A DNA stretch of 63,325 nucleotides, the filler included, from Hausera hauseri (taxonomy: Eukaryota): NCBI GenBank assembly GCA_046269625.1. It is 12 parts of 12 records of this genome, joined end to end, with 100 filler letters (N's around TTAATTAATTAA, not from the genome) between each part and the next. Parts side by side here need not be neighbours in the genome. Positions count along the whole stretch, not along the records: positions 27,529 to 32,155 come from JBJURY010497686.1; 11 more parts are not named here. The stretch is one strand, 5' to 3'. Every line of letters begins with the position of its first letter. The stretch's first letter is position 1. Positions 1 to 63,325 of this stretch are shown piece by piece. A program made the translations under genes and the position numbers. The notes below the pieces were generated by a model. The model made no database searches. It was not told the origin of the DNA and was given only the letters and a program-made list of their open reading frames with translations.

Positions 1-368
1 TTTACCCATAGCAATGTGAATTACATCAGTTTGGGTCGGAATGCGGATTTCGTTGAGACGTACAAACAAGACTTTGAATCTAATGATTTTGTTTTCACAT
101 ATATGCAATCCATTGTGCGAAACATGGGTTTGCTCAACAAAACATCAACAATGGCATGTCGATGGATTTATTCAAGTTCAACTATCCATTCTTCATCTTC
201 GTGCTGGCTCCGGATTATGACGTTGAACAGACTCAACTACCTCAGCAGAGAAACCTACGACTGGAGGTTCACTTTGCTAAAGCTTTGGAGCAATCTACCG
301 TGATGTACATTTACGATGTATTTGATGCCGAGGTTGAAATAGCGAAAAACGGAACCGTTATTGTATAA
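1..368 (+). pseudogene. Polinton/Maverick major capsid protein (double jelly-roll), C-terminal part, frameshifted near 140
   Basis: FTHSNVNYISL...QDF...Y..S...MG then NGMSMDLFKFNYPFFIFVLAPD...NLRLEVHFAKAL...YIYDVFDAEVEIAKNGTV matches the Polinton MCP C-terminal pattern (F.FDL.PD...LRLE..F..AL...VYAEF...IEI). It lies directly upstream of an adenain gene. Confidence 0.8.
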
Positions 369-454
369 ATAAAATATGCTGTGTCTGACTTCTTTGTCGT
401 CGTACTAGGAAGTAATTTATTATTACTATACTATTATAATTAATTCACATTTAG

Positions 455-812
455 CTCCACCGAGCTCAATCACTATGGAAAACTGCTCTTGGGCGTGAAA
501 TTTCGTGGCGTGTTTCCACTGGACCGTATGCCGCGTGATTTACGACAAACAGGCGGCTTTATTGTCAATACACACATTTCATCGTTGCCGGGCGAACATT
601 GGATTGCGGTGTACGTCCACCATCCGACCAACGTCGTCATAGTATTCGATCCGCTTGGATTTTACTATCCGTGATCGTTAGTTTCTCAAATTGAACGACA
701 ATCATTATCATCATACCGTGTTGAATATAATCGATTTCATTACCAACATTCAATGACTATACTATGTGAACATTACTGTTAAATATGTATTATTTTATTG
801 CTGTTTTTTTGA
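455..812 (+). pseudogene. Polinton adenain-like (Ulp1-fold) maturation cysteine protease
   Basis: FRGVFPLDRMP...FIVNTH.S..PGEHWIAVY...FDPLG, then past a stop at 672, YN...YQ...LCEHYC. The His/Asp/Gln/Cys catalytic motifs are present, with internal stops. Confidence 0.85.
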
Positions 813-926
813 ACAAATCATGCGAAACAATATGATATGTCACAATCATTCTTCTTGTGAGTTGTGAGTACTCAACCCTGAGCTTGTCGTCGATGTACAC
901 GACTTTTTACAAAACGAAACGAAACG

Positions 927-2077
927 AGATTTTGACTTTTTAACAATGCGTTTTTTCGTTCGTTCGTTCGTTTGGTTTCGTTGCACATTTTTCGCACCTC
1001 GATCCATTGGTCTGATCGTGAGGCGGCTATATGAAATGCTCAACTACTGATGGGCTGCGTTCTCAACCTATTTCCACAACCAGCAGACTTGAACAGTGGG
1101 AAATTTTTACTGTTTGAAATTTTCCCGTCAATTTTCTCAATGTTCAGACCTAGTTGAAATTGTGTGCATTCGATTCCCCGCCATCGGTTTGACATTTGCA
1201 CCGAACATTGCGCAATTCGTAACTCGTGTCTCGTTTCTCATGAAACATTTCCTGTTTTGCTTCTTTTGCTTTTAGCGCCGCCCAGTAACATTTTCAACTA
1301 TCACCGCGCTACAAAATTTTTCTCCATTCATCGAGCTCTACCGATTTCCATCGGTGACATGTGCGACATGTGACATGTACTTCCGACTGGGGGGATCTCC
1401 GACCAAAAAACATGAAATCCTCGGAATTGCGAGATAGGTGGGGAAAACTTGTTCCGAGGTCGATCTGAGCACTTTTGGAAAATGGAGTAGAAAGCTCACT
1501 TCTACCTACACTGATTTTGACTTAGACTTGTAACAATGCGTTTTTTTCGATTCGTTTGTTTGTTCGGTTGCCATTTTCACCTGGATAATTTCGCCTGATC
1601 GTGAGGAGGCTATATGAATTGCTTAACTACTGATGGGCTATGAGCTCCACCCATTTCCATCGCCGTTTGACTTGTGTAAGGGGAAATTTTCCCAGTTTGA
1701 AATCTTCCCATCGATTTTCCCCCATATTTCCATGGTCTGATTGAGTTGCAACCGTGTCCATTGGATTCGCCAACATTGATTTACCCTTAGTACACATTTT
1801 GTCAGTACTAGCAACACGGTTTTTTCCTGTTTTGCTTCTTTCTCTTCTAGCGCCTCTCCCTTACATTTCTGTAAGTCGCACCGCTATTAACGTTTGCTCA
1901 GCTTGTCACGCGCTATCGATATCACTCGTTCCAAAGTCCATTGCTGGACCTCCTTTTTGGCCGTGGTGGGGGTCATACGGAATTTTTAGTGAAATGTTCA
2001 GAATAGCCAATCAGGTGTGGAAAACTGGTCGGCTGGCCAATCAGAGAAGTGAGGTGGAACCCTCACTTCCCACTACT
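927..2077. repeat. Probable Polinton terminal region built from two ~580-bp tandem units, ending in ...ACTACT
   Basis: Shared blocks at 1012/1595 (ctgatcgtgagg.ggctatatgaa.tgct.aactactgatgggct) and 1248/1823 (tttcctgttttgcttctt). ACTACT at 2072-2077 is the canonical Polinton end (5'-AGTAGT). Confidence 0.6.
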
Positions 2078-2084
2078 AATGTTC

Positions 2085-2561
2085 TAGGCAACGATGCCGT
2101 TAGGCACCGTTGCTAAGCACATTTTTGCACATTTCACAAATCGATAGCTGCACATTACACAATTGATCGAATCGATCGGAGCAAAGTGCTAATCGATACT
2201 CACATCGATTGGTGCAGTGCAGGTGCACTGCATATGTGCAAGTGTGAAAAGTCAATAATATCGGATTTCCGGTAATTCCAATATTGATGATTGGCACGCG
2301 GCACCGGGAACAATCGAGTGCAAAATCGATTCTCTATACGAATGTACGATTATAATTTAAATCGATATATTGGTTTTCGATAAAATCCCAACTGAGACAG
2401 AACCATCACAGACCTTTCCGGTATGAAATAAATATCGATACTAACCATGTACTAGTCGTTAGTGCACCTGGTGCACTACCCATCGGGAAATTCTCGGGGC
2501 AACGGTGCCCTTGGGCACCATTGCCATGGCACTTTTCCACTTTTTACATATTTGTCGCTGT
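2085..2561. repeat. ~410-420-bp palindrome-rich tandem repeat family, copy 1
   Basis: Hairpin GCAACGRTGCC..GGCACCRTTGC at 2088-2113 and 2498-2525. Homologous to 4888-5328 (inverted) and 63120-63325. Confidence 0.8.
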
Positions 2562-3004
2562 ATGAAATCTGCGCCGCATACAGTCTCACATCCCGGACAT
2601 ATAATATTGGATCCTTTTGGAATTGTCCATAATACCGCTGCATTCTTTCGTGGCACTGTTGCGCATTATGTGCTTTGGATGTTCAATAAGCATAGGAACC
2701 GCACATATGATTTGTTTTTGGGACACTTGTTGTCATTGGCATATTATTGTTAAATATTTCTTTCTTCGATTTTGTGAATGAATCCAGATGCTGTTTATGC
2801 TGCTTGTAAAATTCCTCGTAACTAGTCCGGCACACTACCTCGCGTGCAGAACACAAAATTGAGTCCTGTTTTATTGTTATCAAAAATAATGCTGCATCAC
2901 ACTGGCAATTCTGCTCTTCATGTTTCTGCGCCATGCAAAATTTGTAGAAGTTGCAAATCTAAATAAATCAATTATTTGAGGATCACAAATAAAAAGCTCA
3001 CCAT
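2562..3004 (-). pseudogene. 5' fragment of a Cys/His-domain pPolB gene (two Cys/His units), truncated by the repeat array
   Basis: ATG|GTGAG at 3004-2997 and TTTAG|ATT TGC at 2958. Translation includes YEEFYKQHKQHLDSFTKSKKEI and YAY*TSKAHNAQQCHERMQRYYG...ICPGC, homologous to 26733-27139 and 42586-42987. Confidence 0.7.
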
Positions 3005-3399
3005 TCTTGGAAATGAATTTGGAAATAATGAAATACGTAGCCATTTCAACGTGCACTGTCTATTTTTTATTTGAATTTGATATTTGATACAGTAAAACAA
3101 AACACATTTAAGGAAAAATAAATAATTTTAATGGTAGGGTAAATTGGGCACTGCATATTGTTGCCAACATGTTGAACTTGTATTGCCATCGTATTGCATT
3201 TGTACATTTGTTTTAATGCATCAATTGCATGAACTTGTCACGTAATTTGATTAATTTAAACAAAACTCAAGGTAATGCACACATGCATGAATCCGTGATT
3301 ATGTATTTGCATTTGTCAACATACTGCATTTGTACGTTTGTTTTAATGCATCAAATAAATTAAATACACATCGGTACCAAATTTAAAATGAAGTTCTCA

Positions 3400-4810
3400 C
3401 ATGTGAGGTATCCAATTAAAGTCATCAGATTATTCCAATAACATACACTTTATCTATTTTTCCCTTTCGAATCGATAATTATTCGATTTGCAATAATGTA
3501 ATTGAATATCTAACATCGGATTCAGATTCCTCATACATGTTTTCCTATCTATACGCACTTAAAGATTTATCGATTCATGCACCTCTCACCTTGAAAATCA
3601 AGTTATTTAAAGCATGAATCACACCCACACGTGAAATTTTCAAATGTTATTTTACTAGGTAAAGATTCATTGAACATGGCCCATTTTAACAAGGTTTCCG
3701 CAGATGTAGAATCGATTAAAACCATCAGCTTCTTCGAATAATGCACACTTGTTCGAGTATTCGAGTTTGGATCGATAATTATTCGATTTCGAATAATGTA
3801 TTCGAATATCTGACATCGGATTCGGATTCCCCATGTATGGTTTCCTATCTGTCTGCGCTATTAGATTTATTGATTTCAGTGCGCTTCACATTCAAATCCA
3901 CACTTTAAGATTACCGAATTAATTAAAACAAATAAGCACCGTTTATTTATTACACAATTTTTAACATATTGACAAACCTTGTTTTCATCGACATCTGTGC
4001 ACTGCACCGCGCTAACTTTGATTCCCTCATATGTTTTCGCATATGCGGAATCTATTGAACTGATCATATTCTTCGAATAACGTATGCTTGATCGACTTTT
4101 CGAGTTCCAATCGATAATTATTCGATTTTGAATAATGTATTTGAATATCTAAAACAAGATTCAGATTCTCCATGTATGGATTCCTATCTGTCTACGCTTA
4201 AAGATTCATTGATTTCAGTGTGCTTCGCCTCCAATCTCATCCTCAATTGTGTAATTAAAATAAGCACCATTTAATTACTTAGTATTTTTATGTACTTTTA
4301 CCATAATGGAAAACCCTTGTTTTAATACACCTGCGGTGTACTACACCGAGCCAATATTGATCGCCCTATAGGTTTTTGCCATACTGGATTCAAGTGACAT
4401 CATCCGATTCTTCAAATAACGTATGCTTGACCGAGTTTTCGAGTTCGAATAGCTAAATATTCGACTTGGAAGCTCGAATTCGAATATCTAACACCAGATT
4501 CAGATTCAACATACATGACGTCCTATCTATGCCAGCTTATAAATTTATCGATTTCCGCTTCACTGGGCTTTAAATGCACATTTTGCTTAATTCGCAATAT
4601 TGATTTTGTACCTATATAGCACATTTTTATGGAATAACTTTAAAGCGCAAGGGGGCTTTCGCACATGCAGAATCGAATTCCATCGTCAGATTTTTCGAAA
4701 AGTTCGATATTTGAAGGGGAATTTTTTCGTAATTCGAATATTCGACTCGATATTCGAGATCTCAGCACTCGACTTCCTATCTCTCCCCGCTCAATGATTT
4801 ATTGAATTTT
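3400..4810. repeat. Diverged ~300-340-bp tandem repeat array (4-5 units)
   Basis: Core atcgataattattcgatt...gaatatct...gattcagattc...cctatct at 3471, 3771, 4110 and 4449, with a weak copy near 4720. Confidence 0.85.
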
Positions 4811-4887
4811 GCTTCCTTAGGGCAAATAAAACCTATGGCGGTTATGTCGCACTTGCATTTTGGGTCGATATTATTCGAACTCCATTC

Positions 4888-5328
4888 GATCGATTTAAAT
4901 TCTTATTGCAAATTCGTATAGTGCACCGTGTTTCCTATCGATCCCTCCAGGTGCCGGGTGGTAATCATCAATGTTGGAATTATCGGAAATCCGATATTAA
5001 TGATTTTACCACAGTTGCACATGTGCACGTTCATTACACCGCAGACAGGTCGATGCTCTATCCACCTGCACTTGGTTCCGATAGATTCGAGAATTCTTAG
5101 GGCGTACAGCAACAAATATGTGAAGTGTAAAAGTGCCATGGCAACGGTGCCCAAGGGCACCTCTCCCTAGAGAATTTGCCGATGTGTAGTGCACCGTATG
5201 CACTACCGACTAGTACTTGTCCCGGATCGAAATTATCGAATTTTATTTTATACTGGAAAGGCCTGTGGCGGTTCGCCCTCAGTTGGCATTTTATCGAAAA
5301 CCAATCCATCGATTTAAGTTCTAATTGC
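4888..5328. repeat. ~418-bp palindrome-rich repeat, inverted relative to 2085-2561
   Basis: 5108-5328 aligns to the reverse complement of ~2350-2561, and 4888-5097 to the reverse complement of ~2160-2365. The unit restarts (atcgatttaa) at 4890 and 5308. Confidence 0.85.
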
Positions 5329-5428
5329 NNNNNNNNNNNNNNNNNNNNNNNNNNNNNNNNNNNNNNNNNNNNTTAATTAATTAANNNNNNNNNNNNNNNN
5401 NNNNNNNNNNNNNNNNNNNNNNNNNNNN
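5329..5428. other. Artificial contig linker (first of 11)
   Basis: N44-TTAATTAATTAA-N44 (stops in all six frames). Identical linkers start at 9483, 13597, 18431, 23362, 27429, 32156, 41759, 47976, 53399 and 58361. Confidence 0.98.
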
Positions 5429-5429
5429 C

Positions 5430-8400
5430 CACTTGAACCAGTTTTAGAGGTCCAAAATGAAAATATTAATGGAGGCAAAAAAGCAGTATTCCCTCAACAA
5501 GCAAAAAACGTCAAGCATCAATAAGTCTTGACGAATACCTGCAAAGCAGCAATACGGAGCAGCAGCAGCAGCAGCAGCAGGAACCGCCCATTACTGTCAA
5601 GTACGATCTAAATAGATCGTACGTGGACATAAAAGTAAACATATCGGCGAGATCAGCAACTCAACTGAGGCATGTGCCCGCTCATGTGCTTAACCGGTTA
5701 GAAACCGAAGTGGAGAAATTCAAAAACCACAACTGCAAAGTGCAGTATTATGCACTTGCAGAATTTGAGAATATGCAGAGTGACAGGAAACAATGGTACC
5801 TGTCACATCGAGCAGTTCCATATTCCAAAGATTTCATTGCTGATATAGGCGAAAAGCTGGACGAAAAAATTGCCAACTACACCGAAAAGGGCAGTAGTTG
5901 GCGAATAATAAAAATCGTCACTCTCGGTTTTATTATAACAAAGTCGAGTGACATAATTTACCTGTCCGGACATTCATTGATACCGACACCTGAAGCTCTA
6001 AAGCACTCTTATGCGGTAGTGAATGTAAAAACACGGACGATGATTACTGTTTTATATACAGTATTCTGGCGGTATTAAAATATGATGAAGTGGACAGACA
6101 TAGTGCATATCGTCCAAATCAGTATCGGCAGTATTTCTCCGAATTACAATTCGACGAAAACTGGATGCCGATGAAACTAAGAACCATTCCAACATTTGAA
6201 CGGCGTAATCCAACGCTGTCAATCAACGTGTTCCGGTACAATGCAATAGTTGAAATATCTGCAGACGAAGAAATTTACAAGAATTCACATGTGGATATAA
6301 TCTATCAAAGTCGGAACCCGAATGGACGCACAGTAAATTTGTTATTGTTGGAGCAGGCAGAAAAATTTCATTATGTGGCCGTAACAAACTTGGACCGACT
6401 GTTGAACATGCACCACCATTAGTTCATCGAAAAGCGTATACGTTTTAAATGGTGGCCTCTATGTCGGCATGGTTTCAGATCAGAAACCACGTGGGAAAAA
6501 CATGTGACGTTGTGCAGACAAAATGCATCAGGAACAACAATATACGTCATGCCATTCCAAAAGGAGTTGCAATTTAGTGACTGGTCTAAAACGGACAGTC
6601 CAGCATATGTGGTATATGCTGATATTGAGGCAATCCTACCACAGCACGACATATACGATCAAAAACATGTTCCAATAGCCGTCAGAATGTTGGTTGTTCC
6701 AATAAAAGCTGCAGGTTAAATGCAGTATTACATGTTTTACGGCTGGGACTGTGTGCGTGATTTCCTGCATCATTTGGAAACAATAGTTGAGTCGGAAATC
6801 GCACCGTGGTATCGCAATAACAGCACAAACCCCTGATTTGGACAGATGGAGACGAACGCTTGACGTTTTCAATCACAGATGAATGTTATCTGTGCCACCA
6901 CAAAATATTACCGTTTGATGTACAGGAACGACTCGTACCGGATCACGACCATTTCACCTGTCAATACTTAGGAGCAGCATGCAACGCATGGAATTTAACG
7001 AAGCGTGTGCGGCCATTCCTACCGGTGATCTTTCGTAATTTCCGAGGTTATGATTGTCAGCATATACTGAAATGGGCCATCAGCGGATTTCCGCACTGGA
7101 AACTGTCCATAATCCCAACAACAATGGAGAAGTACCTGTCCCTATCGGCACGCATAAACCGGTTTCAGGTTCGATTTCTTGACTCATTGCAGTTCCTCAA
7201 TAGGTCTCTAGCAAAGCTCGTAAGTGCCTTGCCGAATGTGCCGATAACACTGACGCAGTTCCCTGCGCATATTGCACTCAGCAAAGGCATATTCCCATAC
7301 GACTTTGCTGTGTTATACGAGCGGCTTCAGGCAACAGAGAAATTGCCGCCACAATAGACCGGAATCACAGAGGACGAGTATCACAGAGCACAGGAAGTGT
7401 GGACAGAGCTTGGCTGCAGAAACATGTTTGAGTACATGCTCCAGTACATAAAACTGAACGTGTACTTGTTAGCCGACGTATTTCAAGTGTTTCGGGCTAA
7501 AGCGTTGGCGGAAGATAGGTTGGAACCGCTGAACTTTTACTCCATACCGAGAATGAGTTGGACATCAGCTGTAATGTCGCTTTATCGGGATATTGAGCTG
7601 CTGCAAGACCCGGAAATGTGCCGCTTGTTTGACGTCGGCATTTGTGGCTGCATGACGTTTGTCAACAAGCATCACGTAACCAGTGATGATAACACATCAA
7701 TGTTGTACATCGACATTAATAACCTGTACGGCTGGGCGCTTTTGCAACCATTGCCGTACGGTTCATTTGAATGGGTTGTCGAAAAACCGGAATTGGATGC
7801 ATTAATGGACAGTCTGACAGATTCAGCAGCAAACATGACAGAAAGCTGCTCAGACGGCTACCTAATGGAAGTTGATATCGTGGTACCCGATGAGCTGCCT
7901 GACGCTATTGACGAATTACCCGTGGCACCAATCAGCCAATGTCCACTTGGCGGCTCAACAAAAGTGAAGAAACTGCTTATAATGCATGAGCCGAAGCCGA
8001 ATTACGTGGTTCATTGGTGTCTTTTGCAGTTTTACATGCAGTTGGGTGTATACGTCACACATCTGCATTGTGCAATCCGCATTAATCAGGCGCCGAAATT
8101 TAAGTCGTACATCGATGGAAATTCCAGGAAACGAGCCGCAGCATGTACAAAATTCGAAAAGAACTATTACAAGTTCAAAAGCAATAACTGTACGGGAAAA
8201 CAGTGGAAAATCCGAAGAAGCGGCTCAATGTGCGCCAGTACAGCAACGAAAAGAGGCTGGTTACATACAACATCAAGGCTCATTTTAGGCGATCAATGCA
8301 CATTGCCGACAAATTAGTCGCAATGCTTCTCAACAGAGAAAAAGTAGTACTGGACCGTCCAAGCTACATCGGACAAGTAGTACTGGACTTGAGCAAGTTG

Positions 8401-8970
8401 CGAATGTACGAGCTGCAGTATCGCGACTTGGCACGTTATTGGCAAATATTCGGCGGCGGCGGCGGCTGTGAAATCAGTATCGTTGGCGGTAACAAAGATG
8501 GCTTTTTCTTGGAGCTGAAAAACATCGATGGGACCAGCTGCTCCGTCAAATGATGGCAGATAGACTACTGGACATGTCCAGCTACCCGCTGGATCATCCT
8601 CTGTACAGCAGTGCGATAAAAAACAAAATCGGCTGCTTCAAGAACGAAAGAGAAGGCCGAGTCCAGTACAGGAAATGGATATTTTGACGCCCAAAGTGCT
8701 ACATTCTTCTAACGGAATGTGGGCCAAAAATGCGCGCAAAAGGCGGAACAGACGGAACCAAGTCACGGTAATTATCACCGTGTCTATGATGGACATGAAA
8801 ACGGAAAAGGCGGAGGAAAGGCTGTTGTATCTCAAACGACCATACGATTGATTGAGCACCAGGTGTATACAATCACAAATAGAAAGGTTGCTTTGTCATG
8901 CAACGATGACAAGCGAAATTGGGTGGGGCGGAATAAGAGTTTGGCGTACGGACATTGGCGGTTGAAGCAA
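5430..8970 (+). pseudogene. Polinton protein-primed DNA polymerase B (TP-vOTU-exo/HNH-pol), lineage A, many stops and frameshifts
   Basis: KGSSW (TP end); VVNVK..D.YCFIYSILA and HYVAVTNLDRLL (vOTU-like); VVYADIEA (ExoI); DHDHFT.QYLGAACN..NL (EndoVII/HNH); NFRGYD (ExoII); YIDINNLYG (motif A); DRPSYIGQVVLDLSK; DDKR...AYGH. Confidence 0.92.
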
Positions 8971-8997
8971 AGCACATACATTGCACAGTCAGGCAGC

Positions 8998-9482
8998 TCA
9001 GACCAAATTGCAATCAATCAGACAGTCAGTACAATTTATAAAAACTATGACACTTATTGTCATTTCATTTGATGAATAATGTACATTTAATATATAAATG
9101 TGTACAATTTCCATTACAGTACATTTACATTCTGGACATTGGTGGGTTACCTTGGTGGTGGTGTTGGAACACATTTGACAAACAACGACATGACCGCATA
9201 TTAAGAATGCCGTATCCACTTTTCTTTGTTTACATAGGACACACATAAACTTACAGTCTCGTACTTTGTCCATTATTTTCGCTTTCAGGTTCCTTAATTC
9301 ACCGCGTACCCGTTTAACAGCATTAAAGTAATTTGTATCGTACAATCGGTGAATGTTCATTTGATTTAACACAATAATTAAATTTTCTATAGAGGTACAA
9401 TCTGTTGTTGTTGTTGTTGTCATCAATGCTATTGACGCTAAATCTTCTTTAAATCCAAAATCACTTGCTGCTCTCGCAACCA
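8998..9482 (-). CDS. IAP-like UBA + C3HC4 RING protein (5' end lost at contig edge; stop probably read through)
   Basis: VARAASDFGFKEDLASIAL...TSIENLIIVL (UBA-like) followed by CVLC...F..CGHVVVC.MC...CPEC...IVHIY (IAP/MDM2-type RING). Confidence 0.75.
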
Positions 9483-10036
9483 NNNNNNNNNNNNNNNNNN
9501 NNNNNNNNNNNNNNNNNNNNNNNNNNTTAATTAATTAANNNNNNNNNNNNNNNNNNNNNNNNNNNNNNNNNNNNNNNNNNNNCCCCACCACGGCTGTTCA
9601 ATGTTGCAATTCGATTCATGGTAATAACAAAATTAATTCTGCATTCATCTGAAACTTTTGTGTGTAAACCGTGCTTTCAATGGACAATTTTAATGACGTA
9701 GAATCGGGTCGAATGACAGTTGTTCAGTTTTGTCATTCGCCAGTCGATATTTCATTGCACGACAATCAAAACAATAATTCAGCAAATGAAAACAGTGACT
9801 GTGATATGCTTTTGAATAGGAGTTGGGAGTTAAATTTGGAACAAAGTGGTGAAAAAATGCCATTAAATATGACGTTGCAAAAATTGAAATTTCAAAATTC
9901 CGATTATTTCTCCAGTAATGCTGATGATTTAATTTGAATTTCCTGTGAATCAATGCGATTATTGATAGTGACAATATTCGGCAATGTGCTGATAAAAGTT
10001 TCATTAGTAAAAACGAAATGACAGTGGTAGCACTAC

Positions 10037-11460
10037 AATACCTCCCAGTAGGTGAGTTGAGAACTTGAAAGAAAAGATTGAAAGAAAGTTCTGAGGACAA
10101 ACAAAATTTGCCTAATAAGTTTTTGTGCGTACGAGACGTTGTACTCCTTGGTTGCTTAATTCTCTGCTATAGTTACTAAAAGTAACGGATTTGAGGCGTA
10201 CCTTCACTGTAGTGTCTGGCCGCTGGTAGGGTTTATCAAAAAGAATTTTAGTTTCCGTGCGATTGGATGTTGTTGCTGGGGAAAGTAATACTAAAGATGG
10301 AGGAGAAACGACTGTAGGTATATTATGCCCGTTTTCTGCGATAGATTTAGCATGGGACGAATTGAGAGGTGGTGTAGAAAAAGGCGAAAGTATGACAGTT
10401 GGGTGCGGATCAGAACTAGTGACGAAAGTAGGGGTAGATGGGAATGTCGAGATGGAGGCAGAGATGAAATTAGGAGGTGACAGTGTAGGCACATGGACGG
10501 TGGCAACGGATCGATGTTTGGTGGACTGGGGAATCGAAGTCTAGGTAGAGGTGATTATAGGTGTGAGGAATGAGGTTGATGCTTCCGTTGGTGAGGTATC
10601 GTCGACGTAAAAAGCAAGTTTTACGTTAGTGATATGCACTACAACTTCTTTTCCGTCTTTGAAGATAACAACATTATGTGAATGTAGTTGTATTGATTTA
10701 TATGGTCCTAAGTACTGTGGCTGGAAACCGTGAGGTGTCTGGTTTTTTAGCCATACAAATTTTGCTGAGTATAAGTCTTCGGGTATGTAAGATTTGTCAT
10801 TGTGTATGATCCTGCAAAACGAATTTTTGCTGATTGTAACAAAATGATCCTGTGCTGCTCGTATCCTCTCCTCTGTAGGAGTCTCCTCTAAAGCGGTTAA
10901 TTCGAACAATGATCGTACAAGAGTTCCGAATAATGCTTTAGTTGGTGAAGATCTTGTGGAAGTGGACGGAGTGTTCCACCAGCCAAGCAGGACGAACGGT
11001 AAAAGTGTAGTCCAATTGGTATTTGACTTCGCAAGAATTCGAAGTGATGTTTTCAAAGTTCGGTGGAAACGTTCGAGCAGGCCATTTAATTGGGTATGAT
11101 AGGGTGTAGTATGAATATGGTTTATACCTAATCGGTTGACTAGAGATCTAAACAGATTTTATTCGAATTGGGAGCCTTGATCCGAGATGATGTAATGAGG
11201 GGATCCGAATCTACTAATCCACGTATGGATAAAAGTATAGGCTATTGTGTGAGTGTTTGTTCTCCGCAGTGGAATGGCTTCTGGTCATCGTGAGGCACGG
11301 TCCATCATGGTCAGAATAAATTGGTGGCCGTTGTCTATTGGAAGAGGACCGACAATATCAATATGTACAGTTTCAAAACGTGATACGCATGGAAAGTGGT
11401 ATAATGGAGGTTTTAGATGTTTTATTGTTTTATATTTCTGACAAGGCACGCACTCTTTAA
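10037..11460 (-). mobile_element. Ty3/Gypsy integrase and 3' region, decayed
   Basis: VKECVPCQKYK...FETVHIDIVGPLP...PEAIPL...NGLLERFHRTLK...YLGPYK. A putative PPT (ctgggaggtat) is followed by TGTAG at 10037. Confidence 0.85.
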
Positions 11461-13527
11461 CTCGGTTTCCGGAATGCCGCGCAGACTTTTCAGCGACACA
11501 CCGATTTAATACTTTCAGATTTCACCTTTGCGCATCTATGTATTAACGATATCTTGGTTGCCTTCTCATCAGTTAAACAACACGAAGAACATTTACGATC
11601 CATCTTCAAACGCCTTAACCAGTTTAATCTACTGATCAATTTTGCGAAATGCAATTTCTTTCAAATACGCGTTAATTTTCTAGGACATATTATCTCATCA
11701 GACGGCCATTCGCCTCAGCCTGATTGAGTTGAGACTCTTAAAAATGTCAAACTACCTAAGACAACCACAAAATTGCGCAGTTTCCTTGGTACCTTGCATT
11801 TTGTCCACAAATATATTCCGTATTGTTCAGAACTCACGGAATCTTTTGCACATTTAAGCGGAGGAAAAAAACATTAGAAAATCATGTGGACACTACAACT
11901 GGTTAACGATTTTGACAGGTTACGTGAAGGACTAAAGACTGTGTAAATACTTGCATTTCCTAAACCTGACGCTGAGATAATTTAACTATAGATGCATCAA
12001 ACATCGCAGTAGATGCTTTACTACACCAGTTATACAAAGCAGCAAATCAACCCCTAGAATTTTTTTCCCGAAAAATAACGCCATCATAACCATATATTCA
12101 ACTTTCGATCGGGAATTGTTAGCAATAGTCCTCGCTTTAAGATATTTTTCTTATTTACTTATAGCCCGCCGTTTTGTTATACAGATAGATCATAAGCCGT
12201 TGAGTAATATAATGGCTATGAAACACCTTTCAACTCGATAAGAACGGCAAATTTTATATTTGACCACATTCAACTTAGACATCAAACATATCGAGGGTGT
12301 TGACAATTTAGTTGCCGATTTCCTATCCAGATTAGTCGGTTCAATTAATTTTTCGCCAATCTTCACTCAGACAAAGCTTCAAGAAAATCAACCATCGCAA
12401 GATATTCTCAATTCGTTCAAGTCCCACCAGATAATCGACGGCGTGGCCTTAGATACCTGCAAACCCGGACAATCCAGGATAATTCTTACTCCATCCTTAC
12501 ACAAACAAACATTTCAAAATGTACAATCGTTACATAATCCTAGTGCCAAAGCAACTTTTCGCTTATTTCACCGGCAAGTAATATGGCCTATTATGCCTTC
12601 TGTTGTGCAAGCGTGGGTTAAGGAGTGCGTGGCTTGCCAAAAATTTAAAATTACCAAACATTTGAAGCCACCACTTTACCATTTCCCTTGCACATCACGT
12701 TTCGAGTCTGTTCATGTAGATCTTGTTGACCGCCTTCCTCTTGACAACGGTCATCAGTTCATTTTGACCATGATGGATCGTTCATCACTATGGCCTGAAG
12801 CCGTCCCACTACAGAACACCAATACGGACACGATAGCCGACGTTTTTATACGCACGTGGATCAGCAGATTTGGATACTCTAGATTCATTATTACAGACCA
12901 ACGCACTCAATTTGAGTCCAATCTATTTAAATCTCTCGTTATCCGATTAGGAATCAGTCACATCCACTCGTCACCGTATCACCCTCAATCGAACGGTCTT
13001 CTGGAAAGATTTCACAGAACACTAAAAATGTCACTGAGGATCCTCGCAGAGTACAATAGCAGTGGACTACTCTCCTTCCTCTTGTTCTTGTGGGTTGGCG
13101 TATTACACATTCTACCTCTACATTTTATTCACCTACCAAAGTCCTTTTTGGAACACCTGTACGTTCACTGTTTAAATTAATAGCCTTAGAAGATACACCG
13201 ACAGACGAAGCTATCCGATTAGCACAAGACCATTTTGTTTCAGTCAGCCAAGATTCCTTCTGTAGGATCTTGAATAACAATAGAATATACTTACCGGAGG
13301 ATCTATATCCTGGAAAATTCGTCTGGTTGAGAAACCAAGTGCCGTGCGGTTTTCAACCACGGTATTCTGGGCCTTACAAACTCGTGCAATTGCATTCCCA
13401 CAATGCCGTTATTCTTAAAGACGGCAAAGAACTAGCAATGCACATCAACAACATAAAGTCCGCCTCTTTCGTTGATGATGCACCTCAAACTGAACCTTCC
13501 ACACCTTCTCTGACGCCACCGCAGTAG
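11461..13527 (+). mobile_element. Ty3/Gypsy pol (RT-RNase H-integrase), decayed, same family as the inverted copy
   Basis: GFRNAAQTFQR, IND(D)ILVA, DAS, YSTFDRELLA, DHKPL, DNLVADFLSR, HHCC region, integrase core and YSGPY. Confidence 0.92.
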
Positions 13528-13696
13528 TGTAAAAATGTAGGTTCGGTCCAACCCACCCAGGGGGAAGGTAATCGATAAATTGATTTTGCACATGTGNNNN
13601 NNNNNNNNNNNNNNNNNNNNNNNNNNNNNNNNNNNNNNNNTTAATTAATTAANNNNNNNNNNNNNNNNNNNNNNNNNNNNNNNNNNNNNNNNNNNN

Positions 13697-14978
13697 GGTT
13701 CAAGGAGATGTACGACACTGTCAAGCGTTTGCCTCGGTACCTCGTTCCTGTTTATTTTGATGCTGTTCTGTCCTGCACGTATCGAGTCATCAAGGAAGAC
13801 AGCTGGTATCTATTGGGAGATCTTATCGTCTTTGGATCGAGTTTCGTCACAGCACTCGGTCTCAGTTCGATTATGCTCCGCTCGGTCGTGCGAAATTACT
13901 GATTGCCCCCATTGGCAACCAATTACGAATGAGAACGAGCCACGTTGCCTGCCGGATTTCCACAGTTCGCCGAGGGCATCTGGAGAAATTTGGGTCGCGA
14001 TACGGTTACTGCTCTGCGTGGTTTACTATTCTTTACTAATAGATTTGAGGACGCTCATCAGATTATTTTTACTTATGGAGCAACCGTTCGATACGGACTC
14101 CTTCCGAACTTGCTTGGTGCTGAATTTACATGAAGATATAACGCGCGTGACGCTACTTGGTTCTGGCTGTATTTGATCAAGGATTATGAATTATCACAAA
14201 AGGAAATAAATAGCGATAGAGTCAGCATACTAAAAATGCCAGTTGTAAGAATGTCTTATAATGAAAACTCGCATGGAAAACACATTGCTAAACAAACGGT
14301 AATCGACGTCATTCAGGAAATTCTGCCGAGGCTTATGATGCAATTGCCTTTTTGAAACGCAATACTGAAAAAAGTACCGATGAACATAAGAAATTGGAAG
14401 GTTTCACAGTAACAGCTGAAATACGCAATGCAACGAAGTTTGCATATGGTGAAAATGTCCACGATAGCGGAACATGGATAGATAGGATGGGTAGCAGTTA
14501 TAAAGCAGGAAACAAAGGAGTCCCATCTACTCCAAAAGATGGCAGTAACGTAGAAATTCTTGGATGGTGCGGCGCTGTTTTGGAATGGCTTGTTGGCATT
14601 CAAGCGACTGGAATTTATCCTCATACACGAATGCAATATCGTGGTCAGTTACTTACTTCGACTGACTGGTACATTAATATCAAAGAGTTTTTCGATGATA
14701 TGTTTTTTATTCCACTTAATGCAACGGATTCTCATTTCGCACATAATCGAGGTATATATCCAGACACCGTAAATTCCTGTACAGGATTTTCCGACAATCA
14801 ATTAAGAACTAATATTTTAATCGCGACGGCTGTTGCACCATCGCTCTTCAAAATTCAAAACACATGGCATATTTTGCGTTTTAGCAGAGAAAGAGCTTCT
14901 TGGTCCTATTGGAATTCGTACGCTTTGTCCTCGTTATTGGGCTTACAGAGGCTATTACGACAACAGCAATGATTCAAC
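13697..14978 (+). pseudogene. AGL: Glycogen debranching enzyme, amylo-alpha-1,6-glucosidase (GH133) domain fragment
   Basis: LPRYLVPVYFD, AG.P.F..G.WR..GRDT..ALRGLL, R.GLLPNLL, RYNARDATWFWL, TWIDRMGSS.KAGNKGVPSTPKDGS.VEI.G, DNQLR.N, LLGPIGIRTL.P. Internal stops and frameshifts; no introns. Confidence 0.9.
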
Positions 14979-15499
14979 TATTGGTAAAAGTACGTTCGCA
15001 AACACTGATGAAACAATGTCATCAAAAAGTAGTGATGATTCGAGAAAAAATTTCTCACATCTGAATTCCCTGCAAAACAAAAACGATGAACTAAATTTGT
15101 TGATTGCAAACCAGAATTCTGACATTCTGACAGCATACCAAGCGTACATGTACAGCGTCATGCTCTACAGTGACCACATCTTCTACATACAGAAGTACAC
15201 TCTGCTCAACAGGTCAACCGACTCGATATCAGACCTCATCTGCAGTTTATTGAAATCACAAACCGTTCTATTGACAAAAGAATACACTATAAATGCCAGA
15301 TTCAGTTGTGCTGCAACTCATCAGCTTTCAAATACATCAGCACCACTTATCGACTTGACGGAAGTCGATTTGCACAACATTTGCAGACACAGTAAGACTA
15401 TTATTGTATCGTTTCTTAAACCACAAAATAATTTCATCCTAATCCGTGATTTAATGCGATCGGAAGATTCGGATACCCACAACATCTTTTATCATAAAA

Positions 15500-18430
15500 A
15501 TCGTCGAGCGGCTGCCGGACCCGGTCACGGAGGTTCGGCAACCTAGAGGTTGCCACGCCGGCGAGGTGGTGCTGCGCGTCGGGCTATCGCGCCAGAGCCG
15601 TTCGAGCGCCGGGCGTTTTTGCGTTGCGCGCCACAATGTCCACCCGTCGCCCAGACCCTCTATCTTTCCTTCCATTTTTTACTCAATAACAAAAACATAC
15701 ATACACACATGCAAGAACACACCACACACAACACGCATCTATCACCACCTTGCTAACCTTCTAGGCACTTCTAACTTTTTCTTATCTCACAGTGGTCTCA
15801 TTATTCACAACTTTCATGATTTTCTCCTTTTCAGACAGACCTCCTTTCTTATCCAAATCAATTTCAAAATTTTTGGCGGCATGAACTCGCCACCTTCGAT
15901 CGACACCACTGAAAAGCCAAAATCTATTCCAATATTACGTTGCGCCGGTACAGTCACACCTCCCGGCCTCCCTTTCGGCCATCACTGTACTGAATTCTTT
16001 ATCGACAGTCAGAACTCAAGTCAAATCTACCTTCATTTTCATTGCCTTAGGCTCTAATCTGCAAACATCACCAAATCTCTTCCAAAGGCCCATAGTCTTT
16101 TCTACTATTTACCAAATTCAATCAAAACGCAAATACCCAATCTTCTACAACTCTTCGAACATCCTCATCCTTACAAGGCGCTATACAACGCTGTTCTTAG
16201 GCTTGCAGAGCCTTCTTTGGATTCTATTATTCAACGCTACTTCAATGAGAACACCCTAGGCAATCAAATGCCATCATAATTTTTACAAATAGCTGTAAAT
16301 AATTTGAAAGCATTTGGAGTAACACAGGAACACAATGCAGATCTTTTAAGACGTTATTTTCTCCACGCCTTACCCTTACAAATTAGGGGTCCGTTAACCG
16401 TGGTAAAAGAATCTTTAGACCTCAATAAATTAACTGATTTAGCTGATAAATCATATGAATTATTACAAATGCACATTACCACACTTATCTCTACAACCAT
16501 CACACTAAACGATACACTGCAAAACGCATTACAACAACAAATAACTCAATTAAAGGCAGACAACAAGACGCTTTTAGAAACCATTAACAGTATAAATAAT
16601 AAGTTAAACCAACTGACTCTCTGAAGACAAAATTTCCCTGGTGCTGCCCATTCTGATAGACCTCCACTGCGCAACAGACGATCACCATCACCCATACGAT
16701 AGTTTATTTGTTACTATCACCACAATTTTGAAAACAACGCACACAAATGTTGCATTGGGTGCAAATTCTTTGCACCTAAATTTAAGTCGGGCAACAGCAT
16801 CTGCATCTACCATTCTAAATTCAACACTAAAGCTATAAAATGTTTACCAGGATGCAATTTCAACTTACATGAGAATCGGCAATCTTCAACTAACAAACAA
16901 AATTAAACACAGCAAAAAAACTAATAACGCCGCCAGCGTCATTGGCTACCTCTAGCAAAGGCTCAACTTTACAAAATTACAGCCGAAACACAACATATGA
17001 AGTCTTTACGTTGGAGGCAACTGTTGTTAAACCAATAAAACATAACATCAACTTCCTCATAGACACTGGAGCAGCTGTCTCTCTGCTTCCTCCTGAATAT
17101 GAGGTACATAACAAAACAAACTTACACAAAAAATATTCACTGCATCAGGAGCAGCACTAAATACCTTCGGCACTACCAGCATCACTTTTACATTACAAGG
17201 CAGCAAAATCACATACAATTGGGCATTCACAGTTGCCATTGTTCAAACTCCTATTTTGGGATCAAACTTCCTATCGCATTACCAACTACTGGTGGATTGC
17301 AGACGATGTTGCTTGATTAACTCAAACCAATTTGAACAATCTAATCAGGTGGATATCATTTCGACGACCGAACGGACGATCATTGGTCGTAAACATGCCC
17401 TTAAAAAATCACATATTAATTTAAAGTATTATTAGTCATCCATTATTTAGAGATTACTATAATGCAGTTGACAAATATGATAATTCCAACTCTCTGACAT
17501 CTTTCGCTAACGAAACTGCTCGTAACACCATTTTTAATTCCACAATATTGCACCAAATTCCACTGACGCTAAGCAAATTGCAATATCAGCATCACCGTCA
17601 ACCATGTTATCATCACTTCCACTGGAGTTGCAATCCTATGTATTTTCTTCTTGCACTCGTTTGTTGCAAAAAGACAATACTTTCAAACCATCCACACACA
17701 CTTTTCATGATATTGTCACAGAACACGAGAGACCCATACGACAAAAAGTACAACCATTATGTCCACGTCGGAGGCACGCAGTCGAAGCCGAATTTTCAGA
17801 ACTGCAACGCTTAGACATCATCAGAAGATCTAAATCTTTATGGGCTTCGCCATTACATGTTGTCCCTAAAAAGGACGGATCTTTTCGCCAATGCGGTGAC
17901 TACAGGCAACTGAATCAGATCACAACCATGGACGCCTACCCTTTGCCGCTAATCAATGACATTCTACATAGAATTCACGGCTCTACAATTTTCTCAAACA
18001 TCGATCTCCATAAGGCATACCACCAAATTCCTGTAGCACCAGCAAACATTCCAAAAACGGCAGTAACAACTCCTTTCGGACTTTTTGAATATTTATATAT
18101 GCCACTTGGTTTACGCAGTGCAGCCCAAACCTTTCAGAGGCATATAGACACCGTTTTAGCAGACCCAGACTTTGCATATCCTTACATTGACGATATGTTA
18201 ATTGCCTCTTCATCTTCTAAACAACATACTGAGCACCTACGCATCGTTTTCAAACGACTCCACCAAAACAATCTCGAAATATACTTCGCAAAATGTTCCT
18301 TCTTTAAACAAAGAATCAATTTCTTTAAACACATTATTACTCCAACCGGACATGCTCCACAGCAAGACCGCATCACTCAACTGAAAAACATTCAGTTACC
18401 ACGCACAACTTCAGAAATGCGTTCCTTCCT
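15500..18430 (+). mobile_element. Ty3/Gypsy element: 5' region, gag, aspartic protease and RT (decayed)
   Basis: Gag LGNQMPS..L...LLRRYFL..LP...L..LADK and CYYHHNF...AHKC...C; protease FLIDTGAAVSLLP; RT WASPLHVVPKKDGS, CGDYRQLN, PFGLFEY..MP.GLR.AAQTFQR, YIDD. Confidence 0.92.
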
Positions 18431-18530
18431 NNNNNNNNNNNNNNNNNNNNNNNNNNNNNNNNNNNNNNNNNNNNTTAATTAATTAANNNNNNNNNNNNNN
18501 NNNNNNNNNNNNNNNNNNNNNNNNNNNNNN

Positions 18531-18815
18531 AGCTTATTAAAACTACACAGTACCACATATTGGTATCAAAGTCAGCAAGAGCTGATGCTCAATGACTGTG
18601 GATCAAAGACAAGACCAAGTTGAGACAGTGGAGCACCACCTGCTGTCTTACTCCACGCTCCAGGAGCTAAGATTAAACCTACTACCTGACAACCTAGACA
18701 TAGACAGTGTCCTATATGGCAGCCCACAGCAGCTTATTAAAACTGCACAGTACCAGTACTACATAATGGCATCAAAGTCAACAAGGGCTGAAGCTGGATG
18801 ACTGGATCAAAGACA
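18531..18815 (+). repeat. 200-bp tandem duplication of a non-LTR retrotransposon C-terminal/3' segment
   Basis: agcttattaaaact.cacagtacca...tcaaagtca.caag.gctga at 18531 and 18731. ETVEHHLL...R..LLP...I.SVLYG...QL resembles the end of a LINE ORF2. Confidence 0.5.
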
Positions 18816-19377
18816 AAGCTGTTTTTTTTTCAGTCTGTTCTTGCATCTCCATGTGTCAGATAATTTTCTCTTTACATCTGTCAGTCTTTCTCTGTTGTAT
18901 CTCTCATATGTCTCTAAGGCCGCTCTCCATTGGCTAAGTGATGGGAGGAATAGCCTTAATCTCTTGATGAACAAACAACAAAATTCGAAATAAGCATTTC
19001 TGACTTGTCTAGGTGTTTCAACTGAATATTTTGAATTTGTAGTGCAAGTGTTTAGGTTCCTATTCGACAAAGGGACATTTGTGTATGATATTTTGAGGTA
19101 GTAGAGATAGCTCACTAGTCAGCAGTGACCTGCTCTTATGTGCAAGAGGATTGTTTTCTTTGGTCTTTGAAGCTGGTGTTGAGCAATGTTGATATACCGA
19201 TACTTTTCTTATGCCTTCTGTATGCATTTTCAGTTGTGGCTAGTTTAATCTGAATTACAGTTGTGAGGACGAGCCCACAGTCATGAAGATAAAGATGGGA
19301 GGAGACCGGTTACAGAAGAAAAATGGTTGATTGAACGTGCATGAAAAGAAGCAATGTATGAAAGTGCGTACTCTCGG

Positions 19378-19530
19378 GAATGAATGAATAAATGAAATCT
19401 TTATTTAACCAGGGTTAAAAAAAAGCACTATTGCCTTTTTACGTTTCTGCCCTGAGGGTAGAATTTTCCTAGAATTTTTCCCAGACAACGGATGTTAGGC
19501 CTACTCTTCTTCGATTTCCAACTTTGCAAG
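19378..19530 (-). mobile_element. 5'-truncated copy of the SINE at 21969-22283
   Basis: Reverse-complement match (aagagtaggcctaac...aaaattctagga...ccctg.ttaaataaagat) with a (TTCA)n-like tail. Confidence 0.8.
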
Positions 19531-20399
19531 AGTACAATCTGAGAGTTACTGGAACAGTAAGGTCATACTGTAAAGTATCTTGATATTGTCCCTGCTAACT
19601 GGTAGTGTTTGAGAAATTTCTGCAGAATCGGAGGGAAGAAAGTGTGTTCAAGAGAAGGTGATGCCATATAATAAATGGTTTACTAATGGGTGATAGAAGA
19701 AAATGTCTTTAGCTGACAAAATATGACAGAATCCCAAATAAAAAAAAGTTATGTCTGGTGAGCAAGAAAAATTCATGGATCAATGGAACATGCAAAGACA
19801 GAATACCAAGCAGCTGTATCAGAAGGAAGATTGGGGAAAGACCATGGCTGAAATACATTGAAAAATCAAACAAATTAAACGGTTCGGCCATCTTTTGTGA
19901 GAAAGCATCCAGACAAGATACCATTTTGTGCCTTCTACAGGGATGGAGTTGCTTTATGGATGGCTACCCAAAAGCTGACCTTGATACATAGTCAGCCCAT
20001 ATCGTCTGCCCACATTTTCCTTATTGTCCCTAGCTAACAGACAGAGGATAGGGATGGGCCCCAGTTGCCTGGTGATCACTTCTCAGTGGCCAAGACTTAG
20101 TTCACCTCCTAGACACCACTGGGAGAGCAGGAAAGCTCAGCTGCCCTCCTCCTCTTAGGACTGCAATGGCCCTTCTCAGGGCCCATCCAGAGGAGCTGAC
20201 GCTAGGTGATGTAGAGATAGAACAAAGAATAGGTGTCTTCTACAGGAAAAAAACATCTAGGTACTGAGCACAAGGTGGAGCCCTGATAGTATAGATGTCA
20301 GCCACTAAGTCTCTGTGCAAAGTATTCATCTTCTGCGTGGGTCAAGGTCAATGTTTTTAAATGTTTTCATAGCAATTCTTTTTACATTGCCAGGTTGTT

Positions 20400-20650
20400 A
20401 ACCCTGAGACCACATGATTTGAATCATGTGGTCATGGATTCAATCCCGGCTGTGGCAGGTTGTTTTCAAACCAAAACAGCTCCAGGAGTCTACCCAGTCT
20501 TAATAAATGGATACCTCCAAGAAAGTAAGGGCGGCTCGATGTTACTGTGGCCACATATATACCTAAATATGTGCCATTGGTCTATGAAAAATGTGGACAC
20601 TAACTCCACAATTCTTTGTATACCTTTAGGCGCGAGTGAGGTTCCTTTAC
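20400..20650 (+). mobile_element. Decayed SINE-like element
   Basis: Degenerate B-box (ggattcaatccc) followed by a gtctacccagtc..aaatggatacc block typical of SINE central domains. Confidence 0.4.
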
Positions 20651-20740
20651 TACCAAACACAAGGCAGACCAAGACAAAGATGAATAGAGAATGCTAAAAT
20701 TCATTACAAAGATAGTTCAAGCGGCACAAGACACACAGAT

Positions 20741-21900
20741 TTAACCATGACGCTGAAAGGTAGAATGTGAGCAAGAGATAATAAGAAGTTGGAACAAAAA
20801 GTGATTATAGGATATAGGATTTAGTTTTTGTAAAAGTATGTTGTGGTCTATTCTTTCAAATGGCTTACTCAAGTCTGTCAACAGAACACCGTATTTTACT
20901 AAATGTTCATGTTTGAGTGCCATATCTCGGTTAGTTTAGTTTATCGGAGATTAACAAGAGTGGGTACGTCTAAAGCCTGACTGATTTTCATGGACGAGAT
21001 TGAATTTATTGATAGAAGAGGTCTGCATATGATTACAAATATTGCGCTCGAGAGGCTTGGATATTGCAGAACAACAGAACTCCTACCATTTTATGATATA
21101 GCATTGAAATGATCTTTTTTATATTTCCTCAGAACATATTGTGAAGGGTTTCGATACTTTTTACAGTTCTCTTGTCTTTGATTCGCAGTCATCGAGCATC
21201 AGCTGTTGTTGACTTTTTGTAGTTAACATGGTCTCCAATTTTCTTAGTCTCCTTGTCGCCTCAGAGTTAAGTATTCTAGGTTCTCCAAGGTGGCACAGAT
21301 CTGGATTTCACACATTTTGCACGCAAAGGAGCATGGTAGCCCAAGACCGTAGTGACAGTTTTTAAAAATGTTTCCAGTGCCTCACTGGCAGTGGATGTTC
21401 CATACACATTTTGAAAGGGAGCTGCTAATAGATCTGCCAGAAATAGAGATTCACTAACATTTTTGAACGAGCGATTGTGGATAATTTGGTAGTGTAATTT
21501 GGGAATTCGAACTCCGTTCTTAGCCCAAGTACAGAATATTGGGTAGTGGTCTCTAAGACCACAGGTAGGGACACAGACCTCAGTTATTCGACTAGGGCTG
21601 CTGACATAGATGTGATCAATGCATGTTGACGACCTGTCTGCGACTCGGGTCGGTAGTGTTATAATCTGTTGTAGATTAAACACTGAGTATAGAGTTTCCC
21701 AGTTTGCATTCCGTTTCAATGCATCTATATTAAAATCTCCTAACATTATTACTTCAAGAGAGTCAGTTGAAACAAAATCCATCATGTCTGTAAAATGATC
21801 ATACCATCTTACTCTGGCCTCGGGATTTCGATACAGGAAGCATATCAAAAGAGGATTGAGATGCATCAGGTAAGACAATCATGGACCCCACTGGGGTATG
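20741..21900 (-). mobile_element. CR1/L2-type LINE ORF2 fragment (APE endonuclease + start of RT)
   Basis: MLGDFNID, PTRV...SSTCIDHIY, DHYPIF, R.FKN..E..FL.DL, HAPL....V.....PW, and GVLLTDLSKPFE.IDH.ILL.KL. Confidence 0.88.
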
Positions 21901-21968
21901 TAGTTTCCATAATTGTACTGGAGATCACCACGTTTCAGAATAGAGAATGACTGGGTTGGGGAGGGGGG

Positions 21969-22283
21969 GGAGGCGCAGTGGTCTCGAGGTACGATGTCTG
22001 CTTCGAGTGTCCGGGTTCGAATCCCGGTGGAAGCACTTGGGATTTTTTTCTCCTGGATCTTTTAGTAATACATTCCCCTGATCTCCGGGTAGTGAGATTG
22101 GACATCCGCATACATTGTCGTGCACGTTAAAAATCCCTTGGCAGTTGAAAATCGAAAAAGAGTAGGCCTAACGGTCGCTGTCCGGGAAAATTCTAGGAAT
22201 AATCTACTCCCAGAGAAGACGTAAACAGGCAATACTGCCTTTTTCTCAACCCTGATTAAATAAAGATCTTATCTTATCTTATC
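21969..22283 (+). mobile_element. tRNA-derived SINE with Deu/Nin-like central domain
   Basis: A-box ggcgcagtgg, B-box ggttcgaatcc, central ttaaaaatcccttggca...aagagtagg...gtcc.gg..aaattc, and a (TCTTA)n tail. A second copy lies at 19378. Confidence 0.8.
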
Positions 22284-23461
22284 TCTTTTAGAGAGTTCTC
22301 ATTGCTTGTTTTGCCAGAATATTTCGTTTGATCTTTCTCAGACACTTTGGAAAGCATATATCCATGAAATACTATCAACAATATATGGCTGAGAAGAAAA
22401 ATCTGCTCTCTTTGAAGATTGTGCTTACTGATCGTAAGCTTTTTGCTTTGTGAATCTGTCTCCACAATCACCACATGTGATGTCATTATCAGCTAGTCAT
22501 CTCAACATTGCTGTTGCCATCTCTGCCTTCATTTTCTTGCCAGACACAATTCTTTCATAGGCATCCAATTTCTGTAGGGCAATCTTGCCATTTTGATAGA
22601 CAACAATTACACACTCGCTACTAACATCTCTAGTCATTGGACCATCTTTAAAGACAATGGGATCATACGTGGCCTTGAATGAGTGAATGAATTCCTTAAC
22701 TTCAATTCATTGCCAGACATGTACCCAAAAGTTAAGAGACCTCAAATTTGTAATGAACGTATCAGCAACACAAAAATCAATATCAGCTACTGATTCAGAC
22801 CACAGTATCAAGAAAAGAATAGGTCAATACCATTACAGGATACAACTTTCAGGCAAGAACAAATGCAGTAGTTTATTAAAAAAAAACACATTATTTGCTT
22901 AAAAGAACTGGAATTTTGTTTTTATAGCCTTCAAAGCATGTCTGGTGTTGCTGCTCTCAGTTTCAAATTCTGGAAAACAATATTAACAGTGTTAACGTTC
23001 ATTGAAATGTTGATTTAAACTTGAGATGAGGTTTCTACTGTGCTGTATGTCTGAGCTGTAAAATGTTCAAAGAAAGCTTCATTTTATTTTTTGCAACATG
23101 TCATTAGCATTGTTTTTTGAGAATTTTATTTATTTTCAACTTGAGTTTGAAAGAGGGCATTTTCAGAAACGCCCTCAGCAGAAATGCATTCCTCTTTTTC
23201 TAGCCTAACGCACCGTTTTCCCTTCAGCTCCAGCCGGACCTGCTGCCGATCTTTGCCAGGTAACGGACTCTAAAGTCCAACGAGAATTTACTCTGAAAAC
23301 TCAAAGCATTTACATTTCATTGTACTTTCTTCATATCCTGAACGTTTGCTCTGAATTTTGCNNNNNNNNNNNNNNNNNNNNNNNNNNNNNNNNNNNNNNN
23401 NNNNNTTAATTAATTAANNNNNNNNNNNNNNNNNNNNNNNNNNNNNNNNNNNNNNNNNNNN

Positions 23462-23600
23462 TTTAGGGATTTGCAACTACTACAGAAGATTTATTCAAGG
23501 GTATGCCACAAAAGCTAAGGCATTAGAACAGATGTGCGTACTGAACAACAAAAAACTGGTATGGACCGAGTCTTGCAACGAAGCATTTGAAGCAATGAAG
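23462..23600 (+). mobile_element. Ty3/Gypsy RT thumb/connection fragment
   Basis: LGICNYYRRFIQGYA....L.........LVWTESCNEAFEAMK. Confidence 0.8.
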
Positions 23601-23621
23601 ATGGTAAAAACGCGATCTGCT

Positions 23622-26600
23622 AACACCGATACTGAACCCGACCTTCATTTTCATCCTTGAAGCAGCCGATTTTGTTGGTAATCGCGCTGCTGTACAACGG
23701 ATGATCCGGTGGTTGTTGGGCATATCCAGTAATCCATCTGATTACATTTGCTGCAGTAACTGTTCGCGATTGACTTTTCTCAGCCGCAGGAAAAAACTGT
23801 CTGTCACTGGCAATTATATTAATGTCACAGCCGTCAAACATTTGCCGGTAACGTGCCAAGTCGTGATGCTGTAGCTCATACATCCGCAACTTACTCAGGT
23901 CCAATACCACTTGCCCGATGTAACTTGGTCGGTCCAGAACGACTTAATCTCTGTTTAAAAGCACCACAACCAATCCACCGGCAATGTGCATTGACCGCCG
24001 AAACTGTGCCTTGCTGGTATACGTAACTAGCCGCTTTTTCTGTTGCATAGGCGTAAATTGAGCCGCTTTTCAGATTCTCCACTGTTTTTCCGTACAGGGT
24101 ATTGTTTTGCAGCTTGTAATAGTCCTTTTCGAACTTTGTAAAAGGTGCGGCTGGTTTTTCCGAATTTCCATCCATGTACGCCTTGAATATGGGAGCCTGA
24201 GCAAATCGGATTGCACGATGCAATTGTGTGATGCGTACACGGAGCTGCATGCAGAACTGTAGCATACGCGAATGGACCACGTAATTCAGCTTCGGTTCAT
24301 GCGTCATGAGCAGTTTCTTCACTTTTGAGCCTGGCAAATATTGGTTAAATGGTACGACCGGTAAATCATCCAAAACGTTATGCAGCTCATCCGGTACCAC
24401 GCGATCGACCTCCATCACGTATCCGAGTGAGTCTGCCATGTCTGCTCGTGGTATGTTGACCATTATGTCGTCCAGATCTTGTCTGTCGACAACCCATTCG
24501 AATGATCCGTACGGCAAAGGTTGCAAAAGCGCCCTGTCATACAGGTTATTAATATCCATATACAGCAGTGATGTGGTATCGGTAGCACGGACCTGATGCT
24601 TGTTCACAAATTTCATGCCGCCGTAATACCAACATCAAACAACTGGTACATTTTCAGGTCTTGCAGCAGCTCAATGTATCGATCAAGTGACATTAGAGCT
24701 GACGCCAAACTCATCCCCGGTATGGAATAAAAGTTGAGTGGCCCCAACCTATCTTCAGCCAACACTTTCGCTCGAAACGCTTGAAGCACATTGGCTAATA
24801 AGTACACGTCAAGTTTAAGATACTGGAACATGTAATCCAACATATTTCTACAGCCGAGTTCTTTCCAACACCTCTGCCCGTTCCGGTATTCATTGGCTGC
24901 GATACCAGTCCATCACGGCTATATTCCTCTGCTGTCCGGAGTCGCTAATATGATGTAGCAAAGTCATGTGGAAATGTCTTTGCTGCGTGCAATATGTGCA
25001 GGGAACTGCGTCAGTGTTATCGGCACATCTGTCAAGGCATTTACCAGCTTTGCCAATGATTCATTGAGAAATTGCAATGAATCGAGGAAGCGTACCTGGA
25101 ACCGGTTTATGCATGCTGACAGGGACAGGTACTTCTCCATTGTTGGGATTATGGATAGTTCTCAGTGTGGAAATCCTTTGATGGCCCATTTCAGTATATG
25201 GTGACAATCATAACCTCGGAAATTATGACAGATCACCGGTAGGAATGGCCGCACACGCCCTGTTAAATTGCATGCGTTGCATGCTGCTCCCAGGTATCGA
25301 CCGGTTAAATGATCATGGTCCGGTACGAGCCGTTCCTGTGCATCAAAAGGCAATATTTTGTGGCAGAGCTAACATTCATCGGCGGCAGCGAAAAGCAGCG
25401 GTTCATATTTGTCTGTCCATATCAAGGGCTTAGTGTTATTGTTACTGTACCATGGTGCGATTTCCCTTTCCACTGTCGCTTCCAACAGTTGCAAGAAATC
25501 GCGTATGCATTTCCAGCCATGAAAAACGTAATATTGTGGTTGTCCAGGGGATTTTATTGGAACAACGAACATACCGATGGCGATTGGAATGTGCTTTTGG
25601 TCGTATGCGTTGTGCCCCGGTAGGATTGCCTTGATATCGGCATATACCACATGCCGGACTGTCTGTTTTCGATCAGTCACTGAATCTCAGCTCCTTTTTG
25701 ACTGGCATGACATACATTGTTGTCCCTGATGAATTTTCTCTGCACAGCGCCACATGTTTTTCCCATGTCGTTTTTGACCTGAAACCATGCAGACATGTAG
25801 GGCACCATTTACAGTTTATACGCTTTTTGATGAATTGGTTGTGTTTTATGTTTAGCAGTCCATTCGGGTTCCGACTGCGATAAATTATATCCACATGTGG
25901 GTTTTTGTATATCTCTTTGTCTGATGGTATTTCTACGATTGCGTTGTACCGGAAAACGTTGATTGCCAGAGTAGAATTACGCCGTTCAAATGTCGGGATG
26001 GATTTCAGTTTCATTGGCATCCAGCTTTCATCGAATTCCAATTCGGAAAAATACTGCCGATACTGCTTTGGACGATTTGCATGATTTCTAACCACTTCGT
26101 CGTATTTAAATATAGCCAGAATACTGTAAATAAAACAGTATTCGTCGTCGGTATTTTGTACATTCACTACCGACAGAGACTGCTTCAGAGCTGCAGATGT
26201 CGGTATGAATGATCGCCCAGACAAATAAATTATATCACTTGACTTTGTTATGATAAAGCCGAGAGTGTCAATTTTTATAAATCGCTAGCCACTACCCTTT
26301 TCGGTGTAGTTGGCGATTTTTTCATCCAACTTTTCGCCTACATCGTCGATAAAATCTTCCGAATGTGGTACAGCTCGATGTGATAGGTACCATTGTTTCC
26401 TGTCACCTTAAACATTTTCAAATTCTGCAAGTGCGTAATATTGCACTTTGCAGTGTTTTTGTTGGAATTTCTCTAGTTCCAATTCTACCCGGTTGCACAC
26501 TGGACGGAACATGCCTCAGCTGTAGTGTTGTTGTCCCCGACATGTTTACTTTCATGTCCATGTACGATTTGTTTAGATCGTACTTGACAGTAATGGAAGG

Positions 26601-27315
26601 TTCCTGCTGTTGCTGCTGCTGCTCGGTACTCTTTCGGATGTATTCGTCAAGACTTGTTGAGGTCTGACGCTTCCTGCTTGTTGAGGGGATACTGGTTTTT
26701 CTTGTCGCCACGACTATTTCCTTTTTGGATCGCTAAAACTGGTTCAAGTTGTCCTTGTGCTGGTTATAAAATTGTTCATAGTTGATTTCATCAACTATAA
26801 AACAACCGGGACAAACGTAGTACCGTTTACCGTGCACCGTTGTGGCGCCATAGTACTGCAGCATTACATCATGGCAACCATCAACGTCATGCATTCTATT
26901 ACTACAGTATCGCGGGTACGTGGGGCAATGCACAACCATCATCTTCTTCGACTGCGTAAACGGCCCAAGATGATGCTTGTGCATCGCATAAAAGTCGGGT
27001 ATGGACAGCGGGTTGGAACATCACACGTTGGACATACATACGTGTCCGGACCAATTTTGTAATATTTCGCCATCTCTTGATGGCACTGATCCACCTCATA
27101 TATGCGATAGACGCAACACATGGGATATTTCTTGCATTTCTGAATGAGAAACAAATTAAAGTAGATGTTAAATATCATAAAAAATATATAAACTCATTTA
27201 TAATTTAAATTAAAATTCACTTAAATCGCACCTTATACCGCTCTTTCTATGGTGGCGGTGGTGGTAGTGGTTGTAGTCTCAGAGCTTAACTTACTGAGCT
27301 ATAAACATATACCAT
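23622..27315 (-). pseudogene. Polinton pPolB lineage A including two N-terminal Cys/His units and a putative first intron (27312-27140); 3' end truncated
   Basis: Collinear with 5430-8970 and 42467-46510: VVNVQNTDDEYCFIYSILA, DHDHLTGRYLGAACNACNL, HNFRGYD, DINNLY, K..NNTLYGKTVEN. Confidence 0.9.
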
Positions 27316-27342
27316 TTTCAGCACTTAATTTGTATAAATCAA

Positions 27343-27428
27343 ATGGAAGAATATATTGAAAGTGAAATTCAGAGATTGACCGATGACATTTTGACCGGAC
27401 GTGTTTGATATACAATTTTTATGTGAGC
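27343..27428 (+). pseudogene. Start of a conserved small gene divergent from pPolB
   Basis: MEEYIESEIQRLTDDILTGRV..QFLCE is homologous to 42182-42446 (-). Confidence 0.55.
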
Positions 27429-27617
27429 NNNNNNNNNNNNNNNNNNNNNNNNNNNNNNNNNNNNNNNNNNNNTTAATTAATTAANNNNNNNNNNNNNNNN
27501 NNNNNNNNNNNNNNNNNNNNNNNNNNNNTGATAAAAACCATAGTGTCGCATATGGACATTATTCTATTTGATTGTATTTTAATAAATATTTATTTCTTCT
27601 CATCGCTTTTCATAAAT

Positions 27618-27880
27618 AAGGGGTGGGAAAACCGCTTTGTTCCATGGTGGGAATATTGAAGCCCAATTGGCTTTGTTCCGGGGTGGGAATAGTGAAACCA
27701 AATTGGCCCCAAAGATCCTTTGTTTCGTGGTGGGAATAGTGAAACCCAATTGGCCCCAATGCTCTCTGATTCGTCCTCTGCTCTTATTGGCTTACTTCCT
27801 TCCCCCCGATGACGTGTCCTCTTCTCATTCGACAGTTTTCCTTCCCCACGATGACGTGGTCTCCTCCTATTGGCTTCCTT
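27618..27880. promoter_or_regulatory. Short tandem repeats with clustered GTGGGAA, ATTGG and TGACGT motifs
   Basis: GTGGGAA at 27623, 27647, 27683 and 27730; repeated aattggc; TGACGT at 27810 and 27852. Confidence 0.45.
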
Positions 27881-28099
27881 CCTTCCCTGGGGGGGGTTTG
27901 GGGCCAACTCCTCCTTTCCATCTACTTTAACAATTGTACAGTTTTTGTACATACCGCCACCAACACCATCGGAACTGCCCACCTGGACCTCTATATCATC
28001 TATCAATCGTATATTGTCGTTTTCCGACTGGATCCACACTATTTCAGTCTGCACTGTCTAATAATATTTAGATAATAAATTTACAATTTTATATTCACA

Positions 28100-29075
28100 T
28101 TACCTTGTTTGGGTTTCAATTGTACACCTGTCGATGTTAAATGTCGACAACAGACTGTCCACTGTACGTGTCAGAGTGGAGACCGCGGCTTTCTCTTTAA
28201 ACTGGCAAATAGTTTGGGCTTGATGCTCCATCACTTTCTGGAAATGAGCCACCTGTTGACTCAACTGCTTATTTTCTGTCTCTTATCTTCATTTGCTACC
28301 TCCACACCTCATTTTCCTGTGCCAGTTGCCTTTTCTCATCTGTACTTCTTTCGGCCAGATCTCGAACCGTTTATCGAAGTTCGTATGCAGTCTCGGATTA
28401 TTAACCGGCTCTAACTGCACAGTTTGCAGTGTTTCTGTTGGCCCAAGTTTCAGTCTAAGGCGATTTATCCGACGCCGTTTGCACTGATCCCTCCACTTTC
28501 CAACCAGCTGATTCTTCACGACAAAACGCTCTGCGTGTTATTACATTCCTGCTACCTCTGTGCCAACTGAGCCTGTCGATGTTTGGTCATTTTAATTTGA
28601 CCGCTAGGTGGCTCAATTAGCGTTTTGATTGACCGTTTCTTGCCTATGATTATATCTTTTTATCGGCAGATTTTTTCTTCTCTGGGAAGAATTCGTCATC
28701 TGAGTCTGTCAGTGCGATATCCATCCGTAACTGATTGATGGACACTGGAGCTGCATTCTGTTGTACGCTGGTGTTGGGCACTAGTGTTTTCTGCTGCTGG
28801 ACACTGCTGTTGGTTGTACTTATACTTATTTGATCCAAATCGACTGTACACGTTATCTGTTGCGCATTTGACTGTTTCCACCGATCACTTTCGTCCGGTC
28901 TCTGAGCTTCTGTTAACTTTGCACCTTCATCAATAAGTTGTGTAAGACCTCCACTGTTTATTGTCGCACAAAATAAAGATAAAATGATGACAAACGCTGC
29001 CTTATATACTTTGTCGTACTCCTTCTTTTCTAAGGACATTATAGTGTGCGCACATGGTTTTAAATATGACATCAA
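28100..29075 (-). pseudogene. Unknown disrupted ORF divergent from the pPolB at 30357
   Basis: ORFs 28650-29075 and 28289-28519 read as pieces of one protein-like sequence. No recognisable family. Confidence 0.3.
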
Positions 29076-29239
29076 AAAATAAAATTACATGATTTTTCGG
29101 ATACACATTCACACACATGATTTCTTTACGATACACATTCGCACATATGGACAGTTATAATATATTACGTTGCGGGTTATTTACTAGGTTACTAGGCAAC
29201 AGAGCGAAAAAATAGACATTTTACTTTTCGGTATGTTAA

Positions 29240-30005
29240 ATTAATCAACAAAATTTCATGTTCCGGCAACAGTAATTACATTTACTTAAATTAATATAAC
29301 TAAACTGTTGATATAGTTTTATTTCATAAGTCTTAATAAAACTATATACGACAAAATTACATAACACACGACTAATTTTTAATGGTTAAATTTTGCCTAA
29401 CAAAATTATAACTCATGATTAAAATTTTATTTTTAACAAAACTATAACACATACGAATATAATGTAGTTGTAAAATTATATTAGTCTAACAAAACTATAT
29501 AACACACGATTACAATTTTATAATTCTTTAACAAAACTATATTACATTCACATACACAGGAATATAATTTTGTCTTTAAAATATATATTTAACAAAACTG
29601 TAACACAAAAATATATTTTTGTCACATTTTATAAGCCTTAATAAAAGTATATAACAATTATAATTTTGTCACATATAACTCGTAATAAATCTATATATAA
29701 CACACATTGTCTTTGAAAACTATATAACAAATATATTTTTGTCACATTATATATATCTTTAGAAAACTATATAACACGTATGACTATAATATCTTTGAAA
29801 AATTTTATAATTATTTAACAAAACTACACAACACACATTAATATCATATTGTCATTGTAAAATCTTGTAACAAACAATTGTAATTTTGTCGTTATATTAT
29901 TCCTTATTAAACCTTTATAACACACGATTACAATTTTACAAGTCCTCTATAAAACCAAATAACACAAACTAATAAAAATTTATTGAAAACTATACATTTT
30001 ATACA
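29240..30005. repeat. AT-rich degenerate minisatellite (~35-60-nt units)
   Basis: More than ten recurrences of taacaaaacta(ta)taacacacga...aatttt(gtc). Confidence 0.8.
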
Positions 30006-30277
30006 TTCGCATAGCTTCTACATGCTCCACGGCTAGTAATTGTCCGTCTCCGTTATAAATGGAGAAATATAGACTGGTTCTTCCACATTGAGGACACTAT
30101 TCTTGTATCCATTGACTTATACATGGCAGGCAATACCTGTGGATACATCTGACTGGTGTGACATGCGTATATCGTATATTGTCCTGGAAAATGACGCAGA
30201 AGTCACATTGAGACAAACTGTACATTGTTTAATAATGATTTATTACAACATATTGCTAAGTTATATATTTTTTATCC

Positions 30278-30310
30278 TCCAATTTGATTGGCTGAAATTT
30301 ACTATAAATA
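30278..30310 (+). promoter_or_regulatory. Candidate CCAAT + TATA promoter of the pPolB gene
   Basis: ccaat-ttg-attgg followed by ctataaata, about 50 nt upstream of ATG 30357. Confidence 0.35.
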
Positions 30311-30356
30311 AAGTATTCTTTTCTACAAAAGTGACAAATTATTTCAAACGATAAAA

Positions 30357-32155
30357 ATGGTATATTTTGTTATTTCTTCTTTTATTTCTTATTCTAGAAT
30401 TGTGAATACAATTATTGTACCAGCCAAATTCATTCGCCGAACAAATGCGATGATACCATGTCCAAGTACTATGGCATTCAATTGCACGGATCAGTTTTCA
30501 TCTGCCCGTAATGCGAAGTTTTTACTGGGATACGATTCCCAGAATTCAAACATCGTCATCAGCAACACGTTTTTTATTTCAGTAAGTCAAAAAAATCAAT
30601 TGTCAAAGAACATACGGATATGATTAATATGGCCAAACAATTCGTTGTAGATCAGCAAGTACGACCAATATCTATCCAACAACAACCAGTCAAACGGACA
30701 GTGAAGCATAATCACAGTGGAAATAAGAAACGTAAACTTGACAAACATGAAAACGCGTGTACGAAAAATTAGACTGTACAATTTGTTGTTGGTAATAATT
30801 ATGTAAAGCTTTGTTTTGATGTGGCGCCTGACCAAATGACTTCTACTTGACCGTCTGATGAAATACTAACTACCTTACATCTGTACACTTCTCCATTTCC
30901 ATCTTGTAAAGTTCCGTATGGTTTTGAGAATGCTGAAGGAGATACAAAGGAGACTTATATTTCACATAGAGCTGTCCCTTATGAGCAGTCTTATCCAGAT
31001 TAGGTAGCTAATATTTTACAGGATAAAATTGAGAATTTTGTTGAAATGGGTAGTGAGTGGAAAGTGGTTAAGACATTGAAATACCGTTTTCATATAGTCA
31101 AAACTAGCCCACTACCATACTTGGCTGGTAAGTCCTACATTGTAACACCTGAGGCTTTAAAAAATGCTATGGCCGATATAAACGTACAAAACGAGGACAC
31201 ATTGTGTTTCTTATACTCTATTCTGGCAGTGACCAAGTATTCTCTCTTTGATTATCATCATCATAGGAAGAGTTAGCAATTACATTTATTATTTAAACGA
31301 GCTGAAATATTCATTGGATGACATGCCAATGAAAATATGCAATATAGGCAAATTTGAGAGGCAGAATCCACAGTTGTCAATTAATGTCTTTTTGTTTCAT
31401 GAGAAGGATGATGTGGATTTTGATGAGGACCGTGAAAAATCCATTCGTTGATATTTTGTATTGCACCAAAAATATGAATGGTACTATAATAAACTTGCTG
31501 ATTGTTGACAATGATGATCACTTTCACTATGTTGCTGTTCCCAACCTCAAGTTACTGTTAAATATGGATAGTAATAAACTTAGAATTAAATGTAAACATT
31601 GGTATGAGAAATGTCTGCATGGCTTTAGCCTTGACACTGCTTACGCTAAGCATTTACCAATGTGCAATTCGTCAGCCAAATGCATGACATTGTACAAAAT
31701 GCTTGAAAATAAGTTTTGCGAGTTTAAGGGCTAGGCAAATCAATAAGTCCTCCTTTCGTCGTTTATGTCGACTTTGAATCTGTTTTGTGTCATAATGATA
31801 AATTAAAGCATATTCATTTGCCTGCCGCAGCCGGGCTCTTGTTAGTTTCACCAACAGGTATTGAATATAGACAATTTATACGTGAAAATTCCATAGTCGA
31901 GTTTCTGGCCTCCTTAGATGAAATTTCTAAAACAATAGTTTTCCTATGGTACGAAAGTGCCAAAAAGCAAATGATCCGGTTAACTACCTCTGAATGGTTT
32001 CGCTTAAAAAACGCCGCAGCATGTTACTTTTACCATGAATAGGGCACTACATTTGTTTGAGATCACTGCCATGTTACAGGTAAATACTTAGGCCCAGCAT
32101 GTAATAAGTGTAACTTGTCTCTTAAGATTAGAGTTAATTTATTTTTTATATTTCA
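30357..32155 (+). pseudogene. Polinton pPolB lineage B, 5' half: ATG exon, 38-nt intron, one Cys/His unit, TP, vOTU, ExoI, HNH
   Basis: FENAEGDTKETYISHRAVPY...MGSEW; INVQNEDTLCFLYSILA; HFHYVAV; VVYVDFES; DHCHVTGKYLGPACNKCNL. Confidence 0.88.
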
Positions 32156-32917
32156 NNNNNNNNNNNNNNNNNNNNNNNNNNNNNNNNNNNNNNNNNNNNT
32201 TAATTAATTAANNNNNNNNNNNNNNNNNNNNNNNNNNNNNNNNNNNNNNNNNNNNAACTTACTTAATTTGAGGATTTGCAGAATTTAAGCGGGAACTCTA
32301 ATATTTCTTCAAAGTTTAACACAGTTAGTTATTGTCATGTGTTTTGGGCATAATATAGGCAAAAATACGTCAAAGAATATTTAATCACTTAAGATATTGC
32401 ATGATGATATTGGCTTAACACCTAATATTACCAAAATTGCACAACAATGTACCTAAAGTAATCAGACTTATTTAAAAAGAATATTTGAAAAACCTTTCCA
32501 GATAGCCAAAAAATTTCCAAATAAACCTTTGCTGAGCCCATATTGTAAATTTAAAATCAAAAAGTCTAAACAATATATTTGTCTCATAAATCAGAATTAA
32601 ATTTGTCTCATTTAGTAACTCTGCTAGAACACTGGGCAAAATATCACTTCGGGATTTAGACATGCCTCTGATTAATTTGTTTAACTCCTCATCGTTTCAA
32701 ATTACCAATAGAGGATGCTGGAGAATATGGTTCTTCTATTACTAAAATGTGAACTTGTGAAATTAAGCTTTTTTATATCGGCATATATTCAGGATTGATT
32801 TATCAAAAAATTTTGGTGTCTTGGGCGACCTCTAAATATTTTCTATTTGCCACAAAATTTTTACCTAACCATTGTCTCATGTAATCAAACATTTTTATGA
32901 GGTTGGAGGTGTATATT

Positions 32918-33539
32918 TCAACTTTTCATTTTTAAGGACCACCCTTGTGTATATTCACCGCTGGAATCTGCTGTAGTGTCATTACTTGAACTTTCCAACA
33001 TTTTCTCTGGTTTTTGTTGGCTCCCCGAGCGTGTTGCTGACAAAGCCCTGCATATTCTCTTTTTCTCTTTTATTTTTTTCTCATGTGACCTTTGTTTATG
33101 TTTCTGTAGATCTTTGTCTACTTTTGACATATACATCTTCCATTCACTTCTTAAATTTTTATCGACAGCAATCATCTATTTGTGCAATGTCAAACAGTAA
33201 GGCTATCTCTCTCTGGAATGCATTTTCTGCAGTTTTTTGCGACTCTGATGAACGTCCTTTGTTCTTTTTCAGTAGACGCCATAACGTGTGAAGGTTTTCC
33301 TGTTTTTCTATTGCATGGTCCTTTCGTATCATCGGAATGGGTGGCTTTGACCACAGTAGCAACAGTTCGTCAACTGTATGATAACTAGAATTTCTAACAA
33401 AATTCATATCGCAGATGTAAGTGAAATCTCTGATTACTCTTTGGATTGTATGCAATTGACGCAACATATCAAGAGCATTTAAGCTGCAACGCCCGATCAG
33501 GTAAATTTCCTTGTCCGATTTGGTAATTGCAGATGCCAT
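32918..33539 (-). mobile_element. N-terminal fragment of a DNA transposase (hAT/hATm-like), frameshifted
   Basis: LW.K..IP......I.K...L...W..LKK...R......E..F......LFDIA...M..VD pattern recalled from invertebrate hATm-type transposases. No catalytic core seen. Confidence 0.4.
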
Positions 33540-34160
33540 TTCAATTGAAATAACTTATCAAAAAATGAATAATCTATAGCATACAAAATACAACTTTATG
33601 TAGCAGTGTGGTATATTAACTCATTTCAAGCACGGAAATTACTGTACTATACCTGATTTGATCTATGGACTGTGGCTACTGGAACAGTTACATAAGCTTA
33701 ATGATCATTAGGTCTACCATTAAACACTAATATTTAGGTTTAAATATCCTAGTTTAGTTTCAAACTATAAGCACTTCCGGGATACATACCTGTAAGATTT
33801 GGCAGAACTCTTGCGTTAATTTGTACAGTTTTTTACAAGATCTAAATGATGAATTTGAATCATTTAAATTATTATAATTTATTACAGTAAAAAGCTATTA
33901 GCTGAATTCAAATGACCTTCACCTTCTAGAATACAAGCACATGTTGCCACAATACTGCGTTTTTATTGCATTAGTAAAAAATAACAGTCACCTTGAAAAT
34001 GCAACAATAAAACAATAGGAATAAAACTGCTTTTAACTATAATCTTATCAATGGTGTACAAAGAGGTCCATTGAGCATCATCTGGTTGATCAATGGGCTT
34101 TACAGCAAAAGGAAAAAATAGGGGGTGGGATGGTCTGTAGCTGAAAGTTTGGTTTATATA

Positions 34161-35297
34161 CAAGGTGACAATTTTAAATTGGACCATTTTTAAAAATAGT
34201 TTTATAAGAATATAAGTAAAATAGCATCTTAGTAAGCTAAATATTAAATAAAATAAACATTTTATTCAAATAAATTTACAAAAAAATTATTCAATATAAC
34301 CACCTTTTGCTTGAACACAAGCATTTAAGCGCTTTGAGAAATCTGATGTAACTTCTCTTAATGCTCTTTCGTCAATTTCACTCCACGCTTTTTGAAGTGA
34401 CGTCTTTTAATGAGTTTAAACTTTTGTGACGTTTTGAACAGACTTTCTGCTGCAAAATGTTCCATATAGAAAAGTCCATAGGGTTTATATCTGGTGAGTA
34501 AGGTGGTCATTCTTTAGCAGTTATGAAAGATGGAAAATGTTCTTGTACCAATTTAGTGTGAATTTTGCTCTATGTAAAGGAGCAGAATCTTGGATTCGGT
34601 TTTTGAATTCGGCCAATTATTGCTTTTTCTTTTGGTTGGCTTGTTGTCCATATTCTGTCGTTTCGGCGATTAAAGGTTTGTTCTGAAGTGAAAAGTTTTT
34701 TATCTGTGAACAAAATGTTATTCAAATTTTTGAGGTTGTCTGATTGCAGAAGAGCTTGGCATCTTTCGAGTCTCATTTGTTTTTTAGGAGTAAGTTCTTG
34801 GCACTCTCTAATTTTGTAAGGACGATATCGGAGCTTCTTTAAGACAATTTTTCGAACTCTTTCTCCATTGACTTTGAGTTCTTTCACTACTTGTCGCATC
34901 GAGCACCTTGGATTGCGCTTCGATCGTTTCTTAAATTTGTCAACCATTGATGGTACTGCCACGGTTTGCTTTCTTGTGCGCTTTCTATCTGATAAATTTC
35001 ATTTCTCATTAAATCGCTTGATAGCATTATGGATTGTTGTTTTTGCAATTTCAAGTGTTTTTGAAATTTCTCTCTTGCTTTTTCCACTAAAATGCAATTT
35101 CACAATTTCTTTTCGTTTATCTTTTTTGTTCATACTTTTTCACCAGTATATTGTTGTGTAAACTTTCAAGCTATATGATTACAAAAAAGTTAATGGTTAA
35201 TGATCATTCAAGTGTTAATGATTACAAAAACATGCAATTATAAACAAATTTTTTGCAGTACTCAGTTCAGGTGGTCCAATTTAAAACTGTTACCCCG
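34161..35297 (-). mobile_element. Tc1/mariner superfamily maT (DD37D-like) element, internally deleted
   Basis: 26-bp TIRs (caaggtgacaattttaaattggacca / cggggtaacagttttaaattggacca, 22/26 identical) flanked by TA. ILFTD.KLFT.EQ.FNRRNDRIW and PPYSPDINPMDFSIW. Confidence 0.88.
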
Positions 35298-35349
35298 TAT
35301 ATCATTTCTGTGCTTCATAACAACGGCAGTGAACCAAAATTTTGTCATA

Positions 35350-36060
35350 ATCATGATTTCTCCGATAGGGTACCTCAATGTAATCAACTTTTTCGTTTTG
35401 CAAGGGAAGTCTTACAAGGATATTTTTGATCAACTGGAAATACATACCAAAATGATGCGCTATCACTGACAACAGTGAAATACTGGGTGAGCGAGTTCAG
35501 ACGTGGGAGGACATCAGTTTGTTATGACCCTCGCGAAGGAAGACAACAAGAAATGTGATTCTACAGATGAAAAATTGCTAGACATTGTGCGAAAAGATCG
35601 ACCAATCTCTGCAAAAGTGTTGGCAACTTACTTAAACATCAATGTCAGTAGTGTGTTCGCCAAACTTAAACCTCTTGGCATCAAAAACTCTGTTCCGGGT
35701 TCGTACTTCGCTTCCTGTCAGGTGAAATAATGCAGAATAGTCTAGAGAGCTGCCAAAACAACCTGAAAATTTTGGAACAACATGGGGACAAATTTCTGCA
35801 CAATATTATAACAGAAGATGAAATACCACTCTCCGTGTACTTACCTGAATCTAAACGAGACTCAATGGACTTTGCAGACAAGTATACCACAATCAATGCA
35901 AAGTATTACAGTGACCTTTTTGTAGGTGCCCGTCGTGAAAGAAGGAAAATCAGAGACCCTCTTCTGTGATTTGTACACGATAATGCACCTATTCATGCAA
36001 CGGGTGTCATTATGGGATGGTTTGAACATAGTCAAATCAGCATTCTTGATTGGCCGACCG
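35350..36060 (+). mobile_element. Decayed mariner transposase fragment
   Basis: TVKYWVSEFRRGRTS...DPREGR, FLHNIITEDE.....Y.PESKR.SM, TINAKYY, DNAPIH. Confidence 0.8.
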
Positions 36061-36912
36061 GATAATCTAACTGAAATTCCGTTTAAATTGTATGGGTACG
36101 TTATTATATCCACTTTTTGGTGTTGAGGGCCGAATAGACTTCTTTCATTTCATTACGGGTCGGGTTTACCTTACCTTACTAACCTTAAATAAGACTAAAT
36201 TTCAATGTAGAATTTAACGTTTTCTACACCATTTTTATTTAAAAGAAATATTGATGAGAAGCATGATATTATGTCTGTTTTGATAAAGATTCAATATATC
36301 TACTCGAATATTGGTAGTTGACAAGCTCGAAACCATAGTTAATTGTGGAGTTTCCTATATTTAGCAGTCGCTAAAATATACTAGAAATGTCGGAATAAGC
36401 CCTAGATGGACACTTGCAATGTGAGAAGCAAATTATTGGAGTGAACGAGGGTCATATCTGGCTCGTGGGCCGTATGTTGAAAATCTCTGGCTTAGGGTGT
36501 CTGCCGAAGGTCTTCAGTAGTCGAATGTTAATGACCTAAGAAATGCTATTATTTCCTGTTGGCATGGGAATAAGAAGTCAATATCAAATAAGAAGTTTTT
36601 GAATCGATAAAAATATAATATTCGAGATACAAACTATAACCACTTCTGTAGTTGAATACATTTTTGAATTTAAGTAAGCGAAAATGTCTAGCCCAGAAAG
36701 TTGCGTGATATCATTTTAATTAAACCTTAACATTACATGTCTTACACTATATATGATCAATTCACATGACCGGGTAGCTACTTTAATTCTGTGAATTTGG
36801 AAATTTCTGAAAAACCGCTTTTCGGTACGCTTCAAACACCCTGTGTTGCAATTAACTGTTTTGTGAACTTTGACTATGCATTAAGTTGTACCTCTTAACA
36901 CATTTTAATTCT

Positions 36913-37460
36913 TCAATATTTCTAAGAAGGGCACATCAATGTAGATTAGAGTTTTTTATTACAAATAGTCATAGACGTGCAAAATATAATGCTGATTAAT
37001 TATATGAAAAAAACCTTTCTTCGAAGAAGCTAAAATAACGTAATTTGGCTTTTAAATGTCATAGCATGTCGTACTTATTCAAGTCTTCTCTATTACGTTT
37101 AGCAATTTTGAACTCCGATAAAGTTTTCACTCCTTTTCTCGAGATAATATAATTTAATTATTTTAATTTTTCTAATTATTTCTGCCTAACTTCCAGAAAA
37201 CACTATACATCGAATATTAAAAGACCATTAGTTCGAAAAAAGCGAACGAAATGTTTGATATAGTTCGAATTTCTTGATAGGAACTTGAACAAGTGCGACA
37301 TACTGTCACATTTAAAAGCTGCAATTGGCTTATTTGGGCTTAGTTGGCAAAATGTTTTCTCATGTCATTAATCAGAATTATGTTATGCGCTTCTCTTTGG
37401 CTATTTGTTATAGTAAAACCCTGATTTGCAATAATTGATGTTCCATCACAAGCAATATTA
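36913..37460. mobile_element. MITE/foldback-like element with ~180-bp diverged inverted arms
   Basis: 36913-37090 aligns with the reverse complement of 37275-37460 (e.g. gcttttaaatgt...gtcg.actt.ttcaagt). Confidence 0.65.
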
Positions 37461-37534
37461 TTTTATTCTTGTGAACAATATTACAATATTCATTAGTTCC
37501 AATTTATTATTAAAAATATTTCCATTGTTCACAG

Positions 37535-39716
37535 AAAATTGTTTCTCGGTAAACCAATCAATTTTGAAAACCAAGTGCGCAAGTTCGTACAAAAAGTGAA
37601 AGGTTTTTATTTGATTCATCGTTATACATAATGATGTCCGATAACAATCGTCTAGATGGCGAATTCAATCCATCGATAAAGATGGAAAAGGTACTCGAGT
37701 TGATGATGTCGGAGAGAAACTCCAACATCTGTTTGCTTAAGCGTCGGCTACGTGATTTACAACGTATTGTCGACATGAAACAGGTTGATTGTCACTTGTG
37801 TGTGTGTGCGGATAGTTTTAGTTTTGACTTAGGCTCGAGGGTTGTCGGTGAATGAGGAGGAACGTGATTGTCTGAAAGAATTCGGACACCTTCTGATAGA
37901 GGACGATCCGTTCTCCGTTACCGTTGAGAATAGGTTTCAAAGGTAGTCTCGTGTACTGTATGACAGGATAACGGTTGGTTGTTGCAGCATAATGGATAAG
38001 GTGACGAAAGATCCTGATGTTTCCCGAAAGAACGAATTAGTCCAAGAATATTCCCAATACCTTCGGGAACATCCACCGGATTTCCAATCATTGCATTTGT
38101 CGGATGTTATCAACCGGTGCCAAAACGAACCCGATGAGTGTCAAACTATTGGTCCCATGACTCGTAAACGACGTCTTCTTCAGAACGGTATAGAGTCGGC
38201 ATTGTTGGGAAAATATGCTAAGTTGTCCATTGAGAAAGCGAGTGAATCAAGTGACAGTCGATCAGAATCGTCCGAAGATGGTGGCGGATCCAATGAACAG
38301 GACAATAGTGATGAGTCAGTATCCAGTGACACTGACTCACTGTCGAGTTCTAAACGACGGATGAAGGTCAATCGACATGATCGGCGGGAATTCCTTTGTC
38401 CACAAGAGGACTTTCTAGATTTCTTTTGTCTACTGCAGTACTTATTCATCAGTACACACCAACATCGATTGACGACAACTCAAGTCGAGGAACGAATTCG
38501 TCATTGGCAAATTATCAACAGACGAAATGTCGGTGATTTATTCAATCGATGGGCATCACTAACAGATGATTGGGTCATTTTGACAGTGTCAGCACTGAAT
38601 TATCTCAATACCAACAGTCCCGTTGTTGTCGACCATCGGAAGAAATCTCAGATCTGGCATTGGAAACGAGATCGGGAAATTTACGATCTCCATCGGATGT
38701 TTCTCGATTGGTGGAATTCTCCAGTCGACAAGAACCAATCGGCAAACTGTCAGACAAACAATCAGAATGAGAAAATCCCCATGCCTCTTTATCCCACAGA
38801 CTGGCAGGTACGGATGTCCACAGCGGATGAACGGATGCGATTTCAAATTCAAGAACGGAAGAGATATTTGCGACCGTGGCGTGGATTCGTGTACAACGTA
38901 CATGGGTACAGTTGTGTAGTGGCACCAGTAAGGGGTTGTCAACCGGGTAGAGATTACAGCAATGTGAAGGCACGAGGACATCCATTATTGGTCAACGAAC
39001 GACCGCCGCATGTTAACATTGTGGAAATTGTCCGTGATGCAGTTGCCCGATTACCCAACGGTCAAGGATCAAGATCGGATATTGTTCTGTTGGCTATGGA
39101 CAGTGCATATTGGAATAGTCAGGGAAATGAGAAAACGATCGGCCAGTGTATTAGTTCGGCATTGGATCGACTACAGGGTGAAAGTAGCGATCCATCGGTC
39201 AGATACAATTCCAAATTGAAATTGTGGTTCTATCGTCATCGACATCGGACATTACAGGAACTGGAAGAAATCCATTTGAAGAATTTGCAAGAGGAAATCA
39301 AGAAATATCGCAGTAATAACAACAGCAACCCGAACAACGGCAATACATCATCATTACTCAACGGAATGATGCGGCCAACAACAAGTCAATCAACTCAGAA
39401 CACAACCAGCGGACCGTATTACAATCCTGTTGTCATATCAGACAATCGACAGCCGTACGTATCGACGGATATAATTCCCCAACAGTCACCATTATTCGTC
39501 AACAGTGCTCATACTCAACGTCAGTCCTATCAGCAGTTCTCTCAGGCAATCACAAATGCCCGTGAACTGATTCAGCCAGTGCCTGTTGCTCGACCACAGA
39601 CTTTTCATCCTGGTCATCCATTACAACATGCCAACAATCCTGTTTTACTTTACAATCGAACTGTCCGTGTTAATTTGCCTTCGGATTACTTTAGTGATTC
39701 GCATTACTATATTTGA
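37535..39716 (+). CDS. NFRKB: Nuclear factor related to kappa-B-binding protein (INO80 subunit G). Exons 37535-37602, 37656-37783, 37833-37942, 37988-39716; 5' exons not located
   Basis: DEUBAD-like LFLGKPINFEN...KDGEFNP; FQIQERKRY..P...F.Y..HGY..VV.PV.G; KARGH.LL...RPPHV.I...VRDAVARLPNG.GSR; SALDRL..E..DP.V.Y....KLW.Y.HR.R. Three frame-preserving GT-AG introns of 53, 49 and 45 nt. Confidence 0.92.
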
Positions 39717-40088
39717 CTTGTTGATTCTCTCCATCATTGTCTTGACGGTGCTTTGATCTACAAATGTGTTGGTACTGTCTTATCGAATACGACTTTCTGT
39801 AAATATAGATATATCCTTCCCCATGGGTTCCCAAATACTGTCCGCTGGTTTTGTCATCGTTGCGTTTTGAATTGTGCATTTTTTTAAACAATATCCGACT
39901 GATTGTTTTCTATACTCCAGATTTATCATATAAAACTTATCGGAAGTTGTATTTCTATATACTATTAGATATGATGGATCAGATATGTTCTTGTTTGTTT
40001 TTTAGGCAATTATGCATTTACAATTGTCGATAATACAGTTCGCGCTGACAACCTATTCAAAAATTAATGCAACGCTTTTCGACTTCTA

Positions 40089-41225
40089 TTAAGTTTATAA
40101 CTTAAAACCCGCCTATTTTTGCAAAAATTAAGCCTTTATTTAAGGAACAAATGAAAAAAGACATCAATCAAAGTATTCTCCATTGTTAGATATTACGTTT
40201 TTCCATCCCACACGAAAGAACGACTCATATTAAGAGACTGTCAAGTCAGAAACCCATTTTTCGACTTTTTCATAAGACTTGAAGTGTGCGTGTGCCATAG
40301 ATCGAAACAAGTGGTAGCCGAAAGGAGCACAGTTCCCAGCGAAGTACTTCCAATGTTTCCTTGACCACCTTATTGACGTGAGGTTGAGCGTTGTCATGAA
40401 GCAAGATTACTTTATGCTGCCTTGTTTCATATTCTGGTCGTCTTTCGGACAATGCTTGGCTCAAACGAATCATTTGTTGGTAGAGATTCTCTGTTACTGT
40501 TTGACGAGGTTTAAGTATCTCGTAGCCTTTCACACCCTTCAGGTCCCACCAAACACAGAGCATGGCCTTCTTCCCATGAATATTTCGTTTTGGTGTCGAT
40601 GTCGATGGTTGATCTGGGTCACAAATGGTTTTTTGGAATTTGAGGTTATAGAAATATATTCACTTTTCATCACCTGTCAAAATTCGATGCAAAAACCCCA
40701 TTCTTTTTTGTCTGGCAAGCAGCATTTCGGAGATGGTTTTTCGCCTTTCGATGTCTCTTTCTTTCAGCTCATATGACATCCATTTCCCATGGGTTTTAAA
40801 CGCTTGCAAATGGCTGCTTGAGTAACATGCAACGTTTCTGGAAGTTGATTTTGTGTTTATCTATTAATGCTTGGAGTTCTGTATCTTCGAATTTTTTAGG
40901 CTGGCCTGAACGTTCTTTATCATTCGTGTCAAAATCACCAAGTTTAAATCGTCGAAACCATTCCTTACAAGTTGTTTCCGATAGAGCAAGTTCCTTAAAA
41001 GCTTCAACAAGCATTCTATGAGATTCAGCAGCAGTTTTCTTGAAATTGAAACAGAAAAGTAATGCTTTGCGCAAATGCTGCTTATTTGGTTGAAATCCAG
41101 ACATTTTCTTCGCAGTAAAAGACTATGTTGTCACAAAAATGTTATATATTGAATATCATAACATTTGACGATTGTCAGTTACAGCTGTTTATTGTTAGAA
41201 GGTGGGTTTTACGTTATAGACCTAA
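40089..41225 (-). mobile_element. Mariner element, Mos1/mauritiana-subfamily-like, decayed
   Basis: TIRs ttaagtttataacttaaaacccgcc / ttaggtctataacgtaaaacccacc with TA flanks. MSGFQPNKQHLR..LLFCF..KKTAAESHRMLVEAF...TC.EWF.RFK.GDFD, MLCVWWD, ILLHDNA.PH. Confidence 0.93.
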
Positions 41226-42181
41226 TATTTTACAAGTGTTCCTTATATATAATGCAAGAATTATTGAAAATTAATATTCAAAAGTAAGATTTAAAAGCTA
41301 TGTGACGAAGGTTTATGATAATGAAAATGTAAAGTAAATTCTGGAACAATATTCAATGTCACAATAGTAAAGGTTGAATGAAAGAATATCTCATAGAAGG
41401 TATCTTAAATAACATATAAACTCAATGTGGAGTAAAATGTAATGCAATGTGATATTCATGTGATGTTTGGTAGATAACAAATACACTGAAATTCTGGACC
41501 AGAACATATTTTCTTCTATAGAACAGAATTTTCTATAAAACAATTAATCATAACCGTTTGCATTTACGTCACCTGGATTTTTCCACGACTTTAATTTTTA
41601 ATAACTTGTCGGTAATTTAATATTTGTAAGCAATTTTTTGTGAATAATAATTTACAGTCGTGGACAAAAAATTAGCATTGTGAAGGGGAAACTCGATTGA
41701 TAAAATTTAAATTGTATATTAATTATTAACTTTCGTAAAACACATTTTAAATTTTATANNNNNNNNNNNNNNNNNNNNNNNNNNNNNNNNNNNNNNNNNN
41801 NNTTAATTAATTAANNNNNNNNNNNNNNNNNNNNNNNNNNNNNNNNNNNNNNNNNNNNTACCACCACCACTACTACAATTACCACCACCACCACACAAAC
41901 CACACGCATTAACAAATTCAGCAGGAGAATGAATGAATCCATCGGAATTATTTACATTTCAATGTTGCTTGAAACAAATCCGATCTGCTGACTGCCACGT
42001 TAGAATGATGTTGGAATCACCAATCCGGAGACCGTCGAACTAGTGATATAAACGAATGAGTTCTGTTAAATGGGACATGTCGTAATGTCATGCCGTAACG
42101 AAGCACAAGTATTTGTACTGAAATGTAACAAATAAATTATATTGATTCACGAAAACAAACATAGCAATATAATATATTTGA

Positions 42182-42446
42182 TTAAATACGGTCAATCAAC
42201 TTTTTCATTACAATACAAAGCGAAGCAGAAAATACAATTCCATTGAGGAAATTAATAAGTAGTGTTTGCCGCTTTCGTTTCCACTCATCTACGATACGTT
42301 TTATGAAGAGAGATCGGACTTTCAATTCAATATACTCTCGTCTACTCTTTATCATGGTTTCTGTCAGCTCACATAGATACTGAACGTCGAACACGTGTCC
42401 CGTCATTATTTCATCTGTCAATTTCACTCTCAATGAACTCTTCCAT
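42182..42446 (-). pseudogene. Small conserved gene of unknown function, divergent from pPolB
   Basis: MEEFIESEI-(frameshift)-LTDEIMTGHVFDVQYLCE. Homologue in the same position at 27343. Confidence 0.6.
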
Positions 42447-42466
42447 TTAAGTTGTAATATGTAATA

Positions 42467-45400
42467 TTGGTGATATGTTTATACCTACGTAAAAGAAATA
42501 AGTTAGTGTATATCAATTTATTATATAATTATATTTAATGTTTTCAATTTAAAGTTAACATTTACTTTAATTTGTTTAAGTTTAGAATTGTTCACAATAT
42601 CCCATTTACTGCGTCTGTCGCATACACGAGGAGGCAAAACAGTGCCATCAACAGATGGAGAAATATTACAACGTCCGACGTGTAATATTTCAGCCAATGT
42701 CCATACCCCGATTTTTATGAGATGCACAAACATAATCTCGGACCGTTTACACGGTCGAAGAAGATGATGTTAGTGCATTGCCCCATGTACCCACGGTACT
42801 GTACAAGTACATTGCACGACGTTGGTGTTTGCCAGAATGCAATGGAGCAGTACTATGGCGCCACAACGGTGCACGGTAAACGGGTCTATATTTGTCCCGG
42901 TTGTTCAATAGTTGACGATGAAATCAACTATGAACAATTTTACAATGAAACCAGTTTCAGCGGTGGTGCTCGAAAAAGCAAATATTAATGGAATCAACTA
43001 AAATCAGCAGCATCCCTTCAACAACAACAACCAGTAGGAAACGTAAGGCATCAACAAGTCTGGACAAATACATCAGAACTTATATTGAGCTGCACGAAGA
43101 AGAGCAACAGCAGGATCAGCAGGAGCAGAAACAGCAGCAGCAAGAAGAACAGATACAACAGGAACCCGATATTACAGTCAAGTACGATCTGAACAGATCG
43201 TACGTGGATATAAAAGCGAACATGTCGTCGACAACAGCAACACAATTGATATATGGTTCCGCAAAATGTGCGCAACCGGTTGGAATCATAAGTGGAGAAA
43301 ATCAAACAACATCACCAACACTGCAAAGTGCAATATTATACACTTGCAGAATTTGAGAACGTTGAAGGTGACAAGAAATAATTGTACCTGTCACATTTAG
43401 CTGTACCACATGCCAATGATTTTATTGCCGACGTCGTCGAAAAGCTCGAGGAGAAAATCGCCGACTACACGGAAAAGAGTAATGGTTGGCGAATTATATG
43501 AATTGTCACTCTCGGCTTTATCATAACGAAGTCGAGTGACGTAATATATTTGTCTGGACGATTATTCATACCGACACTTGCAGCTCTGAAGCAGTCTCTG
43601 GTGGTAATGAATGTAAAAATACTAACGATGAATACTGTTTTCTTTACAGTATTCTGGCGATATTGAAATATGACGAAGTGGACAGACATAATGCATCTCG
43701 TCCAAAACAGTATCAGAAATATTTTTCCGAATTGGATTTTGATGAAAGCTGGATGTCGATGAAACTGAAATCCATTCCGGTTTTTGAACAGCTTAATCCG
43801 ACACTGGCAATCAACATGTTCCGGTACAACACAATCGTAGAAATACAGGTGGATGAAGAAATTTCCAAAAATCCTCATGTGGATATAATCCATCGTAGTC
43901 GGAACCCAAATGACCGCTCATTAAATTTGTTACTACAAAAAGAAAAGTACCATTACGTTTCAGTGACAAATCTGGACAGATTACTGAACATGGAGCATGG
44001 CCATTTCCTCCAAAAACTGATAGTGTAAATGGTATCCTGTATGTCTTCATGGATTCAGGTCGGAAACAAGATGGGAGAAACATGTGGCGCTGTTCAGACA
44101 AAATTCGTCTGGAACCACAATGTATGTCATGCCCGTCAAACAGGAACTCAGATTCACTAATTGGTCAAAATGCCGATATCGAAGCTATCTTACCACGGCA
44201 CAACATATATGACCAAAAACATGTTCCAATCGCCGTCGGTATGTTGGTTGTTCCAATAAAAACCGCGGGTCAACCTCAATTTTATGTTTTCCATGGATGG
44301 AATTGTGTACGCGATTTCTTGCAGCAGTTGCAAACCATAGTGAAACTGAAAAAGCACCCTGGTACAGTAGAAACAGCAATAAACACTTGATGAAGATGAA
44401 GATGCACGCCCGACGTTTACAGTCACAGATGAGTGTTACCTGTGCTACAAAATATTACCGTTTGACTCACTGGAACGTCTCGTACCGTATAACGATCACT
44501 GTACTGGTCGATATCTCGGAGCGGCATGTAATTAATGCAATTTGGCAAGGCGTGTGCGGCCATTCCTACCGGTGATCTTTCATAATTTCCGAGGTTATGA
44601 TTGTCACCATATACAGAAATGGACCATCAACGGATTTCCGCACTGGGAACTGTCCATAATCCCAACAATAAAGGAGAAGTACCTGTCCCTGTCAGCACGC
44701 ATAAACCGGTTCCAGGTAAGCTTCATTGATTCATTGCAATTTCTCAATGAATCACTGACAAAGCTGGTAAATGCCTTATCTGATGTGCCAATAACCTCAA
44801 CGCAGTTCCCCACACATATTGCACACAGCAAAGGCATATTTCCATATGTGTTTGCAACATTATATGAGCCATTCCGGACAGAAGAAGAATTACCGCCGCG
44901 ATGGACAGGCATCACAGAAGATGAATATCGGAAAGCACAAGAATCTTGGACAGAACTCGGCTGTAGAAATATTGGAGTACATGCTCCAGTATCTCAACTG
45001 CACGTGTACTTATTGGCCGATGTGTTCCACGAATTTCGGGGGAAAGCGTTGGCTGAAGATAGGCTGGAGCCACTCAACTTTTATTTCATATTGGGAATGA
45101 GTTGGGCGTCAGCTCTATTGTCAATGGATAGAGATATTGAGCTGCTGCAAGACCCGGAAATGTACCTGCTGTTTGATCTTGGTATTCGCAGTGGCATGAC
45201 TTTTGTCAACAAGTATCAGGTCAGCGTCGCCGCCGCCGATACTACATCACGGCTGTATATTGATATTAATAACCTGTACGATTAAGCGCTTTTGCAACCC
45301 TTACCGTACGGTTCTTTCGAATGGGTAGTCGACATAGAAGATCTGGACGACATAATAGTCAGCATATAACGAGAAGATATGGCAGGCTCAGTCGAATACC

Positions 45401-46510
45401 TGATGGAGGTCGACCTCGTGGTACCAAATGAGCTGCATGACGTTTTGGGAGATTTACCGGTGGCACCATTTATCCAATGTCCTCCAGGCTCAAAAGGGAA
45501 GAAACTGCTCATTACGCAAAAATCGATGCTGATTTACGTGGTCTATTGGCACATGCTAACAGTTCTACATGCAGTTGGGCGTATGCCTCACACAGCTGCA
45601 TCATGTAATCCAATTCGGTCAGGCTCCCATATTTAAGGCGTGCATCAATGGTAATTCGGAGAAACGAGCCGCAGCTTGTACAAAGTTCACAAAGGACTAA
45701 TACAAGTTGAAAAATAATTCTCTCTACGGGAAAACAGTACAGAACCGCAAAAAGCTACTCAGTGTGCCCCTACGTAATAACGAAAAGCGGCTGATTACGT
45801 ATACCAGCAAGGCTCAGATCAGGATGTCAACGCACATTACCGATGGATTAATTGCAGTGCTGTTAAACCGGGAAGAAGTCATTCTGGACCGGCCAAGCTA
45901 TATCAGACAAGTGGTATTGGACCTGAGCAAGTTGCGAGTGTACGTGCTCCAGTATCGCGACATGGCACGTTACCGGCAAATGTTCGACGGCTGCAAGATC
46001 AGTATCGTTACAAGTGACACAGACAGTCTTTTTCTTGAGCTGAAAAACATCAATCAAGGCCAGCTGCTTTGGAAAATGATGGTAGATGGACTACTGGACA
46101 CGTCCAACTATCCGCAGAACCATCGTCTATATAGCAGCACGATAACAAATAAAATCGTCTGCTTCAAGGACGACAGTGAAGGCCGGGTTCAATACAGAGA
46201 ATGGATATTTCTACGCACAAAGTGCTATAGTCTTCTGACGGACCGTGGACCGAAAATTCGGGCAAAAGGAGTCCAGCTGAAACAGACGGAATTAAATCAC
46301 GCTGATCATCGACGTGTCTATGTTGGACAAGAGGAAGAAGAAAGAGGAGAAGGAGGAAAGGCTGTTGTACCTCAAACGACCATACGATCAATTGAGCACC
46401 AATTGTAAACTATTACAAATAAAAAGGTTGCTTTGTCATGCAACGATGACCAGCCAAAGTGGGTGGGGTTAAATAAGAGTTGGGCGTACGGACATTGACG
46501 TTTGAAGTAA
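42467..46510 (+). pseudogene. Polinton pPolB lineage A, near full length, with two N-terminal Cys/His units
   Basis: Same domains as 5430-8970. KNNSLYGKTV (motif B), IVTSDTDSLF (motif C), LDTSNYP..H.LYS...NKI..FKD, LRTKCYS, RAKGV; stop at 46508-46510. Confidence 0.93.
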
Positions 46511-46778
46511 AGTACATACACAGTCTGACAGCTCAGACAAAGACAGTCAGATTAGTACAATTTATAAACTATGACACTTGGTGTTATTTGATTATTGTAA
46601 ATAATGTATTTTTCTTCCACGTATTTTGTTTTGTCTTTTTAATTTAGCGTATCATTATGTATGGTATTTAATAAAAATAACGAATTAAGAGAAAAGTAGA
46701 ATCAATAATTTATTAATTATAAAACGCAAAAAGGCAAATCAAATCAAACTAAATTTGCGAAATTTCCACATAGGTGAT

Positions 46779-47178
46779 TTAACGCCACACAGTTCTTTTG
46801 TAGACTTTCCATTTTAGCATCAAACAGCCTTTAGCACTTTCGCATGGCAACGTCGTCGCTTCTGTCGTTGTTTTTGTTGTTGTTGTTTCGTCACCAATTA
46901 AACGGATAATCTTTTTAATATCGCCTTTGAGAAAAAGAGATGATGTTTCGCGAATATCACTGGACAACTCCAAATCACTGTCGACGTTTTTCAGCAAACG
47001 TTCCATCATGTCCAAATCATTGTCGCTGATTTTCTTTGCCAACAAAGCATATTTGACTTGTTTGAGTTTCACCGGTTGAGCCAATGACAATTGAATGGGC
47101 TTTTGTAGGTAATTCAATTTGTAGTCATTGTACAACCGAGACAATCTGACTGAATATTGATTGTATCGTAATTGACTT

Positions 47179-47209
<31 letters not shown>

Positions 47210-47243
47210 AATAATTGAATTTAGACGCTTCACTAGAATTCAT
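46779..47243 (-). CDS. Hypothetical 154-aa protein (element cargo) with poly-Ala and Thr tracts
   Basis: Uninterrupted ATG ORF (aacaATG context) between pPolB and the RING gene, followed by an AT-rich 3' region. Confidence 0.55.
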
Positions 47244-47433
47244 TGTTGTTTTTGTTTTGTAGAACCAGAGAAAGAGGGACGGAGTGAAATGAAATTATAC
47301 CGCTATGTATACCCGTCTAACACATTGTTTTGCTTATATTACAAATGTGTCAACACTGAGAGTTATTGTAACAAATTACCCAATAAACTCCTCGAAGCTG
47401 TTGAGTTACACATTACAAAATCAATGTATTCAT

Positions 47434-47850
47434 TTATTCATAATAAATGTGTACAATTTCGATTATGGCACATTTACATTCTGGACATTGGTGGGTTACT
47501 TTGGTGGTGGTTTTGGAACACATTTGAGAAGCAACGAGATGGCCACACATTAAGAATACCGTATCCACTTTTCTTTGTTTGCATAGTACACACATAAGCT
47601 GACAGTTTTGTACTTTGCCCATTATTTTCTCTTTCAAGTTCTTTAATTCACCGCGCACCTTTTCAACAGTATTAAGGTAATTTGTATCGTACAATCGGTG
47701 AATATACATTTGATTTAATACAATAATTAGAATTTTTATATTGCTTAAATCTGCTGTGGTCAATGCAATTGACGCTAAATCTTCTTTAAATCCAAACTCA
47801 CCTGCTGCTCTTGCAACCGTCTCGCTATCAACTAAGCAATACGGCGTACA
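47434..47850 (-). CDS. IAP-like UBA + RING protein (in-frame ATG absent; probably spliced from an upstream exon)
   Basis: ETVARAAGEFGFKEDLASIAL...NIKILIIVL followed by CVLC...CGHLVA..MC...CPEC. Homologue of 8998-9482. Confidence 0.75.
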   Translation of the reverse strand, partial: CTPYCLVDSETVARAAGEFGFKEDLASIALTTADLSNIKILIIVLNQMYIHRLYDTNYLNTVEKVRGELKNLKEKIMGKVQNCQLMCVLCKQRKVDTVFLMCGHLVASQMCSKTTTKVTHQCPECKCAIIEIVHIYYE

Positions 47851-48075
47851 TTATTTATGGAAACAAAAAAAGAAACAGAGAAATACATTTATTTATTTAT
47901 CTGCATGAAATATAGTCAATACAAAGCCGTACACATTTTTTATAAGCAGAATGTGGTCCATGATCACGATAGTAGNNNNNNNNNNNNNNNNNNNNNNNNN
48001 NNNNNNNNNNNNNNNNNNNTTAATTAATTAANNNNNNNNNNNNNNNNNNNNNNNNNNNNNNNNNNNNNNNNNNNN

Positions 48076-51000
48076 TCGACAAAGAATATTATCTTGTTTC
48101 GCTGCAATAAGTATCTAATAGGAATACTTTTTGGTTGCCTTCCGGGTCTTTTACTCGTCGTGACAAATTTAGTAGTCGTACTAGACGTTGTCGTCGTTCT
48201 TATTGGAATCTTCCAATTTTTTCTTCGTAAACGATATCCTCTTAGGTATATGCTTGGGTGATTTGGTCTGACCTTATATAGGTCGAACTGTATCTTATAA
48301 CTGTGCCCTTTGGGTATTTTACAGCACGGTTTTGGGATCCATCGGCTGATAGTGCAGTATCTCGCTGGCTGATTTGGTTCTTTAGACGGTATAAATTGAA
48401 CCGAGATCTGGTAGGATTCGGTTAAACTTGTTCTAGTTTTAATCTGAATACATGCGTTTTCCAAATCCTTGGAGACTTCAATTATATTTTCATCTAATAA
48501 TTTAATTTGAGGGTCAGTACTTTGAACTATGTTGGATAATTTTACGTTATTCGATAGTACTTGTTTCGGCATAGCTATTTCGACCAGCGGTCGTATATCT
48601 GCTCTAATGACCTCATAGGGGTAATAATACATAAGTAGTACATATCTGTATGTTCGTCCGAAATCCAGTTCTCAACAATTTCTATAAATTCCATATGAAA
48701 ACTCGCAATCCTTTATCCTTTCACTGTTCTGATCAGTAAATTTTATACGAATTTTCGTATATTCTTTAATAGCTTTGTCAGTTTTGAACCAAATACAGGG
48801 CTTTTTCCAATCTGTGTCATAGGCTTTCATTGTTTTTAAATTTCCCACATCTTTTCGTTCTTCCAAGCGTTGCTGTTCCTCTTTGATTTTAGCTTCCCTT
48901 CCACTTTTGCTAATTCCATATACATCTGTTAAACTGGATTCACGATCGTCCCACCATTGTGCTTTAGTCTTAGGAACATAAGAGGCGATTAATGATAACG
49001 CTAAAATTATCTGTACGTAAGATATTGGTCTATTGATTATAGAGTATATCTTTGTTTTCCTTTTGTCTTGATTTGGGTTGGATCGCAAATTGTAACGTTT
49101 TCCTGGCCTTATTTCCGTTTTAACAACTCTGTATAGATACTATTTCTTTACCGTTTTTATTAATGTAAACAGTGATTTGTGTGGTTCGAATAACTTCGTA
49201 AGTCCCTCGTCCGGTACGAGTAAGTTTTAATGACGTACCTTTCTTTGCAACTGGATAATGCATGTAGACCCAGTTTTCTTTTCTAAATCGTGGGGTTTTG
49301 CCTTCTTATCATATTGTTTCTTAAAATGCTCTTGATACTCAAGGGTAAGCGTCTTACTATATCCCAACAATTTTATAATCTCATTTGTAAGACTTCTGAG
49401 AAGTTCGGTTCTAAATATTCCGGATTCGCGTGATACGGAGTCATTTCTAAGTCCGTAGGTAATATCGCTTCGCGCCCATACATCATAAAAATGGTGTAAA
49501 CCCTGTGGCGGGATGTGGAGTCGTGTTAATAGCAAATTGCGTTCCTTCTAAAAATTCATTTCAGTCTTTTTATCCTTCGCGACTACGGTCGGTAAGACTC
49601 GTAGGACTGTTTCATTCATAAGTTCGACCATTCCGTTACACTGCGGGTGATATGCGGTGGTGGTGAGTCGTTTGATTTCGAAAATTTTTGAAATTTTATA
49701 GAATAATTCGCTTGTATAATTTCTTCCTCTATCGGTTAGTATCTTATCGGGGGTCCATATCTGCAAATAACTTTCCTTACTACTGCGTCTACTAAAGTTT
49801 TTGCCTTCTGGTCAATTAGTGCAATTAATTCAACTAAATGTGTTAAGCGGTCCACGCATGTAAAAATGTATTTGTTTTTTTTGTGAGTCGTAGGTAAAGG
49901 TCCTATTATATCTATAGACATAGCTTACATAGGTATGTCTGGTACGTCGATCGGTTTTAATTCTGCTATATAGTTTTTCACTTTCTTCTGCTTCGTTGCA
50001 GAGACTTCACAAGCGTCCATCCAGTTTTTTACATCGATATAAACGCTTGGCCAATAGTACTTATTCATTATCCTTTCTAATGTTTTCTTCCATGACATAT
50101 GTCCAGTTAACTGTGAATCATGTTCGGCCATTAACACTTCCGTCCGTAATCCTTTTGGATTAACTACCAGTTTCCGTCCCTTTCGTTCGTAATGTACAAT
50201 ATTATCCGGATTTGATGCATAATATTTATCTTTGTGTCTCTAAGTCTTTCCTTAGCTGACGTCCTTTTGGTATTTCATCTTGCTCGGCAAATTTGAATAT
50301 TTGTTGGATAACTTTGTCTTTAGCTTGTTCTGAAGAAATTTTAATTGTTTTATTTAGTGTTAAAGCACTTTGTCGTTCGATTAATTCTTCGAGTTGGGCT
50401 TTCTTCATGGTCGTAATTGTACTCGTTTTTGTTTTAAGTCTCGATAAAGCGTCTGCGTCGATATGTTTGCTTTCGGGTTTGTACTGGAATTCAATATTGT
50501 ATCGGGAGATTTCCTCGATCCACCGATTTAATCTACATGTCGGTTTATTGGCCCGCCTTTTAGCGTCGTAACAGCCTTGCGATCGGTAACTATAATAATT
50601 TTCTGCCCATAAACGTAGACATTGAAATGTCTTAAGGCTTCTTTTACGGCTAGTGTTTCTATTTCAGTTACTGAATAATTTTTCTCGGCTTTTTTAAGCG
50701 ATCGTCCTTCGTATGCAATTGGATGTTCCAATTTTTCATCTTCTCGTTTCTGAGGAAATTCGTAACCTATTCCCTCTACTCGCGTCTGTTTTAATTATAA
50801 ATGGTAAATTGAAATCGGGGTATCACAACACTGATTTACGTGTTAGAATTTTCTTTATTTCATCGAACGCTTTCTGTTCAACCTCGGTCCATTTCCATTT
50901 GATTCCTTTTTTCAATAGCCGATATAATGGCTCATTTATCTTCGAGTTGTCTGGTACATAAGTGACATAATATCCACATAAGCTTAGCCAATGCCTTAAT

Positions 51001-53398
51001 TCTTTATGATTTTGGGATTCCATACAATCCGATATTTTATTTAGTAAGATTTATCTGGCTTTGACCCTCCTTCTCCGACTATATGTCCAAGATAGGATAC
51101 AGCATTTTGTGCCCATTTGCATTTCTTTGGGTTCAGTTCTAATCCTGCCTGTTCCAACCGCATAAGAGTGTCTTCGATGTCCTTTAGGTGTTCCTCTTCT
51201 GTTCTTGATGCTATCATTAATCGTCTAAGTATGCGAACGCGTGATCGAGTCCCATTAACATTTTATTCATCATTCTGGTGAAGATAGCTGAGCCGGTTGT
51301 TATACGGAACGGCATGACGTTAAATTCGTAAACTCCGTCGTGTGTCTTAAATGCCGTTTTATAAGTCATCTTCAATTTCTACTTGCCAATATCCTGATTG
51401 CACATCCAACGTGGGAAACCACTTTGCTCCTGATAATCGGTCTAAAGCTTCTTTTACTGGCGGTAGTGGAAATGAGTCTTTCATCATAAGTGTGTTCGGG
51501 GCTCTGTAATCTATACAGAATAGATGTTTTGTGGTACCCTTTTTCTTGACCATGAGTATTGGCGAGTACCAAGACCAGTAGCTTGGTCGTATTATGTCAG
51601 CCTTCAGCATACGTTTTACTTCTTTTGTTATTTCAGGCCTTAATGAATGCGGTGGTGGGTACCATTTAGGCATCTTTTGGTCCTCCAAATCGATTTCGTC
51701 ATTGGAACCAGGTTTCTTTTTTAACGGAATAGTTAATCTTAAGGTTTTTGCTCTACCTATATCTTCCTCGTTTTGGGCGATAATCGACTTATATTTGCAT
51801 AATAATTCGTAAAATTGATAATATGCTTCTGGTGAAAATTTTGTCTCAAAATGAAGTGGAAACTCGGCATATTTATAAGGTTTTTCTTCTATTGTTATTG
51901 CCGATACTTTGTAAGTATAACCCAATGTAGTGTTGGCATACAGCTTTACGGGAGTTGGCGCGTTATTAACCAATCTGACTGGTACTCTTCCTGTCGTTAT
52001 TCTTGTCAAAATGTTACTGAGTATGACATTTGGGTTAACGTCTTCTTGTGGCTCGAAGTATACTGGTTGATCATCCTCCTCGCGTATTTGAGCATAAATT
52101 AGCATTTCGGTTCTGGGCGGAATATTCTCGTCGCCGGGAATCCATACTTCGCCTAGTTTCCTCTTTCATTGTCTTAATACCTTTCACTTGTCCAAGTTCT
52201 AGTAGTTTCCCCGTATGTAAATTTATTGCGATATTGGGTAATTGTTTCAGTATGTCGCAACCTAACACTACATCATCGCTTAGTTGGTCCACTGCGGCAA
52301 ACTCGTGTCGAAGGATTTGGCCCATTAATTGGACTAAGGGACTCCATTTAAATTTCTGTTTGGATTCTTGCCCGAAGGCTTCTATACTGCCTGGGTCTGA
52401 CGACGAGGCTGGGTGCAATTGTTTTTGTAGCATTGGTGGTATTGATTCCAGTTTAATAGACGATTTCTCTGATCCGGTGTCGATTAAGGTGTAGACTTCC
52501 CAATCCTCGATGGTAACTTTTGTGAAGGGTCTCCATTCCATAACTGTTCCATAACAACTTGACACGTCCTTTGGTCGTTTAACTGAAGAAATTTTATGTC
52601 CGTTTATCCTTATTTCTGGTGATGAAATGATATTTTCAGCCAGATGTTTCGGCTCTTCATTCGGATATAAATCGTTGATTGCGATGCTATCTACATAGTT
52701 TCTAATTAGTGATTCTTGTACTATTGGTTTTGGGAGCGATTTCATTCCTTGTGTTCCCCAGACTGTTGATCTTGTCTCTATATTACTAGCTATTCTCGGT
52801 GAGTACAATATCCTATGATCATCTTCCGCTCGTCGTTGATTAGTGATCTGCATTTTCTTTAATACTCCGTATTGTTTTGTTCCTTCGTAAGGGTCCTCAT
52901 AGCTAAAAGGTTTCCGACGGTATTCCGATTTGTATGACACCATAGATGTTCTATCGCAATCTTCATATATTGGAGCTATTGGTGGAATGATGGGCAAGGG
53001 TGCCTTAATTACTGAATACATCTTGTGTCTGTTTTGTCTGAGGTTCGCTTCTCCTCCGTAAGGCTCGTCATCATCGGAATTATCTCTTCGTGTTATTGGT
53101 TTCTTAGTTTTGCGTTTGGATAGAAATGTGGGTCTTGCTCGTCGTTTATAATTATGATAGCCGACATGTCGTTCAACGTCATTTTTCCATCGATTTTCCT
53201 CGTACGCTTTGAGCATTTTGCCGAACGGGGTGATAATTGCGATTAAGTTCTTGCAGGAAAATCCTGTTAGCATAAATATTTCATACCCATTTATGATCGA
53301 TTGGATTACCGTCTTTACCAGTTGTACCAAGAAATAGATCGCTAAAAATCCAGATACGGCTTTTCCAAAAATTAAAAATCTTCCCCATATTTTGTAGA
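48076..53398 (-). mobile_element. Ty3/Gypsy element: glycoprotein-like TM segment - PR - RT - RNase H - IN - extra signal-peptide ORF
   Basis: LIDTGS (PR); WYSPILMVKKK, FCIDYR.PN, LDVQSGYWQ (RT); IAYEGRSL..AEKNYS.TE.E.LA (RNase H); H...GH, IDIIGPLP, TDRG.NY, TTAYHPQCNG.VE (IN). Confidence 0.92.
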
Positions 53399-53498
53399 NN
53401 NNNNNNNNNNNNNNNNNNNNNNNNNNNNNNNNNNNNNNNNNNTTAATTAATTAANNNNNNNNNNNNNNNNNNNNNNNNNNNNNNNNNNNNNNNNNNNN

Positions 53499-54640
53499 CA
53501 GATTACTTAGTTGGGCCGTGATGGCAGAAACTGAATGTTGTAGAGTATCGTATTGTTTCTGCATTAATTGTAGTTACTGTGCAAAAACAGTCGTGTCTAC
53601 GTGCGATGGAGTGTGCGTGGTTGCTACAGCTACGGGTTGTGAATTGTTAGTTTGTAAAATTTCGAAACTTTTATCAGCCAATAGGGTAAGTTTTCAATTG
53701 CTGTCGAGTTGTCAACGACAGTAAGGAGAGCTCTGATGAAAGTGGGCAAGGAAGAGAGAAAATAACGACGAATCAAGTCTGCATTGTTAGTGGGGGTAAC
53801 GCCAAGAGCACTTAGGTGTGAAATAGAGGTCTGCAGAAAGTCAGAAGGCTTATGATTGCCCATAGCATGTTTGTTAAAGTACTTCTGTATTACATTATCA
53901 ATCTATAAATCGGTAATATGAAGAACAAACTCATAAAGCATGTCATATGGTGTTGGTAAAGTAAGGATATTAGCAAGATTATTGATTTGATGCTTGATAT
54001 TTGCTGGGAGAAGAAGTAACAAGCTGTTGGCGCGCAAGAAAAAATGGGTAATATGATTGGCTTTAAGCTATTGTAAATGAAATTGTAGCCAAGTGCGGCT
54101 TGAATTAGTTTTATCAAGGAAGAACTCTGTGCAAGGAAGGTTAGGAGAAGCAGATTGTGCAGTCAGCAGGGCGATTGCCAGATCTTGTTTTGGGGGAATT
54201 TTCAGCAGAAGGATCAGGGGCCGAACCACCCCGGATGTGGATGTGAAGAGTGAGATGAATGATCGGAGAAGCGAAGGAAGAAAGTGAGTCAGACGGGTGT
54301 AGCACAAAACCATGGTGCGACAAATAAAAGTCGGAAGTATGTAGAAAAGAGGATAGAGACATATAGAGGGTGTAAGCAATGTCCGTATTACTAGTGTGTA
54401 TGGTAGAAATATGTTATTTTTAAAAAGAAAAAAAAGGGATTGACGAGTGATGCTAGAGGCGTGTTGTGGCGCACGGATCACAGACGCGCCCAGGTTTCCG
54501 ACCAAATGATGTTCGGGCCGCATAGCCGAGGGGACAGTCGCCAAAACTAATCTCTGATGGCCAGTGTTCATCGCAGACTGTTCGGGTGCTCTGTATATGT
54601 CAATGAGTTTAGAGAGTAGTGGATGTTTAATTAACCACAC
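53499..54640 (-). mobile_element. Ty3/Gypsy 5' region and gag fragment, same family as 15500-18430
   Basis: MGNHKPSDFLQ...LSALGVT...NADLIRRYFLSSLP and CTEFF.D..NSS...L.FH match 15950-16450. Confidence 0.8.
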
Positions 54641-54699
54641 CTTATAATTCGAATAACCATAGAAAGAATCGGTATAACAAGCATGATCATCAATAAAAG

Positions 54700-56741
54700 G
54701 AATATCGTCACAACTATCGCCAATTCATAAATGGTTTTCCGCTTCAAACAGTGTCACTGAATCCGAATAGAGGTCGTCATTATCAATAATAATAAAGGCG
54801 TCTTGTTGAATTTTCTTCAATTCCGAATCCGTCTTTTTCAACAGATCACAAGCTCCATCCACATCTGGTGATCGTTTCATTCCGGATTGTGGCAGTATAG
54901 GTAATGAAAACTAAGTATTCGGTTATGAGTGCGTCGGTTCTGGTGACGGTGATGTTTTTCGAAATATGGAATTTGGTAACGTGTTACAGTAGTCATCGGC
55001 AACCAAACTGGTCTCATTTTCGAAAAGTGTTTGCTTCTTGTTGGAAAGTCCTGATACGTAGAGTGAGGCAACGGTATAGCTCGTTGTCATTGGATGGTTT
55101 GATATGAAATCGTCGTAGGGATCATCGGGTATAATCGTACGAGTACAAGAATGGACATCGGATGGAATATCCAAATCACAAATGACTGCCAAATTGCGAT
55201 TCAAAGTGGTGGTCGTATCAATCAATAATTGCCCTGAAGAGTTTTGACGATGTTTTTTATGCATAGTTTTATCGATAAGCTCTTCTTAAATTTGATATAG
55301 AGTATTAGTCGTTTGTTTATTGTTGTTTCTAATCGGCATACATAATATTGGATTTAATAAGAGAAATTGTTCCGAATGCATTTCATAAAATTCCGGTCTG
55401 TCTAATAATTCAATATCAGAAATTGTTACATTATTGTCCAATGTAAAATCTCTTTTAAAGTCTTTTGAAGCAACACAAATATTGAATGGTACGGTTACAA
55501 ATAAATAACAATTTGTGTCATTGCGCTTTCCAGTTTGGTGGTGATCAGATTCTATGGGCAAATTACTCTGTGTTACGACATTATCGAAGCGATCAGTAGT
55601 GGTAGTACTTCTCGTTGCTGTATTGGGTGGTACATCGTAATCATTATCTACATCGTTCTGATTTACACACTCATGAAAAACATTTTCCACGTTTTTATTA
55701 AATATTTAAAGCAGACTACTACATGATTCATAAACATACAATTACGTGAGGAATTACTATTCATTGTTATTTTGTAATTACTACTACATTTTGGATAAAG
55801 TAAATTTAAATCTTCATTAATAATATCGTAAGAATTTCGCGATGTGACACACGTTAAATCATTCAATTCAAAATCGTGATTGGTTTGGTTCTGTTTTTTG
55901 TTTTCATTTATGCGTTTGATTTCGTCACTTGGTATTAAAATTGATATCACTGAATTTTCAGAATAGTCAGTGGTTTTTGCATTTTTAATTATTTCATTTC
56001 CACAATCTGTGGAGTTTATTTTAACTGGTTCATGATCTATCTGTAAAAGTTCAACAGACGTATTTAAATTGTCATTTGAAAATAAAGGAATAATTTTATT
56101 CTGATCAGTACTTGTCTCAATTAATTCAATTTCGTTGGTGGTATTTCCTAATTGTAAATTATCACGTATTTTAATATCGCTGGCTTTTTCATTCTGAATA
56201 ATACAAAAATTGGAGTCGCGGGATGGTATTATACGTGCAATCAAATTCACCGACCTTCGATCTGCGTGTTGGCCGCGGCATGCGCAGCTCGCCGAAAATG
56301 AACCCTCGGATCGCCGGTAGGTTTCTGAATCCACAAAATCGGAACGGCTGCGTACAGGAATGTAGCTGAGATTTCTGAGACTTCTGACACCATTTATCAA
56401 GTTTAATATTATCTGTAACGATGTTTCTGCCAGAACTGACGAAACCGACGTCTTTCTGTCCATAATGAATTTCCGTAATTCCGTTTGAAATTCAGCATGT
56501 TTGCTCTGGTTGTTTTCTCTTTCGCATATTCATAATCATGATCCTTGGGTAACAGTTTCATCTGTAGGTCAACGTCTTGTGTGACTTCATTATACGCGCT
56601 TGCTGTTTTGTTAATCCAATTCTGGAAACCGTCAAGAGAATCGTTGCTGGTTTTAATCCACATAAAGCTTTGGCATTTGTTATCAATTTCTTGCTTTACA
56701 TCTATATTTGTTTTTTCTTCTCCAATATTTGCAGTAGTGCC
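54700..56741 (-). pseudogene. Unidentified long disrupted coding region
   Basis: Consecutive or overlapping minus-strand ORFs (56409-56663, 55663-56463, 55286-55690, 54923-55264) downstream of a pyrimidine-rich AG acceptor near 56742. No family recognised. Confidence 0.35.
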
Positions 56742-58596
56742 CTAATTGAACATGTTAAATAATGAAAAAAGAAAATCGATCAAGAAGGCTAACAAAAAAT
56801 GTAACACCGTAAAAAACATGTCGGACCGATTCGAGTAAAAAAATCAGTTCTTTTTGAATATTCAAAAAAAAGGTCGGGTGAATGAGACTATCATGCACTA
56901 ACCCCCACGACTCCGTTATTTTGATGTGGTACGTAGTTTTGAAAAATTGTGAGAATGTAATAGTAGGTGATTATGCGTTGTCGAGAACAGGGTCAGCATG
57001 TAAGTGCGCATGTGTGTTGGATTATAATAAATATCTAAAGCAAAATTGTAATAGTTATCCAAATTATCTTGATAACCGAGAACAAAATTTAACAGCTATT
57101 TGACAATATAATTGAAAATAAAATGGACGAGAAAATCAATTGTATTTTTTTTTAAATTTTTTAATTGCAGTATTAAAACAAAATAACACAATCAATGTCA
57201 TTGGGGTCATTGGAATCACCCATATCTCTTTGCGTTTTTGTCGAATTGTTTGTCTAACGATATTTCTGGTTTGAACTGTTTGTTTATTAGCCAACGATTT
57301 TTCCAGTTCTTCCAGCGTCATTGACAAATATTCAGAGATTTTATCATTAAATTCCATAATAATACTATTACTACTACTGTAGTTGACAGATAGTAATGCA
57401 GTAGAGTTGGCGATTGAGAAATAAAATAATAATAAAACGCAGAACAAGTCACACACTGATATAAATGAAATCTACATCATCATCACACACAAAACGACAA
57501 AAATACACAAAACAACGTAGCAGACAACACCAATAGGTTACAACACAGCAAAAATGTAAATTGAAATAACAATGATTTGGCCACTGAGTGTTAGAATTAG
57601 CACACAACGGAAAGTAGTAACACCACGAACGACGACAACGATGTCGTTAAATTTACAATAACAATAACGACCGAGGAAAATAAAGAAAAGAAACAGGAGA
57701 CAATTCAATAGGATACATCTATTATTATTACGAAATCTTTCAATATTCACGACATCTTTTACCAAATTGAACAACGATTGGTTTCTCAAATAGTAAAACC
57801 CGTTTGTCATTTCCAATGCCATATTTTCATTGAACATTGCAGTAGCTATTTTGTCAAAGCATGTCATGAGTGATATGGTAAATTTCACAAGAATGTTATC
57901 GAAATTATTATCTTGGGTTGCATTCAAATTTGTTTTCGTTTGATAATCTTTATACTTTTTTCGGAAACTGGTAACTGAACCTGCATAATATCGACACCTG
58001 TTCTGATACCAAGACCAGCAGTCAGAACTGTTTAATTACCTTGATGTGAAAGGTTAAAATTGAGTGATCGAGCACTCTTTGGAAGACTTGCAGTATTTAG
58101 AAAAGGTCCGCCTTTCTCTGTTGGTTCCAATCGTACTTCATTGTTATGAACGTTAAGTATGTCAGAAATGACTGCGAATTAAAAGTCGACCAACCAAAGA
58201 AGCCTTTGCATTACGTTGATGTGCATACGACAATATCCGATATCTTTCTTTGTTTTGGATACAACCAGTTGCCTTTAACCATTCAGGTTTACTCTATATC
58301 CAATTTGCTGTATTAAATACATAAGGAAGGAATATTCTTGAAATTGGATTTTGTTTTATTNNNNNNNNNNNNNNNNNNNNNNNNNNNNNNNNNNNNNNNN
58401 NNNNTTAATTAATTAANNNNNNNNNNNNNNNNNNNNNNNNNNNNNNNNNNNNNNNNNNNNCATAAACCCTTAATTATTCCATATTACTTGAGGAAGAACA
58501 CAACACGATTTTTTAAAATAACTGTATTAACATAAAAATCACAACACTTGTGTAACACTGCTATCTTCAGTGACGGTATCATTATCACTGTGTTCA

Positions 58597-58824
58597 TCAA
58601 CGTCCGAATAAATTACCACTGGCGCCACCAATGCGATATATATTACCTCTATTGTCATATTGGCCAACGGCATAATTACATTCTGCCTTGCAAATTGGAC
58701 AAGTAATGTTGTATCGCATCCAAGTTTCGAGGTAATAAATGCAGAATATAAGATCTTTACATGTTGCTAATGTTGCATTGAAACGGCTCCTCTCCTCGAG
58801 ACAAACTGCACATGTTCTGTTCAT
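58597..58824 (-). pseudogene. Small RING-finger protein (two ligands degenerate)
   Basis: MNRTCAVCLEE.......CKD.IFCIYYLETW.....TCPICK; downstream of pPolB on the same strand. Confidence 0.65.
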
Positions 58825-59124
58825 TTTGAAATAATGACAGAGTAATACAAGTATTGATGTATAGTATTGGATTATTAATGAGTGTAACAATTATTGCATT
58901 GATTCATTGTATTGATGAGAGTATTCATTAATGTATTGATTCATGTAGTGAGTAGTTTCACATGCATTAGCTTAATGGGGCATATGTTACCTATAGTTCA
59001 TCTCAATTAGCTATATTACCAGCATATTCCATATATAGTACCTGCAGATTACCCATATTACTTGCATTACCCATATTAATTGTATTTTAGACATACACAC
59101 TTGCGCGCGCCCATACACACAGAC

Positions 59125-59465
59125 ATGTCATAGCCAATTCATTTCCCAAGTTACTTCATTATACCCGCACACACATGCACACAAGCACACATGCACAAAA
59201 ACACCCACTTACACATAAAGACCTGATAGCCAATTTATTTCCCAAGTTACTTCATTATACATGCACAAACACACACACGACGTATACCTGAGCTATACAT
59301 TTTCCCAAGTTAGTTGCATTTTACATACACCCACAGAGGAAAACACAGACATATATCTGAGCTATGCCCTTTCTCAGGTTACTTACATTTTACCAGCACA
59401 GATAAGCATACAGACATATATCTTAATCATTCATTTCTCAAGTTACTCGCATTTTACCAACACAC
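59125..59465. repeat. Five-unit tandem array (64-96-nt spacing)
   Basis: Core tttc(c/t)ca(a/g)gtta near 59142, 59238, 59302, 59370 and 59434, separated by CA-rich stretches. Confidence 0.75.
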
Positions 59466-59665
59466 ACACTATAAAAGTGTTTAGAGTTATGCCAAAGTTA
59501 TATTGTTAGGAAATAAATGTGTTATAAAATTAGTTGGCCTTATCCTACACAGTAGTTAAATAGTTTTACTTGGCCTTATCTTATATTTTACATTATTTGA
59601 TCAAGAAGACAACACGACATTTCTATAAAAGATTTATTAAACAAAGAATAACAATATGTACATAT

Positions 59666-62600
59666 TTACAATGCCGCAAGTCCGTGAGGTAGTGTATGAA
59701 TTGCATCACCCAGGATCTGCCTCTTAACATACATCCAATCTAGGCTCTTCTTCTGTAATGTTACTGTCTCAATGTTATGATCCCTAGACGGGATCCTTCA
59801 CATCTCTGATATGATATGAGTCTGCTCATGCAAAACTCTCACATAATCTGCAAAAATGATCTTTTTGATAAGGTAGCCCTTTGAACGCCCTTAGCTCTCT
59901 TCTTGATCTGACCACATACATCAATTGCATACATTTTGGACCTAAGAGCTACAAATCTCGAGATGATTGCCCCATTCAACTCGTCTTTGAATTTCCCAAG
60001 GACTTTCTTGTTGGTAATTGAATAGTTGGGATGCTCTTTCGGATAGTCAGACGTATCCATATGCTGTGCAAACTTAGCAAAGTCCTCATAATTGTCCTCA
60101 TTATGGATCTGACAGATGAAACTATTAGTATCCATATACATCAGCTGTATGGACTTGAATGTGGGGATCATAATGTCATAGTGTAATTTGTACATCAAGG
60201 TCTTTGACAGGTCCAGTATTGCCATACCCACATATATGGGCTTGTTGAATTGCAAGGATGTTTTCAGCATATAGATGCTGACCAAATTCTCAGCATATAT
60301 GATGCTGCTGTGGAAATTGGGCTTGACAATGAGCTTCTTTGCCCGCTTCCACTCAGAGACCAGTTCGATGTTGATCCTGTTGCGGATGTTCGCCATGGTC
60401 TTGCCAAAAAACGCTGTTGTTGTAAGGCTTGTATTGCTCATTCTCAAAATCGTTCTTGGAATTTGTCCGTAACTTCGTATTGAGGTCTATGTAGGGTTGC
60501 AGCCAGTTGGACTGGCTGAACTGCAGGGCCCGATGGATCTTAGTAATGAGAAGTCCATTCCTGACTGCCTACTGGATATTTATGTAGCGAACTACATTCC
60601 TCTCCATACTATCCAGATAGCAGAGCAAATTTCTATGCTTTCCATGGAGTGGAGGCTTTCTCTCAGGGAGGAAAGCAGCTGTTGATGCCTTGTGCGGATA
60701 AAAGCCGGATATTCCATATCCACCTCCAGTATATAGCCCGTATCTCCAGTGGGATCCAGGTCCAGTATAAGGATGTTTTCAGGATGATCGACCCACTTGA
60801 AGCTATAATATGGGAATGGGGCCCTCATTGCCCATCCATATAGGTTGTTGGCTTTCAGGTATTATATATATGAGGATTCCTTGGATGGATCATACTGAAC
60901 CATATACTTGTTGTTGGTCTCGCTATACCGGTGAATGGCCTCTCTCAATCATGGGGATCATGTCGTAATCCTTTATGATCTTCAGACAAACACCTGCATA
61001 TCGCAGCATTTCTGCCCAGCTCCTCCCTGGAGCCGTAAAGAAATGATCCGGATCCCATGCATGGCTCTTTATCGTAACATCCCTGAAACTCTCAAAGATA
61101 TCCGTCAGAAGTATCACATTCATCTTGATGTATATGTCGCTGTATCCTCCTAATGTTCGGCATTGGAATGCATGCCATACGTTCTGATCATGCTAGTAGT
61201 CCATATCACTGATATCGCAATCAGAGAGGATAATTTAAAAATCCTTCTTGGCTGGCAATGAGATCTCATCAAGTATTTCCCATTATGTTATATAGTCGTA
61301 GAGAAACACGCCTTTCCTCTTGACGAGGTCAAATATAATGGGAAAGAACCGCCTCGTCTCCTTGAGTTTTTCTGCAAGGAGGTTCTTCACTAAACCGTCA
61401 AGTGAAAACAACATGAAACGGAAACTGTCTACGAAGCGAAGCCTGATTCTTCCAACATGCTCTGTAAATGTGATGTATTTTTCCTCACTATTAGGAATCA
61501 CATCAATGTTTCCTTCAATGCTGCCCAGTTCCCGAACAATGAAATGAAAATCATAGCCACTGAGGTTGTGAAACACTACATGCACATGTGTACATGTTTT
61601 GCAACGTAGATTGCAGTTATTGACTTTATCATTATCCTTAGTGACTGATTTGGAGCACAAGTAACTTGCTGTTGCCTTGCACCATTCTTTTTGCCTTTTT
61701 GGCATGTTCACTGTATTCTTATGCTGCTGCAGCAAATCTCCAATCTTATGAGCCATGTCTTCAAGTCCTTTCATAAAATGAACTGCTGCGCTTTGACCCC
61801 TGAATAGAAATTGTTCACTGTCAAGTCCTTTGGCATACATGCAATATGAGGAAAGCTCATGATATTAATATGACGTTGTGTTGCTATGTTTGGGATTAGT
61901 ACTGCAACTCTGAACTTGGTGCATAATAGTCTCAAAGTCACAATAGATAACTATTGGGACCTTGGTCTTCTTCTCGAACTCCTTGAATTCGATGTAATCC
62001 TCTTTGCAGAATCTGGCCTGATACAATAATTGTCTTTGCAGTACATCTTGTGCTCTTTCAGCTTCAATACAGCTACATCGCCGCTGAAATGGAACAAGCA
62101 TCGTTTACATATTTCTATTTGTCCATGATGTTTCGTAATTTGTTATCTGATTAGCCGCTCAGAGTCTGATCGAAACAAAGTTTCTTTTCTGCATCGTCTA
62201 GTAGGAGCAGATCCCTATGATCTTCCAGTTCAGTATCACATATCTGAAGGGTGTAGAATTTGTCATCCTCATTCAATCATAAGATATTGATGGACATGTT
62301 GACTTTTCCAAATTTTTTGACTTCATCTATGGATGGAGTGAACTTGATACATTGGAAGTCATAGTTGTGGTGCACATCCTTATAAAGCCAAACTCGTGAA
62401 TCATGCCTTTGATCTGTTACAAGTATTGATCGAATGGCATACATGAAACACACGTTGTCTCTATTACGGATATTGACACATGCATTTTATTTGCGATCCA
62501 ATCAGGGAGCTGAATATACGAACTGCCCCGCATGAGAGAGTACTTGTGCACATACACAAGCAATCTCTTGATAGTTGCCAGAGTCCAATCGCTCTTCTTA

Positions 62601-63050
62601 TCTTGGTTCTCCCCAGCTTCACAGATCAACTTCTCGTGCGCCTCTTGCAGCCATTCTGCTATACTGATGTTTTCCAATGTGGGCCTATTTTTGGTCTTGA
62701 AGGCCGTATTAAATTCTTCGCCACCAACATTGATGTACGTAGCCTCCAGATTCATATTGACCTTAAGGGCTTTGAGCTCAGCCATGTTGTCCTCAAGAAT
62801 TCCATCTGTCTCGTCCTTTGTGTATAAGAGGAAATCTTGGATGGTCATTTGACCTGTTGCATCAATAACATATATGCAGCATTTTCTCTTTAATGCTACC
62901 GCATCAACTGGCCACTGCCTTTGGCTTTTTGATGAAGCATCCTCCTCTGCTGCTGCTATGTGTTTTGGTCCTTCATAGGGCCTTGGTGGCAAAGCAGGCT
63001 GTACAACTGGTTGTGCTGCCAAAGCAGGCTGCAGTAGAATATAAATGGGA
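59666..63050 (-). pseudogene. Polinton pPolB lineage C (distinct from A and B)
   Basis: LKVNM.LEATY...FKTKN...W.L..I..L.V...KY..MRGSSYI.LP.WI; VIYCDFET; HNLSGYD.HF; RKGVF.YDY; FGKTM.N.RNR; NKPIYVG..ILDLSK..MY; YMDTNS; KKVLGKFKDE; LRSKMY; TLPHG. Confidence 0.92.
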
Positions 63051-63119
63051 ATTCTGGCCCACACGCCACCCCCGCCCCCAAGGGGGGAGTGCGCGTCAAT
63101 AAATCGATAGGGCACATGT

Positions 63120-63325
63120 GCTAATCGATAGTGCACACGGAGCACTATAGGTTGGTAGAGTGCTAGACGGCGGTGCCGCTAGGCATCGTTGCTAAGTACA
63201 TTTTTGCACATTTCAAAAATCGATCGCTGCACAGTTCAGTATTGATCGAATCAATCAGGACAAAGTGCTAATCGATAGTGCTCATAAGTGCGTATCGATT
63301 GATGCACAGTGTAGGTGTGCAAAAA
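63120..63325. repeat. Third occurrence of the ~415-bp palindrome-rich repeat
   Basis: ggtgccgctaggcatcgttgctaagtacatttttgcacatttc...caaagtgctaatcgata matches 2094-2197. Confidence 0.85.

Follow-up and report, generated by a model that had tools for sequence, protein, structure and literature searches.

A likely start codon intron in Alpha-type protein-primed polymerase genes of virus-like elements in Hausera hauseri

Start codon introns and the closest described systems

In eukaryotic genes, a peak of introns directly behind the start codon is well documented (Nielsen and Wernersson 2006, PMC1626468). In the available text of that work these are phase-0 GT-AG introns between codons 1 and 2, which leave an ATG-only first coding exon, and they are found in host genes, with an enrichment in ribosomal-protein genes and in short conserved proteins. 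The arrangement predicted here is the same, but the gene encodes a 1,200-residue polymerase and belongs to a virus-like mobile element, and one related clade is without the intron.

Polintons/Mavericks are generally regarded as virus-like gene sets free of introns, and intact vertebrate Mavericks have been reported to be intronless (PMC8097293, accessible portion); like the sequences studied here, these are virus-like elements with a protein-primed family B polymerase (pPolB), surviving mostly as decayed genomic fossils. Splicing upstream of the main ORF is described for the mRNAs of adenovirus E2B, likewise a protein-primed polymerase system, in the accessible part of PMC11304566. Introners in dinoflagellate maverick-polinton-like proviruses (10.1101/2025.03.18.643946, available sections) are also intron-forming insertions inside Polinton-like elements, but they are recent, repeated intron-generating transposons, mostly acquired after integration, whereas the present introns keep one position, at the ATG, in families that have diverged, and their interiors are unrelated.

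The Alpha class of adintoviruses is treated in 10.1101/697771 and a TP-vOTU layout is known for Polinton pPolB from 10.1101/2024.03.18.585575, each in the sections available. Alpha-type adintovirus/Polinton polymerases carry, as do the genes analysed here, a PF03175 polymerase with TP and vOTU in one chain, from which the present genes differ by a tandem Cys/His repeat at the N-terminus, unmatched in Pfam, and by a predicted spliced start. A start codon intron in a Polinton or adintovirus polymerase was not found in the literature searched, outside which lay Kapitonov and Jurka 2006, Repbase and the maps in bioRxiv supplements, any of which could hold one. Splicing is absent from the accessible main text of 10.1101/697771 and 10.1101/2024.03.18.585575, and pPolB splicing from the accessible parts of 10.1101/2023.08.22.554363, 10.1101/2024.03.25.586562, PMC8363768, PMC12220804, PMC6431247, PMC7070027, PMC9499273 and 10.64898/2026.07.28.741253.

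Four junctions ahead of a Cys/His repeat

The window, i.e. the whole stretch of 63,325 nucleotides analysed, is made up of 12 contigs of 4-9.5 kb with N-linkers between them. Decayed pPolB sequence with stops and frameshifts occurs on five contigs, and the four copies in which a first-pass annotation had proposed an intron behind the start codon (A, B, C and D) lie each on a separate contig. On re-reading, the coordinates, lengths and letters of all four junctions were exactly as first described.

On the forward strand, copy A begins with an ATG at 30357-30359 (context AAAATG), followed by a phase-0 GT..AG intron of 38 nt at 30360-30397 (GC 0.18) and by the first unit of a zinc-finger-like Cys/His repeat at 30398-30601, which contains one in-frame stop. 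The decayed Alpha-type pPolB sequence of this copy, interrupted by stops and frameshifts, extends from 30398 to the contig end at 32155 and has P0019 as its nearest relative. A CCAAT box at 30279 and a TATA-like box at 30303, the latter 54 nt before the ATG, form a predicted Pol II promoter (30279-30309). Upstream of it, AT-rich short repeats (families of 41-56 nt) occupy 29300-29960, adjoined by an ORF of no known identity at 28650-29084 on the reverse strand.

Copy B, on the reverse strand, has its ATG at 3004-3002, a phase-0 GT..AG intron of 43 nt with donor GTGAGC at 3001-2959, and a Cys/His repeat fragment at 2596-2958. The designation of all four copies as pPolB genes is appropriate for A, C and D but goes too far for B, whose contig carries only this N-terminal repeat, broken near 2565 by an unrelated dispersed repeat (2081-2562, with further copies at 4867-5325 and, partly, 63160-63277), and no polymerase core. 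A 118-nt match seemed to tie B to the contig-12 polymerase, but the shared 118 nt are a dispersed repeat and the link was rejected; a homologue search with the first 92 residues of B yielded none among 5 candidates.

Copies C (reverse strand) and D (forward strand) have longer introns. In C, the ATG at 27315-27313 is followed by a phase-0 intron of 173 nt (27312-27140) with one in-frame Met within it and a branch-like TTAAC 32 nt upstream of the acceptor, and then by decayed pPolB sequence (23629-27139) with 77% identity to the intact relative P0001 across the TP/vOTU/exonuclease region. In D, a TTG occupies the start-codon position (42467-42469), ahead of an intron of 116 nt of the same family as that of C (42470-42585) and of decayed sequence matching Pfam DNA_pol_B_2 (42586-46507). 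The two copies are 75% identical in amino acids and also alignable in DNA, and thus constitute one family, to which a third decayed copy on contig 2 belongs (5494-8967, forward strand, with its 5' end beyond the contig). RING-finger genes lie tail-to-tail with D (47434-47850, reverse strand) and with the contig-2 copy (8998-9480, reverse strand); the frame beside D lacks a Met close to its 5' end, is preceded by a T-rich tract and may be spliced too. Copy A is 40% identical to C, and A and C/D are not sisters. The junction keeps the same register in three families, which makes three independent cases and not four, since C and D count as one.

As had been claimed, the acceptor lies exactly one codon ahead of the first Cys in all four copies. 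The introns show GT..AG ends with a pyrimidine-rich 3' end, the acceptor TAG is an in-frame stop in three of the four (A, B and D), and none of the lengths is a multiple of three (2, 1, 2 and 2 modulo three for A to D). The shorter introns had been likened in size to those of the NFRKB gene of the host, also present in the stretch (37603-37655, 37784-37832 and 37943-37987, forward strand), which measure 53, 49 and 45 nt; the 45-nt one corresponds to a 15-residue gap against the homolog P0170, while the 53- and 49-nt ones are read from the reading frame alone. It counts against the start intron that the 38 nt of A are shorter than all three as well as than the introns of 42-56 nt of relatives, and that the intron of C contains an in-frame Met. 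Two of the predicted NFRKB introns (37603-37832) start with GTT (GTTTTTA and GTTGATT), as against GTA or GTG donors in the element.

Phase 0 directly after the ATG is clear for A and B, where the proposed ATG-only exon is unambiguous, but C has a second candidate donor at 27294 and D has TTG in place of the ATG. If the intron of C/D were real but used this downstream donor, the first exon would comprise 7 codons. Such a reading, which we consider rather unlikely, draws on the stronger-looking sequence of the second donor of C (GTAAGT), its phase 0 at an offset of 21 from the ATG, a GTAAAA at the matching place of D (42489), and the 7-9 residues tolerated before the first Cys in relatives (L006, P0034). 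It would also agree with the 70% identity of C and D over the first 27 intron bases. The last 36 bases of the two introns are 80% identical, the middle 55% and exon 2 80%, a trend towards better-kept ends that favours a real intron, in a comparison of the only two full copies aligned with 40 of 269 differences listed. Against the downstream donor, the second site of D is shifted out of frame by a single base, neither A nor B offers another donor within usable reach, and the proximal donor is the canonical GTAA in other copies. In run X1, which behaves as DNA and gave 5562 contigs on the region of copy C, position +4 of the intron was A in 347 of 361 depth units (8 contigs). Contig depth in this run was 136-812 in the intron interior, where low values arise partly from a C-specific insertion, 4843 at the intron 3' end and 2929-30794 in the region of the ATG and before it; no joint matching the C intron was among the 15 of 41 joints listed, in contigs that show presence and not absence. 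The proximal donor is thus preferred for C/D, with the ATG-only exon firmest in A and B.

A probable spliced start in a family of Alpha-type polymerases

The relatives retrieved comprised the intact proteins P0001-P0003, at least 150 representative proteins and 91 DNA loci; of three scans of viral contigs, one gave 11 distant loci and the other two no match. The relatives carry PF03175, most of them together with an endonuclease VII-like zinc motif. PF03175 (DNA_pol_B_2) was found in copies C and D, in the contig-2 copy and in the intact relatives, whereas A was assigned by its similarity to P0019 and P0001. The first 400 residues of the intron-free relative L001 were modelled in three folded parts with a mean pLDDT of 84. 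Residues 143-252 resemble a Y-family little finger, i.e. a terminal-protein-like domain (Z 8.4, rmsd 2.5, 92 aligned); for residues 265-396 the matches are numerous OTU domains (Z up to 6.8, a middling value; rmsd 3.3, 94 aligned). As modelled, this order is the TP-vOTU layout of Polinton pPolB of the Alpha class. The best viral fold match was a Drosophila-associated adintovirus 2 protein (E 8e-19), and Foldseek against PDB gave no match at E<=0.001.

Residues 1-62 of L001 form the Cys/His repeat, in which Cys38, His56 and His59 are invariant across 18 rows. Its zinc-finger-like structural matches are weak (Z 2.0-2.7; Serrate/ARS2, TUT), and neither Pfam nor Atlas gave a match to it, nor PDB a clear fold match, an absence that is no sign of novelty. 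A distant pPolB copy at 58461-63325 (reverse strand) is 38-49% identical to P0188, whose lineage has this Cys/His repeat attached to another polymerase core; an exchange of the repeat module between polymerase cores is suggested. Pfam scans of 42 window ORFs revealed no integrase, packaging ATPase, protease or capsid, nor were TIRs seen, on pPolB contigs of only 4-6 kb. Elsewhere in the window, a Gypsy-like retroelement frame (52071-53450, reverse strand), in which a match to a mononegavirus-type fusion glycoprotein precedes an aspartyl protease, recalls in its layout the env-in-frame planarian Burro elements (PMC6431247, available part), and fragments of an amylo-alpha-1,6-glucosidase (GDE_C) gene lie beside retroelement remains at 14292-15546.

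The case for the start intron comes from comparison with these relatives. A profile of the Cys/His repeat, seeded on 13 units of relatives and on none of the window copies, matched 28 of 173 sequences. When read from the acceptor, each of copies A-D lacks exactly the first profile column, the Met, so that the match of A (iE 7e-16) starts one column in. In all six metagenome relatives with a visible start (L001, L002, L003, L006, L008 and L009), an ATG is joined directly to the repeat, 1-7 codons before the first Cys; L001 in particular reads AAAATG AAT TGT behind a TATA box and equals copy A minus its intron. Removal of the intron therefore yields the N-terminus of the family, in agreement with both the profile and the intron-free relatives. 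TATA-like motifs precede the ATG by 30-88 nt in six of six intron-free relatives; upstream of B, C and D the TATA pattern gave no match.

Introns are also predicted elsewhere in the family. Loci L004 (291-333) and L007 (931-972) have in common an intron of 43 and 42 nt, respectively, within the conserved motif LSG|SSY, so the pPolB genes of this clade very likely splice, as judged from sequence. Further AT-rich introns of 42-56 nt occur in the 5' part of the gene in relatives. The linker that connects the Cys/His repeat with the TP domain contains several AT-rich candidate introns of 44-62 nt in L005 (80-469), L006 (481-530), L007 (445-489) and L008 (824-979), leaving mini-exons, at positions that differ by locus. 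In L009, a 45-nt GC..AG candidate (271-315) ends 4 nt before the polymerase ATG, i.e. in the 5' UTR. Five short proteins (P0031, P0035, P0045, P0063 and P0069) end in T/A-rich read-through at similar places of the vOTU region and may mark more introns. An in-frame ATG|GT..YAG was also present in L006, L028, L069 and L072, four of the 84 loci surveyed out of 91, but was not taken as real, none of them lying before a Cys/His repeat.

Taken together, the profile gap at the Met, the stop at the TAG, the intron-free starts and the LSG|SSY intron make it probable that the start intron of these pPolB copies is real. The contrary reading would be that no splicing takes place, that translation starts at a Met inside the first repeat (codon 21 past the acceptor in A) and that ATG|GT..AG arose by chance. 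Six protein clusters are indeed called from this Met, with P0002 and P0188 full-length, and 25 ATG|GT..YAG candidates exist across the window. Nevertheless, the residues ahead of that Met keep the Cys/His pattern of the family in all four copies and are modelled within the domain (pLDDT 62-78), and the intron-free relatives begin just ahead of the first Cys. A YAG with ATG|GT 30-180 nt upstream was found at a fraction of 0.0038 of 120,002 window positions, a low per-site chance; in only three of the 25 candidates, namely A, B and C, does the sequence continue with x-Cys, and the chance of the pattern in three families, with five registers allowed, was about 3e-7, a post-hoc figure. We therefore regard an unspliced internal start as very improbable.

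The same Met-x-Cys could be produced if the acceptor were also, or mainly, used in trans. Flatworm-type spliced leaders ending in AUG are known, and the phase-0 acceptor, the intron 3' end as the best-conserved part, and the matches of NFRKB (best 49%; named ones mostly from flatworms) would accord with such a leader. The ATG|GT upstream in cis in three families and the TATA box of A argue against it, and it would hold only for a flatworm host. Judging from NFRKB, the host is probably an invertebrate with small introns and may be a flatworm. An Rfam scan of the window gave no match and no SL RNA family. Trans-splicing is thus improbable, and removal in cis is retained.

A leader of adenoviral type was the parallel drawn in the first-pass annotation. 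The first exon of E2B in adenoviruses has three codons. Under this model a tiny exon would be joined to alternative acceptors to serve several replication proteins, much as pTP and Pol mRNAs have common 5' exons and differ in their last junction (PMC11304566, available part). The parallel proves weak because the terminal protein is fused in this polymerase: instead of a distant common leader spliced to separate pTP and Pol ORFs at alternative acceptors, there is one short, local intron of just 38-173 nt, with no second acceptor or product seen, and L001 carries a TP-like domain, an OTU domain and the polymerase on a single chain. We judge such a leader to be the least credible of the alternatives; as far as the available text of PMC1626468 goes, the start codon intron of eukaryotic genes in general comes closer to the present case than the adenovirus leader does.

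Proposed intron history and dependence on host splicing

Two trees were built, the first on 37 of 42 rows (four distant rows and one low-cover row being left out) and the second on all 45 of 45 rows; two earlier trees gave the same main groups. Six intron-free loci and six of seven proteins with a full Met form a single clade, with support of 100 in the first tree and 94 in the second. Outside it are A, C, D and all six clusters of proteins called from an internal Met (P0002, P0019, P0020, P0038, P0048 and P0076), as well as two exceptions, P0065 with a full Met and P0001 with an ambiguous start. Full-length P0188, from the P0048 cluster and 30% identical to P0001, also starts at an internal Met. 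An intron behind these protein calls is a prediction, and the calls might mark genuine starts or result from contig ends. Support for the backbone that separates A from C/D is weak (57-85).

Since the intron-free starts fall almost wholly in one clade, a single loss is more parsimonious, although P0065, P0001 and the weak backbone leave room for independent gains. Under the latter, the introns would be real but acquired separately at the ATG in the families of this host, with ATG|G as a proto-splice site. The distance between A and C/D, which are not sisters and only 40% identical, the differing lengths and interiors of the introns and the several other intron positions in relatives fit such gains, and the start codon has been discussed as a proto-splice site, recurrent in unrelated genes (PMC1626468, available portion). 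The same register in three families and the internal-Met calls in relatives outside the intron-free clade speak for inheritance instead, and independent acquisition appears possible but doubtful. On the reading by inheritance, the intron would be old in the repeat-bearing lineage and would have been lost once in the L001-L011 clade, after which other short introns would have been gained. More broadly, and tentatively, these genes may represent an invertebrate radiation of Alpha-type pPolB, with lineages only about 30% identical, in which an ancestral start codon intron sits on a swappable zinc-finger-like N-terminal module and one clade lost it and then acquired new short introns repeatedly.

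In the proposed mechanism, host Pol II would transcribe the gene from the TATA promoter, a box seen as sequence in A only, and the ATG-GT..AG stretch, likely an ordinary spliceosomal start codon intron, would be removed by the host through constitutive splicing, presumably of U2 type. The spliced mRNA would read Met-x-Cys, with the whole first repeat kept, followed by TP, vOTU and polymerase, whereas unspliced RNA would lose the frame or at best give a protein missing part of the first repeat. The intron would likely serve expression, through intron-mediated enhancement or mRNA export, and not product choice. The window copies themselves are fossils and probably encode no functional enzyme. 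That expression depends on splicing and that ORF finders miss the start, as first proposed, gains comparative support from the intron-free starts and the six internal-Met clusters, tempered by the ambiguous exon 1 of C/D; the sequence comparisons indicate that the polymerase would likely need the host splicing machinery and that automated gene calling probably overlooks where it really starts.

Among eukaryotic genes such an architecture is nothing unusual. An intron conserved at the start of the polymerase would nonetheless show nuclear expression dependent on the host spliceosome in an invertebrate lineage, would explain why database proteins of the family begin mid-domain, and would provide a compact system in which to study how introns are lost and gained by a mobile, virus-like genome. 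If the broader radiation outlined above is true, host splicing would act as a gate on the replication of these elements, and the annotation of their polymerases would be systematically wrong.

Follow-up and report, generated by a model that had tools for sequence, protein, structure and literature searches.

We present a contig that very likely covers the central part of a decayed LTR retrotransposon, a Ty3/gypsy element of the HSV/gB-type GAG-ENV-POL group, in which a single polyprotein would work with two ectodomains, one ahead of the enzymes and one behind the integrase. The window, i.e. the whole stretch of 63,325 nucleotides analyzed here, consists of 12 contigs joined end to end by 100-nt N/TTAATTAATTAA spacers, and the element's contig spans 48076-53398 of it, cut at both ends, with 53398 being a genuine contig edge. 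The placement of Env before Pol has already been published, and the surface protein after the integrase is apparently undescribed: we found no account of such a membrane protein in the literature, where subscription papers, Repbase notes, figures and most supplements might hold one. A second signal-bearing protein after the integrase was also absent from the reading given in the initial annotation of this DNA.

Table 1. Features of the element's contig, in coding order; positions are those of the window
Feature	Position	Strand	Basis
Chuvirus/HSV-gB-type (class III) Env glycoprotein, C-terminus	53091..53396	-	Pfam PF24664, alignment, model, hydropathy
Low-structure basic linker	52536..53090	-	pLDDT, spacing shared with P0048
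Retroviral aspartyl protease, in frame with Env	52239..52535	-	Pfam RVP, Foldseek; catalytic motif 52487-52470
Pre-RT spacer and RT with connection, fragmented over three frames	50826..52165	-	Pfam RVT_1, three pieces
RNase H and bridge, broken	50229..50794	-	Pfam RT_RNaseH, E 2.5e-19
Integrase (zinc finger, core, C-terminal part), several pieces	49123..50239	-	Pfam Integrase_H2C2, E 6e-16; rve, two pieces
Post-integrase frame	48078..49139	-	Layout as in relatives; runs off the contig end before any anchor

Translation of the minus strand yields a single stop-free frame of 441 aa from 53396 to 52074, ended by a stop codon at 52073-52071. The initial annotation had described this frame as open from the contig edge and quoted its translation, both of which are borne out; of the span that it assigned, the start at the edge stands and the end at 52380 does not, as the frame continues to the above stop. 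A search of 1.84 billion representative proteins recovered 12 matches, all 12 of which carry the PF24664 domain, while a word-index search with residues 1-130 recovered none among 44 candidates and a PDB sequence search with the entire frame none at E 10. Residues 2-102 match Pfam PF24664 (Monjiviricetes_fusion) with E 1e-11 (44 bits; cut-off 27), the match covering only the C-terminal ~100 aa (profile positions 539-638 of 653). The fragment comprises, in order, a membrane-proximal helix, a membrane anchor (about 53378-53286) and a weaker hydrophobic stretch (about 53279-53220), with hydropathy maxima of 1.88 for the 19-residue windows from residues 13 and 17 and of 1.51 at residue 40; seven columns are invariant over 10 aligned rows. 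In an AlphaFold model of the 441-aa frame, a confident helix extends over residues 2-78 (pLDDT 67-93 by blocks) and a confident domain lies beyond residue 290. The chuvirus-type transmembrane signature that the initial annotation had named is hence genuine, given the PF24664 match and the recurrence of the family in every database hit. Likewise, what lies upstream of the protease is the C-terminus of a gB-type glycoprotein and not the ordinary Gag or host DNA that the annotation had named as the contrary outcome. The Env ectodomain of this copy is cut off at the contig edge, and its gag is likewise missing from the contig.

The anchor is followed by a linker of 239 aa (residues 57-295), earlier described as a hydrophilic, stop-free stretch of about 240 aa rich in Tyr and Pro; its length, hydrophilicity and openness hold, and its composition is rather basic (Lys 9.2%, Arg 9.2%, Pro 7.9%, Tyr 6.3%). 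Across most of residues 92-286 the model has pLDDT below 50, the alignment being shallow there, and the linker alone as a query gave no significant similarity and no hidden domain. A motif search of the linker for a CCHC knuckle was negative, in keeping with the earlier claim that no Gag zinc knuckle lies between anchor and protease, and the frame does reach LIDTGS unbroken, at residue 304. An [ILV]YP motif occurs in the linker at 52670-52662, and the distances from the anchor to this motif and to the protease are 239 and 300 aa in the window versus 240 and 295 aa in P0048, one of the relatives described below. The same motif is found downstream of the anchor in seven of 12 anchor-bearing relatives, three of them without a protease (one further relative row, in which no anchor was detected, was left out of the count). 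Because of the P0048-like spacing and the presence of [ILV]YP after the anchor in relatives, we read the linker as a putative extended cytoplasmic tail of Env.

Residues 288-386 of the same frame match Pfam RVP with E 1.6e-4, exceeding the cut-off, and a Foldseek search with the protease model is led by Ddi1 and the proteases of EIAV and HIV, with a lowest E of 5e-7. This frame closes with the stop at 52071, the RT begins at 52165 in a different one, and Pol as a whole is broken into 12 pieces across three frames, 10 of which match the relatives at E <0.001, including the C-terminal piece of the integrase (E 7e-7). The domain order is PR-RT-RH-IN with gypsy-type Pfam domains, and the initial annotation was thus correct in placing Env ahead of the enzymes: PF24664 and RVP lie in one frame, with RT-RH-IN downstream. 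The RT region is 27-54% identical to those of P0036, P0037 and P0048. These identities are not diagnostic of kinship, because another gypsy RT elsewhere in the window shares 35% identity with P0048, being at least as similar as the element's own Pol. The window copy is decayed and unable to make the polyprotein; searches for LTRs in the contig (longest repeats <=27 nt) and for sister copies within the window recovered none.

Four of the 12 matches of the first search run in frame from the Env anchor into a protease (P0036, P0037, P0038 and P0039), and a further search for homologues, in which the Env-PR region of P0036 served as query, gave two matches among 4221 candidates, the sole addition being P0048; the join is hence seen in five database proteins. 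P0036 (2627 aa), P0037 (2855 aa) and P0048 (4029 aa) are single ORFs holding an entire Env and Pol, with the whole PF24664 domain detected at E 1e-84 to 1e-97, and a CCHC knuckle precedes Env in P0036 and P0048. P0048, which aligns to residues 2-395 of the window frame with 24% identity (E 2e-14), has its CCHC knuckle at 504, a signal-like stretch at 1104 and Env at 1114-1752, followed by Pol. The one-ORF order in the intact relatives is Gag, signal, gB-like ectodomain, anchor, tail, PR-RT-RH-IN, second signal, second ectodomain and anchor. The number of protease domains varies: P0037 and P0048 have three retroviral protease domains each (one behind the Env tail, one ahead of RT and one following the integrase), P0037 additionally carries a pair of C2H2 zinc fingers between the first and second of these, and the window copy and P0036 have one each. 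P0036 corresponds to NCBI HBK71150.1, which is labeled as a protein of a Flavobacteriaceae MAG and yet has the full make-up of an Env-Pol retrotransposon polyprotein; eukaryotic DNA that was binned with a bacterium is its probable source.

In all three full-length relatives the frame continues past the integrase-end motif: a signal-like hydrophobic stretch leads into an ectodomain of 216-379 aa in which Cys residues occur, and an anchor closes the polyprotein, with an extra protease in between in P0037 and P0048. The corresponding frame of the window has a basic integrase-end motif at 49097-49083 and a signal-peptide-like stretch at 49016-48975 (hydropathy 2.58 over 11 aa), the two being separated by 28 residues devoid of Met. 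The hydrophobic stretch is followed by 294 residues with seven Cys and a Thr/Ser-rich patch (48197-48153), interrupted by a single in-frame stop at 48674-48672. Pfam gave no match in either half of this frame. We also considered whether it might be the missing N-terminus of Env in a permuted or tandem arrangement, and rejected this, as neither half has PF24664 and the relatives carry both proteins separately. The motif C-x2-L-x5-Y occurs in one, one and two copies in the post-integrase ectodomains of the relatives and is absent from their Pol regions. In the window the strict motif has one match, which spans the stop and is reached by 127 of 5000 shuffles; C-x2-[LI]-x5-Y, in which Ile was admitted after viewing the window sequence, has two matches (11 of 5000 shuffles). 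A phmmer comparison of the frame with the relatives was not significant (E 0.09-0.74), a local profile built without the window scored the frame below shuffles, and in a matrix test likewise built without the window 198 of 1000 shuffles matched the frame's best score. N-glycosylation sequons number zero in the window frame versus four, two and eight in the relatives. The frame shows the layout of the relatives' tails, and its homology to them is not significant, given the negative outcome of the profile and matrix tests, neither of which drew on the window in its construction.

The post-integrase tails are in general little alike, the best pair being P0037 and P0048 (E 3e-5). Within the P0048 cluster of 20 members, all 15 members listed retain both Cys motifs as well as the integrase-end motif and the anchor; variable columns among the listed members amount to 5.3% in the post-integrase ectodomain, 4.3% in Gag, 1.5% in Pol and 0.5% in Env. 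The variability of the ectodomain fits either host contact or relaxed constraint. In Atlas, the tails of P0036 and P0037 fall mostly beside fibronectin-III (FN3) and cytokine-receptor clusters at 0.82-0.86, the top hits being unnamed and scoring 0.86 and 0.88, all below the lead threshold of 0.9, and the C-x2-L-x5-Y motif presumably resembles the tyrosine-corner strand of FN3. Pfam detected no fn3 in the post-integrase ectodomain at E up to 10, and a single-sequence model of that of one relative has pLDDT 33.5. We treat the fibronectin-III likeness as a lead only.

The order of parts in the relatives suggests a way in which such a polyprotein might operate, drawing on signal and stop-transfer topology and on class III fusion, both of which are established knowledge. 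The polyprotein would pass the ER membrane twice, with both ectodomains luminal and Gag and Pol cytosolic, and signal peptidase would release both luminal domains at their N-terminal ends. The enzymes would stay tied to the Env tail in the cytosol until cut by the element's own protease, the tail thereby keeping Pol at the budding membrane, and gB trimers would drive fusion of the particle with the target cell. The weakest step is that the post-integrase type I membrane protein would be a second particle-surface protein, most likely serving attachment; the most speculative is that it might attach particles or trigger gB. Separate expression of the post-integrase tail through splicing is also conceivable. 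We put forward, as a distinctly tentative and rather doubtful proposal, that these are two-glycoprotein enveloped retroelements, in which a gB-like fusogen of class III, encoded ahead of the enzymes, is paired with a fast-changing, FN3-like, stalked attachment protein after the integrase, which would functionally replace the gD/gH-gL partners of herpesvirus gB. Were this true, it would represent an unreported LTR-element architecture and explain in concrete terms how retrotransposons with a gB gain entry to cells. The entry mechanism of such elements is considered unknown, as herpesvirus gB requires gD, gH and gL (PMC13524379), and the second membrane protein, encoded at a constant position within the polyprotein that also holds gB, is a direct candidate for the role of such a partner. 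Intact natural relatives exist in P0036, P0037 and P0048, and annotation that ends at the integrase may overlook a gene in the gB-type group.

A serious possibility, though one falling short of even chances, is that the element is the same and the post-integrase protein is a captured accessory cargo acting on the host cell, rather than a partner in entry. As such it might be a receptor decoy, block superinfection, or function in adhesion or immune modulation, and was possibly captured independently in each lineage. The dissimilarity of the four tails and their spread of lengths agree with this reading, as do the cellular nature of their fibronectin-III and cytokine-receptor neighbors in Atlas (all scoring <0.9) and the many host-like domains borne by the flatworm Burro polyproteins (PMC6431247). 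However, position, topology and the C-x2-L-x5-Y motif, which their Pol lacks, are common to all three full-length relatives, and synthesis in one ORF with gB would suit co-packaging.

Improbable, in our assessment, is a one-off chimera, be it a chuvirus glycoprotein fragment or foreign env lying before an ordinary gypsy pol, or a join made in assembly. In a 73-column tree the window's Env anchor is indeed not part of the 98/97 clade formed by the five relatives with a joined protease and falls between these and stand-alone glycoproteins, which also speaks against close kinship with the five; moreover, the linker by itself has no homologue, the window holds no sister copy, and arthropods commonly carry glycoprotein EVEs next to gypsy fragments (PMC10084718). 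Against this, an open frame of 441 codons has a chance of 1e-13 given the base composition (9e-8 for 240 codons), the coding strand is A-rich and evenly so along the whole contig, and the spacing in P0048 is near-identical. The same join in five other proteins also removes the concern, raised in the initial annotation, that the junction might be confined to this copy. Features separating gypsy from BEL/Pao elements are the YLDD motif, RT_RNaseH and Integrase_H2C2 on one side and Pao-type protease and Gag domains on the other. It is highly improbable that we are dealing with a BEL/Pao element like the mosquito Anakin instead of Ty3/gypsy: the same glycoprotein family is also found in BEL/Pao elements (PMC13524379; PMC7642597), which share the PR-RT-RH-IN order, but the RT motif of the window copy is YLDD, RT_RNaseH and Integrase_H2C2 are present, and neither Peptidase_A17 nor any other domain of the Pao type is detected by Pfam in the pieces from the window or in the relatives.

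Among known systems, GAG-ENV-POL elements with gB-type Env have been described from flatworms, nematodes and bryozoans (Chary and Hayashi, PMC13524379). The 'ancient errantiviruses' of Schmidtea, Prostheceraeus and Macrostomum from that study have a gB-type Env before a Ty3/gypsy Pol, as in the window, and the Env of P0037 resembles, by eye only, the Smed_errantivirus_1 row of its supplement. In contrast to those elements, the window copy is broken and partial, and it lacks the uninterrupted ORF by which PMC13524379 recognizes intact elements; the text of that study is silent on a shared Env/Pol frame and names no membrane protein after the integrase. In Burro/GYPSM1, giant gypsy elements of planarians, a single polyprotein has env inserted in frame, with gag before it and pol behind it, which was called the first such case (Arkhipova and Yushenova, PMC6431247). 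Env is likewise in frame with the protease in the window, whose host is probably a flatworm, too. The Burro Env was, however, likened to the gypsy Env and to baculo-, retro- and paramyxovirus fusion proteins (PMC6431247), whereas that of the window is of the PF24664 type, and of the BCL2, BIR, ankyrin and MATH cargo reported for Burro, Pfam detects none in the window contig or the relatives. The mosquito BEL/Pao elements of Dezordi et al. 2020 (PMC7642597) share the Chuviridae glycoprotein family, and differ in that their Pol is BEL/Pao and not Ty3/gypsy. A further parallel is offered by nematode endogenous retroviruses. These reportedly have a continuous gag-env-pro-pol ORF, and their extra ORFs are said to code for a small hypothetical protein or an Upf1-like helicase. 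Their flipped ENV/POL order (Sacco et al. 2022, PMID 35550022, as cited in PMC13524379) is like that of the window, unlike their nematode hosts.

The remaining contigs of the window contain animal-type genes and pieces of mobile elements. On one of them, an NFRKB gene at 37947-39716 (+), open over 589 codons, has its best match at 63%, followed by flatworm proteins at 44-48%. In a tree of 24 rows (the window and 23 of 32 matches), thinly sampled and compositionally biased, it clusters with parasitic flatworms, apart from two arthropods and four further rows (100/99). If all contigs come from one organism, as we assume, the host is probably, on this weak indication, a flatworm, and by inference a free-living one. 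A frame at 53902-53633 (-), at the edge of the next contig, presumably resembles a short gypsy Gag; we rejected it as the missing gag, as the contigs are merely concatenated and it has no real Pfam match and nothing that ties it to the element. Pieces of protein-primed DNA polymerase B, which lie on four contigs, and a RING finger, found at 6821-7357, 23891-24634, 44536-45285, 61283-61864 and 8998-9534, might be Polinton-like fragments, and one of those polymerase B contigs has an endonuclease VII match. Further gypsy-type RT/RH/IN pieces are located at 10613-13024 and 17661-18431, an endonuclease of the non-LTR type at 21279-21878, and the C-terminal domain of a glycogen debranching enzyme, over two overlapping frames, at 14292-15546 (+).
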